In this document: positions 1 to 64,000 of the stretch, piece after piece | How the letters are laid out: every line of letters begins with the position of its first letter | Position numbering within the stretch: the first letter of the stretch is position 1 | NCBI GenBank assembly: GCA_965204735.1 | Contig: OZ242008.1 | Location: forward strand, 1,696,001 to 1,760,000 | Length of the DNA: 64,000 bases | Reading direction: 5' to 3' | Origin: Longimicrobiales bacterium | GTDB lineage: Bacteria > Gemmatimonadota > Gemmatimonadetes > Longimicrobiales > Gaopeijiaceae | Made by a program: the position numbers and the translations under genes | Notes under the pieces: model-generated | The model's database searches: none | What the model was told of the DNA's origin: nothing | What the model saw: the letters and a program-made list of their open reading frames with translations, nothing else

Positions 1-3000
1 CAAGACGGCGAGGTCACTTCCAGGCGCTTCCGGCTGGAGAGCTCGGGCCGCCGGTTCTCCCGCACCGACACCCTGGTCCTCGACGACGCCGACTACGTGG
101 AGGGCCAGTTCTTCTTCCTCTTCGACCCGGAGGCGTTCTTCGACCACCCCCACCTGGACGTCCTCTCGCTGGTCCCGTCGGACGCGCCCGCCGCCGTCGC
201 TCCCGGCCCGGACCCGATCCAGCTCTACCGCTCCGAGACCAGCCTCTTCTCGCGCCAGCAGGTCGAAGGCTACGTCCAGGCCGACGCCGTGGCGGGCGAG
301 GGGGAAGAGCGGGTGGCCGAGTCGGCGTGGTTCCGCTACCTCCAGCCGGGCCAGGACTACCTGGTGCACCCGAGCGGCCTGTGGGTGGTTCTCCGGTCGC
401 CCCTGGCGCCCGCCGAGATGCTGGCGGTCACCTACGTCACGGTGGCCGGCGACACGGTGGGCACCTACAACCCGGAACGGACCCATCGACTTGGGGGCCG
501 GCCCACGCTGAAGCTGCTGAAGGCTTCGGCGGCCCAGCACCAGCCCGGCCGGCCCACGTGGCGCACCGAGATGCACCAGGTCTACCGGATCTCGTCCTCC
601 AACGACGTGGACCCGGGCTCCGTCGAGCTGGTGGTGTCGCTGGGCGAGGAGAGCGCGGGCCGGACGTTCGCGCGCAGGTCCAACGGAGACGACGTCACTT
701 GGCTGCGCCTCTTCGGGCTGGACGAGGAGTCGCCCGCCGACCGATTGGACGAGTCCCACGTCTACCGGCCGTCCCAGGACTCCTTCGAGGACCTGCCTCC
801 GGTGTCCGGCGCGTTCGTGGTCTTCCCGACGCTGGAGCCCTTCGCGGACCCGCCTCCCGTCCGACGGTTCGCCCTGGGGACGAGAGAGGCTCGGCGCATC
901 CTCGGGGCCAACCGCAACGAGCGCATCTACCGCGACGGCGACCCCTTCGAGCGGGAGAACGGGGGCGTCTTCCGGCTCAACCTGTCCTACGAGGTGCGGG
1001 GGACGGGGACCGCCTCCTCGTTCGCCCTGGGCGCCGTGGGCATCCGCGAGGGGACGGAGCGGGCTCTGCTGGGCGACGTGGCGCTGGCGCGGGGCGTGGA
1101 CTACGTCATCGACTACGACGTGGGACAGCTCGTGCTGCTGAACCCGGAGCGCCTCTTGGCGGCGAACCCGGGGCGAGTCCTGGACGTGTCGTGGGAGCAG
1201 CGGAGTCTCTTCCAGATCGCTCCCACGTCGGTGTTCGGCCTGAACGCGCGCTACGACCTGGGGAACTACGGCGCCGCGCACCTCACGGGCCTCTACCAGA
1301 CCGAAGGCCAGCTGGTTCGCCGGCCCCAGCTGGGACTGGAGGCGGGCGCCGTGGGCCTGGGAAGCCTCAACGCCGACTTGGCCTTCGACGCGCCTCTCCT
1401 GACCCGCCTGCTGGACGCGGTTCCCGGATTGGACCCGGGCGGGAGCTCGGCCGTTCGCCTCTCGACGGAGGTGGCGGTGTCGCTGCCCAACCCCAACACC
1501 CAGGGAGAGGCGTACCTGGACGACTTCGACGCCCTCGACAGGCGCGCGCTCTCGGTGCGGAGCCACGACTGGCGGCGCGGGAGCCGTCCGGCGCACCTGG
1601 ACGGCGCGGAGGACGCTCTGCCGCCGGAGCTCTCCCAATCCACCTTGGCCGCCGTCGCCTGGCAGCACGCCTGGATCGAGCAGACCGCGGGCGGAGACAG
1701 CCTGGGCGTCTTCGAAGGCTTCAACCCTTCGGCGGAGATCGACCAGCAGATCAGGATCAGCGGGAGCGCGGTGCGCGAGCCCGGGCTCTTTGTGCGCTTT
1801 CGGCCCGAGAGCGGCGACCGGGAAGGAGCCCGGGCGTGGTCCTCGATCACGACGGTGCTCAGTCCCACGGGGACGGACCTGACGAAGAGCGACTTCGTCG
1901 AGTTCTACGTCCGGGACGGCGACTTCCTGACGCTGGTGCTGGACGTGGGGATCGTCAGCGAGGACGCCTTCTTCGCCGACACCACGGGTGCGGTGAACGG
2001 CACGAAGCCCGGGTCCGGCGTGCCCTGGGGCCTGGGGCTGCTGGACCAGGAGGCCGACCCCCGGCGGGGCGAGGTGTGGGGGAACCAAGCCGACGGCCGG
2101 GGCGTGTGGGACGAGGACTGCTTCGCTGAGCGAGGGCGGGTATACCCCTTGGGCGACCTGAACGCCAACTGCACCCGGGGCAACGGGCGGCCCGACTCGG
2201 AGGACCTGGACGAGGACGGCAACCTCGACGTGCTGGAGCGGCACAGGCGCTTCGTGATCCCGCTCGACGGATCGTCGCCCTTCCTTGCCCGCGACCGCGG
2301 CGAGACCGGGACCGCGTTTCGCCTCTACCGGGTCCCGCTTCGCGACCCGGCGGGGCTGGACGTGGGCGGCGCGATCTCCGAGGCCGAGCTGCGGGCGGTT
2401 CGACACCTGCGCCTGACGGTGACGGGTCGGCGGCGCGACTCCTTCGTCCTGGCCCGCATGGGGATCGTGGGCTCGACCTGGATCAAGCGAGGACCGTCGG
2501 GGACGCTGCGGGGCCTGGGGGGCGACACGGCGACGGCGGCGGGGCGGGTCGAGGTCGGCCCGGTGTCGAAGCTCACCGAGGGCGAAGGCTACGTGTCGCC
2601 GCCGGGAGTCGTGGAGGAGCTGGACGACCCGGCGGCGGCGTTCGGCGGACAGGGGATCGAGTTCAACGAGCGCGCCCTGGCCGTCGTCTTCGAAGACGTG
2701 CAGCCCGGAGATCGGGTCGAGGTGTACAACCGCTTCCCCCAGCGGCCCCGGGACTTCCTCTCCTACCGGGAAGCCCGACTGTGGGCGGTGGCCCGGGGGG
2801 ACTTCGGAACCCATGTCCGGTCTTGGTTCTTCGTCAAGATCGGCACCGACGACCGCAACTTCTACCTCTTCCGCAAGCGCTTGAACCGGACGCCCGACTA
2901 CCGTGGGGTGCGTCAGGAGGACTGGCGGCCCGAGGTGGTGATCGACTTCGACCGTTGGCTGCGTCTGCGGCAGCAGGCCGAGGGGGAGCTGGCGCTGGCG

Positions 3001-5262
3001 CCCCGGTCCTCGGCGGATCCGCCGCTGGTCCTCTGGTCCCCGGACTCGGCGTACGCCGTGGTTCTGCAGGACCGGGGACGGGCGCCCAACTTGGCGTCGG
3101 TGCGCGAGATCGCCATGGGCGTGGCCAACGCGACGGGCGCGCCGATCTCCGGCGAGGTGTGGGTGGACGAGCTGCGGCTGGGCCGGGGGCTCCGGGACGG
3201 CGGTCTGGTGGCGGCGTTCGACGCCGAGCTCGAGGGAGGCGAGTTCCTCCGCTCCCGGGCGTCGTACCGTCGGCGCGGCGGCTTCTTCAGGCAGCTGCGC
3301 TCGGGGCCGACCTTCCGAGACGAGCGATCCCTCGAGCTGGGAGCGACGATGCAGATGGGACGCTTCGCGCCCGAGTCCTGGGGCGTGGAGGCGCCGCTGT
3401 CGGTCAGCCACCGGCGAGAGGCGGAGACGCCGCTCTTCCTGAACCGCAGCGACGTGCGGGCCGACAGGCTGGACGGGTTGCGGACGCCGGGCTTCGGTCT
3501 GACCCGGGTCGACTTCTCGCTGCGCCGCCGGCGGCCGGGCGAGGGGGGGTTCTGGGGGGCGGCGCTGGACGGCTTCGATCTTCGGGCCGGGGTTCAGCGC
3601 ACCTCCCAGCAGACGATCGCCACGGAGAGCGACGGCGGAGGCGCCGACGTCTTCGCAGGGTGGTCGGCAACCCCGGGACGGAGAGACCTGCCGCTCTTCC
3701 CGGGGTGGATCGGCACTGCGCTGCGGGCCCTGCTGCCGGCGTCCGTCGAGGACCGAATCGCCGGCGCCCGGCTGCGGTGGACGCCCGAGAGCTTCGCGGT
3801 GCAGGGCGAGTACTTGAAGCGGGACCTGCGCACGGTGCGCTTCGACAGGATCGTGAGGACTCCCGCCGACAGCGCCATGGAGGCCCGGGACGTGCCCCGG
3901 CGGCTCGTGACGGCGTTCGCCAGGATCGGGCTGCGGCCCCTCGAGTCCCTGACGGCGGAGGCGAGCCTGACCAGCGGGAGAGACCTCCTGGACCCGGCGC
4001 GGCTCTCCGGCGACCCGGAGGTGCGGCGCCTCCTCGAGCAGGAGCGGCTGCGGGTGGGAGGCGCCGACCTGGGGTGGGAGGTGGACCGCCGCCTGGCCAC
4101 GCGCCTGGGCTACCGGCCCCGCCTGACCGAGTGGGCCCGGGCCTCGGTGCAGGTCAGCACCCTGTACCTCTCGGAGCGCAACCCGGACTTGGCGGGGCGC
4201 CGCCCGCTCGGCCGGGGCCAGGGGTCCGAAACGGCCGCGGACACGGCGCTGGCCCTGCTGCGCAACGCCCGCGCCGAGCGGGACGTGTCGGCCAGGTTCT
4301 CCCTGGACCCCGGCCGCATGGGACGGGCCGGCGTCGAGGGAGGCGCCCTGGCGGGATGGCTGAGGCGCTCCGTGGATCCGCTCACGGTGACGTGGTCCAG
4401 CGGCGTGGCGTCCCGCTTCGACCGGGACCCGGTGCGCCCGGGGGCCGTCTACGAGCTGGCGTGGGGCGGCCGCGAGCGGTTCCTGCGGATTGGGGCCGAC
4501 ACCGCCGCCACGCTGGGAGAGCGGGACCGGATCGCCGTGCGGGGCGGCGTGCGGCTGCCGGGCGCGGCCCTGGTGCGGCTGGCCTACGACCGCTCCCTCG
4601 CCGAGACGCTGGACACGCGCTCGGACCGGGACGTCCTGCGGCGCGTGTGGCCGGACTTGCAGGCCGAGATCGCCGGGTGGGCGCCGCCGGGGTTCCTCTC
4701 GGCAGCGGTGGAGCGGGTGTCGCTTGGCTCGGGGTACCGCAGGGAGACGCGCACGCTGACCTTCGGCGCCTCGGCGCGGCAGGACCGCTTCCGAGAGGAT
4801 CGGGAGGTGCCCCTGACGGCGGCGCTGGCGTTCCCCGTCGGGGTGGACGTCTCGTACCGGGGGCGCCTGAACCGAGGCGAGAGCGCCGATCCCACCGGCG
4901 ACACCCGCCGAGAGAGCAGCAGCCACGCCCTTGTCGTGTCGATCCGCCTCCGCTCGCCGTTGCGGGCGTTCCGCGAAAGGGGCGCGCCGATGCGGGTCGC
5001 CCTGGACGTGGGCTACCAGGACGAGGTCCAGTGCCGGATCGCCGTCGCCGGGAACCCGTGCGTCGCCTTCATCGACCAGCTGGAGCGAAGCGCGTCGGTC
5101 TCCCTCGACTCCCAAGTTCGGGACTACCAGCTGGGCGTGCGCCTCCGCTACCTGGACCGCCGCTCGTTCGTGGGCCGGCTCGCCGGAACGACCCAGCTCC
5201 AGCTCAACGTCTTCGGCCACTTCTTCCTGCACCCGGGAGTGTTCGCCGGACGGCCGGACTGA
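1..5262 (+). CDS. sprA: SprA-like large cell-surface/outer-membrane protein (T9SS translocon homologue), 5'-truncated
   Basis: Frame is open from base 1. SprA-like segments: GVDYVIDYDVGQL, PNPNTQGEAYLDDFD, DSEDLDEDGNLD, GEVWVDELRL. C-terminus is rich in predicted beta strands. Confidence 0.75.
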   Translation, partial: QDGEVTSRRFRLESSGRRFSRTDTLVLDDADYVEGQFFFLFDPEAFFDHPHLDVLSLVPSDAPAAVAPGPDPIQLYRSETSLFSRQQVEGYVQADAVAGEGEERVAESAWFRYLQPGQDYLVHPSGLWVVLRSPLAPAEMLAVTYVTVAGDTVGTYNPERTHRLGGRPTLKLLKASAAQHQPGRPTWRTEMHQVYRISSSNDVDPGSVELVVSLGEESAGRTFARRSNGDDVTWLRLFGLDEESPADRLDESHVYRPSQDSFEDLPPVSGAFVVFPTLEPFADPPPVRRFALGTREARRILGANRNERIYRDGDPFERENGGVFRLNLSYEVRGTGTASSFALGAVGIREGTERALLGDVALARGVDYVIDYDVGQLVLLNPERLLAANPGRVLDVSWEQRSLFQIAPTSVFGLNARYDLGNYGAAHLTGLYQTEGQLVRRPQLGLEAGAVGLGSLNADLAFDAPLLTRLLDAVPGLDPGGSSAVRLSTEVAVSLPNPNTQGEAYLDDFDALDRRALSVRSHDWRRGSRPAHLDGAEDALPPELSQSTLAAVAWQHAWIEQTAGGDSLGVFEGFNPSAEIDQQIRISGSAVREPGLFVRFRPESGDREGARAWSSITTVLSPTGTDLTKSDFVEFYVRDGDFLTLVLDVGIVSEDAFFADTTGAVNGTKPGSGVPWGLGLLDQEADPRRGEVWGNQADGRGVWDEDCFAERGRVYPLGDLNANCTRGNGRPDSEDLDEDGNLDVLERHRRFVIPLDGSSPFLARDRGETGTAFRLYRVPLRDPAGLDVGGAISEAELRAVRHLRLTVTGRRRDSFVLARMGIVGSTWIKRGPSGTLRGLGGDTATAAGRVEVGPVSKLTEGEGYVSPPGVVEELDDPAAAFGGQGIEFNERALAVVFEDVQPGDRVEVYNRFPQRPRDFLSYREARLWAVARGDFGTHVRSWFFVKIGTDDRNFYLFRKRLNRTPDYRGVRQEDWRPEVVIDFDRWLRLRQQAEGELALAPRSSADPPLVLWSPDSAYAVVLQDRGRAPNLASVREIAMGVANATGAPISGEVWVDELRLGRGLRDGGLVAAFDAELEGGEFLRSRASYRRRGGFFRQLRSGPTFRDERSLELGATMQMGRFAPESWGVEAPLSVSHRREAETPLFLNRSDVRADRLDGLRTPGFGLTRVDFSLRRRRPGEGGFWGAALDGFDLRAGVQRTSQQTIATESDGGGADVFAGWSATPGRRDLPLFPGWIGTALRALLPASVEDRIAGARLRWTPESFAVQGEYLKRDLRTVRFDRIVRTPADSAMEARDVPRRLVTAFARIGLRPLESLTAEASLTSGRDLLDPARLSGDPEVRRLLEQERLRVGGADLGWEVDRRLATRLGYRPRLTEWARASVQVSTLYLSERNPDLAGRRPLGRGQGSETAADTALALLRNARAERDVSARFSLDPGRMGRAGVEGGALAGWLRRSVDPLTVTWSSGVASRFDRDPVRPGAVYELAWGGRERFLRIGADTAATLGERDRIAVRGGVRLPGAALVRLAYDRSLAETLDTRSDRDVLRRVWPDLQAEIAGWAPPGFLSAAVERVSLGSGYRRETRTLTFGASARQDRFREDREVPLTAALAFPVGVDVSYRGRLNRGESADPTGDTRRESSSHALVVSIRLRSPLRAFRERGAPMRVALDVGYQDEVQCRIAVAGNPCVAFIDQLERSASVSLDSQVRDYQLGVRLRYLDRRSFVGRLAGTTQLQLNVFGHFFLHPGVFAGRPD

Positions 5263-5311
5263 AGCGGAGTTCCGGGCGCGGGCGCCGGCGCGCGGCACGG
5301 GCGGAGCCCTC

Positions 5312-5338
5312 GAAAAAAAATCAGTCCCAAATCGCCAT
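5312..5338 (+). promoter_or_regulatory. A-tract + TCAGTCCCA motif upstream of comEA-pilT-pilC
   Basis: G-A8-TCAGTCCCA..GCCAT; near-identical copy at 15786-15813 upstream of the pilin gene. Confidence 0.5.
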
Positions 5339-5406
5339 GTAAACGCCCCTCTCCGGTCGCGAAACTGTGGTCCAAGACGACTTGGCGCCTGACGAGGAGC
5401 GGGAAC

Positions 5407-6130
5407 GTGACCGAGCGAGAACGTCGGAGCATGTCGCGTGCGGCGCTGCTCCTGCTGGGAGCGGCGGTCGTCCGCTTCCTTGCGTTGCCGGCGGCGTCGG
5501 AACCTCCCTTGGAGGGCCGCCCGTCGATCGCCGACAGCCTGCTCGTCGCCGGCGACTCGGTGGCCGAGGAGAAGGCTCGGCGAAGCCGCCCGCTGGAACC
5601 CGGGGAGAAAATCGACCCCAACACCGCCGGCGAGGAAGACTTGGATCGGCTGCCGAGAGTGGGGCCCTCGATCGCCCGGGCGGATCGTGGAGGAGCGGGA
5701 GGCCAACGGCCCCTACGCCTCGGTCGCGGATTTGGCCCGCGTCCCCGGCTTGGGCGTCCGATCCGTCGAGCGGCTCGCGCCCCACTTGGCGCTGCCGCCC
5801 GGAGGGCCGGCGTCGCGCGCGGCGCGTCCGCGGCCGGCGCGCGCCGGGGAGCGGGGCCGTTCGCCGCCGTTCGCCCGCACCGGGGCGAACACGCAGCCGC
5901 CGGGGTCCACCGAGCGCGCCGGAGCGCCAGGACCTCCTCTCGACCTGAACCGCGCCACTGTCCAGGAGCTCCAGCAGCTGCCCGGAATCGGTCCTGCGCT
6001 GGCGGGACGGATCGTCGCTCTCCGCACCGAGAGAGGAGCCTTCGCCGCACCGGAAGAGCTGAAGGAGGTGTCGGGGATCGGCGCCAAGACCTACGCGCGC
6101 CTTGCCCCCCTGGTGACGGCCCGCCGCTGA
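5407..6130 (+). pseudogene. comEA: ComEA-family helix-hairpin-helix DNA-binding protein, split by a one-base frameshift near 5674-5681 (pseudogene or sequencing error)
   Basis: First frame gives TM + IDPNTAGEEDLDRLPRVGPSIA. It continues in the next frame as RIVEEREANGPYASVADLARVPGLG, then a second domain LDLNRATVQELQQLPGIGPALAGRIV. Confidence 0.8.
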
Positions 6131-6196
6131 CCCGCCCGCCCGGCTCGGCCCGCGGCCCGCCCTGCCGCCCCCGCAAAGCAAAGGAGAAGCCCCACA

Positions 6197-7372
6197 GTGA
6201 CCCGCTCGCCCGCCGTTCCCCCTGCCCCCGGCGCACCGCTCCCGTCCCGCGCGGGCGCCGCGTCCCGCGACCTGGACCCCCTCCTCCGCGAGATCGTCCG
6301 TCGCGGCGCCTCCGACCTCCATCTGACCGTCGGTCGTCCTCCGCAGCTGCGGATCGACGGGCGCTTGGCGGATTGCGACGGCGCCGCAGCCCTGGACGGC
6401 GACGATCTTCGCCGCCTCGCCGCCTCGTTGCTCGACGAGCGGCAGCGCGCGCGCCTCGCAGCCGGCGCCGAGATCGACTTCGCCTTCGAGGCCCCGCAGC
6501 TGGCCCGCTTCCGCGTGGCCTGCTTCCGCCAACGGGGTCGAGTCGCCCTTGTGCTCCGCAGGATTCCCCACGAACCGCCCCGCCTGGGCGACCTGGGGCT
6601 GCCGCCGGCGGTGGCGGCCTTCGCCCGGCGGCGCCGAGGCCTCGTGCTGGCGACCGGGCCGTCGGGATCGGGGAAGTCCACGACCCTGGCCGCCATCGTG
6701 GACCAGATCAACCGGGAGCGCCCAGGCCACGTCGTCACCGTGGAAGACCCCATCGAGTTCGTCCACCCGCACCTGCGCTGCATCGTCCACCAGCGGGAGG
6801 TCGGCGCCGACACGCGGTCGTTCGGAGCCGCGCTGAAGCACGCGCTGCGCCAGGACCCCGACGTGATCCTGGTGGGCGAGATGCGCGACCCCGAGACGAT
6901 GGCCGCCGCGCTGTCGGCCGCCGAGACCGGCCACTTGGTGCTGACCACCCTGCACACCAACTCTGCGGCGGAATCGGTCAACCGGATCGTCGACGCCTTC
7001 TCCGCCCAGCGGCAGCATCAGGTCCGCGCCCAGCTGGCGGCGGTGCTCCAGGGCGTGGTCACGCAGCTGCTGCTCCCCCGCGCCGTCGGCGCCGGACGGA
7101 TCGCGGCGGCGGAGGTGATGGTGTGCACGCCGGCGGTCCGGGCGGTGATCCGCGACGATCGAGTCCACCAGCTCCCGTCGCTCATGCAGGCCGGCCGCAA
7201 GCACGGGATGCAGACCCTCGCCGACGCCCTCGCCCGACTCTACCTCAACGGAGAAGTCGAGCTGGAGGAGGCGCTCAAGCACAGCGACGACCCCTACGGG
7301 CTCCTTCGAGCGGTGGGCGAGCCGCCCCCGGAAGGGTTCGCCCTCGCGGAGAGCGCAGGAGGCCGGCCGTGA
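6197..7372 (+). CDS. pilT: Type IV pilus retraction ATPase PilT
   Basis: ASDLHL, Walker A GPSGSGKSTT, TVEDPIEF, ALRQDPDVILVGEMRD, TLHT, GMQT. Confidence 0.93.
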   Translation: MTRSPAVPPAPGAPLPSRAGAASRDLDPLLREIVRRGASDLHLTVGRPPQLRIDGRLADCDGAAALDGDDLRRLAASLLDERQRARLAAGAEIDFAFEAPQLARFRVACFRQRGRVALVLRRIPHEPPRLGDLGLPPAVAAFARRRRGLVLATGPSGSGKSTTLAAIVDQINRERPGHVVTVEDPIEFVHPHLRCIVHQREVGADTRSFGAALKHALRQDPDVILVGEMRDPETMAAALSAAETGHLVLTTLHTNSAAESVNRIVDAFSAQRQHQVRAQLAAVLQGVVTQLLLPRAVGAGRIAAAEVMVCTPAVRAVIRDDRVHQLPSLMQAGRKHGMQTLADALARLYLNGEVELEEALKHSDDPYGLLRAVGEPPPEGFALAESAGGRP

Positions 7373-8409
7373 AGCGCGTGCCGAACCGGGAAGTGGTGGT
7401 GTTCACCCGGCTCTTCGCGACGATGGTCGGGGCGGGGCTGCCCATCGTGCAGAGCCTGGACGTGCTGGCCCGCCAAACGGAGAACGAGACCCTCCGTCGC
7501 GTGATTCGGTCGATGATCGCCGACGTCGAAGCGGGGAGCTCCCTGGCCGGGGCGATGAGCCGTCACCCGGCAGCCTTCCCGGGCCTGACGGTGGACATGG
7601 TGGCCGCGGGCGAGGCGGGGGGCGCGCTGGACACGATCCTCCTCCGCCTGGCCGACTACCTGGAAAAGAACGAGGCGCTCGCCCGCAAGGTTCGAAGCGC
7701 GCTGGTGTACCCGGCGATGATCGTCGCCGTCGCCGTTCCCGCCGTCGTGGTGATGATGCTCTTCGTGGTCCCCACCTTCGAGGCGCTCTTTGCGTCGGCC
7801 GGCGTGTCTCTTCCGCTCCCCACCCGGGTGGTGATCGGCGTCTCCGAGGCGCTGCAGAAGGGGTGGTGGGCGCTGCTCGGGCTCTTGCTGGGGCTGGCGG
7901 CGACGGGCCGACACGCTTGGCGGACCGGTCGAGGGCGGCTGGCGGCGGACCGCTTCATGCTGGGCGTGCCCGTGGCGGGCTCCGTGGTCGGGAAGGCCGC
8001 CGTGTCGCGCTTCACCCGGACCTTGGGAACCCTCGTCGCTTCCGGCGTCCCGATCCTGGAGGGACTGGAGATCACTGCCAAGACCGCCGGCAACCGGGTC
8101 GTCCACGACGCGGTCATGCGGGCGCGCGCCTCAATCGCCGGCGGCGACACGATCTCCGACCCCCTGGCGGAGTCGGGCGTCTTCCCGCCAGTGGTGGTGC
8201 GGATGATACAGGTGGGCGAACAGACGGGCGCCCTGGACGAGATGCTGGCCCGCATCGCCGACTTCCACGACCAGCAGGTGGACACGGCGGTGGCGGCCCT
8301 TCTCTCCGCCGTCGAGCCCGCGCTGGTGGTTGTCCTGGGCCTCGTGGTCGGCGGGCTGATCGTCTCGCTCTACCTGCCGATCTTCGAGATGATGTCGGCG
8401 GTGGGGTGA
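7369..8409 (+). CDS. pilC: Type IV pilus platform protein PilC (GspF family)
   Basis: GTG overlaps the pilT stop (GTGA). FTRLFATMVGAGLPI, AGEAGGALD, ALVYP, VGEQTGALDEML, LYLPIF. Confidence 0.92.
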   Translation: MKRVPNREVVVFTRLFATMVGAGLPIVQSLDVLARQTENETLRRVIRSMIADVEAGSSLAGAMSRHPAAFPGLTVDMVAAGEAGGALDTILLRLADYLEKNEALARKVRSALVYPAMIVAVAVPAVVVMMLFVVPTFEALFASAGVSLPLPTRVVIGVSEALQKGWWALLGLLLGLAATGRHAWRTGRGRLAADRFMLGVPVAGSVVGKAAVSRFTRTLGTLVASGVPILEGLEITAKTAGNRVVHDAVMRARASIAGGDTISDPLAESGVFPPVVVRMIQVGEQTGALDEMLARIADFHDQQVDTAVAALLSAVEPALVVVLGLVVGGLIVSLYLPIFEMMSAVG

Positions 8410-8451
8410 GCACGAGGGCGCAGGGCCGAACCGGAACAGGAGGCGCAAGCG

Positions 8452-8754
8452 ATGTCCAGAGCATTCGTCAAGGAAGACCAAGACGACCGACCGCCGGAGT
8501 ACGGCCTCCCGGAGCCCGGCTCGCCGGGGTACCGCGCCGCGTGCGCCTGGGCGCTGATCACCGGAGCGAACCAGGGCGACAGCCGCAGCGCCGAGCTGGC
8601 CACCGGCTGCAAGTGGGGAGAAGTCCAGCTGGCGCCCCACGTTCGACGGATCCTGAAGCGCGCCGAGGCCCACGACGAGTGGCGGATCGCGCAGCTGTGC
8701 AAGCGGTTCCTGAAGGCGGCGGGCGCCGACTGCTCGGCGGAGGAGGCTCCCTAG
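8452..8754 (+). CDS. Hypothetical protein with MSRAFVKE N-terminus
   Basis: AGGAGG RBS, 100-aa ORF with normal composition. Confidence 0.7.
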   Translation: MSRAFVKEDQDDRPPEYGLPEPGSPGYRAACAWALITGANQGDSRSAELATGCKWGEVQLAPHVRRILKRAEAHDEWRIAQLCKRFLKAAGADCSAEEAP

Positions 8755-8861
8755 GCGCAAGGAGACTGCGCGGCGCAAGGAGACCCTTCGGCGGAGGAAG
8801 GCCCCGCGGCGGCGCAGGAAGCTCCCTAGGCGCAAGGAGCCCCCTCGGCGCACGGAGACCG
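8733..8861 (+). repeat. Degenerate ~18-bp tandem repeat (~7 units)
   Basis: Units such as ctaggcgcaaggagactg and cgcggcgcaaggagaccc; gctccctaggcgcaaggag occurs twice. Confidence 0.7.
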
Positions 8862-8988
8862 GGCCCGACCCCGGCAAGTGGCGCTTCGCTCGCCGCAGCC
8901 GTAGCTTCAACGTTGCTTCTGATCCCCCCGAGTCGCTCCGACTCGCTCCGGCCCCGGCCGTCCTTCCCCAACCGCCTTCTCCCAGCCC

Positions 8989-10686
8989 ATGGACCTGATC
9001 ACCCGCCTCACCGACTTTCTGTCCGCCTACGTAGTCGAGCTCGGGATACCCGTCGGGAGCGAGAACGTCCCGCTGATGGTCATCCTGCTGCTGGGGATTG
9101 GCCTCTACCTGACCCTTCGCCTGGGCTTCGTCCAGCTCAAGCGCCTGGGTCACGGCATCGCGGTCGCGTCGGGAAGGTACGACGACCCGGAGGACGAAGG
9201 GGACGTCACCCACTTCCAGGCCCTCACGACCGCCCTGTCGGCCACCGTCGGCATCGGCAACATCGCCGGCGTCGCCATCGCCATCCACTGGGGAGGTCCC
9301 GGCGCGCTCTTCTGGATGTGGGTCACGGCGGCGCTGGGCATGGCGATCAAGTACTCGGAAGTGACCCTCGCCCAGAAGTACCGCGTCTCCGAAGGCGAGG
9401 GCGGGCGGGCCGGGACGGTCTCCGGCGGCCCCATGTACTACATCGAACGCGGCCTGGGACCGAAGTGGAAGTGGATGGCCGTCTCCTTCGCCATCGTCCT
9501 GGGGCTCACCGCCTTTGCGACGGGCAACGGGGTCCAGGCCAACACCGTGGCGGACAGCCTCCTCACCGAGTTCGGCATCCCCAAGTGGGTCAGCGGATTG
9601 GCGACCTCGGCCCTGGTGGCCGCCGTCATCCTGGGCGGCATCACCCGCATCGGCCGGGTCACTTCGATCCTGGCCCCCATGATGGCGATCGTGTACGTCA
9701 TGGGCGCCCTCTGCGTGCTGATCATGAACATGGGCGAAGTGGTTCCCACGTTCGCGCTGATCTTCCGCGAAGCCTTCAACCCGACCGCGGGGGTCGCCGG
9801 CACCGGCGTCGGCGCCTTCCTCGTGACCCTCATGTGGGGGGTCCGCCGGGGGCTCTTCTCCAACGAGGCGGGGCAGGGGTCCGCGCCGATTGCCCACTCC
9901 GCGGCCAAGACCGACCAGCCCGTCTCCGAAGGCGTCGTGGCGCTCCTGGAGCCCCTCATCGACACGCTGATCATCTGCACCATGACGGGCCTGCTGGTGA
10001 TCATGACCGGCGTGTGGCACCAGCGCTTCCCGACCGAGATCACCATGAGCGGCGGAGACTTGTCCTACCGCTCGGTGCAGGTGGACGGCAGCTACCTGGA
10101 CATATCCTCCGACGCCGAGATCAGGATCGAGGACGGCGCCCACGTCGCCACCGGCCCCACCGACCCGCGGGTGTCCTGGCACGAGGTCCCGGTGGAGCGG
10201 CTCTTCGTGGACGAGGACCAGACCCAGCCGTTCACGGGCGCGATCGACCCGGCCGAAGGGGTCGCAAGGAGCGACGACGGCCAGAGCTACGCTTCCCTCT
10301 ACGGCATGGCTTCGGAGAGCGGGGCGCCCCTGACGATGAAGGCGTTCCAGATCGGCCTCTCGCCGATCGGCGACTGGGGCCACTACATCGTGGTGATCTC
10401 GGTGCTGCTCTTCGCGATCTCGACGGCGATCTCGTGGAGCTACTACGGCGACCGCTGCGCCAACTACCTCTTCGGCGCCAAGGCGATCGTGCCCTACAAG
10501 GTCGCCTTCGTGATCTTCCACTTCGTGGGCGCGATCCTCTCGCTTGGCGTCATCTGGTCCCTGGGCGACGCGTTGCTGGCCATCGTGATCTGGCCCAACC
10601 TGATCGCGTTGGCGCTCCTGGCGCCGCAAGTGGTGGAGATGACCCAGCGCTACTTCGAGCAGAAGCCCTGGATGGGCGGCGAGTAG
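8989..10686 (+). CDS. Sodium:alanine/glycine symporter (AgcS/AlsT family)
   Basis: FQALTTALSATVGIGNIAGVA, GGPGALFWMW, GGPMYY, RGLFSNEAGQGSAP, SWSYYG. Confidence 0.95.
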   Translation: MDLITRLTDFLSAYVVELGIPVGSENVPLMVILLLGIGLYLTLRLGFVQLKRLGHGIAVASGRYDDPEDEGDVTHFQALTTALSATVGIGNIAGVAIAIHWGGPGALFWMWVTAALGMAIKYSEVTLAQKYRVSEGEGGRAGTVSGGPMYYIERGLGPKWKWMAVSFAIVLGLTAFATGNGVQANTVADSLLTEFGIPKWVSGLATSALVAAVILGGITRIGRVTSILAPMMAIVYVMGALCVLIMNMGEVVPTFALIFREAFNPTAGVAGTGVGAFLVTLMWGVRRGLFSNEAGQGSAPIAHSAAKTDQPVSEGVVALLEPLIDTLIICTMTGLLVIMTGVWHQRFPTEITMSGGDLSYRSVQVDGSYLDISSDAEIRIEDGAHVATGPTDPRVSWHEVPVERLFVDEDQTQPFTGAIDPAEGVARSDDGQSYASLYGMASESGAPLTMKAFQIGLSPIGDWGHYIVVISVLLFAISTAISWSYYGDRCANYLFGAKAIVPYKVAFVIFHFVGAILSLGVIWSLGDALLAIVIWPNLIALALLAPQVVEMTQRYFEQKPWMGGE

Positions 10687-10822
10687 GGCGGCCCGACGGC
10701 CTCCGACTGCTCTCGGCCCCGCCGGCGTGGGCGGCCGGCCTCTGGTTGCGGGAGGCGTCTCTTCCCGCTTATGCCCGGCGCCGCCGGCGTGGGCGGGCCG
10801 GCCCATCGCGGCCGGCGCGCCC

Positions 10823-12160
10823 TCAGCCCGCCTCCGGGTCCAGCGCCCGGGCCGGGCGGAGGGCCTGTCGCCCGAAGCGCTCGTTCACCCTGTCCACTGC
10901 ACGGGCGATCGTCCGGTCGCGCTCGGTCTCGACGATCCGCGGGGACCCTGAGCCGCCGTCGCGCGCCCCCCGTGCTCCAAGGGTTCCCGCCCCGTCGGCC
11001 GCCGCCGCCGTCGATGCGTCCTCGAAGAGTTCCGCCTGAACCGCCCACTGGCGCACCAAGTTGGAGACGCCGACGCCCAGGAGCCGGGCCCCGGTCCGCC
11101 GTCGCCGCCGGAGCTCGCCCAGCAGGGAGGAGGCGACCGCGAAGAGCGCCCGGTCCGTCTCGAGTCCCTCCGGCTGCGTGCTGCCGGCCTGGCGCGTCTT
11201 GAAGTCGTGGTCGCGGATCTTCACGGTGACGGTGCGGGCCCGCAGCTCCTTGGCGCGCAAGTGGCCGCCCACGGAGCAGCACAGCTTTAGGAGCCGGCGC
11301 TCCAGCTCCTCGTCGTCTCCCAAGTCCTCAAAGAAGGTGCGCTCGGAGCTGATCGACTTGCGGCGCTCCCGCGCGTCCACCTCGCTGGGGTCGATCCCTC
11401 GCACCCGCTCCCACAGCCACGGCCCCCGGGACGGTCCGAACCAGCGGGTCAGCCACTCCCGCTCCACCGCCGCCGTCTCCGCCACGGTGCGGAGCCCCTT
11501 CCGCTCCAGCTGGGCAAGGAACGCCGGGCCGACCCCGGGCAGCTCCTTCAGCCGCAGTCGCCTCATGAAGGCCGCTTCCTCCCCCGGCGGGACCACGTGC
11601 ACCCCGTCGGGCTTGGCGGCCCGAGTCGCCACCTTCGCCACCACCCGCTGGGAGCCGCCGCCCAGCGACACCGCGATCCCGGTCCGTTCCCGCACCGTCC
11701 GCCTGATCCGGTCGGCGGTCGCCGCCAGGTCCTCGCCCTTCAGCATCCGATCCGTGCCCGTCATGTCCAGGTAGAACTCGTCGATGGAGGCGGCCTGCAC
11801 GACGGGCGCCAGCTCCCCCAGGACCTTCCGCACGGCACGGCTCCGCTCCACGCAGGCTTCTCGGGGCACGGGCACGACGACCGCCTCCGGGCACAGCGCC
11901 CGCGCCCGGGCGGTCGGCATACCGGACCGCACGCCATACTCCCGAGCGGCGTAGGAAGCGGAGGTGATCACGCCCCGGGCGCTTCGTCCGCCCACCAGCA
12001 GGAGGGGGCGCCGTCCCGCGCCCTCGGGGTCCTCCAAGCGGGCCACTTGGACGAAGAACATGTCGCAGTCCACGAGGAGGATCCTCCGACGCGCTTCCAC
12101 GGCGCGTCTTGGAAGCGCCTCGGGGGCTTGCGAAGCCCGTCCGCGATTCGACAACTTCAT
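10823..12160 (-). CDS. dinB: DNA polymerase IV (Y family)
   Basis: [44 protein letters not shown], and a clamp-binding-like QAELF motif. Confidence 0.93.
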
Positions 12161-12242
12161 GGGCCGTCGCCCCGTCGGAGGGCCGTCGCTCTCGTCGCAG
12201 CCGTCGCGCTCATCTCATACAACCTACGCAGGAGGACGACGC

Positions 12243-12863
<621 letters not shown>

Positions 12864-12896
12864 CGCCACTGGGCGCCCCTAGCCGCCCTCGCGCCA

Positions 12897-13544
12897 ATGC
12901 TTTCCGACTTCGCCTTCGGGGCGATCGCCTTCACCTCGTTGCTCGTGGTGTACAACCCCATCAGCGCGATTCCGATCTTCGTCGCGCTGACGATGGAGGA
13001 CACCCGCCACGAGCGCTTCCACACCGCCCTCTGGGGGGTCGTGACGTCGATCGTGGTGCTGGTGGTCTTCGCACTGGCGGGCACGTGGGTGCTCAGGTTC
13101 TTCAGCATCACCACGGAGGCGCTCCAGATCACCGCGGGGCTGATCTTCTTCGGGATGGGCTCCGACATGCTCCAGGCCAAGCGTGCCCGCACCAAGACCA
13201 CCCGGCAGGAACAAGACGAAGCCGCGACCCGGAAGACGCTGGCCGTGATTCCCCTGGGGCTGCCCACCCTCACGGGCCCCGGCGCCATCGTGACCGTGAT
13301 CGCCCTGGAGGGGCAGGCGGCGAACGCCTTTCAGGCCGTGTCCGTGTACGTGGCCTGCGTCTTGGTGGGGGTCGTCGCGCTGCCGACCCTGGTGCTGGCC
13401 CACCGACTGCTGGAGACGCTGGGCCGGACGGGCCTCAACGTGGTCACCCGGATCATGGGACTCGTGATCATGGCGGTGGGCGTTCAGTTCGTCATCAACG
13501 CCCTGGACGCCATCGCCAGGTCCTGGGGATGGGGCGGCTCGTGA
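12897..13544 (+). CDS. MarC family integral membrane protein
   Basis: NPISAIPIF, VIPLGLPTLTGPGAI, TRIMGL; about six TM segments. Confidence 0.92.
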   Translation: MLSDFAFGAIAFTSLLVVYNPISAIPIFVALTMEDTRHERFHTALWGVVTSIVVLVVFALAGTWVLRFFSITTEALQITAGLIFFGMGSDMLQAKRARTKTTRQEQDEAATRKTLAVIPLGLPTLTGPGAIVTVIALEGQAANAFQAVSVYVACVLVGVVALPTLVLAHRLLETLGRTGLNVVTRIMGLVIMAVGVQFVINALDAIARSWGWGGS

Positions 13545-13612
13545 CCGGACGCGCCGAGCAGCCATGACCGAAGCCGCCGCTGGAGCGCGCTCGCTTGCAG
13601 GCGCCGGTCGAA

Positions 13613-13694
13613 CCCGTTGCAAGAGAACGAAAGCTCAACGAACTGGCCCACGCGAAGTTTGGCAAAGCCGGGCCCCGTTGCAAGAGGACGAAAG
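13613..13694 (+). repeat. 21-bp direct repeat (1 mismatch) upstream of a promoter; candidate transcription-factor sites
   Basis: cccgttgcaagag(a/g)acgaaag at 13613 and 13674. Confidence 0.7.
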
Positions 13695-13696
13695 GC

Positions 13697-13725
13697 TTGC
13701 ATTGCGACCGGACGAAACATATGTT
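13697..13725 (+). promoter_or_regulatory. Sigma70-like promoter for the LysM gene
   Basis: TTGCAT-17 bp-TATGTT in an AT-richer intergenic patch. Confidence 0.6.
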
Positions 13726-13751
13726 TAGAGAGCGTCCACGTCGTTCACCTC

Positions 13752-13799
13752 TAAGGGAAGCAGACGCGGGTCCGGTAAGGGAAGCAGACGCGGGTCCGG
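13752..13799 (+). repeat. Perfect 24-bp tandem duplication in the putative 5' leader
   Basis: taagggaagcagacgcgggtccgg x2. Confidence 0.9.
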
Positions 13800-13830
13800 G
13801 GCTCCGGGCCTCCTAGGAAGGGAGCGGAAA

Positions 13831-14619
13831 ATGATGCGGAGCGGGCTTCGGATCGTGGTGCTGTCGGCGGGACTCGTGGTTGCGTCGGCGCCGTTCGCCG
13901 CCGAGGCGCAGAGCCTGCGGGGCAGCCGGGCGTCGATGGACGCGCAGAACCGCCAGGCCGACCTTCACGACTTCACCCGGATCGAAACGCCCGCCCAAGT
14001 CGACCGGTTCGTGAAGCTCGGACTCCTGGTCCCCCTTCACGGCGATCGGAACTACCGCCTGCACAACGTGTCCTTTCCCTACGCGCGGCCGGCCGTGCGG
14101 CTGTTCGTCGAAAGGCTGTCGAGGCAGTACCGTAGCGCGTGCGGCGAGGAACTGGTGGTGACCAGCCTGACCCGTCCCAACAAGTGGAAGTATCGTCCCC
14201 GCAACATGTCCGACCGCTCGGTCCATCCAACGGGCATGGTGGTGGATCTTCGCAGAAGCCACTCGCCCGCCTGTCGCCGCTGGCTCGAGCGCGTGCTCCT
14301 GGACCTGGAGAGGAAGGGGGTCGTGGAAGCGACTCGGGAGCGTCGGCCGCCCCACTACCACATAGCAGTGTACTCCCGCCCGTACGAGCAGTACGTGAAG
14401 ACGCTGGAGGTCAGGAACGCGGCCGCCCAGCTCCGCGTGGCCGATGCCGGGCAGACGGTCAAGCGGTATCGGGTCCGAGCAGGCGACTCCCTTTGGACGA
14501 TCGCCCGGGCCCACAACACGACCGTGGCGACGCTCCGGTCGGCCAACGACCTTCGAGGCACCCGCATCTACCCGGGCGAGTTCCTGGAGGTGCCGATCTC
14601 CTCCGGCTCGCCTCGGTAG
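13831..14619 (+). CDS. Secreted DUF5715-like domain + C-terminal LysM protein
   Basis: Signal peptide (AEA-QS), HPTGMVVDL and PHYHI motifs, LysM YRVRAGDSLWTIARAHNTTVATLRSAN. Confidence 0.8.
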   Translation: MMRSGLRIVVLSAGLVVASAPFAAEAQSLRGSRASMDAQNRQADLHDFTRIETPAQVDRFVKLGLLVPLHGDRNYRLHNVSFPYARPAVRLFVERLSRQYRSACGEELVVTSLTRPNKWKYRPRNMSDRSVHPTGMVVDLRRSHSPACRRWLERVLLDLERKGVVEATRERRPPHYHIAVYSRPYEQYVKTLEVRNAAAQLRVADAGQTVKRYRVRAGDSLWTIARAHNTTVATLRSANDLRGTRIYPGEFLEVPISSGSPR

Positions 14620-14669
14620 CAGCGCTCCAGCCGGGGCAGAGCGGACCGGCGACGGCTGATCGTCCTGCG

Positions 14670-15623
14670 TTGAACCCTCCCCTGGGGCCTTCGATCGTAG
14701 AGCCCCCGGGCGCAGCGCATTCGTGCGCGGGTTCGGCCCATGGAAGCTCCGAGGACGCAACGCGCCCGACCGTGTCCGTCGTCGTCGCCGCCTACAACGA
14801 GGTCGCCACGGCGGAGCGGTTGCTGAGGCGCGTGGCCGCAGTCCCGATGACCAAGGAAGTGATCGTGGTGGACGACGGCTCCACCGACGGAACCAGGAGC
14901 TTGCTGCGACGCCTCGAACGAGAGGGCCTGGTGGACCGTCTGCTCGTCCACGACAGGAACCGGGGGAAGGGCGCGGCGCTGCGAACGGGCTTCGCCTGCG
15001 CCACCGGGGACGTGGTCGTCGTGCAGGACGCCGACCTGGAGTACGATCCGGCCGAGATCCCCGCGCTCGTCGGTCCCATAGCATCCGGCAAGGCCGACGC
15101 GGTGTACGGGTCGCGCTTCCTCGGCGGCCCCCACCGGGTGCTCTACTTCTGGCACATGGTGGGGAACAGGCTCCTGACGCTCCTCAGCAACGTGTTCACC
15201 GACCTGAACCTCACGGACATGGAGACCTGCTCCAAGGCCGTCCGCACCGACCTCCTTCGCTCGCTGCCGCTCCGGGCCGACAGGTTCGGAATCGAGCCCG
15301 AGATCACCGCCCGCCTTGCCCAGGCCCGGGCCCGCATCTGGGAGATCCCGATCAGCTACGCGGGGCGGACCTACGACGAAGGCAAGAAGATCGGATGGAA
15401 GGACGGCGTCGCCGCGGTCTGGCACGTCGTGCGCTTCAACACCGTGGGGCCGAAGGCGCGGCCGTGGGGCGGCGGAGAGGCGCGATGGCTCCAGGGACGA
15501 GTTGGGGACCGGCAGGGAGACGGGCCGACGCGAGTCGGCGGGCCAGCGGGGGCCGGCGGGGCGGCCGACCAGGACGCGCTCGCGGACCAAGCCGCGCCGG
15601 CTGACCCCAACCCAAGCGGCTGA
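14670..15623 (+). CDS. Glycosyltransferase family 2 (DPM1-like); start uncertain (TTG 14670 or GTG 14772)
   Basis: SVVVAAYNE, VVDDGSTDGT, NRGKGAA, QDADLEYDP, TDMETC, FGIEPEIT. Confidence 0.9.
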   Translation: MNPPLGPSIVEPPGAAHSCAGSAHGSSEDATRPTVSVVVAAYNEVATAERLLRRVAAVPMTKEVIVVDDGSTDGTRSLLRRLEREGLVDRLLVHDRNRGKGAALRTGFACATGDVVVVQDADLEYDPAEIPALVGPIASGKADAVYGSRFLGGPHRVLYFWHMVGNRLLTLLSNVFTDLNLTDMETCSKAVRTDLLRSLPLRADRFGIEPEITARLAQARARIWEIPISYAGRTYDEGKKIGWKDGVAAVWHVVRFNTVGPKARPWGGGEARWLQGRVGDRQGDGPTRVGGPAGAGGAADQDALADQAAPADPNPSG

Positions 15624-15760
15624 CCTTCGGGCCCAAGCGGCTGACCCCAACCCAAGCGGCTGACCTTCGGGCCCAAGCGGCTGACCCCAACCCAAGCGGC
15701 CGGCCTTCGGGCCCAAGCGGCCGACCCCAATCCCAAGCGGCTGATTTCGGACCTTCGGGC
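15599..15760 (+). repeat. 40-bp higher-order tandem repeat (~4 copies; 19+21-bp subunits)
   Basis: ctgaccccaacccaagcggctgaccttcgggcccaagcgg at 15601 and 15641, a variant at 15681 and a degenerate copy at 15721. Confidence 0.92.
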
Positions 15761-15785
15761 ACGCCCGAAGCGGGACGACCTGTCG

Positions 15786-15813
15786 GAAAAAAAAATTAGT
15801 CCCATTCAGCCAT
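15786..15813 (+). promoter_or_regulatory. A-tract + TTAGTCCCA motif upstream of the pilin operon
   Basis: G-A9-TTAGTCCCA..GCCAT; matches the copy at 5312. Confidence 0.5.
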
Positions 15814-15962
15814 CCCAATGTCCCAACAAGGGTGAGATACTGTCTGTGTCGCGTCGCGGAGTCCCCGGCCCGCGGCCTTCGGGAGCAGCCGTCGGCAGGG
15901 CTTCCCCGGTCGTGAAGCTCGTGGAGCCGACATCATCCATCTCATCACATGGGAGGTACCAA

Positions 15963-16361
15963 GTGGATTACAGACAAGGATTTACGCTCATCGAACTCAT
16001 GATCGTCCTGGTGATCGTAGGCGTCCTCACGGCGATCGCGGTGCCCCAGTTCTCGAGTGCCCGCGAGCGCGCCTACTACGCCGCCGTTCAGTCGGACCTG
16101 AAGAACCTGTCGGTCCAGCAGGAGTTCTACCACGCCGACAACTACGAGTACTCCGCCTCCCTCGCGGACCTGAACTTCGTCGCTTCGGAAGGGGTGACGG
16201 TGACGCCCACGGCCACGGAGACGGGCTGGTCCGCCACGGCCACCCACGAGGCGCTCGCGGACGACGAAGGCTGCGTGATGTACTCCGGCGATGTGACCGA
16301 CAAGCCTTCCATGGGCGACCTGACCGCCTCCGACCCGGGAGTCGTCGAGTGCACCGGGTGA
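15963..16361 (+). CDS. Type IV major pilin (PilA-like)
   Basis: GGAGGT RBS then GTG. Short leader MDYRQG|FTLIELMIVLVIVGVL and a C-terminal Cys pair. Confidence 0.9.
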   Translation: MDYRQGFTLIELMIVLVIVGVLTAIAVPQFSSARERAYYAAVQSDLKNLSVQQEFYHADNYEYSASLADLNFVASEGVTVTPTATETGWSATATHEALADDEGCVMYSGDVTDKPSMGDLTASDPGVVECTG

Positions 16362-16960
16362 TCCGCGCGCTAGGGCCGCCACCGGCGCGTGCTCGAAGGA
16401 CCCCGGCCAGTCGTCGGGTGACCCGCGCGCTAGGGCCGCTGCCGGGCCCAGGCCGATCGGTGCCGGCTCCTCGCCGACCCGAGTCGAGCCTGCCGCGACC
16501 TGCCGCGGCCTCGAGCCTGCCGCGACCCGTCGCGGCCCCTGGGTTCTCGCTGGTGGAGCTCTTGATGGCGCTGGCCTGCGTCGCTGTCCTGACTCCCCCG
16601 TTGCTGGGCTCGGCCGCCAAGCTTCGGGCGGGGTTCCGCCTTCGCCAAGCCCAGGAGGAGGCCGCCCGGCTCTTCGCCCAGGCGCGGTGGACGGCCGTGA
16701 GCGTCGGCGGCGCGGTCGTGGAGCTTGCGGCGGACCCGCCATCGGGGCTGGTGGTGTCGGCGACGGGGGACACGGTGGCGGCCACGCGCTTCGGTGGAAA
16801 GGGCGTGTCCCTTCGCCTCTCCCGAGGCCGGTCCGCGACCCGGCTGCGCTACGGGCCCATGGGCCTGGGAATGGTCTCGAGCCAGACTCTGCGCTTCCGG
16901 GCGGGAGAGAGCGAGCGGTCGGTGGTGGTGTCGTCCCTTGGCCGGGTGAGTAGGCGGTGA
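16358..16960 (+). CDS. Minor pilin (FimT/GspH-like); long repetitive leader, start uncertain
   Basis: G|FSLVELLMALACVAVL; C-terminal VVVSSLGRV. Confidence 0.75.
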   Translation: MIRALGPPPARARRTPASRRVTRALGPLPGPGRSVPAPRRPESSLPRPAAASSLPRPVAAPGFSLVELLMALACVAVLTPPLLGSAAKLRAGFRLRQAQEEAARLFAQARWTAVSVGGAVVELAADPPSGLVVSATGDTVAATRFGGKGVSLRLSRGRSATRLRYGPMGLGMVSSQTLRFRAGESERSVVVSSLGRVSRR

Positions 16961-17316
16961 ACCGGTGCGGCGGCTCCTTCGTGGAGGCGGTGGTGGCCTT
17001 GGCGGTGCTGGGAGTGGGGGTTGCGGCAGTTGCGGGCGTGACGAGCGGGGCGGCGCAGGCGCTGGCTCGAGCCCGGGCGCTCGACGACGCCCACGCCCTG
17101 CTGGACAGCTTCGTCGACTCGGTGGCGGCCGTCCACGGGGCCGGCTCGGGCGGAGGGGCGGACAAGGGGCAGGTCTCCCTGGAGTGGGGCGACCTCTCGT
17201 GGGAAGTTGCTCCGCCCGGGTCGGTCGGGTGGGCAAGGGTGGAGCACCGAGCGCTTCCTTCGCCGGTCGAGGTCGCGTTCGCCTTGCCCGCCGACTCCGG
17301 AAGAACGGTCCCGTGA
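16957..17316 (+). CDS. Minor pilin (PilV-like)
   Basis: Degenerate prepilin site G|GSFVEAVVALAVLGVG; GTGA coupling to the previous gene. Confidence 0.7.
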   Translation: MNRCGGSFVEAVVALAVLGVGVAAVAGVTSGAAQALARARALDDAHALLDSFVDSVAAVHGAGSGGGADKGQVSLEWGDLSWEVAPPGSVGWARVEHRALPSPVEVAFALPADSGRTVP

Positions 17317-18056
17317 ACCGCCAGTCGGGCCGGGGCGTGGCCAGCGGTCCGCGGGGGTCGGGCCAGCGGCGAGCCGGATTCATGCTGGCCGAGGCGGTGG
17401 TGGTCGGCACCCTCCTGCTCCTGGCCGCCCAGGCCGCTTGGTGGACGACGGCGGTGCAGAGCAGGGTGGCGACCGGGGTGGTGGACCGGGCCAGGGCGCT
17501 GGACGAGGCTCGGCTGGTTCGCCACGTGGTGGGATCGGAGGCGAGGAGCGGAAAGGCTGGGCGCGACTGGGAGGTCGCAGGGGGCGAACTGCGCCTGCGC
17601 GCGTTTCGCGGGATCGGCTTCGGCTGCGCCGTCCAGCCGTCGGACGGATGGGGGGTAGCGGCGTGGGGACACCGGAACCCGAACCCCGAGAAGGACTCGG
17701 TCCTGGTGCTGACCGCGGACGGCGCCTGGCAGAGCACGGCGCTGGTTCGCAGGTCGCGGGGCGTTGGGCTCGACTGCGCCGACCTGACGGGGTTCTCGCC
17801 CGAGGTCTGGCACCTGGACCCGGCGCCCTCCGCCCCGGTGGTGGGCGTGTACTTCGAGCGCGGCGCGTACCGCTTCTCCGACGGGGCGCTCCGGTACCGC
17901 CAACGAACTCGATGGCAGCCTCTGACGAGCACCAAGCTGACGGGAGACTCGGCCGCCTTCTCCGGCAGCGGCGACCGGGTAAGCGCCGACCTGGGGACGC
18001 CGAAGCCGAACGCCCCCGCGGTCCAGCGCCGATGGACCGGATGGGGTCGCCGATGA
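17313..18056 (+). CDS. Minor pilin (PilW-like)
   Basis: RRAG|FMLAEAVVVGTLLLL; coupled start. Confidence 0.7.
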   Translation: MNRQSGRGVASGPRGSGQRRAGFMLAEAVVVGTLLLLAAQAAWWTTAVQSRVATGVVDRARALDEARLVRHVVGSEARSGKAGRDWEVAGGELRLRAFRGIGFGCAVQPSDGWGVAAWGHRNPNPEKDSVLVLTADGAWQSTALVRRSRGVGLDCADLTGFSPEVWHLDPAPSAPVVGVYFERGAYRFSDGALRYRQRTRWQPLTSTKLTGDSAAFSGSGDRVSADLGTPKPNAPAVQRRWTGWGRR

Positions 18057-19099
18057 GACGCTGCGTCGTCGACGGTCGGGAGGGCTTTGCCTTGGCCGTG
18101 GTCGTGTTGGCCCTCTTGGTTCTGGCGGGCATCGCCTCCGCGGCCGTGGCCGCGGCGGTGGGGCAAGTTCGCTCCGCCGTCGCGGCGGGGCAGCTCCTGG
18201 CGGCCCGAGCGTCGGCTCGCGCGGGGCTGGAGGCTGCGTTCGCCGCGACGACGGGCCCGAGCGCGGCCTCGGTGGGCGGGGCGGCAGTGGAGCTGGCGTC
18301 GGAAACGTCGGACGACGGGGGTGCGTGGCGGGTGCTGGACCTGCGGATCACGGCCGAGCACCACTTGCTGGTCGGCCAGGCCACGACGGGCCGGGGCGTT
18401 GCGTTCCGCGAGCTTCGGCCGGCGTGGTGGATGGACCCCGAGACGCGGGTGGCGGATCACCGGGCTGTGCTGGAAGGAGCGGAAGCGGTGGTGGCCGCAG
18501 GCGCCCGAACGTCGGCCGACCGCTTGCTGGGAGCGAGGCCCGGAGTCGATGCGTGCGGCGCGAGCAAAGCGCTGGCCGACGCGTTCGCGGGCCGAGTCGT
18601 GCCCACCACGGGGCCGCTTCCTCGCACCGACGAACGGCGGGACCCGCGGAGAACGCCGGGGGACTCGGTGGACGGCGGGGGCCAAGAGGTGGCCATCGGG
18701 CTGCTGCGGGGCGCGATGCTCAGCCGCAGAGCCGGCTCGCGGTTGCCGGTGGGGACCGATTGCCCCGAGTGCTGGAGGGGAGTGGTGGCCGGCGCGGGGA
18801 ACTCGACGGTCACCGGCTCCGGGCGCGGCGTGCTGGTGGTGCAGGGCGACCTCGCGTTCGCGCCGGGGTCGTCCTGGACGGGCCTCGTCGTGGCGTCCGG
18901 GAACGTGGACGTGCAGCGGTCGGCGACGGTCACGGGCCTCGTGCGCGGCGGAGGGAGGGTCGCCGTGGCCGACGGGGCCGTGGTGGACGGCTCGGCCTGC
19001 GCCGCGTTGCGGGCGCTGGAGTCGGCCGGGTCCCTGCTTCGCCCCTTCCCGGTCGCCGGCCTCTCCTGGGCGGCGGCCTTCGCGCCGAGCGGACCGTAG
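18053..19099 (+). CDS. PilX-like minor pilin
   Basis: REG|FALAVVVLALLVL without Glu5 (typical of PilX/GspK); beta-helix-like C-terminus GVLVVQGDL..GLVV. Confidence 0.7.
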   Translation: MRRCVVDGREGFALAVVVLALLVLAGIASAAVAAAVGQVRSAVAAGQLLAARASARAGLEAAFAATTGPSAASVGGAAVELASETSDDGGAWRVLDLRITAEHHLLVGQATTGRGVAFRELRPAWWMDPETRVADHRAVLEGAEAVVAAGARTSADRLLGARPGVDACGASKALADAFAGRVVPTTGPLPRTDERRDPRRTPGDSVDGGGQEVAIGLLRGAMLSRRAGSRLPVGTDCPECWRGVVAGAGNSTVTGSGRGVLVVQGDLAFAPGSSWTGLVVASGNVDVQRSATVTGLVRGGGRVAVADGAVVDGSACAALRALESAGSLLRPFPVAGLSWAAAFAPSGP

Positions 19100-19103
19100 C
19101 GGC

Positions 19104-20102
19104 GTGGGCTGGTTCGGGCGAAGGAGGACCACGGTCGGTCTCGACGTCGGCAGCCGCTGGGCGAAGCTGGTTGAAGTCGACCACGGCGGCGGCCGCCCGG
19201 AGGTGGTCGGCGCGGGCGCCGCGAGAGTGCCCGAAGGCGCCGTCGTCGACGGCGAAGTCGTGGACGCGGACCTCGTGACCGAGTCGGTTCGCGGTCTCGT
19301 TGCCGACGTCGGCGCGCGCGGGCCGGACGTGGTGATCGCGATGGGCGGCCACGACGTCTTCGTCAAGAAGGTGGAGATGAAGCGCGCCAAGCGCTCGGCG
19401 CTTCGCGCGGCAATCGAGCGGGAGGCCGAGCGCCTCGTGCCCTTCGACATCGACAGCGTGGAGCTCGACCACCACACGCTGGGCGCCGCGGGAGACGGCC
19501 GTCGCGTCGATGTGCTCCTCGTGGCGGCGAAGCGGGAGGCGGTCGCCGCACGGGTCGACGTGGTGGCCCGGGCCGGACTGAATCCGGTCCTGGTCGACGT
19601 GGAGGCGTTCGCGCTGCACAACGCCTTCACGTGCAACTACGGGCGGAGCGCCGAAGACGCCGTTGCCCTGGTCGACATTCGACGCGAGAGCGCCACCGTG
19701 AACGTGCTGGAAGGCGCCGCCCCGCTCCTGGCTGGAGACGTTCCGATCGGCCCGAGCGCGGCGTGGGCTGCCGAAGGGGACGAGGCGCCGCCCGCCGGCG
19801 GCCGGACCTCCGCAGTGGAAGAAGCGGCGGAAGCGCTTGCGGCAGCGGTCGAGCGGGCTTCGGCGCTCCTGGCCGCCCGACGGTCTCCCACCGGACTGGG
19901 CCGAGTCTTCTTGAGCGGAAGCGGCGCGTGCGTTCCCGGCTTGGCCGAGAGCCTCGCCCGTCGCGTCGGAGTGGAGACGCGTCTCGCGAACCCCTTCGAG
20001 CGAGTGCCGGTGCGTTCCGGCGCCCGGTGCCGGGGAATCTCCCTGAACCGTTCGGCGCCGATGCTGCTGTTGGCGCTGGGACTCGCCCTGCGAACCCCGT
20101 AA
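19104..20102 (+). CDS. pilM: Type IV pilus assembly protein PilM
   Basis: VGLDVGS, VLLVAAKRE, VDVEAFALHN, FLSGSGA, ANPF, LALGLALR. Confidence 0.9.
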   Translation: MGWFGRRRTTVGLDVGSRWAKLVEVDHGGGRPEVVGAGAARVPEGAVVDGEVVDADLVTESVRGLVADVGARGPDVVIAMGGHDVFVKKVEMKRAKRSALRAAIEREAERLVPFDIDSVELDHHTLGAAGDGRRVDVLLVAAKREAVAARVDVVARAGLNPVLVDVEAFALHNAFTCNYGRSAEDAVALVDIRRESATVNVLEGAAPLLAGDVPIGPSAAWAAEGDEAPPAGGRTSAVEEAAEALAAAVERASALLAARRSPTGLGRVFLSGSGACVPGLAESLARRVGVETRLANPFERVPVRSGARCRGISLNRSAPMLLLALGLALRTP

Positions 20103-20138
20103 GCGCGCCTTCGGGAGGCGCATGGAGAAGCGGAAGAA

Positions 20139-20798
20139 ATGATCGAAGTCGACCTGCTGGGTTCCCAGGGCAAGGCGGGGCCACGGACTCCGAGGCCGGC
20201 TGCGGCCGGCCGGTCCGGAGACATGCGGGCTTGGCGGGGTCGAAGACTCCGGGAGCTGTGGACCGACGGGTGGGTTCTCGCCTCTGCGGCAGCAGCGGCG
20301 GCGGGCGTGGGCTGGGCCGCCTACATGGCGGCGTCGGCAAGCGCCATGGAGTCGCGAGCCGTCGCGGCCCTGGAACGGGCTCTCGAGGATTCGGTCCGAC
20401 ACGCCGAGTCGCTGAAGAAGATGAAGACGCTGGAGGAGCGCCGGGACGCAATCGCCGGAAGGGCGGCCGTCATCGAGGCCCTCGACGCCCAGCGCTACGC
20501 GTGGCCCCGCATCATGAGCGAAGTCGCCCGCGCCCTGCCGGCAGATGCTTGGCTGGTCCACCTGGGCCAGACCTCGGGCGGACCCGCGCGGATTCGCATC
20601 GAGGGAATGGCGACGGACAACCTTGCCGTCGCCCGCTTCTGGAACGGCTTGGAGTCGTCCCGCGAGATCGGAGCCGTCCACCTGGTGGCGCTCGAGCACG
20701 CAACGGAAGAACGGCCCGGCGGACCCGCGGACGTGTACTACTTCGTGCTGGAAGCGGCCCGAGCGGAGCTGGAGCTCCCGGCGGGGTACGGATCGTGA
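20139..20798 (+). CDS. pilN: Type IV pilus assembly protein PilN
   Basis: MIEVDLL (INLL-like), TM, coiled coil, LPADAWL; follows pilM. Confidence 0.85.
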   Translation: MIEVDLLGSQGKAGPRTPRPAAAGRSGDMRAWRGRRLRELWTDGWVLASAAAAAAGVGWAAYMAASASAMESRAVAALERALEDSVRHAESLKKMKTLEERRDAIAGRAAVIEALDAQRYAWPRIMSEVARALPADAWLVHLGQTSGGPARIRIEGMATDNLAVARFWNGLESSREIGAVHLVALEHATEERPGGPADVYYFVLEAARAELELPAGYGS

Positions 20799-21361
20799 GG
20801 CTGTTGCCCGGGGAGCCTAGGCGCCGGCGCGCCCTTCTGACGGCCGCCCTTGCCCTCTGCGCGTCCTACTCCGTCCACTACTACGTCTACGCTCCTGCGA
20901 AGCGCGATGCCGACGAGGTGCGGGCCCGCCTGGAGGAGTTGCGGGCGATGAACCGCCGGGCCGACGCCGCGACGGCGGAAGGAGCCGCGTCGCTGGATCG
21001 GCGGCTGGCGCTGTACGAACGCCACATCTCCGACTTGGAGAAGCTGATCCCGGCCAACGAGGAAGTGCCGGCCCTTCTTGCCGCCGTGTCGGCGGAGGAG
21101 CGCCTGGCCGGCGTGGAGGTCGTCGCGATGCGCCCCGAGCCGCCGGAGCCCGGCGAGTACTACCAGCGACGCAGCTACGAGCTCCGCGTCGAGGGCGGCT
21201 ACCACCAAGTGGGCGCCTTCATGACGGCCATCGCGTCGCTGGAAAGGATCGTCGCCCCCACGGACGTGTCGATCGCGCCGGCAGGGTCCCCCGTTCCCGG
21301 AAGCGGCCCAGGACTGGTCGTGGCGAGCTTCCGGATTCGCACCTACTCGAGAGGAGGATGA
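20795..21361 (+). CDS. pilO: Type IV pilus assembly protein PilO
   Basis: TM + coiled coil, LIPANEEVPALL, GGYHQVGAFM, LERIV. Confidence 0.88.
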   Translation: MRLLPGEPRRRRALLTAALALCASYSVHYYVYAPAKRDADEVRARLEELRAMNRRADAATAEGAASLDRRLALYERHISDLEKLIPANEEVPALLAAVSAEERLAGVEVVAMRPEPPEPGEYYQRRSYELRVEGGYHQVGAFMTAIASLERIVAPTDVSIAPAGSPVPGSGPGLVVASFRIRTYSRGG

Positions 21362-21362
21362 G

Positions 21363-21827
21363 ATGAGGTCGACGGCGGCAACCGCGCTGCTCGCGACGTG
21401 CACGCTGGGGTCGGTCCCTGAACGAGGCCAGGGACAGGACGCTTCCGGGCGCTTGGCCTTCGAACGTGAGTTCTTCGTCTACCCGGCTTCGGCCCGGCGA
21501 GACCCGTTCCGGCCTCCTGCCGACTCCGGCGGCGCCCTCCCCGTGGTGGAGGACCTGTCGCTCTTGGGGGTCGTCCATGCCCGGGAGCCGGGACGGAGCG
21601 TCGTGCTCCTGGCCGCCACGGGCGAGCACGCCAGCGCCGGCGCCGGCCCCGCCTCCGGGAGGACGCTCCGGCTTCGCCCCGGCGGCCGAGCCGGAAAGGT
21701 GCGCATTGTGGAGATCGGCCTTGATCGGGTCCTGGTTGCGGTGGAGGAGCCCGACGGACGGGTGCGGTCCGCCGAGATCGAAGTGCCGCGAAGGCGACCG
21801 GCGGGAATGCAGGGAGAGGGGTCGTGA
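21363..21827 (+). CDS. PilP-like protein
   Basis: RRDPF motif; lies between pilO and pilQ. Confidence 0.7.
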   Translation: MRSTAATALLATCTLGSVPERGQGQDASGRLAFEREFFVYPASARRDPFRPPADSGGALPVVEDLSLLGVVHAREPGRSVVLLAATGEHASAGAGPASGRTLRLRPGGRAGKVRIVEIGLDRVLVAVEEPDGRVRSAEIEVPRRRPAGMQGEGS

Positions 21828-23188
21828 GGCGCCTTCTGGTCGTTGCGGCTGCTTCGGCCGTCTCGATCGGCTCTCCCTCCGGGGCGCCGGGACAGTCGGC
21901 CGAGCCTCCGATCTCGGTGTTCTTCGCTTCCGCTCCGATCCAGGACGTGCTCTTCGCCTTCGCAGAGTTCGCCGACCGATCGATCGTTGCCGGTCCAGGC
22001 GTCCAGGGGGCGGTGTCGGCCGAGATTCGCGACCAGCCGTGGGACGTGGCGTTCGAGGCACTGCTGGACGCACATGGGCTCGTGGCCCGGGAGCTGGAGA
22101 GCGGGATCATTCGCGTGGACGACGCCCGCAGCCTCTTCGACCACGAGGCGGTGGAGCCGCTGAAGACCAGGGCGTTCCGGGCGAGCTACGCGGACGCGGC
22201 CGAACTCCTGGACCCGGTGGCTGGACTGTTGAGCGAGAGAGGGCGGGCGTCGGTCGGGTCCGCCGTCAACGCCGTCGTCGTGACCGACGTCGCACGGGTG
22301 CTGGAGGCGGCGCAGCGCTTGGTGGAGGAACTGGACGCGCCGGGGCTCCAAGTGGACATCGCCGCCAAGATCGTCTTCGTGAACAGGACCGGACTGGAAG
22401 GCTTCGGCGTCACCTACGACCTCAAGGACCTGGGCGGCAACCAGCTCAACCTCCTGACGCCCGGCGTCGCCGACAAGAACGGCGACGGCGTGATCGAGCT
22501 TCCTGGCGATCTAGTCCCGCGCGGAACCAACGTCGTCTCCTTGGGGGGCGCCTCGCTGGCCGCCCTGGGCAACGCGCTGGACCGGGTGGCGAACCCCACC
22601 CTGACGCTGCTCGGGTCGCTGGTGATGGGGCGGAGCACCCTGGTCGGCTTCATCGAAGCCCTGAAGTCGGTGCAGCTCACCGAAGTGGAGGCCCGGCCTT
22701 CGGTTCGGGTCCTCGACAACCACACCGCCAAGATCGTGGTCGGGGAGGAGACTCCCGTGCGGGTCGTGGACGCGGGCGCCCTGAGCGGCGCGGACGGCGG
22801 CGAGGGAAGCCGCAACTCGGGGCCGGTGGCCACGGTGGACTACAAGGAGACCGGCGTGATCCTGGAAGTCACGCCCCGGGTCGCGAGCGACGACGAAGTC
22901 CTGCTGGACTTGGCGGCGGAGCGCTCGTCCGCCGATCTGGGACCGTCGGACGTGGGCTTGGTCTTCCGACGCCAGAAGGCCGAGTCCAAGGTCCTGGCAA
23001 GGGACGGCCAGACGGTGGTGATCGGGGGGCTCACCGTAGAGGAGACCAGCCACGGGCGCTCCGGCATCCCGCTGCTCATGGACATTCCTCTTCTCGGCGC
23101 CCTCTTCCGCACGACGAAGGAAATCCGACTCCAGCGCGACCTGCTGATCCTCGTGACTCCCACCATCGTCCGTCCCGCCGTGCAGTAG
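21824..23188 (+). CDS. pilQ: Type IV pilus secretin PilQ
   Basis: QPWDVAF, QVDIAAKIV, TGVILEVTPRV, GQTVVIGGL, GIPLLMDIPLLGALFR, LLILVTPTIV. Confidence 0.92.
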   Translation: MRRLLVVAAASAVSIGSPSGAPGQSAEPPISVFFASAPIQDVLFAFAEFADRSIVAGPGVQGAVSAEIRDQPWDVAFEALLDAHGLVARELESGIIRVDDARSLFDHEAVEPLKTRAFRASYADAAELLDPVAGLLSERGRASVGSAVNAVVVTDVARVLEAAQRLVEELDAPGLQVDIAAKIVFVNRTGLEGFGVTYDLKDLGGNQLNLLTPGVADKNGDGVIELPGDLVPRGTNVVSLGGASLAALGNALDRVANPTLTLLGSLVMGRSTLVGFIEALKSVQLTEVEARPSVRVLDNHTAKIVVGEETPVRVVDAGALSGADGGEGSRNSGPVATVDYKETGVILEVTPRVASDDEVLLDLAAERSSADLGPSDVGLVFRRQKAESKVLARDGQTVVIGGLTVEETSHGRSGIPLLMDIPLLGALFRTTKEIRLQRDLLILVTPTIVRPAVQ

Positions 23189-23367
23189 TCCGCGCCGTGG
23201 CGGCGGGCTCCGCTCGGGCGCGCCGGCGCCGACGCTTGCTCGCGCAACCTCCAGCGGCTTCCCCGAAGCCGTCGCCTTGGCTATCTATGGACGCCCCCGC
23301 GCGGTCGCCATGCGCCGCCGCCTCCCCCGTGCCCCGGGTCGTAACCGCGCCCCCGACTCGTTCGCCC

Positions 23368-24600
23368 ATGCCGTTCGGCAGCTTGTCCTTCCACACCGCC
23401 GGGGAGTCCCACGGTCGAGGACTGATCGCGGTGATCGAGGGCGTCCCCGCCGGCCTGCCCCTGGACCCGGCGTCCCACGTCGACCCCGAGCTGAGGCGCC
23501 GCCAAGGCGGCTACGGACGGGGCCGGCGGATGCAGATCGAGTCGGACCGGGCGGAAGTGGTCTCGGGCGTCCGCCTGGGCGAGACGCTGGGCTCCCCGCT
23601 CTCGATGCTGGTGTGGAACCGCGACTGGGAGAACTGGACCGTCGCCATGGCCCACGGTCCGCCGGACCCGGAGGGCAACCCCAAGGCGCTGCGGCCCGTC
23701 TACCTTCCCCGGCCCGGCCACGCCGACTTGGCGGGCGTCCTCAAGTACGACCGTCGCGACGCCCGGGACGTGCTGGAGCGGGCGTCCGCTCGGGAGACGG
23801 CGGCTCGGGTCGCCTGCGGCGCGGTGGCCAAGACTCTCCTGCGCGCCCTCGGCGCATCCGTGGGCAGCCACGTCACCCGGATCGGTTCAGTGGAGGCCCA
23901 CGTCCCGCGGCGCTTGCCCGCCGACCTGAACGCCGCCGCCGACGCCTCGCCGGTCCGCGCGTTGGACCCGGAGGCCGGCGCCGCCATGGTCAAGGCGATC
24001 GACCATGCCCGCGAGGAGGGCGACACGCTGGGAGGGTGCTTCGAGGTCGTGGTCCGCGGCCTGCCCGTGGGGCTCGGCAGCTACGTCTCCTGGGACCGGA
24101 AGCTGGACGGCCGCCTCGCTCACGCCGTCATGTCCGTCCACGCCGTCAAGGGGGTCGAGATCGGCCCCGCCTTCGCCAACGCCGCCCGGCCCGGCTCCCG
24201 CGTCCACGACGCCATCCTGCGAGACGAGGCCCGCGTCCGGGCGGGCGGCTTCGGACGGGCGCAAAACCGAGCCGGGGGGCTGGAGGGCGGGATCACCACC
24301 GGCGAGCCTCTCGTCGTGCGGGGCGCGATGAAGCCGATCTCGACCCTGCTGCGGAAGCGGCTGCCCAGCGTCGACCTGCGGGACGGCAGCGTCCGCGAGG
24401 CGGCCGTGGAGCGGAGCGACGTGTGCGCGGTGCCCGCCGCCGCGGTGGTGGCCGAGGCCATGGTCGCCCTGGTTGCGGCCGACGCGCTCCTGGAGAAGTT
24501 CGGCGGCGACTCGCTTCCCGAGCTGCGCCGCAACCTGGACGGCTACCTGAAGCGCCTGGCCGCTCGCGGCTTCGGGAAACGAGGGACGGACGAACCGTGA
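23368..24600 (+). CDS. aroC: Chorismate synthase
   Basis: TAGESHG, RPGHAD, RASARETAARV, GGLEGGIT, MKPIST, RSDVCAVP. Confidence 0.97.
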   Translation: MPFGSLSFHTAGESHGRGLIAVIEGVPAGLPLDPASHVDPELRRRQGGYGRGRRMQIESDRAEVVSGVRLGETLGSPLSMLVWNRDWENWTVAMAHGPPDPEGNPKALRPVYLPRPGHADLAGVLKYDRRDARDVLERASARETAARVACGAVAKTLLRALGASVGSHVTRIGSVEAHVPRRLPADLNAAADASPVRALDPEAGAAMVKAIDHAREEGDTLGGCFEVVVRGLPVGLGSYVSWDRKLDGRLAHAVMSVHAVKGVEIGPAFANAARPGSRVHDAILRDEARVRAGGFGRAQNRAGGLEGGITTGEPLVVRGAMKPISTLLRKRLPSVDLRDGSVREAAVERSDVCAVPAAAVVAEAMVALVAADALLEKFGGDSLPELRRNLDGYLKRLAARGFGKRGTDEP

Positions 24601-25421
24601 CGGGCCGCCCGCCGTCGAACGCGCCGCTGCCGGACCCGTCGGCGCGGGCTAGGCCCGGCAACGCGAAGTCCACGGGGTCGGACCCGTCGGCGCGGGCCCG
24701 GTCGCCGGACCCTCCGCCGTCCTCGCCGCCGGCGCCCTCGGCGGACCCTCCGCCCTCGCCGCTGCCGCGCCTCCCGTCGCCCGCGCCGCCGCGCCGGCTG
24801 GTGCTGGTCGGCTTCATGGGCGCGGGGAAGTCCACCGTCGGCTCCTTGGTTGCCCGGAGCCTCGGGTGGGAGTTCGTGGACCTGGACCAACAAGTGGAAC
24901 GATCCGCAGGGCGCGCCGTCGCCGAGATCATCCGGGACCTCGGCTTGGCCGTCTTCCGCCGGATGGAGGCGGAGGCCGGCCGTCGGGCGCTGGCTCGCGA
25001 CCGGGTCGTGGTCGCCGCCGGCGGGGGCTGGGCCGGCGAGCCGGGCCGGATGGCCGAGGCGCGTCGCGCCGCCCTCACCGTGTGGCTCCAGGTTCGCCCC
25101 GCCACTGCGCTGGCTCGAGTCGAGGCCTCCGGCGTCCCGCGACCCCTGCTGGAAGACGCTCGCAACCCCCTTGCGGCGGCGGAGGCCCTCCTGGCTGAAC
25201 GGGCGTCCCGCTACGCGCTGGGCGACATTACAATCGACACCGAGGGAAGGTCGCCGGCGGAAGTCGCCCTGGAAGTCCTCGCCCGAACCGGCACGACGAC
25301 CCTCGCCCGAAGTGGCCCGGCCCGAACCGACCCAGGCCGGACCGGCCTCGCTCGCACCGTTCCGAGCGGCGGTCCAACACGCAACCCAGGCGGAGAAGAC
25401 GGCAGGAAGGCAACAGCGTGA
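24597..25421 (+). CDS. aroK: Shikimate kinase with Pro-rich N-terminal extension
   Basis: LVLVGFMGAGKSTVG, FVDLD, FRRME, GGG, RPLL. Confidence 0.92.
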   Translation: MTGRPPSNAPLPDPSARARPGNAKSTGSDPSARARSPDPPPSSPPAPSADPPPSPLPRLPSPAPPRRLVLVGFMGAGKSTVGSLVARSLGWEFVDLDQQVERSAGRAVAEIIRDLGLAVFRRMEAEAGRRALARDRVVVAAGGGWAGEPGRMAEARRAALTVWLQVRPATALARVEASGVPRPLLEDARNPLAAAEALLAERASRYALGDITIDTEGRSPAEVALEVLARTGTTTLARSGPARTDPGRTGLARTVPSGGPTRNPGGEDGRKATA

Positions 25422-28069
25422 AGCTGGTCATCGTGGAATCGCCGGCCAAGGCGAAGACGATCTCCAAGTTCCTCGACGACGGGTACCGGGTCGAGGCGTC
25501 ATACGGACACGTGCGCGACCTGCCTCGGTCCGCCCGCGAACTGCCCAAGGCCGTCCGCGACAAGCCGTGGGCCGCGTTGGCGGTGGACACGGAGCGGGGC
25601 TTCAAGCCGGTCTACATCGTGCCCCCCGAGAGCCGCAAGCGTCTTCGCGAGCTGGGCAAGCTCATGGCCCACGCCGACGAAGTGCTCCTGGCGACCGACG
25701 AAGACCGGGAAGGCGAGTCGATCAGCTGGCACCTGCTGCAGGCGCTCAAGCCGTCGGCTCCGGTCAGGCGCATCGCCTTCCACGAGATCACGCGGTCGGC
25801 CATTCGGAAGGCGCTGGAGACTCCCCGAGCGGTGAACCAGCGGCTGGTCCAGGCGCAGGAGGCCCGCCGGGTGCTGGACCGCCTCTTCGGCTACAGCCTC
25901 TCTCCGGTGCTGTGGAAGAAGGTCCGCACCAAGCTGAGCGCCGGGCGCGTCCAGAGCGCCGCCCTCCGCTTGGTCGTGGAGCGCGAGGAGGAGCGGCAGC
26001 GCTTCAAGGCGTCCGAGTACTGGCGCGTGACGGCCGCCCTGGAGGGATCGGGACAGGAGTTCACCGCGACCCTTGCCCAGGTGGCGGACCTCCGGGTCGC
26101 CGTCGGCAGGGACTTCGACTCCACCACGGGCCAGCGGCTGGCGGGCTCCAAGGCGCTCGTGCTGGATCGCGCCGCCGCGTCCAAGGTCGCCGAAGCGGCG
26201 CCGGAAGCCTGTCCATGGCGCGTCGCGTCCGTGGCCCGGAAGGCCGCCCGCCAGCGTCCCCAGCCGCCCTTCACCACCTCCACCCTCCAACAGGCCGCCA
26301 GCAACCGGCTTCGGTTCTCGCCGAGCAAGACGATGCGCCTCGCCCAGCGCCTCTACGAAGGCGTGGCGCTGGCGGCGGGGGAGCGCGAGGGGCTGATCAC
26401 CTACATGCGCACCGACTCGGTGACCCTCTCCGCGAAGGCCCTGGCCGACGCCGGCCGCTACGTCCGCAGCGCCTTCGGCGACGCCTACTACAACGGCCCG
26501 CGCCGCTACCGCACCAAGGCCAAGTCGGCCCAGGAGGCCCACGAAGCGATCCGGCCCACCGAGATCGCCCGCGTTCCGGATCAGGTCGCGTCCTTCCTGA
26601 CTCGAGACGAACTCGCCCTGTACCGCCTCGTCTGGACCCGCGCCGTCGCCTCCCAGATGGCCGACGCCCAGGTCGACCGAACCACCGCGAGCATCTGCGC
26701 GACCCTGGACGGGGTGGAGCACGTCTTCCGAGCCAACGGCTCCGTGCTCCGCTTTCCCGGCTTCCTGAAGGTCTACGGCGACCGGCGCGACGACCAGCTC
26801 CTGCCGCCGCTGAAGGAGGGCGACCAGGTCCTCGACGGCCGCGCCGGCGCCGCCCACGACCCGCCGGGGGCCGCGGCTCTCGTCCGTTCCGTCGAGCCGA
26901 GCCGCCGGGAGACGAAGCCGCCGCCGCGCTACACCGAAGCCTCCCTCGTCAAGAAGCTGGAGGAAGAAGGGATCGGCCGGCCCTCCACCTACACGCCCAC
27001 CATCTCCACGATCCAGGATCGGGACTACGTGCGGAAGAAGAACGGAAGCCTCGTGCCCACCTACGTGGGAATGGCGGTCACCCGTCTCCTCCGCTCCCAC
27101 TTCGGCCAGTACGTGGACCTCCGCTTCACGGCCCGCATGGAGGACGCCCTCGACGACATCGCCGCCGGCGACGCCGAGTCGCGAGTCTTCCTCGACGCCT
27201 TCTACAACGGGGAAGCGGAGCGACCGGGCTTGGTCCGCAAGATCGCCGACACCCTTCCGGAGATCGACTTTCCCACGGTGCCCGTCGGGAGCGATCCCGA
27301 GACCGGCGACCCGATCCACGTCAGGATCGGACGCAACTCGGTGTACGTGGAGCGGGGCAAGGGAAGGGACGCCGCCCGCGCCACCGTCCCGACCGAGACG
27401 CTCATCGACGAGCTGACCCCCGAGCGCGCCGTCCAGATATTCGCCGAGCGCGACCAAGCCGACCGCTACCTGGGCGACGACCCCCAGACCGGACTCCCCG
27501 TCCACGTCCGAGCGGGTCCCTACGGACCGTACTTCCAACTGGGCCAAGGAAGCGCCAGGACCAAGCCCCGGCGGGTGAGCCTGCCCGACGGGGTGGCCCC
27601 GGCGGACGCCACGCTGAAGTACGCCCTCGAGCTCCTCGCCTTGCCGCGGACGGTGGGGAAGGACCCGGACAGCGGCCAGGAAGTCGTCGCCGGGCTGGGC
27701 CGCTACGGCCCCTACGTCTCCCGGGCGGGCGAGTACCGGAACCTGGAGTCGGTGGAACGCGTCTTCGCCGTCACGCTGGAGGAGGCGCTGACCCTTCTGG
27801 CCCAGAGGAAGCCACCTCGCAGAAGCACGGCGAAGGTGCTGAAGGTCGTGGGCGTCCACCCGGAGAGCGGCGCCGAGATACAGCTGCTGGAAGGCCGCTA
27901 CGGCCCCTACGTCACCGACGGCAAGCTCAACGGGAGCGTTCCCAAGGACTCCGACCCCATGGAGGTCACCGTGGATCAGGCCCTGGCGCTGATGGCCGCC
28001 GCGGAGAAGCGGAAGAAGTCCCGCCGGGCCCCCGGCGGCCGGCGACGCTCCCCTGCCCGGCGACGGTAG
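25418..28069 (+). CDS. topA: DNA topoisomerase I
   Basis: LVIVESPAKAKTI, ATDEDREGE, SAGRVQS, ITYMRTDS, QEAHEAIRP; C-terminal G(R/P)YGPY repeats. Confidence 0.97.
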   Translation: MKLVIVESPAKAKTISKFLDDGYRVEASYGHVRDLPRSARELPKAVRDKPWAALAVDTERGFKPVYIVPPESRKRLRELGKLMAHADEVLLATDEDREGESISWHLLQALKPSAPVRRIAFHEITRSAIRKALETPRAVNQRLVQAQEARRVLDRLFGYSLSPVLWKKVRTKLSAGRVQSAALRLVVEREEERQRFKASEYWRVTAALEGSGQEFTATLAQVADLRVAVGRDFDSTTGQRLAGSKALVLDRAAASKVAEAAPEACPWRVASVARKAARQRPQPPFTTSTLQQAASNRLRFSPSKTMRLAQRLYEGVALAAGEREGLITYMRTDSVTLSAKALADAGRYVRSAFGDAYYNGPRRYRTKAKSAQEAHEAIRPTEIARVPDQVASFLTRDELALYRLVWTRAVASQMADAQVDRTTASICATLDGVEHVFRANGSVLRFPGFLKVYGDRRDDQLLPPLKEGDQVLDGRAGAAHDPPGAAALVRSVEPSRRETKPPPRYTEASLVKKLEEEGIGRPSTYTPTISTIQDRDYVRKKNGSLVPTYVGMAVTRLLRSHFGQYVDLRFTARMEDALDDIAAGDAESRVFLDAFYNGEAERPGLVRKIADTLPEIDFPTVPVGSDPETGDPIHVRIGRNSVYVERGKGRDAARATVPTETLIDELTPERAVQIFAERDQADRYLGDDPQTGLPVHVRAGPYGPYFQLGQGSARTKPRRVSLPDGVAPADATLKYALELLALPRTVGKDPDSGQEVVAGLGRYGPYVSRAGEYRNLESVERVFAVTLEEALTLLAQRKPPRRSTAKVLKVVGVHPESGAEIQLLEGRYGPYVTDGKLNGSVPKDSDPMEVTVDQALALMAAAEKRKKSRRAPGGRRRSPARRR

Positions 28070-28080
28070 GCGGCTGCCCC

Positions 28081-29586
28081 ATGCCCGAGGCGACGGTGGT
28101 CGGCGGAGGCTTGGCCGGCTGCGAGGCCGCCCTCTCGCTCGCGCGCCGCGGCCGCGACGTGGAGCTGGTGGAGATGCGCCCGTGCCGCGCGACGCCCGCC
28201 CACCAGACCGGCGCGCTGGCCGAGCTCGTCTGCACCAATTCGTTCAAGAGCGAGAGCCCGGCCAACGCCCACGGCCAGCTGAAGCGGGAGATGGCGGCGC
28301 TGGGCTCCGTGCTCCTGGACGCCGCCCACGAGAGCCGCGTCCCCGCGGGATCCGCCCTGGCAGTGGACCGCGCCCTCTTCTCCAGGGCCGTGTCCCGACG
28401 CGTCCAGGCCCACCCCCGCGTCGCCCTGGTCCGCCGCGAAGTCCGGTCGCTGCCTCCAGGCCCGGCCGTCGTCGCCACCGGTCCGCTCACCTCGCCGGCC
28501 CTCGCCGCCGCCGTCGCCGCCGAGCTGGGAGACGACGGCCTTGCCTTCTACGACGCCATCGCCCCCATCGTCCACGTGGACTCCCTGAACCGCGAGATCG
28601 TCTTCGCGGCAGGCCGGTTTGGAGAAGACGCGGACTACCTGAACTGCCCGATGACGGAGCGCGAGTACCGGACCTTCGTGGACGCCCTCGCCGCCGCCGA
28701 CGTGTACCCGGGCCACGAGTGGGAGAAGATCCCCTACTTCGAAGGCTGCCTCCCCGTCGAGGTCATGGCGCGCCGCGGACGGGACACCCTTCGCTTCGGC
28801 CCCATGAAGCCGATCGGCCTGACCGATCCCCGCACCGGCGGACGGCCCCACGCCGTCGTCCAGCTCAGGCGGGAAGACCGGGCCGGCCAGATGTGGAACC
28901 TCGTCGGCTTTCAGACCCGCTTGCGAACCGGCGAGCAACGGCGGGTCTTCGCCATGGTTCCAGGGCTTGGGGAGGCTGAGTTTCTGCGCTGGGGGTCGGT
29001 CCACCGAAACACCTACCTCAACTTCCCGGCGCGTTTGGCGCCTCACGGCGCCTCGCGCGGCCGCCCGGACCTGCTCTTCGCCGGCCAGCTGACCGGCGTC
29101 GAGGGCTACACCGAGTCGGCCGCGTCGGGGATCCTGGCCGGCATCAACCTGGACCGCGTCCTGAGCGGCCTAGAGCCCGCGGCTCCTCCCCCGGACACGA
29201 TGCTGGGCGGCCTCTGCCGCTACCTTCGTGAGGCCGACCCGACCGCCTTCCAGCCGATGAACTCCAACTGGGGACTCGTGGACCCTCTGCCCGCCGCCCC
29301 GAGGAAGAAGGACGCGCGTCGCCGCGCCCTGGCCGAACGCGCCGACCGTTCCTTCCGCCGCTGGCTGGCCGACGTCGGGCACGCGTCCCCGCCGCCCGCC
29401 CCCGAGAGCGGCTCCGGCGTGCAGTCGAAGGCGACGCCCGACTCAGCGCCGACGACGCCTCCACTGTCCGCCCCCGAGAGCGGCTCCGGCGTGCGGTCGA
29501 AGACGCCGCCCGACCCGGCGGCGACGGCGTCTCCGCCGCCCACCCCCGAGAGCGGCTCCTGCGCCCTCGCAACCGAAGCGACATGA
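28081..29586 (+). CDS. trmFO: tRNA (uracil-54)-methyltransferase TrmFO
   Basis: VVGGGLAGCEAA, AELVCTNS, FYDAIAPIV, FGPMKPIGL, AGQLTGVEGY, FQPMN. Confidence 0.96.
   Translation: MPEATVVGGGLAGCEAALSLARRGRDVELVEMRPCRATPAHQTGALAELVCTNSFKSESPANAHGQLKREMAALGSVLLDAAHESRVPAGSALAVDRALFSRAVSRRVQAHPRVALVRREVRSLPPGPAVVATGPLTSPALAAAVAAELGDDGLAFYDAIAPIVHVDSLNREIVFAAGRFGEDADYLNCPMTEREYRTFVDALAAADVYPGHEWEKIPYFEGCLPVEVMARRGRDTLRFGPMKPIGLTDPRTGGRPHAVVQLRREDRAGQMWNLVGFQTRLRTGEQRRVFAMVPGLGEAEFLRWGSVHRNTYLNFPARLAPHGASRGRPDLLFAGQLTGVEGYTESAASGILAGINLDRVLSGLEPAAPPPDTMLGGLCRYLREADPTAFQPMNSNWGLVDPLPAAPRKKDARRRALAERADRSFRRWLADVGHASPPPAPESGSGVQSKATPDSAPTTPPLSAPESGSGVRSKTPPDPAATASPPPTPESGSCALATEAT
29386..29560 (+). repeat. 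72-bp in-frame tandem repeat in the trmFO tail
   Basis: cccgagagcggctcc at 29401, 29473 and 29545 (PESGS x3). Confidence 0.85.
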
Positions 29587-30560
29587 TCCCCCTTCGCCGG
29601 CCGGCCGACTCCGCGGTCGAAGGCGTCGCCCCGACGCCCCGGTCCCCGCGCCTCGCGAACCCCGAGGCCGTGCGCTTCCTCGACCAGCTGGAGACGGCGC
29701 GGGGCCTTTCGGCCCACACCATCGCCGCCTACCGCCGGGACCTGGCCGACCTGGAGCACTTCGTCGCCGGCTACCTCGGCCGCGACGACTTCCGCTGGCG
29801 CGACGTGACCCGGGGCGTGGTCCGCGCCTACCTGGGCGAGGCCCGCCGACGCCGACTGGCCCCTCGGACGATCGCGCGCAGGCTCTCGTCGGCCCGGTCG
29901 TTCTTCGGCCACCTCCGCAGGGAAGGGAAGCTCCCGTCGAACCCGGCCCGGACGGTCCGGGGCCCAAAGCTCGACCGCACGCTCCCGGGCCACCTCCGGG
30001 GCGACGAGGCCGACTCCCTCTTCCGGTGGGCCGCGGACCAGGCCGCCCACACGAATGGGTTCGGCGAGACCCGACTCCTGGCCATGCTCGAGCTCCTCTA
30101 CGGCAGCGGCCTCCGAGTCTCCGAGCTGGCGTCCCTCAACCCAAGCTCCCTCGACTTGCAGCGCGGTCAGCTTCGGGCGCTGGGAAAGGGAAGGAAGGAA
30201 CGGATCGTTCCCGTCACCGACGCCGCGGCCAAGGCGGTCCGCAACTACCTGCCCCGTCGCCAGGAGACCGTCGCCGCCGGTTGCCGAGCCCTCTTCGTGA
30301 ACCACGCCGGCAGGCGGCTTTCGGTCCGCTCGATCCAGAAGGCGGTGTCGGCGGCCCTGACGCGCTTCGCCGCCGCCGAAGGCCTGTCCGTGCACTCCCT
30401 GCGACATTCGTTCGCCACGCATCTCCTGGACTCGGGCGCCGACCTGATGGCGGTCAAGGAGCTGCTGGGGCACGCCTCCCTCTCCACGACCCAGATCTAC
30501 GCCCACACCTCCAAGGAACGCCTCCGCCGGGTCCACGCGGCGGCGCACCCCCGGGCCTAG
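29583..30560 (+). CDS. xerC: Tyrosine recombinase XerC
   Basis: LYGSGLRVSEL, GKGRKER, HSLRHSFATHLL, LLGHASLSTTQIY; trmFO-xerC-hslVU synteny. Confidence 0.92.
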   Translation: MIPLRRPADSAVEGVAPTPRSPRLANPEAVRFLDQLETARGLSAHTIAAYRRDLADLEHFVAGYLGRDDFRWRDVTRGVVRAYLGEARRRRLAPRTIARRLSSARSFFGHLRREGKLPSNPARTVRGPKLDRTLPGHLRGDEADSLFRWAADQAAHTNGFGETRLLAMLELLYGSGLRVSELASLNPSSLDLQRGQLRALGKGRKERIVPVTDAAAKAVRNYLPRRQETVAAGCRALFVNHAGRRLSVRSIQKAVSAALTRFAAAEGLSVHSLRHSFATHLLDSGADLMAVKELLGHASLSTTQIYAHTSKERLRRVHAAAHPRA

Positions 30561-30704
30561 GCCGGCGTCGCGCCCCGGTCTTGCTGGACTCCTCCGGCGG
30601 CCCGCTCCCCCGCACGGCCCTTTGGCCGGCCCTTGCGAGTCGGCGGCGCGCCTCCGGTTCGGCGGACTTCCAGGGCTTCCCCGTTCATCTACCTTTGATT
30701 CGTC

Positions 30705-31274
30705 ATGCACTCCCCGTCCCCCATCCTTCCCAGCGCCCGCGTGCGGGCCACCACCGTGATCGCCGTGGCCCGAGACGGCCGCGTGGCCATGGCAGGCGAC
30801 GGCCAAGTCACCGTCGGCGACACGGTCGTGAAGGGCGCGGCCCGCAAGGTCCGCCGCCTCAAGGACGACAACGTCCTCGTGGGCTTCGCCGGGGCCGTCG
30901 CCGACGCCTTCACCCTCTTCGCCAAGCTGGAGTCCAAGCTGGAGCGGTGGCCGTCCAACCTGCCCCGGGCGTGCGTCGAGCTGGCCAAGGAGTGGCGCAC
31001 CGACCGCTACCTCCGCCGCCTCGAGGCGCTGCTGGCCGTCGCGGACCGGGAACATATGTTCCTCGTGGGCGGAGACGGCAACGTCATCGAGCCCGACCGG
31101 CCCGTCCTGGCGATCGGTTCCGGTGGCGGCTACGCGCTGGCGGCCGCCCGCGCCCTGTACGCGCGCCCCGAGCTGGGGGCGGCCGAGATCGCCCGCGAGG
31201 CCCTGGAGATCGCTGCCGACATCTGCGTGTTCACCAACCGAGAGATCACGGTGCTGGAGCTGAAGCCTTCATGA
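30705..31274 (+). CDS. hslV: ATP-dependent protease subunit HslV
   Basis: [39 protein letters not shown]. Confidence 0.96.
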
Positions 31275-32839
31275 CGTCAAAGTCCCGACCGCCGCACTCC
31301 CCGCCGTCGGCGCCGGGCCGGCCCTCCGGTTCCGCCCAGGGCGCCGGCGACCAGCCTGCCGAGAACGACTGGGGACTGAGCCGCCTGACTCCCCAGCAGA
31401 TCGTCGCCGAGCTGGACAAGTACATCGTCGGCCAGTCGGATGCCAAGAAGGCCGTCGCCATTGCGCTCCGGAACCGCTGGCGGCGTCAGCAGGTGGAAGA
31501 CGATCTGCGCGACGAGATACTTCCCAACAACCTGATCATGATCGGCCCGACCGGGGTGGGGAAGACCGAGGTCGCTCGCCGGCTGGCCCGCTTGGCCGGC
31601 TCTCCCTTCGTGAAGGTCGAGGCGTCGAAGTTCACCGAGGTGGGCTACGTGGGCAGGGACGTGGAGTCGATGATCCGCGACTTGGTGGACACCGCCGTCA
31701 ACATGGTGCGCACCGAGCGCGAAGAAGAAGTCGAGGCGGCCGCGGAGCACAACGTGGAGGAACGCCTGCTTGACCTGCTTCTCCCCGACTCCAACGACGG
31801 TCCTTCCGTCCCGAAGCGTGGAGCTGCGAAGGCGTCGGCGCCCGTGGCGCAGCAATCCGTGGAGCCCGGCGGCCCGCCCAAGATATTCGTCGCGGGTCCG
31901 GGCGACGGCGTCGGAAGGGCAGGGGCGGGCGCCGAGGAAGCCCTGGCCGAGCGTCGCGCCCGAACCCGCGAGAAGCTTCGCAAGCTCCTCCACGACGGCC
32001 AGCTCGAAGACCGCAAGGTGGAGATCGACATCCAGCACGCCCCTTCCATGGAGGGGATGATGTTTCCCGTCGGCGGCATGGAGGGAGTGGACGTCAACTT
32101 CACCGAGATGCTCCAGGACATGCTTCCCAAGCGCACGAAGCGCCGCGCCGTCACCATCGGCGAGGCCAGGCGCATCCTCCTCCAGGAAGAGCTGGACCGC
32201 CTGGTGGACATGGACGAGGTGGTGAACGAAGCGATGGACCGGGCCGAAGAGATCGGCATCGTCTTCCTGGACGAGTTGGACAAGGTGGCCGGCGTGCGCG
32301 CCGGCACGGGTCCCGACGTGAGCCGGGAAGGGGTCCAGCGGGACCTGCTTCCCATCGTCGAGGGCTCCAACGTCCAGACGCGCTACGGGATGGTCCGCAC
32401 CGACCACATGCTCTTCATCGCCGCCGGGGCGTTTCACGTCTCCAAGCCTTCGGACCTGATCCCCGAGCTTCAGGGGCGCTTCCCCATCCGGGTGGAGCTG
32501 AAGAGCCTCGGCGCGCCCGAGTTCGTCCGCATCCTCCAGGAGCCGCAGAACGCCTTGGTCCGACAGTACCGGGCGCTCGTGGAGACCGAGGGCGCGTCGC
32601 TGAAGTTCACCGCCGGCGGGATCCAGGAGATCGCCCGGATCGCCGCCGACCTCAACGACCGGCTGGAGAACATCGGGGCCCGCCGGCTCCGCACCGTCCT
32701 CACCAACCTCCTGGAAGACATGATGTACGGCCTTCCCGACGAGGGCCGCGGCGACGAAGTGGTCGTCTCCAAGGCGTTCGTCAAGAAGCGGCTCGAGAAG
32801 GTCGCTTCCGACGACGACCTCAGCCGCTACATCCTCTGA
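31271..32839 (+). CDS. hslU: ATP-dependent protease ATPase HslU
   Basis: [49 protein letters not shown]-terminus. Confidence 0.97.
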
Positions 32840-32843
32840 TCCC

Positions 32844-33884
32844 GTGACGTCTCGACCCGCCGGCAACGTTCCCGCCAGCCCCGGCCGTCGCCCAAGGCCC
32901 GCCCGTCGGCCTCGGCGCGCCGCCTGCGGTCTTGCTGCCGGACGCGACGCCCGCTCGGCTCGCCCCGAAGCGCCTGCCGACTTCCTCGACCTGTCCGACC
33001 ACGACGCCGACGGCCTCCGCGCCGTTCTGAGCGACGCGGCGCGCCTCAAGTCCGGCGAACTCTCGGGCCCGCTCCTGGCCGGTCGCACCCTTGCCATGAT
33101 CTTCCGCAAGAGTTCGACCCGCACCCGCGTCAGCGCGGAAGTCGGCATGACCCAGCTCGGGGGCCACGCCGTCATGATCTCGGACCACGACTCGCAGATG
33201 GGAAGGGGCGAGAGCGTGGCCGACACGGCCAAGGTGCTGAGCTGCTACGTGGACGCCATCCTCGTCCGCACCTTCGCCCACGAGGAGCTCCTGGAGTTCG
33301 CCCGCGAGGCCGCGGCGCCGGTGGTGAACGGCCTCACCGACCTGCTCCATCCCTGCCAGGTGATGGCCGACCTTCTCACCGCCGCCGAAGAGTTCGGACC
33401 CTCTCTCGACGAGCTGCGGGTGGCTTGGATCGGGGACGGCAACAACATGGCCAACTCGTGGCTCAACGCCGCCGCCCGCCTTGGCTTCTCCCTCCGGCTC
33501 GCCTGCCCGGAAGGCTACGAGCCGGACCCGGCGATATTGGCGCGGGCCGGCCGCGAGGCGGGTGCGGAGCTGGTCCGCGACCCGGCCGAAGCCGCGGCCG
33601 GCGCCCACGTGGTGACGACCGACGTGTGGGCGTCGATGGGCCAGGAAGACGAGGCGACGGCCCGCCGAACGGCGTTCTCCGGCTACCGCGTGGACGACGC
33701 GCTCATGCGCCGGGCCGATCCGACTGCCGTCTTCCTCCACTGCCTTCCCGCGCATCGGGGCGAGGAGGTGACGGCGTCCGTCGTCGACGGCCCCCGCTCC
33801 CGCGTCCTCCGGGAAGCAGAGAACCGACTGCACGTGATCAAGGCCGTTCTGCTGGCCTTGATCGACCCGTCCGCTCGATCGTGA
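32844..33884 (+). CDS. argF: Ornithine carbamoyltransferase
   Basis: SSTRTRVS, HPCQ, DVWASMG, HCLP. Confidence 0.95.
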   Translation: MTSRPAGNVPASPGRRPRPARRPRRAACGLAAGRDARSARPEAPADFLDLSDHDADGLRAVLSDAARLKSGELSGPLLAGRTLAMIFRKSSTRTRVSAEVGMTQLGGHAVMISDHDSQMGRGESVADTAKVLSCYVDAILVRTFAHEELLEFAREAAAPVVNGLTDLLHPCQVMADLLTAAEEFGPSLDELRVAWIGDGNNMANSWLNAAARLGFSLRLACPEGYEPDPAILARAGREAGAELVRDPAEAAAGAHVVTTDVWASMGQEDEATARRTAFSGYRVDDALMRRADPTAVFLHCLPAHRGEEVTASVVDGPRSRVLREAENRLHVIKAVLLALIDPSARS

Positions 33885-33921
33885 TCACCCGTCCGCCCGC
33901 CGCCACAGGGAACGCGAAGCG

Positions 33922-35037
33922 ATGGCCCCGCCCCTGATCCGCACCCCGCTTCACGACGTCCATTCGTCGCTGGGCGCCAAGATGGTTCCCTTCGCCGGCT
34001 ACGAGATGCCGATCCAGTACCCCGGCGGCATCCGCGCCGAGCACGCCGCCGTGCGCACCGCCGCCGGCCTCTTCGACGTGTCCCACATGGGCGAGTTCAC
34101 GGTCCGCGGCTCCGATGCCGCCGACTTCGTGCAGCGCCTGACCGTGAACGACGTGTCCAGGGTCGTGCCCGGCCAAGCCCAGTACTCGGCGATCTGCGAC
34201 GAAGCCGGACGGGTGCTGGACGACCTTCTGGTCTACCGCTTCGACGACCGCTTCGTCCTGGTGGTCAACGCAAGCAACCGCCGCAAGGACTGGGAGTGGT
34301 GCCAGCGGCACGCCGGCCCCTTCGACGTGGAGCTCTCGGACGACTCCGACGAGATCGCCCTCGTGGCCTTGCAGGGGCCTTCGGCGCAGAAGATCCTGGC
34401 GCCCCTCGCGACCGGGCGCGACGCCCTCTCCGACATCGGCTACTACCGCTTCGCACAGGGGGCCGTGGCCGGTGTGGACGCGGTGATCAGCCGCACGGGC
34501 TACACCGGCGAGGACGGCTTCGAGCTCTACGTCCCGGCCGGCGGCGCCGAGAGGGTGTGGCGCGCCGTTCAGGAGGCCGGCGAGCCCCACGGCTTGGTCC
34601 CCGCCGGCCTGGGAGCACGGGACTCGCTGCGCCTCGAGGTCGGCTACGCGCTGTACGGGAACGACCTGGGCGAGGAGCACACCGCCATCGAGTCCGGGCT
34701 GAGCTGGATCGTGAAGCTCGACGCCGGCGACTTCGTGGGCCGCGAAGCGCTGGCCGCCGAGAAGGCCCGGGGCCCCGCGCGCCGCCTGGTGGGGATCCGC
34801 CTTCTGGAACGGGGTTTTCCGCGACCCGGCTACCCCCTCGTGCACGAGGGCGAGGACGTGGGCGTCGTGACTTCGGGCGTGGCCAGCCCGACCTTGGGCT
34901 GCGGCGTCGCCCTGGGCTACCTGCCTGCCGAGGCGGCCCGTCCCGGCACCGACGTGGGCGTCCGCATTCGGGGCCGGGTGGTGGCCGGACGCACCCAGAG
35001 GCCGCCCTTCTACACCGAGGGCTCGATCCGCAGGTAG
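33922..35037 (+). CDS. gcvT: Glycine cleavage system T protein
   Basis: GLFDVSHMGE, ALQGP, RTGYTGEDGFE, GLGARDSLRLE. Confidence 0.96.
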   Translation: MAPPLIRTPLHDVHSSLGAKMVPFAGYEMPIQYPGGIRAEHAAVRTAAGLFDVSHMGEFTVRGSDAADFVQRLTVNDVSRVVPGQAQYSAICDEAGRVLDDLLVYRFDDRFVLVVNASNRRKDWEWCQRHAGPFDVELSDDSDEIALVALQGPSAQKILAPLATGRDALSDIGYYRFAQGAVAGVDAVISRTGYTGEDGFELYVPAGGAERVWRAVQEAGEPHGLVPAGLGARDSLRLEVGYALYGNDLGEEHTAIESGLSWIVKLDAGDFVGREALAAEKARGPARRLVGIRLLERGFPRPGYPLVHEGEDVGVVTSGVASPTLGCGVALGYLPAEAARPGTDVGVRIRGRVVAGRTQRPPFYTEGSIRR

Positions 35038-35060
35038 CCCTCCAAGCCCGCGAACGCGCC

Positions 35061-36848
35061 ATGGCGGAGTCCGTCCTTCTCACCACCCACGACCTGCCCC
35101 TGGCGGGCAAGTTGCGCGCGGGCTTCCGCAGAGCCGGGTACCGAGTGGAGCTCCTGGCCAAGGGCGAGGACCCTTCCTACGTGGACGACGCGACGCTCCT
35201 GGTCGTCACCGGCGGACTCGACGAGCCGACAGGGGACGCCTCGAGCGATCGGGAGTCCGCCTCCGCCCAAGCTCGCCGCACCGTCCTCCAGGGCCGGACG
35301 ATGGGCGTTCCGGTCTTCGTGGTCGGCGGCCGTTCCGGGGCGCCTCTCCCGGAGGGGGCTGCGGCGGCTTTCCCGCAGCCGGCCGACGCCGACGAGATCG
35401 TGCTGGTGGGCCGTCGCGCCGTCGAGCGGAGGCGGCTGCGCGAGGCGACCGGAATCGTGGGCGAGACCGACGCCATGGTGGAGGTGCTGGAGCGGATCGT
35501 CCAGATCGCCCCCGTGGACGCCACCGTCCTCGTCACGGGCGAGTCGGGAACCGGCAAGGAGCTAGTGGCCAGGGGCCTCCACGCCCTCTCCCGCCGTCGC
35601 CACAACTCCTTCATCCCGGTCAACATGGCCGCCCTCCCCGAGTCCATCCTGGAGAGCGAGCTCTTCGGTCACGAGAAGGGGGCGTTCACGGGGGCCGTGG
35701 ATTCGCGAAGGGGCATCTTCGAGCTGGCCGACGGCGGCACCGTCTTCCTCGACGAGATCGGCGAGATGCCCCTCCAGACCCAGACCAAGCTCCTCCGCGT
35801 GCTGGAGCAGCAGGAGTTCCTCCGCGTGGGCGGCCAGAAGCCGATCCAGGTCAACGTCCGCATCCTGGCCGCCACAAACCAGCGCTTGCCCGAGCGCGTG
35901 GCCGCCGGCGAGTTCCGCAAGGACCTCTACTACCGCCTCAACGTCCTCCACATCTCCTTGCCCCCCCTTCGCGACCGGTCCGAGGACATCCCTCTCCTCG
36001 TGGCCGCCTTCGTCGCCGACGCCAGCAAGCGCCACGACCGGGGTCCCTTCCAGGGAATCTCCGGCGAGGCGATGCGCATCCTCGTCCGGCACCGCTGGCC
36101 CGGCAACGTGCGGGAACTCCGCAACTTGGTCGAGAGCATGGTGGTGCTCGCGCCCGGCAAGAAGATCCGCGCCGAGGACATCCCGGCCGACGTGCGCGCG
36201 GGCGAAGGCTCCAAGGCCCTGGTCCACGCCTCGACCCCGGCGGCAGGCCCCGCCAGGGCAGACGCTTTGGGCTTGCGGCCCCAGTTCGAGTTCATCTTCC
36301 GCACGATGATGGAGATGAAGGTGGACATCGAGGACCTGCGGCGGGAGTTCGACGCCTTCCGCCGCGCCGAGGAAGAGGGGGCGCCCCGCCGGGCGTCGGC
36401 CGAGATCGTCTACGAACGGATCCAAGGCGGCTTGCCTGCCGAAGACGATCCCCTGGGGTCGGACCTCGCCTTCGAGGTAGACCCGGCCCCGCCGGCGAGC
36501 CCGCCGGCCGAAGCGCCGCGGCCCGACCCGGGACCCGCCGACGGCACCCCCCCCGGCCGCACAGAGCCTCCGTCCCCTCCCGAGGAAGGCCCGCTTCCCT
36601 CCGGCGCAGTCACTTACCTGCCCGGCATGACCTTGGACGACATGGAACGAGGGGTCGTGCGGGCAGCCCTGGGCAGTGTGGACGGAAACCGGCGCTTGGC
36701 GGCCGAGAGCCTGGGCATCGGCGAGCGGACCCTCTATCGCAAGATCGCCCGACTGGGCCTGGAAGAAGGGCTGAACCCGCCGGAGGGACGAGACGACGCG
36801 CCAAGCGCCGGCGAAGACGACCCGCAGGGCGGGAGGGTCGCGGGCTAG
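35061..36848 (+). CDS. Sigma-54-dependent transcriptional activator (degenerate receiver-like N-terminus, AAA+, Fis-type HTH)
   Basis: GESGTGKE, ESELFGHEKGAFTGA, FLDEIGE, WPGNVREL, AESLGIGERTLYRK. Confidence 0.93.
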   Translation: MAESVLLTTHDLPLAGKLRAGFRRAGYRVELLAKGEDPSYVDDATLLVVTGGLDEPTGDASSDRESASAQARRTVLQGRTMGVPVFVVGGRSGAPLPEGAAAAFPQPADADEIVLVGRRAVERRRLREATGIVGETDAMVEVLERIVQIAPVDATVLVTGESGTGKELVARGLHALSRRRHNSFIPVNMAALPESILESELFGHEKGAFTGAVDSRRGIFELADGGTVFLDEIGEMPLQTQTKLLRVLEQQEFLRVGGQKPIQVNVRILAATNQRLPERVAAGEFRKDLYYRLNVLHISLPPLRDRSEDIPLLVAAFVADASKRHDRGPFQGISGEAMRILVRHRWPGNVRELRNLVESMVVLAPGKKIRAEDIPADVRAGEGSKALVHASTPAAGPARADALGLRPQFEFIFRTMMEMKVDIEDLRREFDAFRRAEEEGAPRRASAEIVYERIQGGLPAEDDPLGSDLAFEVDPAPPASPPAEAPRPDPGPADGTPPGRTEPPSPPEEGPLPSGAVTYLPGMTLDDMERGVVRAALGSVDGNRRLAAESLGIGERTLYRKIARLGLEEGLNPPEGRDDAPSAGEDDPQGGRVAG

Positions 36849-36865
36849 GTGCTGCCAGGGGGACT

Positions 36866-37105
36866 CTAGTCCTCGCAGTCCTGCCCGTCGGCGCGGTCAA
36901 CGATCCCCTTGGAGATGTCCGCGATCAGCCAGATGATGGCGCCGGCGGCCCACGCCGTCACCGCCGACACTATCGCTTCCGGGGACGGGTCCACGACTGG
37001 TCCCACCGTCGCCGTCGCTACCGCGACGATCACTGCGCATCGAGCTCGGCGCCGATACCTTGCGACCTTCTCGACGGCTCCAGCGCTGGTATTCGATCTT
37101 GCCAT
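36866..37105 (-). CDS. Small hypothetical membrane protein
   Basis: Short ORF just downstream of acnA with two hydrophobic stretches. Confidence 0.4.
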   Translation of the reverse strand: MARSNTSAGAVEKVARYRRRARCAVIVAVATATVGPVVDPSPEAIVSAVTAWAAGAIIWLIADISKGIVDRADGQDCED

Positions 37106-37132
37106 CGTCGTTGACCCCAATCAGGCATTAGG

Positions 37133-39970
37133 CTAGCCGGCGCCCCCCGCCGCCAGCTTCCGCAGCACCGTGTGGAGGATGCCGCCGTTGCGATAGTACT
37201 CCACCTCCACGTCCGAGTCCAGCCGGGCCGTCGCATGGAACTCGATCCGGCGCCCGTCGCTCCGGGTGGCCGTCACCGCGACCGTGCTTCGGCGCGCCAG
37301 CCCGTCGGCGACCCCGGAAATGTCGTAGCTCTCGTCCCCCGTGAGTCCCAGCGACTCGCCCCCTTCGCCCTCCGCGAACTGGAGAGGCAGCACGCCCATC
37401 CCCACCAGGTTGGAGCGGTGGATGCGCTCGTAGCTCTCGGCGATCACCGCCCTCACGCCCAGGAGCAGCGTGCCCTTGGCAGCCCAGTCTCGGGAGCTGC
37501 CTGTCCCGTACTCGCGTCCCGCGATCACGATCAGGGGCGTCCCGGCCGCTCGATAGCGCTCCGCCGCCTCGAAGACCGACACGACGTCGCCGCTGGGGAC
37601 GTGCCGCGTCCAGCCGCCCTCCTTGCCGTCGAGCAGCAGGTTGCGCAGTCGCACGTTCCCGAAGGTGCCCCGCATCATCACCTCGTGGTTGCCGCGCCGG
37701 GCGCCGAACGTGTTGAAGTGGATCGGTGTCACCCCCAGCCCCTGGAGGTACTGGCCGGCAGGCTCGTTCCTGGGAATCGCGCCGGCGGGCGAGATGTGGT
37801 CGGTGGTCACCGTCTGGCCCAGCAGGGCAAGTACCCGGGCGTCGCGCACGTCCTCGGGCGCAGGGGCCGCGGGACTCATCCCCTGGAAGAAGGGCGGGTT
37901 GCGGATGTAGGTGGATTCGGCGTCCCACTCGTAGAGGCTTCCTTCCTCCGGCAGGGGCAGGGCGCGCCAGTGCTCGTCCCCGTCGAACACCCGCCCGTAG
38001 CGCTCTCTGTACATCTCCGGCTTCAGCGACGCCGCCACAGTGTCGCGAACCTCCTCGGGGGACGGCCAGATGTCGGCCAGGAAGACCGGGGCGCCGCCGC
38101 GGTCGCGGCCCAGCGGCTCCTCCCGCAGGTCGACGTCGATCCGCCCCGCCAGCGCGAACGCCACCACCAGCATCGGCGACGCAAGGTAGTTGGCGCGCAC
38201 CAGCGTGTGGATGCGGGCCTCGTAGTTGCGGTTCCCCGACAGGATCGAAGCCACGACCAGCCCGTTCTCCTCGACGGCCTCGGCCACCGGCCCCGGCAGC
38301 GGTCCGCTGTTGCCGATGCACGTCGTGCAGCCGTAGCCGACCAGGTTGAACTTGAGCTCCTCCAGGTACCGCATGAGCCCAGCCGCCTCCAGGTAGTCCG
38401 TGACCACCTGCGAGCCCGGCGCCATGCTGGTCTTCACCCACGGCTTCGGCTCCATCCCCAGCGCCCGCGCCTTCTTCGCCATCAGTCCGGCGCCGACCAT
38501 GACGGACGGGTTGGAGGTGTTGGTGCAGCTGGTGATCGCGGCCACCACGATGCTCCCGTCGCCGAGCTCGACTCGCTCGCCGCCCATCTCGATCTCGACG
38601 GTGCGACGAGCGCCGGCCTCGGCCCGGGGCCCGGGCTCGGCCCCGTTGCCGGACGCGCTCCCGCGGCCGGACGCGCTCCGGCTGCCGAACCCCGCCGGAC
38701 GCAGCTTCGGCAGGTCCCTGGGAAACGCCCGGTCGATCTCCGTCAGCGCGATCCGGTCCTGGGGACGCTTCGGCCCCGCCAAGCTGGGCACTACGGTCGA
38801 GAGGTCCAGCTCCAGCGCGGTCGTGTACTCGGGGTCGGGGGTGTCGTCGGTGCGGAAGAGGCCCAGTTCCTTGGCCACGCGCTCCACTCGCTCGACGTGG
38901 GCCGGCTCCCGCCCCGTGCCCGCCAAGTAGCGCAGCGCTTCGTCGTCCACCGGGAAGAAGCCGACGGTGGCGCCGTACTCGGGGGACATGTTGGCCAACG
39001 TGGCCTTGTCCGGCAGGCTCAGCCCCGACAGGCCGGCCCCGTAGTATTCGACGAACCGTCCCACGACCCCGTGGGCGCGGAGCATCTCGGTCACCCGGAG
39101 GACCAGATCGGTGGCGGTCGCGCCTTCGGAGAGCGCGCCCTTGAACTTCACGCCCACCACGTCCGGCAGGAGCATGTGGTAGGGCTCCCCCAGCAGCACC
39201 GCCTCCGCCTCGATGCCGCCGACGCCCCAGCCCACCACGCCCAGCCCGTTGATCATCGTCGTGTGGGAGTCGGTCCCGACCACCGTGTCCGGGTAGGCCA
39301 GCGCACCGCCTCCGTGTTCTCGCCGGTGCACCACCGACGCCAAGTACTCCAGGTTGACCTGGTGCACGATTCCCGTGCCCGGGGGCACGACCCGATAGTT
39401 CTCGAAGGCTTCCTGAGCCCAGCGGAGCAGGGCGTAGCGCTCCCGGTTGCGCTCGTACTCTCGGGCCACGTTCTTCTCGAAGGCGTAGCCGGTCCCGAAG
39501 AAGTCCACCTGCACCGAGTGGTCGATCACGAGATCGGCCGGGACGCGGGGGTTGATGCGCCGCGGGTCGCCGCCCATCGCCCGGATGCCGTCCCGCATCG
39601 AAGCCAGGTCCACGATCGCGGGCACGCCCGTGAAGTCCTGAAGAACAACCCGCGTGGGCATGAACGGGAAGTCGGGGCGGGGACCGTCGGGGTCCCAGGA
39701 AGCGACCGCTTCCACGTCCTCGGGCGAGACGTGACCGTCGCCCTCGTTGCGCAGCACGTTCTCCAGCAGGACGCGGATCGAGAACGGAAGGCGGTCGAGC
39801 GAGGGAACGACGCCGCTCTCCTCCAGGCGCGCCAAGCGAAAGCAGGACGTGCGGCCTTCCGCCAGCTCGACGGTGGCGAGGGCGCCGAATGGATCGGTGA
39901 GACTTGGCACGGCGGAGTCGACTCCTGGCCCAGAGGAACGTTGCGAAGGCTCGGATTGAAACGTAGCCAC
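37133..39970 (-). CDS. acnA: Aconitate hydratase A
   Basis: LQDFTGVP, DHSVQVD, GTDSHT, ITSCTNTSNP, GYGCTTCIGNSG, TTDHISPAG, GSSRDWAAKG. Confidence 0.97.
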   Translation of the reverse strand: MATFQSEPSQRSSGPGVDSAVPSLTDPFGALATVELAEGRTSCFRLARLEESGVVPSLDRLPFSIRVLLENVLRNEGDGHVSPEDVEAVASWDPDGPRPDFPFMPTRVVLQDFTGVPAIVDLASMRDGIRAMGGDPRRINPRVPADLVIDHSVQVDFFGTGYAFEKNVAREYERNRERYALLRWAQEAFENYRVVPPGTGIVHQVNLEYLASVVHRREHGGGALAYPDTVVGTDSHTTMINGLGVVGWGVGGIEAEAVLLGEPYHMLLPDVVGVKFKGALSEGATATDLVLRVTEMLRAHGVVGRFVEYYGAGLSGLSLPDKATLANMSPEYGATVGFFPVDDEALRYLAGTGREPAHVERVERVAKELGLFRTDDTPDPEYTTALELDLSTVVPSLAGPKRPQDRIALTEIDRAFPRDLPKLRPAGFGSRSASGRGSASGNGAEPGPRAEAGARRTVEIEMGGERVELGDGSIVVAAITSCTNTSNPSVMVGAGLMAKKARALGMEPKPWVKTSMAPGSQVVTDYLEAAGLMRYLEELKFNLVGYGCTTCIGNSGPLPGPVAEAVEENGLVVASILSGNRNYEARIHTLVRANYLASPMLVVAFALAGRIDVDLREEPLGRDRGGAPVFLADIWPSPEEVRDTVAASLKPEMYRERYGRVFDGDEHWRALPLPEEGSLYEWDAESTYIRNPPFFQGMSPAAPAPEDVRDARVLALLGQTVTTDHISPAGAIPRNEPAGQYLQGLGVTPIHFNTFGARRGNHEVMMRGTFGNVRLRNLLLDGKEGGWTRHVPSGDVVSVFEAAERYRAAGTPLIVIAGREYGTGSSRDWAAKGTLLLGVRAVIAESYERIHRSNLVGMGVLPLQFAEGEGGESLGLTGDESYDISGVADGLARRSTVAVTATRSDGRRIEFHATARLDSDVEVEYYRNGGILHTVLRKLAAGGAG

Positions 39971-40082
39971 CAGCGAGTGACACAGTGGCGCGGGACGGCC
40001 CCGATCTCAAGGCCATCCCGCCCGTCTCCAAAGCGTCCCGACACCTGCCGGTCGGCCGACTTTACGGACCGGTTCGCCCGCG

Positions 40083-40661
40083 CTAGACTTCCCCTTCCAC
40101 AGCGAGCCGAGGTGGCGGAACCGGTAGACGCGAAGGTCTCAAAAACCTTTGCCCTTGCGGGCGTGAGGGTTCGAGTCCCTCCCTCGGCACTTGGGACGAC
40201 GGGGCCGGCCTGCTGTCCCGCTCGACCCCGGGCGTGCCCGTGCCCGCAACCGGCGCCTCGCCCTGCGACGGGGCAAGCCCCGGCGGCCGCTCGGCGGCTT
40301 CGTCTTCGAGCGCTCCCTGGAGACGCGCCGTCCGCAGCTCGCTGATCTGCGCTTGAAGTCGCTCCTCCATGGCGGCCATGTCCTGTCGCAGTCCCTGCTC
40401 CATGGCGGCCATGTCCTGCCTCAGCCGCTCCTCCATGGCGCGGAGCTCGCCCAGGAAGACGCTCATGAGGATGCCCAGCACGCCTCCGAAAGCGACCACG
40501 ACCGAAAGCACGACGCCCACTGGGCTGTTCATGACCTGCCATGCCGTGGTCCAGGTATTCTTCGTTCCAGGGCGCACCGGGACGGGTGGGGGCTCGTCCT
40601 GCGCAGCCCGCACGGTTCCGGTCGACACTCCTTCGGACAGTCCACCGTACATGGTTCCCAT
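40083..40661 (-). CDS. Hypothetical TM + coiled-coil protein with 11-aa repeats; 3' end runs antisense through the tRNA
   Basis: GGAG RBS, hydrophobic segment, MEERLRQDMAA/MEQGLRQDMAA/MEERLQ (33-bp repeats). Confidence 0.5.
   Translation of the reverse strand: MGTMYGGLSEGVSTGTVRAAQDEPPPVPVRPGTKNTWTTAWQVMNSPVGVVLSVVVAFGGVLGILMSVFLGELRAMEERLRQDMAAMEQGLRQDMAAMEERLQAQISELRTARLQGALEDEAAERPPGLAPSQGEAPVAGTGTPGVERDSRPAPSSQVPREGLEPSRPQGQRFLRPSRLPVPPPRLAVEGEV
40106..40189 (+). tRNA. tRNA-Leu(CAA)
   Basis: Acceptor stem GCCGAGG/CCTCGGC, anticodon arm aaggt-ctCAAaa-acctt, long variable arm, T-loop GTTCGAGTC; CCA not encoded. Confidence 0.95.
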
Positions 40662-40848
40662 TCGGCTCCTCCCTCTCCCCCTCGGTTAGGAATATCGGCG
40701 CGACGCCCCCGCCCTCGCAAGGTCATCAGGCGCGCGCCCAAGGCTCGGACCTTAAGGTTGAGCTCCCACAACGGGCGTTTCCATGTACGGATCGGCCAGA
40801 TTTCGGCTAGTCGGAGCAGTGCCGACGGAGACATGGGCGTCGGCGAAG

Positions 40849-40885
40849 TTGACCGCCATTCCATGAGTGTGTATAATACACACTC
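40849..40885 (+). promoter_or_regulatory. Sigma70 promoter with an overlapping perfect palindromic operator
   Basis: TTGACC-17 bp-TATAAT; GAGTGTGTAT-A-ATACACACTC (40865-40885) covers the -10. Confidence 0.85.
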
Positions 40886-40924
40886 GTCGATCTCGGCTCA
40901 GTGCGCCTTATGGGAAGACTCGCC

Positions 40925-41335
40925 ATGCGATTCGCCGTCGTCATCCACAAGGACCCGTGCAGCTGCTACGGGGTCACCGTGCCTGGGCTGCCCGGGTGCT
41001 TCTCCGCCGGGGAGACGGTCGACGAAGCCGTCGAGTCCGCTTCGGAGGCCATTGCGTGCCACGTCGAGGGCATGCTGATGGACGGGGAAGCGGTCCCCGA
41101 GCAGCCGTCCCTGGAAGATCTCCAGGCGAGCGACGACTTCGCCGGCGGCGCCTGGGCCCTCGTGAACGTCGATCTGTCGAAGCTGACCAGCGAAACCAAG
41201 CGCGTGAACATCACGATGCCGGCCCGAGTGCTGGCGATCGTGGACGAGGCGGCCGTCAGGGAAGGCGACACGAGGTCGGGCTACTTGGCCCGAGCGGCGC
41301 TCAGCTACCTGAAGGACCGCCAGCCCGTCGGTTGA
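40925..41335 (+). CDS. hicB: HicB family antitoxin (RHH-type C-terminus)
   Basis: YGVTVPGLPGCFSAGETVDEA; KRVNITMP..TRSGYLARAA. Confidence 0.9.
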   Translation: MRFAVVIHKDPCSCYGVTVPGLPGCFSAGETVDEAVESASEAIACHVEGMLMDGEAVPEQPSLEDLQASDDFAGGAWALVNVDLSKLTSETKRVNITMPARVLAIVDEAAVREGDTRSGYLARAALSYLKDRQPVG

Positions 41336-42230
41336 AGTACGCTCGTCCAACGGAGCCTGTGCCGGTCTCGATCTTGCGGCTGCGGTGGCGATAGGAGCCG
41401 ACGACGCCGTAGCCGCCGTTCACGTTCTGCACTGGATGGACATCGTGGAGGTTGCCTTGATCGCCCGTCGTAAGGAAGGCGTGGAAGTGACGGTCCACCG
41501 CAAGCACGTCCAGCATGGGAACCGGACCTGCGCTGTCCACCGCGACTTGGGGGATTGGTCCGTCGAAACGTGTGCCCTGCACGTCGGCGTACCACGCTCT
41601 GCCGCAGTTGGAGCAGCTGTCGTATCGCCGCCGCACCCCCATCAGGTACCGATGCGCGGCGGCGCTCTCGGACCACGTTGCGGCCAGCGAATGCGAGCCG
41701 TCGTTGCTCGAGAGGGCCGCTCGCTCGATCTTGAAGGCGCCGACGACCCGGGTCTCGCCAAAGGCTCGAACCCGCCCGTCCGCGGTGGCTTCTACGCGGT
41801 ACGTCGCTCCCGGTTCCAGCACGGCCTCGGGTCGCAGGCAGTACCATGCCTGCCGCACCCCGGTCCCATAAACTATCCGAGGTCCCAGCGAGCCCGGCCA
41901 TTCGTAGTCGCGACTGCGACGGACGCAGCTGTCGCCGGCGAACCTCGTGCCTGCGGCGGCGGCCCGGGCGCTGTCCCACTCCGCGACGAGAGTCCACTCA
42001 CCCGAGCCCGGGTCGTGCCGGTGAATGCGGACGCTCACGTTCGCGAGCGCATGGATGGTGAATCCGTCCACGGGCGCGACGTCCACAACATGTCCGATGG
42101 AGTCTGGGTTCAGGACTGCGTAGAGCACCAGTTGGTCGCTGAGTCCCGTGGGTTGCAGCGGAAGCTCCTCGCAGGCGCCAAGAACCACGGCCAGCAGGCC
42201 AAGGCCGGCAAGACGGTTGGTGGTCGTCAT
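41301..42230 (-). CDS. Lipoprotein (DUF4249-like partner of the TonB receptor)
   Basis: Lipobox VLGAC, VLYAVLNP, C-terminal NVNGGYGVVGS; downstream of the receptor. Confidence 0.65.
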   Translation of the reverse strand: MTTTNRLAGLGLLAVVLGACEELPLQPTGLSDQLVLYAVLNPDSIGHVVDVAPVDGFTIHALANVSVRIHRHDPGSGEWTLVAEWDSARAAAAGTRFAGDSCVRRSRDYEWPGSLGPRIVYGTGVRQAWYCLRPEAVLEPGATYRVEATADGRVRAFGETRVVGAFKIERAALSSNDGSHSLAATWSESAAAHRYLMGVRRRYDSCSNCGRAWYADVQGTRFDGPIPQVAVDSAGPVPMLDVLAVDRHFHAFLTTGDQGNLHDVHPVQNVNGGYGVVGSYRHRSRKIETGTGSVGRAYFNRRAGGPSGS

Positions 42231-42257
42231 CTTCGCTGGTCTCCTTGTTCGCTCAGG

Positions 42258-44570
42258 TCAGAACTTGAAGTCGATGCCGATCGTCGGAAGGAGCGGCAGC
42301 TGCTGCTCGTGCTCGAAGACGTAAAGACGGTCCGCGTCGTCGAGAGCGTGCCCGAAGCCGGCGAACTGGTAGAACAGAACGTTGGTGCGCCCCGTCACGT
42401 TGACGACGGACAGGTAGGGCGCGATATCCCACGCGCCCCACCGAAAAGCGTACTTCGCCGCCACGTCGAAGCGGGCATAGGTGGGAAGGCGACCCTGCAA
42501 GTCCGACCAAACGGTGAAGAAATCCCCAGTGGTCAGCAGGGTTCCCTCTCTGCTTGTGCGCCCGCCGAGACGCTGATTTGGATCGAAGCGCAGGTTGGTG
42601 TAGTCTCCGGCCGGGTACCAAAACGGTCCGCCGGTTCCAACGGTCGCCCGAAGGGAGACGCCAAAGCCGCCGGGCAAGTCGGCCGCCACAAGCCCCTCGA
42701 CTTCGTGGCGCCGGTCCCAGTGTGGACGGTATTCTTGGCCTCCGGCGCCGTCGAGGGCCACGCTTGCCCACTGGTACGACAGCCATCCCCGGACGGGACC
42801 CGCGTGCTTCTGCACCATCAAGTCCACGCCATAGGCGTTGCCGTCGTGAAACTCCATCGTCCCCGGGTCGCGGGAGATCCCGGCTCGCCAATGCGGCAGA
42901 CCTCTGAACCGACGGGTCCATCCGGCTGCGGAGGCCGTCCAGTCTTGTCCCCGCCATGCGTCCAGCGCCAAGCTCGCGCCGTTGGCTACGGAGGCAGGCT
43001 GGTCCCTGCCGTGAACAAACCACGTCGGCGCGCCTGGTTCGCGGGCGTAGGCGTCCCGGAGCACCGACAAGAACTGGTACGTGCGGTCCACGCTGGCGCT
43101 GACGGCGAACAACGGGGTGCGCAAGCGAACCGAAAACCGCGGCTCGACGAAGTTGCGCCCGGACTTGCTCTCGAGGCCCGCGCGGATCCCCGGAGCGAAC
43201 CGCACCGGTCCCAGCCACGCTTCCATCTCCGCGAACGCGGACGCGTGGAGGTAGGAGCGAGAAAGGTCGCCCGTGAAGGCGGCCCCCTCCCCAAGGCTTT
43301 GCAGACGCACAGGGCCGCCTTCGACGGCGACTCCTGCCCGGCCGCCCGTCCGCTCGCCACGCAGCGTGAGCCCGACGCGCGCTCCCGCCACCGATACGCT
43401 GCTGACGCTCGTCGGGTTGGTGGGCGTGCCTCCGAACGCCTGTCTTGCCCGGTAGCGGCTGTAGTATGCGGTCACGTTGCCGGTCGTGCGGTTGTCGCGC
43501 ACCCACGACCAAGACGCCGAAGACGTGAGGTTCGCCCACTTCGCACTGAAGGATTCATGTCCTGCGCCGCCGGATTGAAAGTCCCACGCGTAGTAGTCGT
43601 CGGACGCGAAGATCGACCAGCGCAGTCGGTGCTCTTCGGCAGGATACGCCTCGATGCCGAAGTTTAGGTCGTGGAAGGAGTACGGGACGTTGATGCGCGC
43701 CAGGTCGACGAACGCCTTGCGTCCGGCCGCGAGCCACCGAACGCCGCCCCAGGGCAGCGTCCCGTCTGCGGCGAGCCGTCCGCCGAGCAGGCTGAGCCCG
43801 CCCGACAGGTTGACTCCGCCCGGACCGCCGGCTCGCTGACGTGCGGACACCAAGCCGGAAAGAGCGCCGCCGTGCCGGGCGGGGATTGATCCTCGGTAGA
43901 ACTCGGTGGACTCGACGACGTCGACGTTGAAGGAGCCGAAGTAGCCGTACATGTGGTACGGCGCGAAGACGGGAGCGCCGTCCAGAAGCACGGCCACTTG
44001 GTCGCTGCCGCCGCCTCTCACGAAGAGTTCGCCCGTGTAGTCGTTCACGCTGGTAACGCCGGCCAAGGCCTGGAGGCTGCGGAAGACGTCGGGCTCGGCC
44101 AGGGCCGGCACGGCCTTGATCTCGGCCTGCGTGACGCCGACCGCCCCGACTGCGACCTCGCGGTCGAAGATGAGCCGGTGAAGCTCCCTGGACGTCATCT
44201 GCCGCTCGACGTGGACGGTCAGCGCCGGCAAGGAGATCGCGGTGCGTTCCAGCCTGAGCTCGACGACGGCGCCTGCGGGAGGCGCGGCAACGATCGTGTC
44301 CAGGTCGGCGTACCCGAGCCGCGTGGCCACGATCCGAACGCGGCCGCTCGTCCCTTCGCTGGTCGCCAGCCCCTGGCGGTTGGTGGTCCGCGTCGCCGAG
44401 TACTCCGGGAAAGCGACGAGCACGTCGCTCAACGGTTCACCCGAAGTGCGGTCCAAGGTGCGAACCGCCCAGGCCCCCGACGTGGGGACCTGGGCATAGC
44501 TCGCCGCCGCCAGGAAGGCCAAGCACGTCGCCGAGCCGGCCAGCCCGAAGACTGCTGCGAGACGTTTCAT
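42258..44570 (-). CDS. TonB-dependent receptor-like outer-membrane protein
   Basis: Signal peptide, N-terminal extension, plug-like EPDVFRSLQALAGV..LFVRGG..LLDGAPV, terminal Phe (IDFKF). Confidence 0.88.
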   Translation of the reverse strand: MKRLAAVFGLAGSATCLAFLAAASYAQVPTSGAWAVRTLDRTSGEPLSDVLVAFPEYSATRTTNRQGLATSEGTSGRVRIVATRLGYADLDTIVAAPPAGAVVELRLERTAISLPALTVHVERQMTSRELHRLIFDREVAVGAVGVTQAEIKAVPALAEPDVFRSLQALAGVTSVNDYTGELFVRGGGSDQVAVLLDGAPVFAPYHMYGYFGSFNVDVVESTEFYRGSIPARHGGALSGLVSARQRAGGPGGVNLSGGLSLLGGRLAADGTLPWGGVRWLAAGRKAFVDLARINVPYSFHDLNFGIEAYPAEEHRLRWSIFASDDYYAWDFQSGGAGHESFSAKWANLTSSASWSWVRDNRTTGNVTAYYSRYRARQAFGGTPTNPTSVSSVSVAGARVGLTLRGERTGGRAGVAVEGGPVRLQSLGEGAAFTGDLSRSYLHASAFAEMEAWLGPVRFAPGIRAGLESKSGRNFVEPRFSVRLRTPLFAVSASVDRTYQFLSVLRDAYAREPGAPTWFVHGRDQPASVANGASLALDAWRGQDWTASAAGWTRRFRGLPHWRAGISRDPGTMEFHDGNAYGVDLMVQKHAGPVRGWLSYQWASVALDGAGGQEYRPHWDRRHEVEGLVAADLPGGFGVSLRATVGTGGPFWYPAGDYTNLRFDPNQRLGGRTSREGTLLTTGDFFTVWSDLQGRLPTYARFDVAAKYAFRWGAWDIAPYLSVVNVTGRTNVLFYQFAGFGHALDDADRLYVFEHEQQLPLLPTIGIDFKF

Positions 44571-44584
44571 TGTTCGCTCCTTGC

Positions 44585-45727
44585 CTACCAAGTAAGTGCG
44601 ACTTCGGAGCGAACGCGGGCGCCAACCGACAGGACGTAGGTTCTGGGCCCGTTCGCGAACGTCACGACAGCCGAGCCGAGGTCGTCGTTCCAGATTGGAT
44701 CGAGTTCGACGGCCCAAACCTCGAAGTTGGCTCCTCCCGGCTTGGGCGAAACGGGGAGCATTTCTTGCGCGGGATCGACCGTGACCCACTTTCCGTCTCT
44801 GACGCTCCCGTAATCTGCGCTTCCGGTTACGAGTGTTCCGTCGGAGTTGATGTATCCCACGGTGATTCGTACTTCTTCACGTCCCCATTCCGTGTTGTAG
44901 CGCGACCTGAAGCCAATCAGGTCCGTAGGCGAATACGTCACCAATGGATCGTAGTGAGGGTGTCCCGCCACGTTGCCCTCACGGACCAACCCAATGGAAC
45001 CCAGCAGGTGGTTTCGGGCCGCGGCCAAGTCTTCCTCGGATTCGAACGACCCATAATCCAGCGTCAAGGGTTCGGTGTCACCCACCTTGTACGTCCACAC
45101 CACGGCCGCCTCGCCGTCGTCGGGGTCCTGGATGACTGCTCCGGGCATGTCGGCTTGGTGGCCAATTCGAGTTCCCCAGTTCTCTCTGGGAGCCACGTAG
45201 AAGAACGCGCCGTACCGCTGGATGTGGCTCATCTCGGTTGCCTCCTCTCGGCGTCCGCTGGCCTCGTGGACCGCGAAGTCGAGTACGTCCGGGTCCCACG
45301 AGCCTGCGACTCCGATGTTGGGACTACCTCTCCAGGTCAGCCGGTGTTCTCGAAGTGGTACCGAGATCACCAGTTGGGCCACCTCGTCGAGCCGGGCGAC
45401 CCTAGCCAGGAACTCGCCTTCGTCGGTGCCAAGGGCGCCGGCGCTTCCGGCTAGCAGACCCCCGCCTTCGGGGCTGCCGAGGTAGTCGCCGAGGACCAGC
45501 TGGTGCTCTACTTGGGTGGAGGCTCGCATGGCGGCGAGGATATGCTGCCGGGCGTCGGGGGACGCCAGCCCGCGGGCCAGGGCACCTGCCACCTGGGAGA
45601 GCGGGGGCTCCGCGTCCAGCGCGTGAGCGAACGGCTCGTCGCCGGGTGTCGCGACGGGATGGGTTGCGTCGGCGCAGGCCGTCGTGAAGACGGCGAGCGC
45701 GATCAGGAACAGCTTGTTGCTTCTCAT
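44585..45727 (-). CDS. Hypothetical lipoprotein
   Basis: MRSNKLFLIALAVFTTAC lipobox, AGGAG RBS; first gene of the receptor operon. Confidence 0.75.
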   Translation of the reverse strand: MRSNKLFLIALAVFTTACADATHPVATPGDEPFAHALDAEPPLSQVAGALARGLASPDARQHILAAMRASTQVEHQLVLGDYLGSPEGGGLLAGSAGALGTDEGEFLARVARLDEVAQLVISVPLREHRLTWRGSPNIGVAGSWDPDVLDFAVHEASGRREEATEMSHIQRYGAFFYVAPRENWGTRIGHQADMPGAVIQDPDDGEAAVVWTYKVGDTEPLTLDYGSFESEEDLAAARNHLLGSIGLVREGNVAGHPHYDPLVTYSPTDLIGFRSRYNTEWGREEVRITVGYINSDGTLVTGSADYGSVRDGKWVTVDPAQEMLPVSPKPGGANFEVWAVELDPIWNDDLGSAVVTFANGPRTYVLSVGARVRSEVALTW

Positions 45728-45799
45728 GGGACGACTCCTGGGTGGTGCGCCGTCCAGAACAGGCCGGATGCCCGTCTCCGGGGGTCGCTTGTACCCCTG

Positions 45800-45826
45800 G
45801 ATACTCCAGGTTCCCGAAAAGGTTCC
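45800..45826 (-). promoter_or_regulatory. Candidate ECF-sigma promoter
   Basis: On the minus strand GGAACC-16 bp-GTATC, about 70 bp upstream of the 45727 start. Confidence 0.45.
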
Positions 45827-46448
45827 ATCGTTGTCGGAGGGGCCGATGCGATCCAGGCGAGGAGCGAATGGAGTCGAGCCCGAGGAAGCGGGACTGCGTG
45901 GCGGTGGCGCGGCAGGTTGAGCGAGGGAGCACTGACGCCGACGGCGGGCGCGGCGCGGCTGGGGGAGACGCGACGGCACATGAGCGTCTGACGCGGCGGT
46001 TCGGGGATGAGGGCGACGGGGCAACCGTCAAGGCGCTGGGGCGCCCGACTGTCCCACGTCACCGCTCCCTGTCCGAAGCCACAAGAGCCCGGACGCGACC
46101 ATCCGTGGCGCAAGCAGATCCCGTGAGGAGGTCGAGCGGGCCATGGCCAAGTGGGAGCGCCGCATCGCCCGGCTCGCCGCTTCCGGTGCCTTTCGACGGT
46201 CGCGCCCGCCCCGCTTCCGCCGGAGCGCAGCGATGACTGGCCAGCCAGGCGGGCGGTGTGACGGGTCCCCCGTGCGTTGGCAGCGACGAGGTCCGCCGTC
46301 CTCCCGTCCGTAGTAGGCGTGTTGCTGGAGATCGTGCCCCTGTGACCGGAAAGATCGCCCCTCCACCAACCCCCACCCGGAGCAACGCTCGTGCGGTTCC
46401 CGTTCGCCGTCGGCCTAAGTCTCGATAAACACAGGTTGCAGCATCTTG

Positions 46449-46913
46449 TCAGCCGGGTTGCGAGGCAATCGTCGCCCGGCGCTGGAGTGCCCGTATCACA
46501 TGAGGCATCGCGAGAAGCCTCAGGTAGCGGTCGTTGGCGTGATTCTGGATGACGAGACCGTTCTCCCATCGCCCAATGGTTGCCTCGCCAAGGCCGGTGA
46601 CGTGGGCGAAGGCGGCCCTCGTCATGCCGTATCCGCGTCGGATCGACCGAATGTCGGCGGGCGACAACACGCCTAGGTGCCGACAGATCGCTTCGTGGCG
46701 GAGCCGTTCGCCGTGCTGGTCGATGTACTGGAGGTCGCAGGCCGCACACGTGCGGACGGGCACGTACACGGGAATCCGAGACTTGAGGTCGCCGGATCCC
46801 CACGTCATCACGTCGTCGACCCATCGGGTGACGACTTCTTCGCCGTCGCACTGGGGACAGGGATCGGCGACGGTGGCGGCCGAGCCACGGGGCGCTGGCG
46901 CGGTGGATTCCAT
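46449..46913 (-). CDS. MqsA-family antitoxin-like protein (Zn ribbon + Cro/XRE HTH)
   Basis: CPQC...CAAC, then IRSIRRGYGMTRAAFAHVTGLGEATIGRWENG. Confidence 0.85.
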   Translation of the reverse strand: MESTAPAPRGSAATVADPCPQCDGEEVVTRWVDDVMTWGSGDLKSRIPVYVPVRTCAACDLQYIDQHGERLRHEAICRHLGVLSPADIRSIRRGYGMTRAAFAHVTGLGEATIGRWENGLVIQNHANDRYLRLLAMPHVIRALQRRATIASQPG

Positions 46914-47023
46914 GATTCGTCTATCACTCCGTCTGGCCAGCACGGCCAACTGATGCCGGGTGGCGGCGTCGATTCCCAACAGTTCGGGTCAAGGGCCGAG
47001 TGGATGGCTCCCGCCCGCCGCGC

Positions 47024-48535
47024 CTACTCCTCCGCCACGGGCGCGACCGCCTTCAGCACCTCCCGCGTCAGGTCCCAGCGGTTGAAGCCCTGGCGGCCGT
47101 AGTCCAGCCCCCGCCGGACGATCACCAGGTCGTGAGTGGGGACGACGACCACGTACTGGCCCCGGTTCCCGGCCGTCGAGTAGGCGGTGGCAGGCACGTC
47201 GGTGCGGTCGTCGGGGACCAGCCACCACTGGCCGCCGTAGAAGTTGCCGCGCTCGGCGGTGGAGGGTGCAGGCGTCCGCGCGAAGTCGATCCAGTCTTCG
47301 GAGATGATGCGCTCGCCGTTCCACACGCCGCCGTTCAGGTAGAGGAGGCCGAAGCGGGCCAAGTCGCGGGCGTTGGTGTACACTTGGCTGCTCAAGATGA
47401 AGTCGCCGAAGCGGTCCACGCTCAAGTAGGTGCTGCGCATCCCGATCCGGTCCAGCAGGGCGGTGCGGGGGAAGGCCAGGTAGTCGTCCCCCAAGGCCAG
47501 CTTCATGGCGTAGACGCCCAGCAGCGTGTCGTAGTTCTCGTAGTCCCAGTTGGCGCCCGGCTCCCGGACGAGCGCCCTGTGGCGCGCCCCGACGACGGAG
47601 CTGGCGCCGGCCCAGTAGGACATCCCCGAACCGACGGCGTACTCCATGCCGCGGTTGTCGACGGGGTACAAGCCGCTGGACATGTTGAGGACGTGACGCA
47701 AGGTGACTTGCGACCGCGGGTCGGTCTCGGCGGCGTCGGCCTCGGGAAGCCAGTCGAAGCCCAGGGGGGCGTCCAGCTCCAGCCGTCCCTGGTCCGCCAG
47801 GATGCCGATGAGCGTGACCGCGATGCTCTTGGCGGTCGACCAGGTGCGGGTGCGGGTGGTCATCTCCACGCCGGGGGCGTAGCGCTCGTGAACGATTCGG
47901 CCGCCGTGCACGACCAAGAGGCTGAGCGTGACCTGCTCCGGCGACTCCCGCTCGAAGGCCCACGTCGAAGCCGCGTCGAGAGCGGCGGCGTCCACCCCGT
48001 CGGGCCACGACTGCTCCGCCACCATGTCCCCGTCGGGCCAAGGGATCTCGGCGGGGTCGCCCGGGGGCGGCGCCATGTCGAGGACGGGCAGGCTCTCGAT
48101 GTCGTCGAAGCTCTGGTCGGGCGCCATGATCACGCAGCCCAGCCCGTCGCGGAACGCCGCCCGCATCGTCGGAACGTACCCGGGCGCACCGATGGCGACG
48201 GCCTTGCGCTCCCACTCCACCTCGTAGTCGCCGCCTTCCGCACTCCCGACCGCCGTGCCCAGCCGCCCTCGGATGTAAGCGATCTCCTGCTCGAAGACCT
48301 GCTCCAGCGTGCGATTCGACGTGAACAGCCCGTTGCAGAGGAAGATCGCCTGCATCCCCCGAGCGATCATCTCCCGGTTGAACCGCCAGTAGTCGTAGGA
48401 CTCCTGCTGCTGGGGCGCGACGGCTTCGGCGGGCGCGGCGCTCTCGCCGCCGGCGGGCGCAGGAGCCTCCGCGTCGGCAACGCAGGCGGCCTGCACGAAG
48501 AGGGCGAGGAAGGCAGCAGAGGCTGGAGGCTTCAT
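47024..48535 (-). CDS. Serine hydrolase, beta-lactamase-like family (probable lipoprotein)
   Basis: SxxK (WSTAKS), VLNMSSGL, YEN, ARDLARFGLLYLNGG; QAAC lipobox-like motif. Confidence 0.88.
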   Translation of the reverse strand: MKPPASAAFLALFVQAACVADAEAPAPAGGESAAPAEAVAPQQQESYDYWRFNREMIARGMQAIFLCNGLFTSNRTLEQVFEQEIAYIRGRLGTAVGSAEGGDYEVEWERKAVAIGAPGYVPTMRAAFRDGLGCVIMAPDQSFDDIESLPVLDMAPPPGDPAEIPWPDGDMVAEQSWPDGVDAAALDAASTWAFERESPEQVTLSLLVVHGGRIVHERYAPGVEMTTRTRTWSTAKSIAVTLIGILADQGRLELDAPLGFDWLPEADAAETDPRSQVTLRHVLNMSSGLYPVDNRGMEYAVGSGMSYWAGASSVVGARHRALVREPGANWDYENYDTLLGVYAMKLALGDDYLAFPRTALLDRIGMRSTYLSVDRFGDFILSSQVYTNARDLARFGLLYLNGGVWNGERIISEDWIDFARTPAPSTAERGNFYGGQWWLVPDDRTDVPATAYSTAGNRGQYVVVVPTHDLVIVRRGLDYGRQGFNRWDLTREVLKAVAPVAEE

Positions 48536-48704
48536 GGTGCGGGTCTCCTGGAGAAGTGGGTCGGACGAGGGGCGGGCGCGACAAGGGGATCGTAGAGGGT
48601 GTGCCGGAGGGCATGCTACGGCGCCGCGGCTTGGGCGAGCAAGACCGCGGCCCCGGCGGGTTCGTCCGACTGCTTCGCTGCGCATCAGAAAGACCGGGCG
48701 CGCC

Positions 48705-49232
48705 CTACGGAGCCTGCTGCCTCCGCATCACCAGGTGCTCCCCGGCTCCGTCCAGGGTCAGCAGCGCCACGTCGCCCGATGCGAGGTTGATCTCGCCGTG
48801 CCAGACGTAGCCGGTCGGGACGCCGCCCGGGGTCTCCGCGTCTTCGGCCAGCACGGCTTCGAAGCGCACCGACAGCGCTACCACTCCGGCCTCCGCGGAC
48901 AGGTCGCGGAGGACATGGACGGGTCGGTCGCCTCGCATCCCCTTCGGGAAGAGGGTGTCGCGGACGACGGGCCGGCCGTCGACGGCCACATCCAAGGCGA
49001 AGGGCGCCAAGGCCCGCGTGCACTCCCGGGGGCTCCGCATGTGGACGGGAAGGGTTGCCAGCTCCTCGTCGGTGCGAGTTCGGCACGCCTCGACGGGCAC
49101 GCCCGCAACTCGCCACGACAGTCGGACGATCGGGTCGTCGGCGCCGAAGTCCATCGGCGCGCGGGACAGCCATGCGACGCCGCCGGTCATCGCAATGGCC
49201 AGGAGGGCGGCCCCGGCTCGCCTAGCGGTCAA
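48705..49232 (-). CDS. Membrane-anchored hypothetical protein, translationally coupled to the cytochrome b fusion
   Basis: TTG overlaps the upstream TGA. N-terminal TM; CRTRTDEELATLPVHMRSPREC. Confidence 0.7.
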   Translation of the reverse strand: MTARRAGAALLAIAMTGGVAWLSRAPMDFGADDPIVRLSWRVAGVPVEACRTRTDEELATLPVHMRSPRECTRALAPFALDVAVDGRPVVRDTLFPKGMRGDRPVHVLRDLSAEAGVVALSVRFEAVLAEDAETPGGVPTGYVWHGEINLASGDVALLTLDGAGEHLVMRRQQAP

Positions 49233-51088
49233 GACGCGGCTCCGTCGGCTTCGCACTCCGCACCCACCTCGAACTGCCGTTCCGCCCGCGCGGCGTCCAT
49301 CGCCCGCACGCTCGACCAGAACCGCGCCACCCTGTCCCGCAGCACCCTGGCCTCGCCCGCCCCGGCGTAGACCACGTCGATCCGGCGGCGGTCCACCCGC
49401 TCCTGGAGCTCGGCTTCGCGCCCGTTGTGGACGCGCTCGTCGAACCACTTGACGCCTTCGCGGCTTCGGCAGTCCCTCGGAGGGCAAGCTGCCACGAGCA
49501 CGCCTCCGGCACCGGCCCGGACCAGGTACTCGATCACGGAGGTGTGAAGGCTGCCCACGCATCCCACGGGGAAGATCCGCGCCGCGGGGACGGCCGCGGA
49601 CGCAGCCGATCCGGCGGGTCCGTCGACGTCGGCGAGTCCCAGCGGGCGGAGCGACTCCAGCGAGCCGACCGACCCTGCCGCTCCGTGCATGCATCCCACG
49701 ATCACCACGTCGCTGGGACCGGGCCGCGCCTCGGCCAGGAACTCCCGCGTTCGGGCCAGCTGGTCCCGCCCCGTCCGTCCGTCGGGCCCCACGCCCATGG
49801 GCGCGCACGACCCTGCGCAGACGCCGCAGCTCACGCACTTGGCCGTATCCACCCAGCCGACCAAGCCGTCGCGTCCGTCGTCCCGTTCCACCATGGAGAT
49901 GGCTTCGTAGGGACAGTCCTGGAAGCACTGCTCGCAACCGGTGCAGTGGCGCGGGTTCACCCACGAAGGCGAGGGCGCCTTCTCCGCCCGCGGCTTGGTC
50001 AGGAACGGAACCAGAAGGGCCGCTGCGACGATCGATCCGCCCGCGACCCAGACCCAGCCGGCCGCCATGGTCCGGGTCGCAGGCAACCAGAACCCGTAGA
50101 CCCAGTCGGCAGGCACGACCGAGGGAAGCTTCAGCAAGTCCGCCTTCGGGCCCAGCGGAGGCGGCCACGCCACGGCTGCAATGGCCAGGCAGCCGACCGC
50201 GCCCCACAATAGCCGCTTGGGCGGAAGCAGCTGCGCTCGCGCCAGCCGCGACACGTGCACCCAGAGAAAGAGGGCGATCCCCACGGGCGCCGCGATGTGG
50301 GCGAACAAGTTCATGAAGAAGAACGCGTCCGGCAGGGGCGCCTCGCCGGTGAACGCCCGGCCCAGGGGCTCGGAGAAGACGGGCAGCGCGTCCAGGATGC
50401 GGGCGCCCTCGGCGGCGAGAACTTGGCCGTGGACGTCCCACGCCATGACGTAGCCGGTCCAGCCGCAGACGAAGAGGATGCCCAGGAGCACGCCCCCCGA
50501 CACCCATGCCAGCGCCCGCGGACCCCAGGTGCGGCGCTGGGCGAACATCCGAAAGCCGTGGAGGACCGCCGCCACGACCGCCAGGGCGGACGCGTAGCGA
50601 TGCATCCCCCGAATCCACCGCCCGCCCCACCACTGCGCGTCGATCGCCGCCACCGACTCGTGGGGCGCGCCGATCCGGTAGAAGAGGAGCAGATACGCCC
50701 CCGTCGCCAGGAGGACGCCGAAGCAAGCCACCACCAGCGCGCCCGAGTGGTAGAGCGGGTTGAAGCGCCAGGTGTACAGCGCGTTGAACGCGGCGTCGAG
50801 ACGGGCGAGCGCTCGGAGGCCGGGGTTCGCGGCAGCCGGGGAGCTGCCCGAAGCCTGAGGGCCGCCCGCCGGTGGGTGGTTGCTCGCCGCCCGGGAGCCG
50901 CCCTCCGGTGGGTGGTCGCCCGCCGCCCGGGAGCCGCCCGGCGGTGGGTGGTCGCCCGCCGCCTGAGAGCGGTCCCCCGCCTGAACGCCGCCGGCCGCCT
51001 GATAATCGCTCGCCGCCAAGCGGGACGCGGCCTCCCGCCCGGATCGCCCGCCACGCTTCCCACCTTGCCCCTCCCCAGCAATATTCAT
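49229..51088 (-). CDS. Fusion: cytochrome b(b6)-like domain + 2x[4Fe-4S] ferredoxin + MvhD/FlpD-like Fe-S domain
   Basis: Two His pairs spaced 14 apart (MHRY..VLHG; AHIA..VHVS), TGYVMAWD, PADWVY; CTGCEQCFQDCP and CVSCGVCAGSC; VGC / GCVGS / ACPPRDC. Confidence 0.85.
   Translation of the reverse strand: MNIAGEGQGGKRGGRSGREAASRLAASDYQAAGGVQAGDRSQAAGDHPPPGGSRAAGDHPPEGGSRAASNHPPAGGPQASGSSPAAANPGLRALARLDAAFNALYTWRFNPLYHSGALVVACFGVLLATGAYLLLFYRIGAPHESVAAIDAQWWGGRWIRGMHRYASALAVVAAVLHGFRMFAQRRTWGPRALAWVSGGVLLGILFVCGWTGYVMAWDVHGQVLAAEGARILDALPVFSEPLGRAFTGEAPLPDAFFFMNLFAHIAAPVGIALFLWVHVSRLARAQLLPPKRLLWGAVGCLAIAAVAWPPPLGPKADLLKLPSVVPADWVYGFWLPATRTMAAGWVWVAGGSIVAAALLVPFLTKPRAEKAPSPSWVNPRHCTGCEQCFQDCPYEAISMVERDDGRDGLVGWVDTAKCVSCGVCAGSCAPMGVGPDGRTGRDQLARTREFLAEARPGPSDVVIVGCMHGAAGSVGSLESLRPLGLADVDGPAGSAASAAVPAARIFPVGCVGSLHTSVIEYLVRAGAGGVLVAACPPRDCRSREGVKWFDERVHNGREAELQERVDRRRIDVVYAGAGEARVLRDRVARFWSSVRAMDAARAERQFEVGAECEADGAAS
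50861..50965 (-). repeat. 36-bp tandem repeat (~3 copies) in the N-terminal extension of the cytochrome b fusion
   Basis: AAGDHPPPGGSR / AAGDHPPEGGSR / AASNHPPAGG. Confidence 0.8.
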
Positions 51089-51100
51089 ATCATCATGATA
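51088..51100. promoter_or_regulatory. AT-rich inverted repeat between divergent operons; candidate Rrf2 operator
   Basis: TATCAT-C-ATGATA. Confidence 0.5.
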
Positions 51101-51126
51101 ATAGGACGAATGCCGCAGGCAACCCC

Positions 51127-51567
51127 GTGATCCTCTCCCAGACCGCCGTGTACGCCCTTCGAGCGATGCTTCACTTGGCCGAGCGCCCCGACGACCAGCC
51201 GGTGCCGGTGGGCGACGTCGCGGCCGCGCTGGACGTTCCGCGCAACTACCTGTCCAAGATCCTCCACGTCCTTGCCCGGCGCGGCCTGCTCCGGTCCGTC
51301 CGTGGACCCGGCGGCGGATTCAGCCTCGCCCGTCCGCCCAGCCGAACGACGCTGCTGGAGGTGGCCGCCCACTTCGACGACATGGACCGCGAGCGCTGCC
51401 TGCTGGGCCGCCCCGAGTGCCGGGACGACGATCCGTGCCCGGCCCACGGCCAATGGAAGGAAGTCGCCGCCGCCCTGCACGCCTTCTTCCGCAACACCAC
51501 CATCGCCGACCTCGCCCGCGGCGCGACGAAGACTCGCCCGCGCCACCAACAGGAGGCCGACTCGTGA
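51127..51567 (+). CDS. Rrf2 family Fe-S transcriptional regulator
   Basis: YALRAMLHLA, YLSKIL, SVRGPGGGFSLAR, C-x6-C-x5-C-x2-H. Confidence 0.92.
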   Translation: MILSQTAVYALRAMLHLAERPDDQPVPVGDVAAALDVPRNYLSKILHVLARRGLLRSVRGPGGGFSLARPPSRTTLLEVAAHFDDMDRERCLLGRPECRDDDPCPAHGQWKEVAAALHAFFRNTTIADLARGATKTRPRHQQEADS

Positions 51568-51743
51568 CCGACCACGACGACACTGGCGCAAAGGCGCCGG
51601 ACCCCGCCGACGTTCCCTTCCTCCAGCGGCTCTACGACCGGCCCTTCCTGCTGCTGGCGCTGGGCTTGGCCGTCATGCTGATCCTCTTCACCGGCTGGGG
51701 GCTGTGGGAGGTGCTGACGCTCCCCGAAGCCACCCTGCCGTAA
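51564..51743 (+). CDS. Small single-TM subunit (subunit IIa-like) of the heme-copper enzyme
   Basis: AGGAGG RBS, GTGA coupling; QRLYDRPFLLLALG..TGWGLWE. Confidence 0.7.
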   Translation: MTDHDDTGAKAPDPADVPFLQRLYDRPFLLLALGLAVMLILFTGWGLWEVLTLPEATLP

Positions 51744-51756
51744 GGAGCTGGCGCAG

Positions 51757-52347
51757 ATGTACCAAACGGGAATGACCCCGCCGCAAGGCGTCTGGTGGAA
51801 GCCGGCGCACAAGTCCGAGAAGGTCTGGGCCACGGTGGCCTTCGTCTGGTGCATGGTGCTCTTCGCCATGATGCCGGTCTGGCACCTTCGCGGAGGCCAG
51901 AACCCCTCCGGAATCCGCGCCAAGGTGGATCCGACCGCCTTCCAGGCCAGGGTCCAGGAGTTCATCCGCGACTACCAGGTGGGCACCGACAACGGCTTTC
52001 CGGTCGTGGCGCCGCCGCCGGGCAGCGACGTGTACATGATCGGCCAGATGTGGGCGTGGCTGCCGGTGCTTCAGCTCGAGAAGGACGTCGAGTACACTCT
52101 GCACCTCTCGTCGCTGGACGTGAACCACGGCTTCAACCTGTATCCGTTCAACGTCAACTTTCAGGTGGTTCCAGGATACGACTACGGACTGCGCATCGTG
52201 CCGACCGAGGCCGGCGAGTACGGCGTGGTCTGCAACGAGTTCTGCGGCGTCGGCCATCACTTGATGGTGGGGAAGGTGATCGTCACCGACTCGGAGACGA
52301 ACGTCGCCTCCCGACCGGCCGCCGGGGCGGAAGGCGGCGCCAGATGA
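51757..52347 (+). CDS. Heme-copper oxidoreductase subunit II (single TM, CuA)
   Basis: DVNHGF and the CuA motif CNEFCGVGHHLM. Confidence 0.93.
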   Translation: MYQTGMTPPQGVWWKPAHKSEKVWATVAFVWCMVLFAMMPVWHLRGGQNPSGIRAKVDPTAFQARVQEFIRDYQVGTDNGFPVVAPPPGSDVYMIGQMWAWLPVLQLEKDVEYTLHLSSLDVNHGFNLYPFNVNFQVVPGYDYGLRIVPTEAGEYGVVCNEFCGVGHHLMVGKVIVTDSETNVASRPAAGAEGGAR

Positions 52348-54062
52348 ACCCGTTTCGCAAGTGTCCGACCACCGGGCTGAGCGTGCACAAGGACGCCGAC
52401 GCCCTGATCAAGGCCAACGCGGTGGCAGCCACGGTGGCGCTGCTGATCGGCGGCGTCACGGCGGTGCTCGTGCTGCTGACCCGGTGGCAGGCCGTTCATC
52501 TCCTGAGCGACGTGTGGTTCTACCGCATCCTCACCGTCCACGGGATGAACATGCTGATCTTCTTCATCCTGTTCTTCGAGATGGCGGTCCTCTACTTCGC
52601 GTCCGCCGTGCTGCTCAACTCCCGCGTGGCCGCGCCGAAGACGGGGTGGGTCGCGTTCGCTCTCATGCTGGCGGGCGCCGCAATGGTGGAGTGGGCCATG
52701 TTCACGGGCAGGGCGGACGTCCTGTTCACCTCCTACGTGCCCCTGAAGGCGCATTGGAGCTTCTACCTGGGCGTGATCCTCTTCGCCGTGGGCGCAATCT
52801 TCGTGACCACGATCTTCTTCGCGACCCTGGTGGTCGCCAAGCGGGAGAAGACGTATTCGGGGTCGGTGCCCCTGGTGACCTTCGGGGCGATGACGGCGGC
52901 GATCATCGCGGCGATCACGCTCCTCCACGGCGCGGCGATCTACATCCCCACCTTCCTCTGGTCGCTGGGCCTCATGGAGGTGGACCCGCAGGTGTACCGA
53001 CTGGTCTGGTGGGGGCTGGGCCACTCGTCGCAACAGATCAACGTCGCCGCCATGGTGGCGATCTGGTACCTGCTGGGCGGGCTCACCGTCGGCGCCGTGG
53101 TGGTGAACGAGAAGATCAGCCGCACGGCCTTCGTCCTGTACATCCTGTTCATTTCCATGGCGTCGGCGCACCACCTGCTGGTGGACCCGGGGTTCGGCCC
53201 GTCGTGGAAGATCGTGAACACGTCGTACTTCATGTACATGGCGGTGCTGGCGTCGATGCTCCACGGCTTCACCGTGCCGGCGGGCGTCGAGCTGGGGATG
53301 CGCCTTCGGGGCTTCACGCAAGGGTTGTTCGGCTGGCTTCGGCGCGCGCCCTGGCACGACCCGGGCTTCTCGGCGCTGTGCCTCTCCGTCGTGGTGTTCG
53401 GATTCGTGGGCGGAATCACGGGCGTGACCTTCGGCACCGAGCAGATCAACATCATCGCGCACAACACCTTGCGAATTCCCGGCCACTTCCACGCGACCGT
53501 CGTCAGCGGCACCGCGATGGCCTTCATGGGCGTCACCTACTACGTGATTCCGCTGATCTTCCGGAAGAAGATCGCCTTCTACGGCTTGGCGAAGTGGCAG
53601 CCGTGGGTGTTCAGCGCCGGAATGCTCGTGTTCTCTATGGCGATGACCTTCGCCGGAACCTTCGGCGTTCCGCGCAGGCACTGGGACGTCACCTTCTCCG
53701 GCGCGCCCTTCGGCGTCGAGTACTCCGCCGCCGTGGACTTGCTGTTCGCGGTCATGGCTGCCGGAGGGCTGGTCGCGGCAGTGGGCGGCGCCATGTACAT
53801 CGTGGTCACCGTGTCGTCGGTGTTCTTCGGCAAGCCGCTGGGCGACGAAACGACGGAGTCGGCCCTTGCGGGCGCCGTGCCGCCCGGTCTCTACACGCGC
53901 CCGTTCACGGAGCTTCCCGCCCGGACGCCGAAGCTGAAGGAACACGGCAAGCTGGGGACGATGCCGGGCACGATGATCCTCGTCGGCGTGTTCCTGCTCG
54001 CCTTCGTCGTCTACTACTTCGCCAACTGGAAGCTCCTGTCGGCGATGTGGCAGATCGGGTGA
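52344..54062 (+). CDS. Heme-copper superfamily subunit I, B-family-derived; probable eNOR-type nitric oxide reductase
   Basis: All six His ligands present (TVHG, GH, SAHH, GHFH). Helix VI reads GHSSQQIN rather than GHPxVY. Confidence 0.8.
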   Translation: MNPFRKCPTTGLSVHKDADALIKANAVAATVALLIGGVTAVLVLLTRWQAVHLLSDVWFYRILTVHGMNMLIFFILFFEMAVLYFASAVLLNSRVAAPKTGWVAFALMLAGAAMVEWAMFTGRADVLFTSYVPLKAHWSFYLGVILFAVGAIFVTTIFFATLVVAKREKTYSGSVPLVTFGAMTAAIIAAITLLHGAAIYIPTFLWSLGLMEVDPQVYRLVWWGLGHSSQQINVAAMVAIWYLLGGLTVGAVVVNEKISRTAFVLYILFISMASAHHLLVDPGFGPSWKIVNTSYFMYMAVLASMLHGFTVPAGVELGMRLRGFTQGLFGWLRRAPWHDPGFSALCLSVVVFGFVGGITGVTFGTEQINIIAHNTLRIPGHFHATVVSGTAMAFMGVTYYVIPLIFRKKIAFYGLAKWQPWVFSAGMLVFSMAMTFAGTFGVPRRHWDVTFSGAPFGVEYSAAVDLLFAVMAAGGLVAAVGGAMYIVVTVSSVFFGKPLGDETTESALAGAVPPGLYTRPFTELPARTPKLKEHGKLGTMPGTMILVGVFLLAFVVYYFANWKLLSAMWQIG

Positions 54063-55045
54063 CGGCGGAACTCGGGCCTCGCGGGGCGCCGAAGATCCTC
54101 CGACCCCAGGACAGATGGCCCGTCGGGGCGGCCGCGTTCATCCTGGCCGTTTCCGCCGCGTGGTGGGGATTCGCGCTCTTCGCGGTTCCCGGCGCCCCCG
54201 AGTGGCTCGACCGCGCCCGCGCCGTCTGCTTCAACGTCGACGAGAGCGGCCTGCCCGACGCGAAGGGCTGGCTGCTGCTGATCGGACAGCCGCCGGCGAT
54301 GCTGCTGGCGCTGTACGCTGGGTGGAGCGGCCAAGTGCGCGACACTTGCCGCCACCTTGTCCGCTCTCCCGCCCGACGACGCCTGATCGTGGGCGCAGGT
54401 CTGGCGGTTGCGGCCTTTCTGGCGACCGCCGCGGCCCAGGTGGCCAGCCTTCGCCTCCCGCCCCCGGCGCTGGCGGCCGGCTTCGGAGCGACCGGCGACG
54501 AACTCCTGCCCGAGACCTACCCCCGCCTCGACCGCCCGTGGCCCGGGACCGAAGGGCTGGTGGACCAGCGCGGCGCCGCCTTCTCGCTGGAGAGCCTCGA
54601 AGGCCGACCGGCGTTCGTCACCTTCGCGTTCGGCCACTGCGCCACGATCTGCCCCATCGTGGTGCGCAACTCGCTGGAAGCGCGGCGGTCCGTGGCGTCC
54701 CAGCGGGATGCCGATGTCGAGACGGCGGTCGTGGTGTTCACGCTGGACCCTTGGCGCGACACGCCCAGCCGCTTGCCGGTCCTTGCGGAGCGCTATGGGC
54801 TCGACCCCGCGCGGGACTTCTTGGTCGGCGGCGCCCCGGAAGCCGTGACGCCCGTGTTGGACGCTTTCGCCATGGCCCACCAGCGCGACCCCCGAACCGG
54901 CGACGTCGTTCACCCGCCGCTGGTCTACGTGGCGGAGAGCGACGGGACGTTGGCCTACGCATCCACGGGCGCGACGGTCCATCTTGTGCAGCTGGCGGGC
55001 AGGACCGCCGGCCGAACGAACGACGCGACCCCGATAGGCCGCTGA
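54059..55045 (+). CDS. SCO/SenC copper chaperone with N-terminal 3-TM domain
   Basis: FGHCATICP (CxxxC), LDPWRDTP, VVHPP. Confidence 0.88.
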   Translation: MTAELGPRGAPKILRPQDRWPVGAAAFILAVSAAWWGFALFAVPGAPEWLDRARAVCFNVDESGLPDAKGWLLLIGQPPAMLLALYAGWSGQVRDTCRHLVRSPARRRLIVGAGLAVAAFLATAAAQVASLRLPPPALAAGFGATGDELLPETYPRLDRPWPGTEGLVDQRGAAFSLESLEGRPAFVTFAFGHCATICPIVVRNSLEARRSVASQRDADVETAVVVFTLDPWRDTPSRLPVLAERYGLDPARDFLVGGAPEAVTPVLDAFAMAHQRDPRTGDVVHPPLVYVAESDGTLAYASTGATVHLVQLAGRTAGRTNDATPIGR

Positions 55046-55072
55046 CGTGCACATGCAGGGAACGTCAAGACG

Positions 55073-55924
55073 ATGAGGGTCGTCACGTGGAACGTCGACC
55101 GGGCCACTTACTGCAAGAACACCCAGCTCTCGGCGGCAAAGTGGAAGGCGTTCCTGCGGATGTCGGCCGACATCGCCATGCTCCAGGAAGTCTACAACAT
55201 CCCGCAGTGCGTTCGCGACCGCTACCACGTCAAGTACGTGAAAGTACGCTACTTCACAGGAGGCTGCGCCAAGTTCGGGACCGCTGTGCTCGCCAGGAAG
55301 CCCGATTGGAAGATCGGGGCAGAAGCGACGTGGAGCTCGGAGCACGACTGGGTCAACCGGATCCAGCAAACGTTCCCCGGCTGGCTGGTCGGGCGTCAAG
55401 TCGAGAGCGCTTCGGGCGACCGCTGCACGGCCGTGTCAGTACATGCGCTGGCTGTTCCGGTTGAGCGCCGGGAAGGAACTCACGCGCTCTGCGAGATACT
55501 GGACGGCGTCGACGTCGCTCCTGTCAAGCTGCAAAACAACCCGACGCTGTGGTTCACGGAAATACTGTGGTCGCTGCTCAAGGGAGCCAAGATAGACAAA
55601 GCCGCGAGCTGGATCGTTGCCGGCGACTTCAACAGTTCCATACTGTTCGACAAGCCCAAGAACCGAGGCAACGGCGAGATCGTCGAAAGGCTCAACGCCT
55701 TGGGGCTCTTCGACTGCGTCGTCGAGCGCCATGGAGAGCGCAAGCCCACATATCGCGCCAAGACCCATCCGCACCTGGTGCCGGTCCATCAACTGGACTA
55801 CGTGTACGCGAACGCACCGTTGCTCGACCGCCTGACCGACGTCGCGGTGGGAGGAGACCTGCCGGCAGGGGAGAAGGGGCTCAGCGATCACCTTCCCGTC
55901 GTGTGCGACTTCGGAGACGCCTGA
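55073..55924 (+). CDS. Endonuclease/exonuclease/phosphatase family protein
   Basis: VVTWNV, LQEV, AGDFNS, LDYVY, SDHLPV. Confidence 0.9.
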   Translation: MRVVTWNVDRATYCKNTQLSAAKWKAFLRMSADIAMLQEVYNIPQCVRDRYHVKYVKVRYFTGGCAKFGTAVLARKPDWKIGAEATWSSEHDWVNRIQQTFPGWLVGRQVESASGDRCTAVSVHALAVPVERREGTHALCEILDGVDVAPVKLQNNPTLWFTEILWSLLKGAKIDKAASWIVAGDFNSSILFDKPKNRGNGEIVERLNALGLFDCVVERHGERKPTYRAKTHPHLVPVHQLDYVYANAPLLDRLTDVAVGGDLPAGEKGLSDHLPVVCDFGDA

Positions 55925-56147
55925 CAAGTCGGGCTCCCCCACCAGATCGGCCAGCAGCATGTCCGGTTGGGACTGAAGCGCTCGCGCCCGGCCAATTCCG
56001 CTTCCCGTCCCCCGCTCCCGGGGCTACCTTTTGCGGGGCGGAGAACCCGCCGCGACGCGGCCCGGACCGCCCGGACCCGGCCGCCCCCCTGGCCGTTCCA
56101 AGGGCGGTCCGGCACTCATTTCGGAAGAGAGGAAGCGAGGGAAGCCG

Positions 56148-56651
56148 ATGAACATGAAGAAGATGGCGGCCGCCGGCCTGCTGGCGACGGGGGTCGCGGT
56201 GGTGCTGGTCGCCGGAAGCAGGTCCACGGACGAGGGGGCGGCGAGCTACTCGGCCCAGCCAGCGGCCGCCGGCGACGGTCCTGCGGTCCACGTCTACAAG
56301 ACGGCGACGTGCGGGTGCTGCGCGAAGTGGGTCGACCACCTGCGGGAGGCCGGCTTCGCCGTGACGGTCGAGGACACGAGGGAGTTGATGGCCGTCAAGC
56401 GGCGCGAGGGAGTCCCGACGGACCTCAGCTCGTGCCACACGGCGCTGGTGAACGGCTACGTCGTGGAGGGACACGTGCCCGCGTCGGTGGTCCACGCCTT
56501 CCTGGAGGAGGCCCCTGAAGCGCGGGGCCTCGCAGTCCCTGGAATGCCGATCGGATCGCCGGGGATGGAGGGCCGGCACGCGGAAGCCTACGACGTGTTC
56601 GCCTTCGACGCGGACGGCGAGCGGACCGTCTTCCGCCACGTCGAGCCGTAG
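56148..56651 (+). CDS. DUF411 (CopG-like) exported metal-binding protein
   Basis: TCGCCAKW, SCHTA, EGHVP, VPGMPIGSPGME. Confidence 0.9.
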   Translation: MNMKKMAAAGLLATGVAVVLVAGSRSTDEGAASYSAQPAAAGDGPAVHVYKTATCGCCAKWVDHLREAGFAVTVEDTRELMAVKRREGVPTDLSSCHTALVNGYVVEGHVPASVVHAFLEEAPEARGLAVPGMPIGSPGMEGRHAEAYDVFAFDADGERTVFRHVEP

Positions 56652-56898
56652 CCAGGCCGTTCGCCACATTGGGCCCGCTGGGCATCGCAATCCAGCGCCG
56701 CTTTCGGGCGTCGCCCGGTTCGCCCGAAGCGTCCGACAGCCCTAGAATGAGAGTTCGTCGCCGGACCATGGCGCAGGGCAGCCCTCGCGGTCGAGCCCGG
56801 GCCACCCGTCCCCCTCGCGATCTTCCACCTTCCGCCAAGAGCGGCGGCAGCCCGAGCCCCCTGGGCGCCATGCCCAGGCGGCCCCTCCCTGGAGCGCC

Positions 56899-58203
56899 AT
56901 GTCCGAGATCGACCACCCGAAGAGCACCCTGACCGTCACCGACAACCGAACGGGACGGCAGTACGAGCTGGACATCCTGGAAGGCGACGTAGTCCGGGCC
57001 ATGGACCTGCGGCAGATCAGGGTCCGGGACGGCGACTTCGGGATGATGGCGTACGACCCCGGCTTCACCAACACGGCGTTCACCACCAGCCGCATCACCG
57101 ACGTCAAGGGGAGCCGAGGCGTCCTGGAGTACCGGGGCTACCCCATCGAGCAGCTGGCCGACCGGGCTTCGTTCCTGGAGGTCGCGTACCTGATCCTGAA
57201 GGGGGAGCTGCCCACGCCGGCGCAGCTGGACGGCTTCGTGCACGACGTGACGTTCCACACCTACGTCCACGAGAACGTCCTCACGATCCTGAAGGGGTTC
57301 CGCTACGACGCCCACTCCATGGGCATGATGATCTCGACCGTCGCGGCCCTCTCCACCTTCTACCCCGAAGCCAAGGAGGTGGACGACCCGGAGAACCGCT
57401 GGATACAGATCAACCGGCTGATCGCCAAGATGCCGACCCTGGCGGCCTTCGCCTACCGCCACCACCGGGGCCTGCCCTACGTCTACCCGGAGAACGAGCT
57501 CTCCTACGCGGCCAACTTCCTCAACATGCTCTTCCGAATCGGCGGACGGGAGCACCAGCCGAACCCGACGCTGGAGCGCGCGCTGGACGTCCTCTTCATC
57601 CTCCACGCCGACCACGAGCAGAACTGCTCCACGACGGCGATGCGGGTGATCGGAAGCTCGCGGGTCGATCCCTACTCCGCGCTGGCCGGCGCCATGGCCG
57701 CCCTCTACGGCCCGCTCCACGGAGGGGCCAACGAGGCGGTGCTGCGGATGCTCGCGGAGATCGGGACCACCGACAACATCCCCGACTTCATGGAGAGCGT
57801 GCGGCGGGGAGAGCGCCGGCTGATGGGGTTCGGCCACCGGGTCTACAAGGCCTACGACCCGCGGGCGGCGATCATCAAGCGCACTGCGGACGACGTGTTC
57901 GCGGTCACCGGGCGCAACCCGCTGCTCGACATCGCGCTGGAGCTGGAAAAGATCGCCCTCGGCGAAGAGTACTTCGTCAAGCGGAACCTCTACCCGAACG
58001 TGGACTTCTACTCGGGGCTGATCTACCAGGCGATGGGCTTTCCGGTGGAGCTCTTCCCGGTCCTCTTCGCGATCCCGCGAACGGTGGGATGGCTCGCCCA
58101 GTGGCAAGAGATGATCGTGGACCGGGAACAGAAGATCGCCCGCCCGCGACAGGTCTTCCTGGGGCCGAAGCGCCGAGAGTTCGTCCCCCTGGAGGAACGG
58201 TAG
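56899..58203 (+). CDS. gltA: Citrate synthase
   Basis: YDPGF, LHADHEQNCST, GPLHGGAN, MGFGHRVYK, PNVDFYSG. Confidence 0.97.
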   Translation: MSEIDHPKSTLTVTDNRTGRQYELDILEGDVVRAMDLRQIRVRDGDFGMMAYDPGFTNTAFTTSRITDVKGSRGVLEYRGYPIEQLADRASFLEVAYLILKGELPTPAQLDGFVHDVTFHTYVHENVLTILKGFRYDAHSMGMMISTVAALSTFYPEAKEVDDPENRWIQINRLIAKMPTLAAFAYRHHRGLPYVYPENELSYAANFLNMLFRIGGREHQPNPTLERALDVLFILHADHEQNCSTTAMRVIGSSRVDPYSALAGAMAALYGPLHGGANEAVLRMLAEIGTTDNIPDFMESVRRGERRLMGFGHRVYKAYDPRAAIIKRTADDVFAVTGRNPLLDIALELEKIALGEEYFVKRNLYPNVDFYSGLIYQAMGFPVELFPVLFAIPRTVGWLAQWQEMIVDREQKIARPRQVFLGPKRREFVPLEER

Positions 58204-58207
58204 CCGG

Positions 58208-58660
58208 GTGGCCGGGGCGTTGCGCAGCGGAGATGGACGGTCCAGCCGCCTGGGGCGCGGCCGCCTCCGGACGTTGTCCGTCCTCGTGATCGGCCGGCGC
58301 GGCGCTCTCGGCCTGCGCTTGGCGGCGTGGGCGCTGGCTCTGGCGCTGGCGTCGGCCGGCTGCGGCGCGGGCCGAAGCATGGGCAGCCCGCTCGAAGGCT
58401 CCGGCGGCGAGTCCGACGAGATCGAGATCCTGGTTCGCAACGACAACTTCAGCCAAGTCACGGTCTACACTGCGCGCAGCGGCGCGTACCGCAGGCTGGG
58501 GATCGTTCCCGGCAAGGGCGAATCCACCTTTCGGACCGAGTGGTACCTTCCCGACATCCAGCTTCGGGTCAGGTTCCTCGCGGGACCCGACTTCTTCACC
58601 GAGAGACTTCCCGTCAGCCCAGGCGAGCTGCTGGAGCTGATCATCCCCGCCCGCGACTAG
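58208..58660 (+). CDS. Hypothetical lipoprotein (start uncertain)
   Basis: LASAGC lipobox followed by a small beta-rich domain. Confidence 0.6.
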   Translation: MAGALRSGDGRSSRLGRGRLRTLSVLVIGRRGALGLRLAAWALALALASAGCGAGRSMGSPLEGSGGESDEIEILVRNDNFSQVTVYTARSGAYRRLGIVPGKGESTFRTEWYLPDIQLRVRFLAGPDFFTERLPVSPGELLELIIPARD

Positions 58661-58731
58661 GCGCCAGCGCGGGTTGGGGGCCACCGGCGGCCGCCGGCGG
58701 GACCGCCGATCCACAGCGCCGGGAGACCACG

Positions 58732-60837
58732 ATGCGAACCGATTCGCCTTCGCCGCTTCCTCGCTTCTTCCCGGCGTCCGCCGCCGCGTGGTGGCTCGCC
58801 GGGGTCGGGGCGTTCGTCGCCGGAGCGGAAGCCCAGCAGCCCGAGGCGCGCACCTTCGGCATCGACCACGTCGTCGACATGACGCGGGTGTCCAGCCCCA
58901 AGATCGCCCCGGACGGATCGCGCGTCCTCTTCGTCAAGGACGAGCTGGAGTGGGACGAGAACGAGCGAACGAGCCAGATCTGGATCGTGGGCGCCGACGG
59001 CGAGGGAGCCCGTCCGTTCACCGGCTCCCCGGAGGACCGGGGTCCCGAGTGGTCGCCGCGGGGACGCTGGGTGGCGTTCACGCGCCCGGCGGGGGAAGGC
59101 GACGAGAAGCTCCGCCAGCTCTTCCTCCTGCCCTCCGACGGCGGAGAAGCGGTGCAGCTCACCAAGCACCCCACGGCGGTGGGTCGCTACGAATGGGCCG
59201 ACGGGGGCGCGTCGATCTTCTTCGTGGCGGCGGACTCCCTCCCGGACGACGTGGAGAAGGAGCGGAAGAAGGGCGACGACGCGGTCTTCGTCGACGAGGG
59301 ACCCAACGGCCAGCGGCGTGGCTCGTGGAACGGCGTCTGGAGGGTGGACGTGGACGTGGAGTTGTCCGGACTTCCGACGGACGCCGTCCGCTTGACGCCG
59401 CAGGGCCGGATCGTCGGGTCCTTCGCCCCGTCCCCGGACGGCCACCACCTGGCCTACGCCTACCGCACCGAGAACCGCCGCAACGCGGGTCACCTGTCGG
59501 AAGTGTGGCTCCTCTCGACGGCCACCGGCGACGAGCAGCGGATCACCGACAACGACGCCCCCGAATCCCAGCTGGCGTGGTCGCCCGACGGGCGCGCGAT
59601 CACCTTCGCGGCCCCCGACCTGGAGCATTGGGAGCTGGACCAGGGCAACCTGTACCGCTACCACGTCCCGACGGGACGCACGAGCCAGCTCCTGGCCGAC
59701 TTCGAGGCCGACCTGCGGGGCTACGAGTGGCACCCAGGCGGGCGCGCCGTCGACTTCACCGCCCTCGACCGCACCGACGCGCACCTCTACCGCCTGGACG
59801 TGTCCTCGGGAGAAGTGGAGCAGCTCACCTCTGCGACGGGAGTGACGGGCGCGGCGTCCTGGAACGCCGTTCACGACGTGGCCGTCTTCGAGCGCTCGTC
59901 CCCCACGGCGCCCGGCGAGATCTGGCTGGCCGACTTCCGCGACGACGCCGACGGCGCCCCTATGCGACTAACAGAAGCCAACCCGCAGCTGGCGGAAATT
60001 GACCTAGCGGAGCCGGAGCTGGTGCGCTGGACGAGCTCCGACGGCCTTGAGATCGAAGGGGTTCTCTACCGACCCGCCGGACGGGATCGACCCGGCCCCG
60101 CCGTCCTGCAGATACACGGAGGGCCGGCAGGCGTCTTCACTCGCGGATTCAACGCCGGGGCCCAGCTTCTCGTCGCCCAGGGATACGCGGTGCTTCAGCC
60201 GAACGTGCGGGGCTCTTCGGGCTACGGCGACGCCCTGCTTCGGGGCAACGTCCACGACATCGGGGGAGGCGACTACGAGGACCTGATGACGGGCGTGGAC
60301 GCGATCGTCGAGCGCGGCGTGGCGCACCCCGACTCCCTGGCGGTGAAGGGGTGGAGCTACGGCGGCATCCTGGGCGGGTGGACGATCACCCGGACCGACC
60401 GCTTCAAGGCGGCCAGCCTGGGCGCGATGGTGGCGGATTGGCGAAGCGAGTTCGGCGCGGGCTTCAACTTCGACGTGGTGCGCTGGTACCTGGGAGGCGA
60501 CCCCTGGTCCAACCGGGAGTTCTGGACCGAGCGGTCGGCGTACACCCACCTGGACCGAGTGAGCACGCCGACGATCCTCTTCCACGGCGCCGAGGACACG
60601 ACCGACACGATGGAGCAGTCCATGAACTTCTTCGCGGGACTGCGCCACCTGGGAGTGGAGGCGCGCTTCGTCGTCTTCCCTCGGGAGGGCCACGGGATCC
60701 GCGAGCCCAGGCACCGCCGGACGTTGCTGGCCGAGGAGATCCGCTGGCTCCACAAGCACGTCAAGGGAATGGACGAATGGGAACCACCGCCGCGACCGTC
60801 GCCCGAGGACGAAGGGAAGAAGACGGCGATCTCCTAG
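58732..60837 (+). CDS. S9 family (prolyl oligopeptidase/acylaminoacyl) peptidase
   Basis: WSPDG propeller repeats, IHGGP, GWSYGG nucleophile motif, HGAED, EGHG. Confidence 0.93.
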   Translation: MRTDSPSPLPRFFPASAAAWWLAGVGAFVAGAEAQQPEARTFGIDHVVDMTRVSSPKIAPDGSRVLFVKDELEWDENERTSQIWIVGADGEGARPFTGSPEDRGPEWSPRGRWVAFTRPAGEGDEKLRQLFLLPSDGGEAVQLTKHPTAVGRYEWADGGASIFFVAADSLPDDVEKERKKGDDAVFVDEGPNGQRRGSWNGVWRVDVDVELSGLPTDAVRLTPQGRIVGSFAPSPDGHHLAYAYRTENRRNAGHLSEVWLLSTATGDEQRITDNDAPESQLAWSPDGRAITFAAPDLEHWELDQGNLYRYHVPTGRTSQLLADFEADLRGYEWHPGGRAVDFTALDRTDAHLYRLDVSSGEVEQLTSATGVTGAASWNAVHDVAVFERSSPTAPGEIWLADFRDDADGAPMRLTEANPQLAEIDLAEPELVRWTSSDGLEIEGVLYRPAGRDRPGPAVLQIHGGPAGVFTRGFNAGAQLLVAQGYAVLQPNVRGSSGYGDALLRGNVHDIGGGDYEDLMTGVDAIVERGVAHPDSLAVKGWSYGGILGGWTITRTDRFKAASLGAMVADWRSEFGAGFNFDVVRWYLGGDPWSNREFWTERSAYTHLDRVSTPTILFHGAEDTTDTMEQSMNFFAGLRHLGVEARFVVFPREGHGIREPRHRRTLLAEEIRWLHKHVKGMDEWEPPPRPSPEDEGKKTAIS

Positions 60838-60877
60838 AGGTCGGGCTCGTCGGCGAAGAAGCGATGGCCGAAGCGCC

Positions 60878-62263
60878 GTGATCCCCCAGGAGTTCGTCGC
60901 CGGAAAGCGCGACGGCCGGGAGCTCGAGCCGGAGCAGCTGCGGGCCTTCCTCCGGGCGTACATGGACGGGGACGTCGGGGACGAGCAGATGGCCGCCTTC
61001 CTGATGGCGGTCTACTTCCGAGGCCTCTCGCCGACCGAGCTGGACGTTCTGGTGGACGTCATGCTCCACTCGGGCGACGTGCTGTCGCGCAGCGGAGCGT
61101 CGGGCGCCGGCGAGGCGGCGTCGGCCGGCCGGCGGGCGTCGGCCGGACCGCGGGTGGACAAGCACTCGACGGGCGGGGTGGGGGACAAGGTCTCGCTCGC
61201 GCTGGCGCCCCTGGCCGCCGAGATGGGGATGGTCGTGCCGATGATGTCGGGGCGCGGGCTGGGGCACACCGGGGGCACGCTGGACAAGCTGGAGGCGATC
61301 CCCGGCTTCCGAACGCGGACCTCGCTGGCCGAGTTCGACCGCGCGCTGGCCGCGGTCGGGTGCGCGATGATCGGCCAGACCGACGAGATCGCTCCCTTGG
61401 ACCGTCGGCTCTACGCTTTGCGGGACGTGACTGCGACGGTGCCGTCGCTGCCCCTGATCACCGCGTCGATCATGTCGAAGAAGCTGGCCGAGAGCCTGGA
61501 CGGCCTGGTGCTGGACGTGAAGGTGGGGAAGGGGGCCTTCCTGCCCGAAGTCGGCCAGGCGCGGGAGCTGGCCCGGGCGATGGTGCGCGCCGGCGAGGCC
61601 CGGGGCTTGGCGACCACGGCGGTCCTCTCGGCGATGGACCGGCCCCTGGGACGCGCGATCGGCCACAGCCTGGAAGTGCGGGAAGCGGTGGCGTGCCTGG
61701 CCGGCGGCGGCCCGCCGGACTTTCGGGAGCTGGTGGTGCGCCTGGCGGCCGAGATGGCTCTGGCCGGCGGCGTGGCCGACGCCCTGGAAGAGGGCAGCGC
61801 AATGGCGGAGGCGGCCCTGGACGGTGGCGGGGCGCTGGAGCGCTTCGCGCGCATGGTCGCGGCCCAGGGCGGCGACCCCTCGTTCCTGGAAGAACGGGAC
61901 CTGGGCGAACGCGGCCTGCCCACCGCGGCGCGAACGACCCTCGCCACGGCGCGCGAGGACGGCGTTGTGGCGGAAATTGACCCACTTCCCCTGGGCTACG
62001 GGCTGATCGCCATGGGCGGAGGGCGGACCCGTCGGAGCCAGCGGATCGACCACGGGGTGGGCTTCGAGCTCGCCGTGCGGGTCGGCGACCAGGTGACGGC
62101 GGGCCAGCCGTTGGCCACGGTTCACGCTGCCGACGAAGCCGGTCTCGAGACAGGCGTCCGCGCGGTCGCCGACGCGACCCGAGTGGCCGGGGCCGCCGCG
62201 TCGGGCCAGGGCGCCGGGCCCAGCCCGTTGCCCCTCGTGCTGGAGCGAGTGGTCGGCTCGTAG
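60878..62263 (+). CDS. Thymidine/pyrimidine-nucleoside phosphorylase
   Basis: DKHSTGGVGDK, SGRGLGHTGGTLDKLE, YALRDVTATV, SIMSKK. Confidence 0.95.
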   Translation: MIPQEFVAGKRDGRELEPEQLRAFLRAYMDGDVGDEQMAAFLMAVYFRGLSPTELDVLVDVMLHSGDVLSRSGASGAGEAASAGRRASAGPRVDKHSTGGVGDKVSLALAPLAAEMGMVVPMMSGRGLGHTGGTLDKLEAIPGFRTRTSLAEFDRALAAVGCAMIGQTDEIAPLDRRLYALRDVTATVPSLPLITASIMSKKLAESLDGLVLDVKVGKGAFLPEVGQARELARAMVRAGEARGLATTAVLSAMDRPLGRAIGHSLEVREAVACLAGGGPPDFRELVVRLAAEMALAGGVADALEEGSAMAEAALDGGGALERFARMVAAQGGDPSFLEERDLGERGLPTAARTTLATAREDGVVAEIDPLPLGYGLIAMGGGRTRRSQRIDHGVGFELAVRVGDQVTAGQPLATVHAADEAGLETGVRAVADATRVAGAAASGQGAGPSPLPLVLERVVGS

Positions 62264-62330
62264 CAAGGGCGCGTGCCGACCGGACGACGCACGCGACCCG
62301 CGTTGGTCGAGCCGGCCCGCAGCGCGTGCG

Positions 62331-62552
62331 TCAGCCCTGACCGCTCCGGTACTCGATCCCTTCCTGATCCAGCGCTTCGGCCAGCTCGCGGGCCCGGTCT
62401 TCGCTGGTGCGAATGGCCATTCCGCACGTGGCCTGGGCGCTCCGCGGCGCCGGCACCACGTCGGCGGGTATCCCCCGCTCCTGGGCGACGTCCTCGGCCC
62501 ACAGGGCGTGGTGCGTGGTGGGGAAGGTGAAGGTGCGCGTGCGTTCGGTCAC
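62331..62552 (-). CDS. DUF3343-like small protein
   Basis: TFPTTHHAL..VVPAP..CGMAI; GTGA coupling to the PBP stop. Confidence 0.75.
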   Translation of the reverse strand: MTERTRTFTFPTTHHALWAEDVAQERGIPADVVPAPRSAQATCGMAIRTSEDRARELAEALDQEGIEYRSGQG

Positions 62553-64000
62553 TGGCTTTCGCGGTCGCATACGGTGGTGGGCTGGGTGCCGGGGAGGTAG
62601 AGCTCGACGTAGGCGTCCTCCGCCGGACACCAGCGCGACGCCAAGTGGCCGGTCCGCGAGTCCACCCGGGCGGCAACGAGCCCGTCCGGCACCGGCCAGG
62701 GAAGGGGAACGGCCAGCAAAGGCCTGGGCTGGACCCCCTCGGCTTGGGCTGTCCCGGCTTGCACGTCGCCGGCTTCGGCTTGGTCCGCTTCCGCTTCGCG
62801 AACGTCGTCGTAGTAGATGCGCCGCATGAAGCTGCCCCACACCGGGGCCGCCAGCCCTCCGCCCGTGGCCAAGGGAACGATCGGCTGAGGCTCGTCCATC
62901 CCGAACCAGACGGCGGCGGCGATGTCCGGCGTGAACCCGACGAACCAAGTGTCGGCGCCGTCGTTGGTGGTGCCGGTCTTGCCTGCCGCCGGGACGTCGG
63001 GGGAGAGCCCCGCCACGACCCGCACTCCGATGCGGCCGGTGCCGGCCTCGACCACGTCCTGCAGGAGCGAAACCGCGATCCGAGCCACCAGCGGATTCAG
63101 GACCTGCTGTCGGTCGGGCTGGGGCTCCCACAGGACCTCGCCGTCGGCGCTCTCGACCCGGACGATGGGGAACGGACGCACCCGCGTGCCCAGCGTCGCC
63201 AAGGTGGAGTAGACCTCCAGCATCTGAATGGGGATCACCTCCGCGGCGCCGATGAAGGAGGACGGATAGCGCTCCACCTCCGTGTCGATCCCGAGCCTCG
63301 ACGCCATGTCGACCACGGCGTCGACCCCCACTCGCAGCCCCAGCCTGATGGCGACCATGTTCTTCGACCGGCGCAGCCCGTGGCGCAGCGTCATGTAGCC
63401 GTCGAACCCCGGTTCGTAGTTGGAGGGCCGCCACTTCGTCCCGTCGAGCTGGTCCACGACCACCGGCGCGTCCAGCATGACCTCGGACGCCGGAACCCCG
63501 CTCTGCAGCGCCGCGGCGTAGACGATCGGCTTGAAGGCGGAGCCGGCTTGGCGGCGGGCCAAGGTGGCCCGGTTGAACTCGGAGTGGTTGAAGTCCCGTC
63601 CTCCCACCATCGCCCGGACGTGGCCCGTCTCCGGATCGGAGGCGACGAACATCCCCTGGACGTAGGGAACCGTCGCGTACCGGCCCTCGGCGCTCTCGGC
63701 AAACTCCCCGTAGGTCATGTGACGGAACCCGGCCCGGGCTTCGATCGCCTCCCACCCCTTCTCCATCGACGCCTCGGCGGCGGCCTGCATCTCCAGGTCG
63801 AGGGTCGTGTGAATGTGGAGCCCGGCCGTGTAGAGGAGCCGCGGCCCGAACCTCTCGTAGAGAATCGTGCGCACCCACTCGACGAAGTACGGGGCCGTCT
63901 CCTCGACGCGCTGGGCCAGCTCCCGCGGCACGTCCTCCTGCTTCCACCGCTCCGCCTCCGCCTCGGTCAGGTACCCCTGCTGGGCCATCAGCGTCAGCAC
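62549..64000 (-). CDS. Class A penicillin-binding protein (PBP1A family), transpeptidase part; 5'-truncated
   Basis: SAFK (SxxK), SKN (SxN), GKTGT, TTLD, WFVGFTP. Confidence 0.93.
   Translation of the reverse strand: MLTLMAQQGYLTEAEAERWKQEDVPRELAQRVEETAPYFVEWVRTILYERFGPRLLYTAGLHIHTTLDLEMQAAAEASMEKGWEAIEARAGFRHMTYGEFAESAEGRYATVPYVQGMFVASDPETGHVRAMVGGRDFNHSEFNRATLARRQAGSAFKPIVYAAALQSGVPASEVMLDAPVVVDQLDGTKWRPSNYEPGFDGYMTLRHGLRRSKNMVAIRLGLRVGVDAVVDMASRLGIDTEVERYPSSFIGAAEVIPIQMLEVYSTLATLGTRVRPFPIVRVESADGEVLWEPQPDRQQVLNPLVARIAVSLLQDVVEAGTGRIGVRVVAGLSPDVPAAGKTGTTNDGADTWFVGFTPDIAAAVWFGMDEPQPIVPLATGGGLAAPVWGSFMRRIYYDDVREAEADQAEAGDVQAGTAQAEGVQPRPLLAVPLPWPVPDGLVAARVDSRTGHLASRWCPAEDAYVELYLPGTQPTTVCDRESQ

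Follow-up and report, generated by a model that had tools for sequence, protein, structure and literature searches.

The nitric-oxide reductase eNOR was described by Murali et al. in 2024 (PMC11214002), who, in the part of the text available to us, assayed its activity with TMPD/ascorbate and named CtaA as the usual companion in eNOR operons. The same portion mentions no cytochrome b partner, although one may be shown in the figures of gene surroundings in R. marinus and Magnetospirillum. Cytochromes b fused to 4Fe-4S and MvhD-type domains, with no Rieske gene nearby, were named the ‘PDWF-FeS’ clade by Kao and Hunte in 2014 (PMC4122944). The examples given there, Magnetospirillum AMB-1, Turneriella parva and Alicycliphilus, are all eNOR bearers in PMC11214002, and the accessible sections of the 2014 paper give no function, eNOR link or outer domain for the clade. 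Becker et al. (10.64898/2026.01.22.701106) likewise report cytochrome b and Fe-S genes, together with sco1, in the eNOR operon of Ferrigenium; the proteins were found in the proteome, and the “rather unusual” genes were proposed as Ferrigenium markers.

Here we analyse a locus in a 64,000-nucleotide stretch of a Longimicrobiales genome, hereafter the window, that combines an eNOR-type enzyme with such a protein. The term ‘wire’ denotes the cytochrome b/Fe-S fusion plus its outer domain, in whichever split or fused form they occur. To call this system undescribed, as the original prediction did, is too strong: judging by the available parts of these sources, the architecture was named in 2014 (PMC4122944) and its pairing with eNOR was reported for one genus in 2026 (10.64898/2026.01.22.701106).

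Layout of the locus and identity of the enzyme

All seven genes are intact, and the start codons of the two arms lie 38 bp apart, which bears out the predicted divergent operons and their gene content. The features are as follows.

48705..49232, minus strand: outer half of the split wire, 175 aa; one TM helix (residues 2–24) and a β-sandwich, predicted periplasmic
49229..51088, minus strand: fusion of di-heme cytochrome b, two [4Fe-4S] and an MvhD/FlpD-type [2Fe-2S] domain, 619 aa (Pfam)
50861..50970: 36-bp tandem repeat, 3.1 copies, in the stretch that extends the fusion at its N-terminus and is not conserved
51065..51122: two face-to-face σ70-like promoters, TTGCCC-17-TATCAT rightward and TTGCCT-16-TATCAT leftward
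51083..51100: TCAT-N6-ATGA inverted repeat that may be the Rrf2 operator and whose arms overlap both −10 boxes
51127..51567, plus strand: rrf2 regulator with IscR-type ligand set
51564..51743, plus strand: single-TM small subunit, probably subunit IIa-like, judging by its position
51757..52347, plus strand: eNOR subunit II with CuA ligands (Dataset S1 of PMC11214002)
52344..54062, plus strand: eNOR subunit I with GHSSQQ motif; best PDB match T. thermophilus ba3
54059..55045, plus strand: SCO copper chaperone (Cys194, Cys198, His285) that carries an additional membrane domain at its N-terminus

The fusion and outer-half genes are joined by a TTGA overlap on the minus strand. Three of the right-arm junctions are overlaps (GTGA, ATGA and GTGA), and at the remaining one 13 bp separate the genes. 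Related loci also have the small TM gene ahead of subunit II, and the encoded protein matches no Pfam or NCBIfam family. As predicted, neither a Rieske nor a cytochrome c gene was found here: a genome-wide search returned four Rieske matches, all outside the window, and no CxxCH open reading frame occurs in a filtered, non-exhaustive set from the window.

In subunit I, Gln231 replaces the cross-linked Tyr, as mapped through an alignment with ba3 (Y237 in ba3, Q245 in R. marinus). The K-channel residues Tyr242, Ser304 and His307 are present, with Glu21 of subunit II at the entry (reference Y256, S318, H321 and E-II-21), as are all six heme/metal histidines (His66, 227, 276, 277, 381 and 383) and the CuA ligands of subunit II (His124, Cys159, Glu161, Cys163, His167 and Met170). 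The Gln for Tyr exchange, the K-channel Tyr/Ser/His, the subunit II Glu and CuA are common to this enzyme and to eNOR as characterised in the accessible text of PMC11214002. All 19 PDB matches of subunit I are ba3-type or related subunits I, and sequences with GHxxQQ form one group against the B-family in a quick IQ-TREE tree (32 of 75 rows), in line with the derivation of eNOR from B-family oxidases. Subunit I shares 53% identity with a Defluviimonas plasmid copy. Heme As, FeB and reduction of NO to N2O, but not of O2, are further hallmarks of the eNOR family, and a CtaA gene lies elsewhere in the genome. Judged by its residues, the right arm is an eNOR, as originally proposed, with every diagnostic position that sequence can test.

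Architecture and distribution of the wire

The Cytochrome_B, two Fer4 and FlpD domains of the fusion exceed the Pfam cut-offs, which upholds the predicted cytochrome b/ferredoxin/MvhD composition; the first ~90 residues do not belong to it, being a non-conserved extension, and the alignment with distant homologs begins near residue 90. Among 130 representatives, the heme ligands His163, 177, 264 and 278 and the eight ferredoxin cysteines are kept in 98–100%, and the MvhD-domain cysteines in 98% (Cys466, 510 and 535) and 82% (Cys540). The AF2 model (pLDDT 93) contains cytochrome b helices A–F, helices E–F included, in a full b6+subunit IV-like fold whose best structural matches are bc1/b6f cytochromes b. 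The fold, four heme histidines and a Qo-like Asp are thus shared with bc1 and b6f, whereas the locus has no Rieske or c1/f gene and the six TM helices are followed by Fe-S domains predicted to be cytoplasmic. The Qo motif reads ADWVY here rather than PDWF, and across the family the motif is a variable D-[WLVF]-F-[YF], with Asp (Asp328 in the fusion) in 93% of the representatives. Residues 354–600 resemble the ferredoxin plus MvhD module (HdrA2, QmoB-like) at the C-terminal end of HdrA2, with E = 1.7e-17 and a score well under the cut-off; in contrast to HdrA systems, no HdrA flavin domain, HdrBC or hydrogenase is encoded at the locus. The whole genome contains a single FlpD match.

The product of 48705–49232 has no Pfam or NCBIfam match. 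In 96 of 103 long homologs it is fused C-terminally to the cytochrome b protein, so the left arm is, by comparison with these homologs, one protein divided over two genes. Its AF2 model (pLDDT 94) is a β-sandwich with a protruding Cys50...[H/N]-Met65-Arg...Cys71 loop. A fold search with this domain returned generic β-sandwiches only (best Z = 6.8, r.m.s.d. = 3.7, 94 aligned residues), Foldseek gave nothing at E ≤ 0.001, and the ESM Atlas gave unnamed clusters. Met65 is kept in 106 of 113 homologs and at 64 of 68 distant loci; the Cys pair is absent at 12 of the 68. A Cys2-His-Met copper site was considered and rejected, as position 64 is Asn instead of His at 43 of these 68 loci. With this topology, six TM helices would leave all three Fe-S clusters on the cytoplasmic side, and a seventh would take the Met-loop domain back to the periplasm.

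In 510 genomes from three phyla, a sample without Proteobacteria or Chloroflexota, 95 encode both eNOR and the wire, five eNOR only and one the wire only, its eNOR being cut by a contig end. This agrees with the dedicated partnership originally proposed, for which comparison with other oxidases had been suggested as a check; an A-family subunit I occurs at none of 80 distant loci, an outcome in favour of the partnership. The module is a genuine operon for an eNOR-type nitric-oxide reductase, co-inherited with an unstudied membrane protein. Against the proposal of Ferrigenium markers, the wire accompanies 95 of 100 eNORs in three other phyla, and in contrast to the Ferrigenium operon the window locus has no FAD/NAD paralog, heme o synthase or scaffold gene. 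Cultured, harmless hosts carry the wire, and it is a good marker for separating eNOR from misannotated oxidases.

Possible roles of the wire

The wire probably carries electrons outward, either to install or maintain the copper centre of eNOR or to feed the enzyme directly; as companion in about 95% of sampled eNOR genomes, it is the obvious candidate for an eNOR donor or assembly factor. Judged by gene context, the SCO/CuA assembly branch is at least as well indicated as catalytic donation, and we tentatively favour, with somewhat less than even confidence, a supply of reductant for the assembly or upkeep of CuA over bulk donation. Cytoplasmic electrons of low potential would come from ferredoxin, or from an NAD(P)H flavoprotein that docks at the MvhD domain, and pass from the Fe-S clusters through heme bH and heme bL to the outer side of the membrane. 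Their most likely acceptor there would be the copper-assembly branch (SCO dithiol or Cu(II)), which would build or re-reduce CuA. A tie of the inner end to NAD(P)H is suggested by a paralog (locus L112) with the same cytochrome b but with Fer2, FAD and NAD domains.

Of the 61 distant metagenome loci that extend far enough upstream, 58 have SCO directly before the wire, and neither SCO nor the outer domain is found at any of the six eNOR loci without the wire, which argues for an assembly role. So does the Defluviimonas plasmid, where the order II-I-cyoE-SCO-wire-outer domain-hemerythrin sets the wire behind maturation genes. A further locus (L165) adds to this: the operon of its wire homolog includes two SCO genes, a Tyr-type B-family oxygen reductase and a cytochrome c of its own, and the wire is therefore not strictly NO-specific. 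Canonical quinol:cytochrome c oxidoreductases are encoded in the host genome: a cytochrome b-diheme c fusion has a Rieske gene immediately in front of it, and a cluster of six genes resembles alternative complex III; one of the four Rieske matches belongs with a cytochrome b other than that of the wire. The original argument for a non-canonical donor is thus not supported, and bulk turnover would run via cytochrome c from these complexes. Consistent with an assembly role, eNOR purified from R. marinus, which may lack the wire, showed two bands, subunits I and II, according to the figure legend (PMC11214002).

The task of the wire would then be low in flux, as with CcoG-type accessory ferredoxins. 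As cited in PMC8267372, CcoG is a [4Fe-4S] membrane protein and cupric reductase that serves heme-copper enzyme assembly. The wire may be its functional analogue, with two hemes and an MvhD domain added; no CcoG/FixG family appears among the Pfam matches or the best 25 of 39 NCBIfam matches. Accessory membrane ferredoxins of the NosR/NapGH type are further functional analogues.

Several observations weaken the assembly reading. The six wire-less loci form one group (support 84, long branches) and may reflect a single event; a nested secondary loss, as placed by a FastTree tree, is not borne out by the quick IQ-TREE tree (32 of 75 rows), which leaves the deep order open. In the window, SCO and the wire belong to different arms, a copper site is not universal in the outer domain, and no cytoplasmic donor gene is present at the locus. 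Helices E–F and the Qo-like Asp also suggest quinone chemistry, for which a maturation role would have no need.

Retention of this Asp and of the full b6+subunit IV-like fold speaks instead for a catalytic donor, a less probable but serious contender in which the wire replaces bc1 and cytochrome c and passes quinol or cytoplasmic Fe-S electrons to CuA at each turnover. The near one-to-one co-occurrence favours it too, as do the placement of the outer domain on the CuA side of the membrane, a cytochrome c gene near the wire-less Thermus locus, and a mirror-tree correlation between wire and eNOR of 0.87 (64 pairs), a value that shared descent alone can produce. The canonical donors of the host and the two-subunit R. 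marinus preparation count against it, and adjacency and co-absence of the wire are with SCO. Moreover, electrons moving outward from cytoplasmic donors would dissipate membrane potential.

Electrons in bc complexes run from the outer to the inner heme, a direction that would suit Rieske-less quinol bifurcation or reverse electron transfer, with one electron passing to eNOR and the other inward to Fe-S and ferredoxin/NAD+. We consider this unlikely. The wire does retain its Qo-like motif along with every heme and Fe-S ligand, and the FAD/NAD paralog occurs beside eNOR, but the outer domain has no conserved high-potential cofactor site and the locus no flavin domain. Becker et al. made this proposal for Ferrigenium on the basis of proximity (10.64898/2026.01.22.701106). 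Equally doubtful is a Rieske-free quinol oxidase, whose Met loop would replace the Rieske head and hand an electron to eNOR, the NO/N2O couple driving the second inward to ferredoxin/NAD+; if true, most eNOR bearers would have a complex III of a new kind, one coupled to NO reduction.

That the wire feeds some other part of maturation, be it heme As synthesis, FeB loading or re-reduction, or serves as a redox sensor seems quite improbable: cyoE, hemerythrin and a degenerate subunit I-like gene occur at 36, 27 and 13 of 80 distant loci, but all three are absent from the window locus, CtaA is located elsewhere, and the wire-less Thermomicrobium locus retains heme o synthase.

Nitric oxide supply and regulation

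No match over cut-off for nirK, nirS or nosZ was found in the host genome, and in this host the module would for this reason act as a sink for NO from outside. Nitrite reductase matches are missing in half of the Gemmatimonadota carriers, so the module may often remove NO that other organisms produce, releasing N2O.

The two σ70-like promoters are the only ones in 6.9 kb, where shuffled sequences give an expectation of 0.2, and both lie in the spacer and are conserved across nine aligned spacers. The leftward promoter ends 6 nt before the fusion ATG, and its transcript is therefore probably leaderless. The TCAT-N6-ATGA repeat has a single match in the genome and is found at 21 of 28 loci with rrf2 and none of nine without it.

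The best PDB match of the Rrf2 protein is IscR, and its ligands Cys91, Cys98, Cys104 and His107 are invariant in 33 of 33 homologs. This Cys3-His set is that of IscR, as opposed to the three Cys and Asp8 of NsrR (PMC5411485). The protein does not reach the IscR equivalog (77.8 bits against a cut-off of 207.55), and its context is eNOR rather than isc/suf. An NsrR identity was rejected, with Ala/Val at positions 7–8 of this protein, no Asp there in the 33 tallied homologs, and a score of 48 bits against a cut-off of 182. The IscR-type ligands, facing promoters and a repeat that tracks rrf2 lend support, at the level of sequence, to the predicted co-regulation by an Fe-S sensor, and both arms would probably be de-repressed together once the Rrf2 cluster is damaged.

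Gene layout and the right-arm enzyme

All seven genes of the module are intact in the window, which bears out the divergent layout of the original prediction:

49229-51088, minus strand: cytochrome b/Fe-S fusion, 619 aa, with Cytochrome_B, Fer4 and FlpD matches above cut-off
48705-49232, minus strand: outer-domain protein, 175 aa, no family matches
Plus strand, in this order: rrf2, a single-TM gene, subunit II, subunit I and SCO

Adjacent genes of the module overlap by 4 bases at four junctions, and the nearest named relatives are Longimicrobiales (Gemmatimonadota) MAGs. The fusion begins with an extension of ~90 residues that lacks conservation and contains a 36-bp repeat, and the N-terminal membrane domain of SCO (window 54059-54450) has a conserved RxRxxCF motif. 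Two flanking genes, for an endonuclease/exonuclease/phosphatase (window 55073-55924) and a DUF411 CxxC metal-binding protein (window 56148-56651), do not adjoin the module in 20 related loci. An antitoxin-type gene, MqsA-like zinc-finger/HTH by weak Pfam matches, lies at window 46449-46979 (minus strand).

The best match of subunit I is T. thermophilus ba3, and its diagnostic residues were placed through the ba3 alignment onto Dataset S1 from the eNOR study by Murali et al. 2024 (PMC11214002). Gln231 replaces the cross-linked Tyr; Tyr242, Ser304 and His307, as well as Glu21 of subunit II, are present, and the six His of subunit I and the CuA ligands of subunit II are all retained. Judged by these residues, the enzyme is an eNOR, the nitric-oxide reductase type that had been proposed.

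The module is real and highly conserved; its enzyme belongs to a known family, and its accessory, of proposed function, had been noticed in part. The original description as an undescribed system goes too far: the eNOR family and the architecture of the cytochrome b/Fe-S fusion are known (PMC11214002 and PMC4122944, in the parts available). The two left-arm genes together are here called the wire. Kao and Hunte 2014 (PMC4122944) named this architecture ‘PDWF-FeS’, with no function attached in the accessible text. The available portion of Becker et al. 2026 (bioRxiv) places cytochrome b/Fe-S genes, detected in the proteome, in the Ferrigenium eNOR operon and proposes a quinol:NAD+ supercomplex. 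Related literature, also available in part, comprises the Murali et al. 2021 preprint, PMC8756737, PMC4013037, PMC8267372, PMC13592168 and PMC10734462. The literature searched, with few subscription papers, yielded neither a functional study of the wire nor a description of its pairing with eNOR across phyla, although supplementary neighbourhood figures may show this pairing. New here are the coupling to SCO, the palindrome linked to Rrf2, the variability of the outer-loop His, the exception with a Tyr oxidase and the finding that the host has canonical donors.

The left-arm protein

Homologs of the wire were taken as 150 representatives of 50%-identity clusters among the matches listed, of 2270 at E ≤ 0.001. 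Since 96 of the 103 listed representatives with at least 620 residues carry the 175-aa domain at their C-terminus, the two left-arm genes are, by homology, one protein split in two. Among the 130 listed representatives of at least 480 residues, conservation is 98-100% for the four heme His and the eight ferredoxin Cys, 98% for three of the MvhD Cys and 82% for the fourth, and the Qo-like Asp328 is kept in 93%. The AF2 model of the fusion (pLDDT 93) matches bc1/b6f cytochromes b, and its six long helices would correspond to helices A-F. By analogy with these cytochromes, the Fe-S domains would be cytoplasmic, and the last helix would place the β-sandwich outside. Systems with which the wire was compared include NosR, NapGH and QmoB.

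The outer domain has a confident fold (pLDDT 94), for which structure searches returned generic sandwiches only and no specific relative. The feature that stays constant in it is a Met in a loop (106/113 homologs; 64/68 distant loci). A universal copper site was ruled out: among the 68 distant loci, 43 have Asn in place of the His before this Met, and only 56 have the Cys pair.

Pairing with eNOR

Subunit I occurs in 70 of 301 Gemmatimonadota genomes, the wire in 67 and both in 66; in Methylomirabilota (121 genomes) the counts are 15 and 14, all 14 common to both, and in the phylum of genome G308 (88 genomes) both occur in the same 15, with the caveat that related genomes are not independent and E-value thresholds differ between searches. 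The single wire-only Gemmatimonadota genome has a subunit I truncated at a contig end, and the four eNOR-only genomes carry the distant GHG[TS]QQ type. With the window's wire as query, 18 of 20 loci had subunit I in view; one of the other two genomes has it on another contig, and it was not found in the last, a small genome (1.7 Mb).

For distant homologs, an alignment of 20 representatives served as query against metagenomes; of the 548 stretches confirmed, the best 80 were used. Subunit I is of GHxSQQ type in 40 of these 80 and cut in 8; 19 show accessory genes only and one a Tyr-type B-family oxidase; 12 are empty (upstream ≤2.1 kb) and none has an A-family subunit I beside the wire, so that the predicted co-occurrence with eNOR over other oxidases was upheld. 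Where at least 4.3 kb lies upstream, 31 of 33 of these loci have eNOR. A Defluviimonas plasmid carries the entire set in a single direction; the plasmid eNORs of Thermus and Thermomicrobium are without wire. Six long-branched eNORs of GHG[ATS]QQ type (loci L065-L068, L086, L087) lack the wire and outer domain, and one has Lys at the position of low-spin heme His383.

The Tyr-type exception (L165:4586-11467) is an operon of rrf2, two SCO genes, subunit II, subunit I (GHPLVY), cytochrome c and a wire homolog; the latter, adjoining an oxygen reductase, sits on a long branch of the wire tree. A degenerate subunit I-like gene (WGxGH[VI]LQ, ~25% identity) adjoins eNOR in 13 of the best 80 of 548 distant loci (L089:5034-6524, L108:12251-13630 and 11 others) and is absent from the window's locus; it probably corresponds to what Becker et al., in the available text, call the ‘eNOR scaffold protein’. 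In proteobacterial-type operons a hemerythrin-family gene often follows the outer-domain gene (L085:17517-17921; 27 of the same 80 loci). In a relative (G059), an operon for a ba3-type Tyr oxidase converges on the eNOR operon (L074:13493-15820).

Electron acceptor, host context and regulation

The wire would move electrons outward across the membrane, since its low-potential clusters lie inside and a paralog bears FAD/NAD domains. This paralog (L112:4371-6356) joins the same cytochrome b to Fer2, FAD and NAD domains and diverges from an eNOR operon that also carries the wire; paralog and wire could conceivably form a heterodimer.

We tentatively favour the SCO/CuA branch as acceptor because SCO lies immediately upstream of the wire in 58 of the 61 distant loci with at least 900 bases upstream (among the best 80 of 548), is missing too from all six wire-less eNOR loci, and is present twice with the oxygen reductase of L165, an enzyme that has its own cytochrome c. 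However, the six wire-less loci may represent one event, the Qo-like Asp is retained, and in the window SCO sits on the opposite arm. Catalytic donation by the wire to eNOR is possible and somewhat less probable. The need for a non-canonical donor, as originally argued, was not supported: the host genome (98% complete) makes canonical donors available, encoding a cytochrome b-diheme cytochrome c fusion with a Rieske gene upstream (C1:925294-927735) and a six-gene cluster resembling alternative complex III (3585999-3593607). It also encodes an A-family oxidase with cytochrome c, and CtaA. Electron bifurcation or reverse transfer through the wire is improbable, and other maturation roles are more improbable still.

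The host genome gave no match at cut-off for nirK, nirS or nosZ. Among Gemmatimonadota, nirK is above cut-off in 14/67 carriers vs 19/234 non-carriers, with any nirK-like match in 28/67 carriers and nirS in 6 of 66 tested; since 33 of 67 carriers have neither gene, NO would often not be self-made. The unpublished genome G155 contributes one count to these numbers.

Two sigma70-like promoters face each other in the spacer, the only two in 6.9 kb (0.2 expected), and the -10 boxes of both overlap an inverted repeat that occurs once in the whole host genome. The repeat tracks rrf2: it occurs in 21 of the 28 loci that have the gene (the L020 match is probably chance) and in none of nine without it, though five of these retain the divergent layout. 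This tracking suggests a candidate Rrf2 operator; it could also be merely two -10 boxes. NsrR uses Asp8 as a ligand, which is missing from the window's Rrf2, and the ligand set is that of IscR (PMC5411485, in the part available) in 33/33 homologs; an NsrR identity was rejected. The predicted co-regulation by an Fe-S-type Rrf2 gains support from these promoter, repeat and ligand patterns. The rrf2 gene is lineage-specific, occurring in 4 of the best 80 of 548 distant loci.

Follow-up and report, generated by a model that had tools for sequence, protein, structure and literature searches.

Among the closest described systems, the eNOR of R. marinus DSM 4252 is the sole member of its family to have been assayed; it reduces NO and not O2, with a kcat of 0.68 per s (PMC11214002). 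The eNOR markers, given in R. marinus numbering in Dataset S1 of PMC11214002, are Q245, Y256, S318 and H321, together with E21 of subunit II. Dataset S8 of the same work (Murali et al. 2024, PMC11214002) scored genomes of the genera Bin94, J028 and SZUA-318 as ENOR=1, and eNOR is thus already on record there for this order of Gemmatimonadota. The closest solved sequence and fold are those of the Thermus thermophilus ba3 oxidase (PDB 3S8F, 1EHK; sequence E ~1e-50, Foldseek E 9.5e-13); a PDB sequence search returned no eNOR-like entry, all 19 matches being B-family oxidases.

The locus described here lies in a window of 64,000 nucleotides. It resembles the R. marinus system in having Gln for Tyr, six His, the same spacing of channel Tyr, Ser, His and subunit II Glu, and a CuA subunit II directly upstream. 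It shares CuA subunit II and a K-channel analogue with the ba3 oxidase, at ~25–30% identity, but the HPIVY of that enzyme is replaced by HSSQQ, without the cross-link Tyr, and its channel Thr by His307. The features were as follows:

48705..49232, minus strand: membrane-anchored beta-sandwich protein of no known family; ~175 aa; invariant C50, H64, M65 and C71; at 67/80 loci
49229..51088, minus strand: fusion of a di-heme cytochrome b, 2x[4Fe-4S] and an MvhD/FlpD domain; conserved part ~49229-50821, start uncertain
51065..51122, unstranded: pair of divergent sigma70-like promoters that overlap; their -10 boxes make up a palindrome, TATCAT-C-ATGATA, at 51088-51100
51080-51104: conserved 25-bp motif enclosing the palindrome, a predicted Rrf2 operator
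51127..51567, plus strand: Rrf2-family regulator, a predicted Fe-S sensor; motif C-x6/7-C-x5-C-x2-H; at 55/80 loci
51564..51743, plus strand: small protein with a single membrane helix, a likely third subunit; 59 aa; at 77/80 loci
51757..52347, plus strand: eNOR subunit II; 196 aa; CuA motif H124/C159/E161/C163/H167/M170; E21 matches R. marinus E(II)21
52344..54062, plus strand: eNOR subunit I; 572 aa in a single open reading frame; low-spin heme ligands H66/H383, high-spin heme H381, metal H227/H276/H277, Q231 replacing Tyr, channel Y242/S304/H307
53022..53042, plus strand: helix VI motif HSSQQIN of subunit I; Gln231 codon at 53034-53036
54059..55045, plus strand: copper chaperone of the SCO1/SenC type, with an additional membrane domain at its N terminus; at 75/80 loci

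Bases 53022-53042 translate as H227-S-S-Q-Q231-I-N. When aligned, HSSQQ fell onto the HPIVY of the T. thermophilus ba3 oxidase with Gln231 at the cross-link Tyr, such that the helix VI His-x3-Tyr of A- and B-family O2 reductases was absent from subunit I. The original observation, that this Tyr had been lost while the other His ligands were intact, was borne out on both counts; H66, H227, H276, H277, H381 and H383 were all present and, with Q231, invariant at 80/80 related loci. Among 121 proteins (P0001–P0121), the four residues following the His were SSQQ in 118, ASQQ in one and SAQQ in one, the one remaining protein being a regex mis-hit; this recurrence rules out a sequencing error or a private mutation. 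Close relatives carry the public names 'cytochrome c oxidase subunit 1' or 'cbb3-type', much as had been expected of automated pipelines.

The counterparts of the R. marinus markers were Q231, Y242, S304 and H307, at a constant offset of 14, plus E21 of subunit II, the match being made by residue numbers and the published genome table rather than by sequence alignment. Q231, Y242, S304 and H307 were each invariant at 80/80 loci. In a tree that held no R. marinus, sNOR, bNOR, gNOR or nNOR reference, 15 sequences with Gln and two garbled at that site formed one clade with support of 1.0, separate from the B-family enzymes bearing Tyr; this clade included the present protein along with haloarchaeal, Thermus, Thermomicrobium and Defluviimonas members. 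Records named Bin94, J028 and SZUA-318, corresponding to loci L052, L023 and L032, were 76, 80 and 83% identical to it respectively. Markers of other families pointed elsewhere: Q231 is neither the Asn of sNOR and bNOR (Dataset S1) nor the Glu of nNOR, and H383 departs from the His/Met low-spin heme of the latter; all His were present beside a complete CuA motif, where gNOR has a metal His changed to Asp and a subunit II without CuA ligands; and a CuA subunit II lay upstream in a cluster whose genes had no heme c motif, where C-family (cbb3) enzymes have cytochrome c subunits in place of CuA. The ligand set was that of eNOR, i.e., three metal His, a high-spin His and low-spin His/His or His/Lys. 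The protein is an ordinary eNOR, of an already described family, and would likely reduce NO to N2O and not O2. The earlier statement that Gln is the eNOR signature agreed with Dataset S1 of PMC11214002 and with PMC8756737, and the suggestion of an NO reductase gained support at family level from the markers, the Gln clade and the Dataset S8 orthologues, the tree having placed the protein apart from Tyr-bearing B-family enzymes.

Subunit II occurred at 79/80 loci and its CuA motif in 85/86 subunit II matches; the SCO1/SenC protein likely loads CuA. The 59-aa protein had no match in Pfam or NCBIfam, and is likely a small third subunit, by analogy with subunit IIa of the ba3 oxidase. Recent horizontal transfer of the cluster was unsupported, since GC3 of the cluster genes (0.88–0.94) was close to the genome median of 0.90.

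The Rrf2 protein scored 119 bits against a superfamily cut-off of 73.3, and its three-Cys/His motif was found in 55/55 Rrf2 matches. It scored 46.5 against the 182 bits of the NsrR equivalog, and was also below the IscR cut-off. The operator motif had a single strong site genome-wide. On the opposite strand, the cytochrome b fusion contained four heme His and twelve conserved Cys; its motif at the Qo position, PADWVY, was degenerate, and across 69 sequences Trp was retained in 14/69 and Asp in 60/69. There was no Rieske gene in the cluster. The cytochrome b-2x[4Fe-4S]-MvhD fusion was present in 21/21 eNOR genomes and in 0/40 others, and the small Cys/His/Met protein, the Rrf2 regulator and the palindrome over the divergent promoters also co-occurred with eNOR. 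This small protein of ~175 aa, whose probable start codon overlaps the stop codon of the fusion gene, had no Pfam match; the Atlas returned unnamed clusters and one lead of 0.80 with FlpD in 33% of members, while a fold search gave generic beta-sandwich matches only (best Z 6.8, rmsd 3.5, 94 residues aligned).

Within its own genome (98% complete), there was no match to nirK, nirS, nosZ, NrfA, Nar/Nap, NOS, Hcp, globin or flavodiiron proteins. Weak matches to the nirK, cytochrome d1, NrfA and NosZ models were rejected, being multicopper oxidases, beta-propellers, a TPR multiheme protein and CuA domains. The window had been said to lack both nitrite reductase and heme A synthase genes; this held, no nitrite reductase being found genome-wide, and the suggested genome search left nirK/nirS and nosZ unmatched while locating ctaA and ctaB elsewhere. 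The only copy of ctaA (heme A synthase) was at G000 208442-209377, outside the window, and ctaB was at 3684010, neither being in the eNOR operon. A separate A-family oxidase, with the motif HPEVY, was also encoded. The hidden NO-to-N2O capacity first proposed would stand as a single predicted step; it does not make a denitrifier of this genome, because no nir or nos match was found.

The evidence was best explained, and we consider this probable, by subunit I of an eNOR-family enzyme that would reduce NO to N2O rather than O2 to water, acting here as an inducible sink for NO from outside the cell. As there is no recognisable NO-making enzyme in the genome, the NO removed would be that of the host or neighbours. 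By analogy with the R. marinus enzyme and with heme-copper chemistry, CuA would receive electrons from a periplasmic cytochrome c and pass them first to the low-spin heme (H66/H383) and then to the high-spin heme and His-bound metal, where two NO would be converted to N2O and water. The predicted proton route leads in from the cytoplasm by way of E21(II), S304, H307, Y242 and Q231, and NO reduction would thereby be electrogenic. The anatomy of the locus suggests an Fe-S Rrf2 repressor at the two divergent promoters, relieved once NO or a redox signal reacts with its cluster, and copper loading by SCO. Similarly, the cytochrome b-Fe-S fusion may be a transmembrane wire from cytoplasmic reductant that activates, matures or feeds eNOR, with the Cys/His/Met protein as its putative periplasmic contact. 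The likely benefit would be to shield the only O2 reductase of the cell from NO; as nosZ had no match, N2O would be released.

Relatives were compared for the presence of nitrite reductase. Among 61 genomes, nirK or nirS occurred in 13/21 eNOR-positive and 9/40 eNOR-negative genomes (Fisher p = 0.004, although kin are not independent), and all 6 nirS genomes were eNOR-positive. The other 8/21 eNOR genomes had no nir match; these fit an outside source of NO but would fit another substrate as well. Two separate eNOR clades lacked nitrite reductase (0/5 and 0/17 genomes, against 20/28 others; completeness was not given for these 50 genomes). Since 8/28 eNOR genomes outside both clades were also nir-less, this absence is not special to the two clades. 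Within the two nir-less clades, dN/dS was 0.03–0.14 in 12/12 pairs; eNOR is under purifying selection there.

Some members of each nir-less clade had evidence of a sponge origin, and four sponge-metagenome runs from one study contained 80–87% of the words of the DNA; no RNA run was among the sequencing runs that matched it, and runs with small shares were left aside. A sponge has been shown to convert arginine to NO (10.1101/2020.08.06.240770). Our literature search found no publication joining eNOR with sponges and nitric oxide, and the titles and abstracts of the sponge papers did not contain eNOR. A broader proposal, possible if doubtful, is that nitrite reductase disappeared from two separate Longimicrobiales lineages living in sponges, which kept eNOR as their sole sink for NO from host or neighbouring nitrifiers. 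A cytochrome b-Fe-S wire from the cytoplasm, dedicated to eNOR and without a Rieske protein, would drive the enzyme together with a new His/Met periplasmic adaptor. If true, these lineages would be an overlooked source of N2O and might dampen NO signalling in the host, and the wire and adaptor would represent a type of respiratory module not yet characterised.

The same chemistry might chiefly serve energy: NO leaked by sponge nitrifiers or partial denitrifiers would be respired at low oxygen, energy would be conserved through the K-like channel, and the cytochrome b-Fe-S fusion would be there to supply the electrons; we regard this as unlikely. The channel residues were invariant, the module was linked to eNOR in 21/21 genomes against 0/40, and for mere detoxification a CuA enzyme plus a redox module of several genes would be costly; NirK and Nitrospira proteins were, moreover, detected in a sponge metaproteome (PMC6081418). 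However, the assayed eNOR turns over slowly (PMC11214002), genomes with Nor only are usually interpreted as detoxifiers (PMC12569097), and no measurement of electrogenicity was found for any eNOR in the text consulted. Respiration of this kind is compatible with eNOR being an NO sink.

It was considered very unlikely that the enzyme reduces or scavenges O2 in an unusual way, with Tyr266 of helix VII substituting for the lost helix VI Tyr, like the migrated Tyr of the C-family. Y266 was invariant at 80/80 loci and in every Gln-clade sequence that was full-length and intact at the position, and the gene is retained in genomes without an NO source; O2 is also required for heme A synthesis (PMC11214002). 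However, Y266 also occurred in sister sequences whose helix VI Tyr is retained (P0247, P0249, P0251, P0267 and others), and so did not arise as a replacement. Y266 lies 10 residues before the His pair, while the cross-link Tyr of the C-family lies ~6 residues before it, a position occupied here by Ile270, one turn away from Y266. The AlphaFold model of subunit I had a mean pLDDT of 64.5, and ~42–55 over residues 241–330, which was too low to place Y266. Murali et al. (PMC11214002) reported neither a Tyr migration in these families nor any reduction of O2 by the R. marinus enzyme, and a normal A-family oxidase is already present in this genome.

An unrecognised NO source inside the cell, e.g., a multiheme cytochrome or multicopper protein, would make eNOR one step of a non-canonical short denitrification, and this was thought highly improbable. 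Candidates are encoded, namely an 870-aa TPR protein with 8 hemes, a 534-aa protein with 5 hemes and two multicopper proteins, but the latter score as three-domain oxidases (CueO-like 153 and 164 bits; NirK 40 and 36, against a cut-off of 296) and the multiheme proteins matched no nitrite reductase model except for a weak c552 stretch. None of these candidates lay close to the eNOR genes, and only one strong operator site was seen genome-wide. That the cluster is decaying, as what is left of a former denitrification pathway, might be argued from the missing matches in both clades to nir and to the nosZ models used, but it can be dismissed as next to impossible, given intact frames, invariant ligands, the low dN/dS and the retained accessory genes and operator.

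The enzyme call by itself corrects a mis-annotation inside a published family; any greater weight of an eNOR acting as a sink for outside NO would be ecological and mechanistic. Sponge-associated Gemmatimonadota that pipelines list with a second cytochrome oxidase would instead be consumers of NO, and producers of N2O without an N2O sink. In at least one sponge, NO serves as a signal in development. The cytochrome b-Fe-S-MvhD protein, whose linkage to eNOR is perfect, the small protein that partners it and the single-site operator are concrete targets for work on eNOR activation, electron feeding and regulation.

NsrR-type Rrf2 proteins control NO sinks, and the locus is comparable in placing a three-Cys Rrf2 regulator beside a predicted NO-removing enzyme. 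The regulator is, however, far below the NsrR cut-off, and the palindrome of its predicted operator differs from the NsrR box. While R. marinus is a complete aerobic denitrifier (NapA, NirS, NirK, NosZ), the genome here matches none of these genes. In eNOR both heme sites hold a modified heme a (heme As); here, ctaA and ctaB are present elsewhere in the genome. Possession of a predicted NO reductase without nir or nosZ matches recalls the Nor-only genotypes described by Pold et al. 2025 (PMC12569097). The cytochrome b gene compares with the 'PDWF-FeS' clade (Kao and Hunte 2014, PMC4122944), where cytochrome b is likewise fused to 4Fe-4S and an MvhD-like domain with no clustered Rieske, and with cytochrome b-Fe-S genes in the eNOR operon of Ferrigenium (bioRxiv 10.64898/2026.01.22.701106). 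Unlike these, it has a degenerate form of the PDWF/PDWY Qo motif, has no FAD/NADH-binding paralogue in the cluster, and is divergent from eNOR rather than in the same operon. Turneriella and Alicycliphilus, which are listed within the PDWF-FeS clade (PMC4122944), are also in the eNOR reference list.

The gene for the heme-copper subunit and its diagnostic motif lie as follows.

52344-54062, + strand: eNOR subunit I, a membrane protein of 572 amino acids (Pfam COX1)
53022-53042, + strand: helix VI motif H227-S-S-Q-Q231-I-N, read from the translated bases

The original prediction, that the helix VI histidine is followed by SSQQIN and lacks the cross-link tyrosine, was borne out by these bases and by alignment with the closest solved sequence, T. 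thermophilus ba3. In that alignment HSSQQ lay opposite HPIVY; Gln231 therefore takes the place of the cross-link Tyr. The other histidine ligands were indeed intact: H66, H227, H276, H277, H381 and H383, as well as Q231, were invariant in 80/80 related loci (the best 80 of 570 confirmed matches). Public names of close relatives were cytochrome c oxidase or cbb3 subunit I, the label expected of automated pipelines.

Residue markers placed the protein in eNOR. Dataset S1 of PMC11214002 gives Q245, Y256, S318, H321 and subunit II E21 for the Rhodothermus marinus eNOR, while the Tyr site is Asn in bNOR and sNOR and Glu in nNOR. When residue numbers were compared, Q231, Y242, S304 and H307 of the window protein equalled the R. 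marinus numbering minus a constant 14, and E21 was present in its own subunit II. Gln had originally been put forward as the eNOR signature, and the same residue is the diagnostic used by Schwartz et al. (PMC8756737, in part). A FastTree phylogeny of 45 sequences, R. marinus not among them, comprised the window protein, 15 loci, 28 representatives of at least 430 aa among the 150 listed and, as root, the genome's own A-family enzyme. One clade (support 1.0) gathered every one of the 15 Gln sequences together with two garbled at the Gln site; it takes in haloarchaeal, Thermus, Thermomicrobium and Defluviimonas proteins. In the Longimicrobiales rows of Dataset S8 (PMC11214002, in part), genomes of Bin94, J028 and SZUA-318 are scored ENOR=1; identity to loci from these genera, matched by record name, was 76% (L052, Bin94), 80% (L023, J028) and 83% (L032, SZUA-318). 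Use of Dataset S8 was restricted to sheet 1 rows, and the eNOR rows of Dataset S4 and the first part of S6 were also consulted. Given the marker residues, the Gln clade and the ENOR=1 genomes of close orthologues, eNOR membership is nearly certain, and the family call of NO reductase rather than oxygen reductase stands at the level of sequence. For the R. marinus enzyme, NO reduction has a kcat of 0.68 per s, and O2 is not reduced (PMC11214002, in part).

On the ENOR sheet of Dataset S8, in the portion available, entries in the order column do not line up with their family and genome (Longimicrobiales stands next to Gallionellaceae). The Thermus eNOR had the His/Lys heme variant, which Murali et al. 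2024 mention for eNOR (PMC11214002, in part). On a Thermus thermophilus plasmid (L118:8860-14385) this His/Lys-type eNOR has Rrf2, DUF542 and multicopper-protein genes as neighbours, and it was present on 10 Thermus plasmid records.

A compensating tyrosine of the C-family kind had been named as grounds for rejecting the NO reductase reading. A tyrosine was found on helix VII, Y266, invariant in 80/80 loci (best 80 of 570) and in distant Gln proteins, but it also occurred in sister sequences still carrying the helix VI Tyr and is therefore older than the loss of that residue. Y266 lies 10 residues before the His pair; the C-family cross-link Tyr lies about 6 residues before it, a position occupied by Ile270 in the window protein. 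The predicted model of subunit I has a ba3 fold and is too weak to position Y266. Four proteins that branch beside eNOR (P0247, P0249, P0251 and P0267, two archaeal by name) retained the helix VI Tyr while Gln at His+3, the Tyr of helix VII and the channel His were already in place; by sequence they are apparent intermediates from B-family oxidases to eNOR.

Besides the eNOR, the genome (one contig, 98.15% complete) contained one other heme-copper enzyme, an A-family oxidase with HPEVY, along with Rieske/cytochrome b and alternative-complex-III-like genes. The genome searches originally proposed recovered both ctaA and ctaB and found no nirK, nirS or nosZ; NrfA, Nar/Nap, NO synthase, Hcp, globin and flavodiiron genes were likewise not found there. 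Weak hits to these nitrogen and NO genes were other proteins. Sheet 1 of Dataset S8 (in part) gives napAB=1 for Bin94; no NapA exceeded the cut-off in this genome. A cytochrome of 870 aa with eight hemes and TPR repeats (G000:C1:212512-215124, near ctaA; G000:C1 denotes genome contig coordinates) had no clear family, nor did a pair of cytochromes, one mono-heme and one 5-heme (G000:C1:3360917-3363653). A match to a molybdopterin enzyme (G000:C1:1376992-1378263, - strand) contains a single in-frame TGA and is likely to be a selenocysteine formate dehydrogenase. Elsewhere in the window, a gene run at 6197-23185 (+) reads like type IV pilus/competence components, judged from protein starts, and a small ORF at 46449-46979 (-), which has two CxxC pairs and ends in a helix-turn-helix-like region, resembles an MqsA-type antitoxin.

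Among 61 genomes of the order, nirK or nirS occurred in 13/21 eNOR-positive versus 9/40 eNOR-negative genomes, nirK matches under the cut-off being uncounted and kin not being independent; all six nirS genomes carried eNOR. This co-occurrence supports NO as the substrate. Within the window's own genus, nir and nosZ were absent in 4/4 genomes. Searches were extended to genomes of 50 of the 80 loci (Gemmatimonadota titles; overlapping the 61), for which stated completeness was absent and several of which were single-chromosome records. With clades defined on the eNOR tree, nir was found in 0/5 of the window's clade, 0/17 tested (of 18) of the Bin94 clade and 20/28 of the rest. Clade II nosZ was found in none of the 22 genomes in both nir-less clades (controls, 2/3), and dN/dS was 0.03-0.14 in 12 pairs from these clades. 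Dataset S8 (PMC11214002, in part) lists five Bin94 species with eNOR but without nirK, nirS and nosZ.

Gene order was conserved as orf175 (-), a cytochrome b fusion (-), rrf2, orf59, subunit II, subunit I and sco, with matches in 67, 75, 55, 77, 79, 80 and 75 loci respectively (best 80 of 570), contig ends accounting for some misses. On a Defluviimonas plasmid a small ORF, both subunits, SCO, the fusion and orf175 all ran in the same direction. Across 119 homologues of the fusion, the frequency was 1.00 for each of four heme His, eight ferredoxin Cys and four Cys of the MvhD domain. The fusion was present in 21/21 genomes with eNOR and 0/40 without (the 61 genomes), a linkage that adjacency explains in part. 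Its Qo-position motif was degenerate, and no Rieske gene lay in the eNOR cluster. By cytochrome b topology the Fe-S domains would face the cytoplasm, which suggests a transmembrane wire. In orf175, C50, H64, M65 and C71 were invariant across 61 sequences; its predicted structure (pLDDT 94) combined a membrane helix with a beta-sandwich, the Cys on two strands beside a His-Met loop, and a fold search with this model gave no specific match.

Upstream of the conserved cytochrome b domain, the open frame at 50870-51030 (-) contains several imperfect copies of a roughly 11-residue repeat. Where the fusion truly begins is uncertain; with the ATG at 51088 immediately following the minus-strand -10 box, its transcript could be leaderless. 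A DUF411 protein near the cluster (56148-56651, +), which is CopG-like and possibly handles copper, occurred likewise in 3/80 loci (best 80 of 570).

Two overlapping sigma70-like promoters were found at 51065-51122 (0.0 expected), their -10 boxes together forming a palindrome. A 25-bp operator profile was built from 47 loci whose rrf2 is in place. Scores above 14 bits were obtained in 47/47 of these training loci, which is circular, in 6/7 whose rrf2 lies at another place in the locus, and in 8/20 whose locus contains none. A single site in the genome scored strongly, at 42 bits; the second-best separate match, at G000:C1:3464273, reached 24.6 bits, with no called genes within 400 bases. The conserved motif fits a predicted local Rrf2 operator, though the promoter accounts for part of its conservation. 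Three Cys and a His of the regulator were retained in 55/55 hits. Its identification as NsrR was rejected by score.

Sponge-metagenome-labelled runs, four from one study, contained 80-87% of the window's words, and two marine-metagenome runs 94%. Other Bin94-clade records are presumably of sponge origin. The bin94 organism itself is a symbiont of Aplysina aerophoba (PMC5649159, in part). From the observed anatomy, family, linkage and absences, a mechanism may be proposed: Rrf2 derepression would switch on both transcripts, SCO would supply copper, and electrons would pass from cytochrome c through CuA and low-spin heme to the binuclear site, where 2 NO would become N2O with protons entering from the cytoplasm by a K-like channel. 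The cytochrome b wire and orf175 may serve activation or electron supply. Since no internal NO source was found, NO would come from outside, from host NO synthase or neighbours. The former source has been shown for one sponge (10.1101/2020.08.06.240770, in part), and a sponge metaproteome contained NirK and Nitrospira proteins (PMC6081418, in part).

Nor-only genomes account for 5% of assemblies, and detoxification is their usual interpretation (PMC12569097, in part). A Gemmatimonadota survey had already suggested that norB of marine and host-associated genomes gives rise to N2O (PMC10581226, in part). A link between eNOR and sponge symbionts was not found in a literature search, most subscription papers being outside its reach. 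The fusion's architecture is that described for the PDWF-FeS clade of Kao and Hunte (PMC4122944, in part), and cytochrome b-Fe-S genes of this sort were noted in the Ferrigenium eNOR operon (bioRxiv 10.64898/2026.01.22.701106, in part). The enzyme is a new member of a known family, already tabulated for Longimicrobiales. The recurring absence of nir, the redox module linked to eNOR and the operator add modestly to this.
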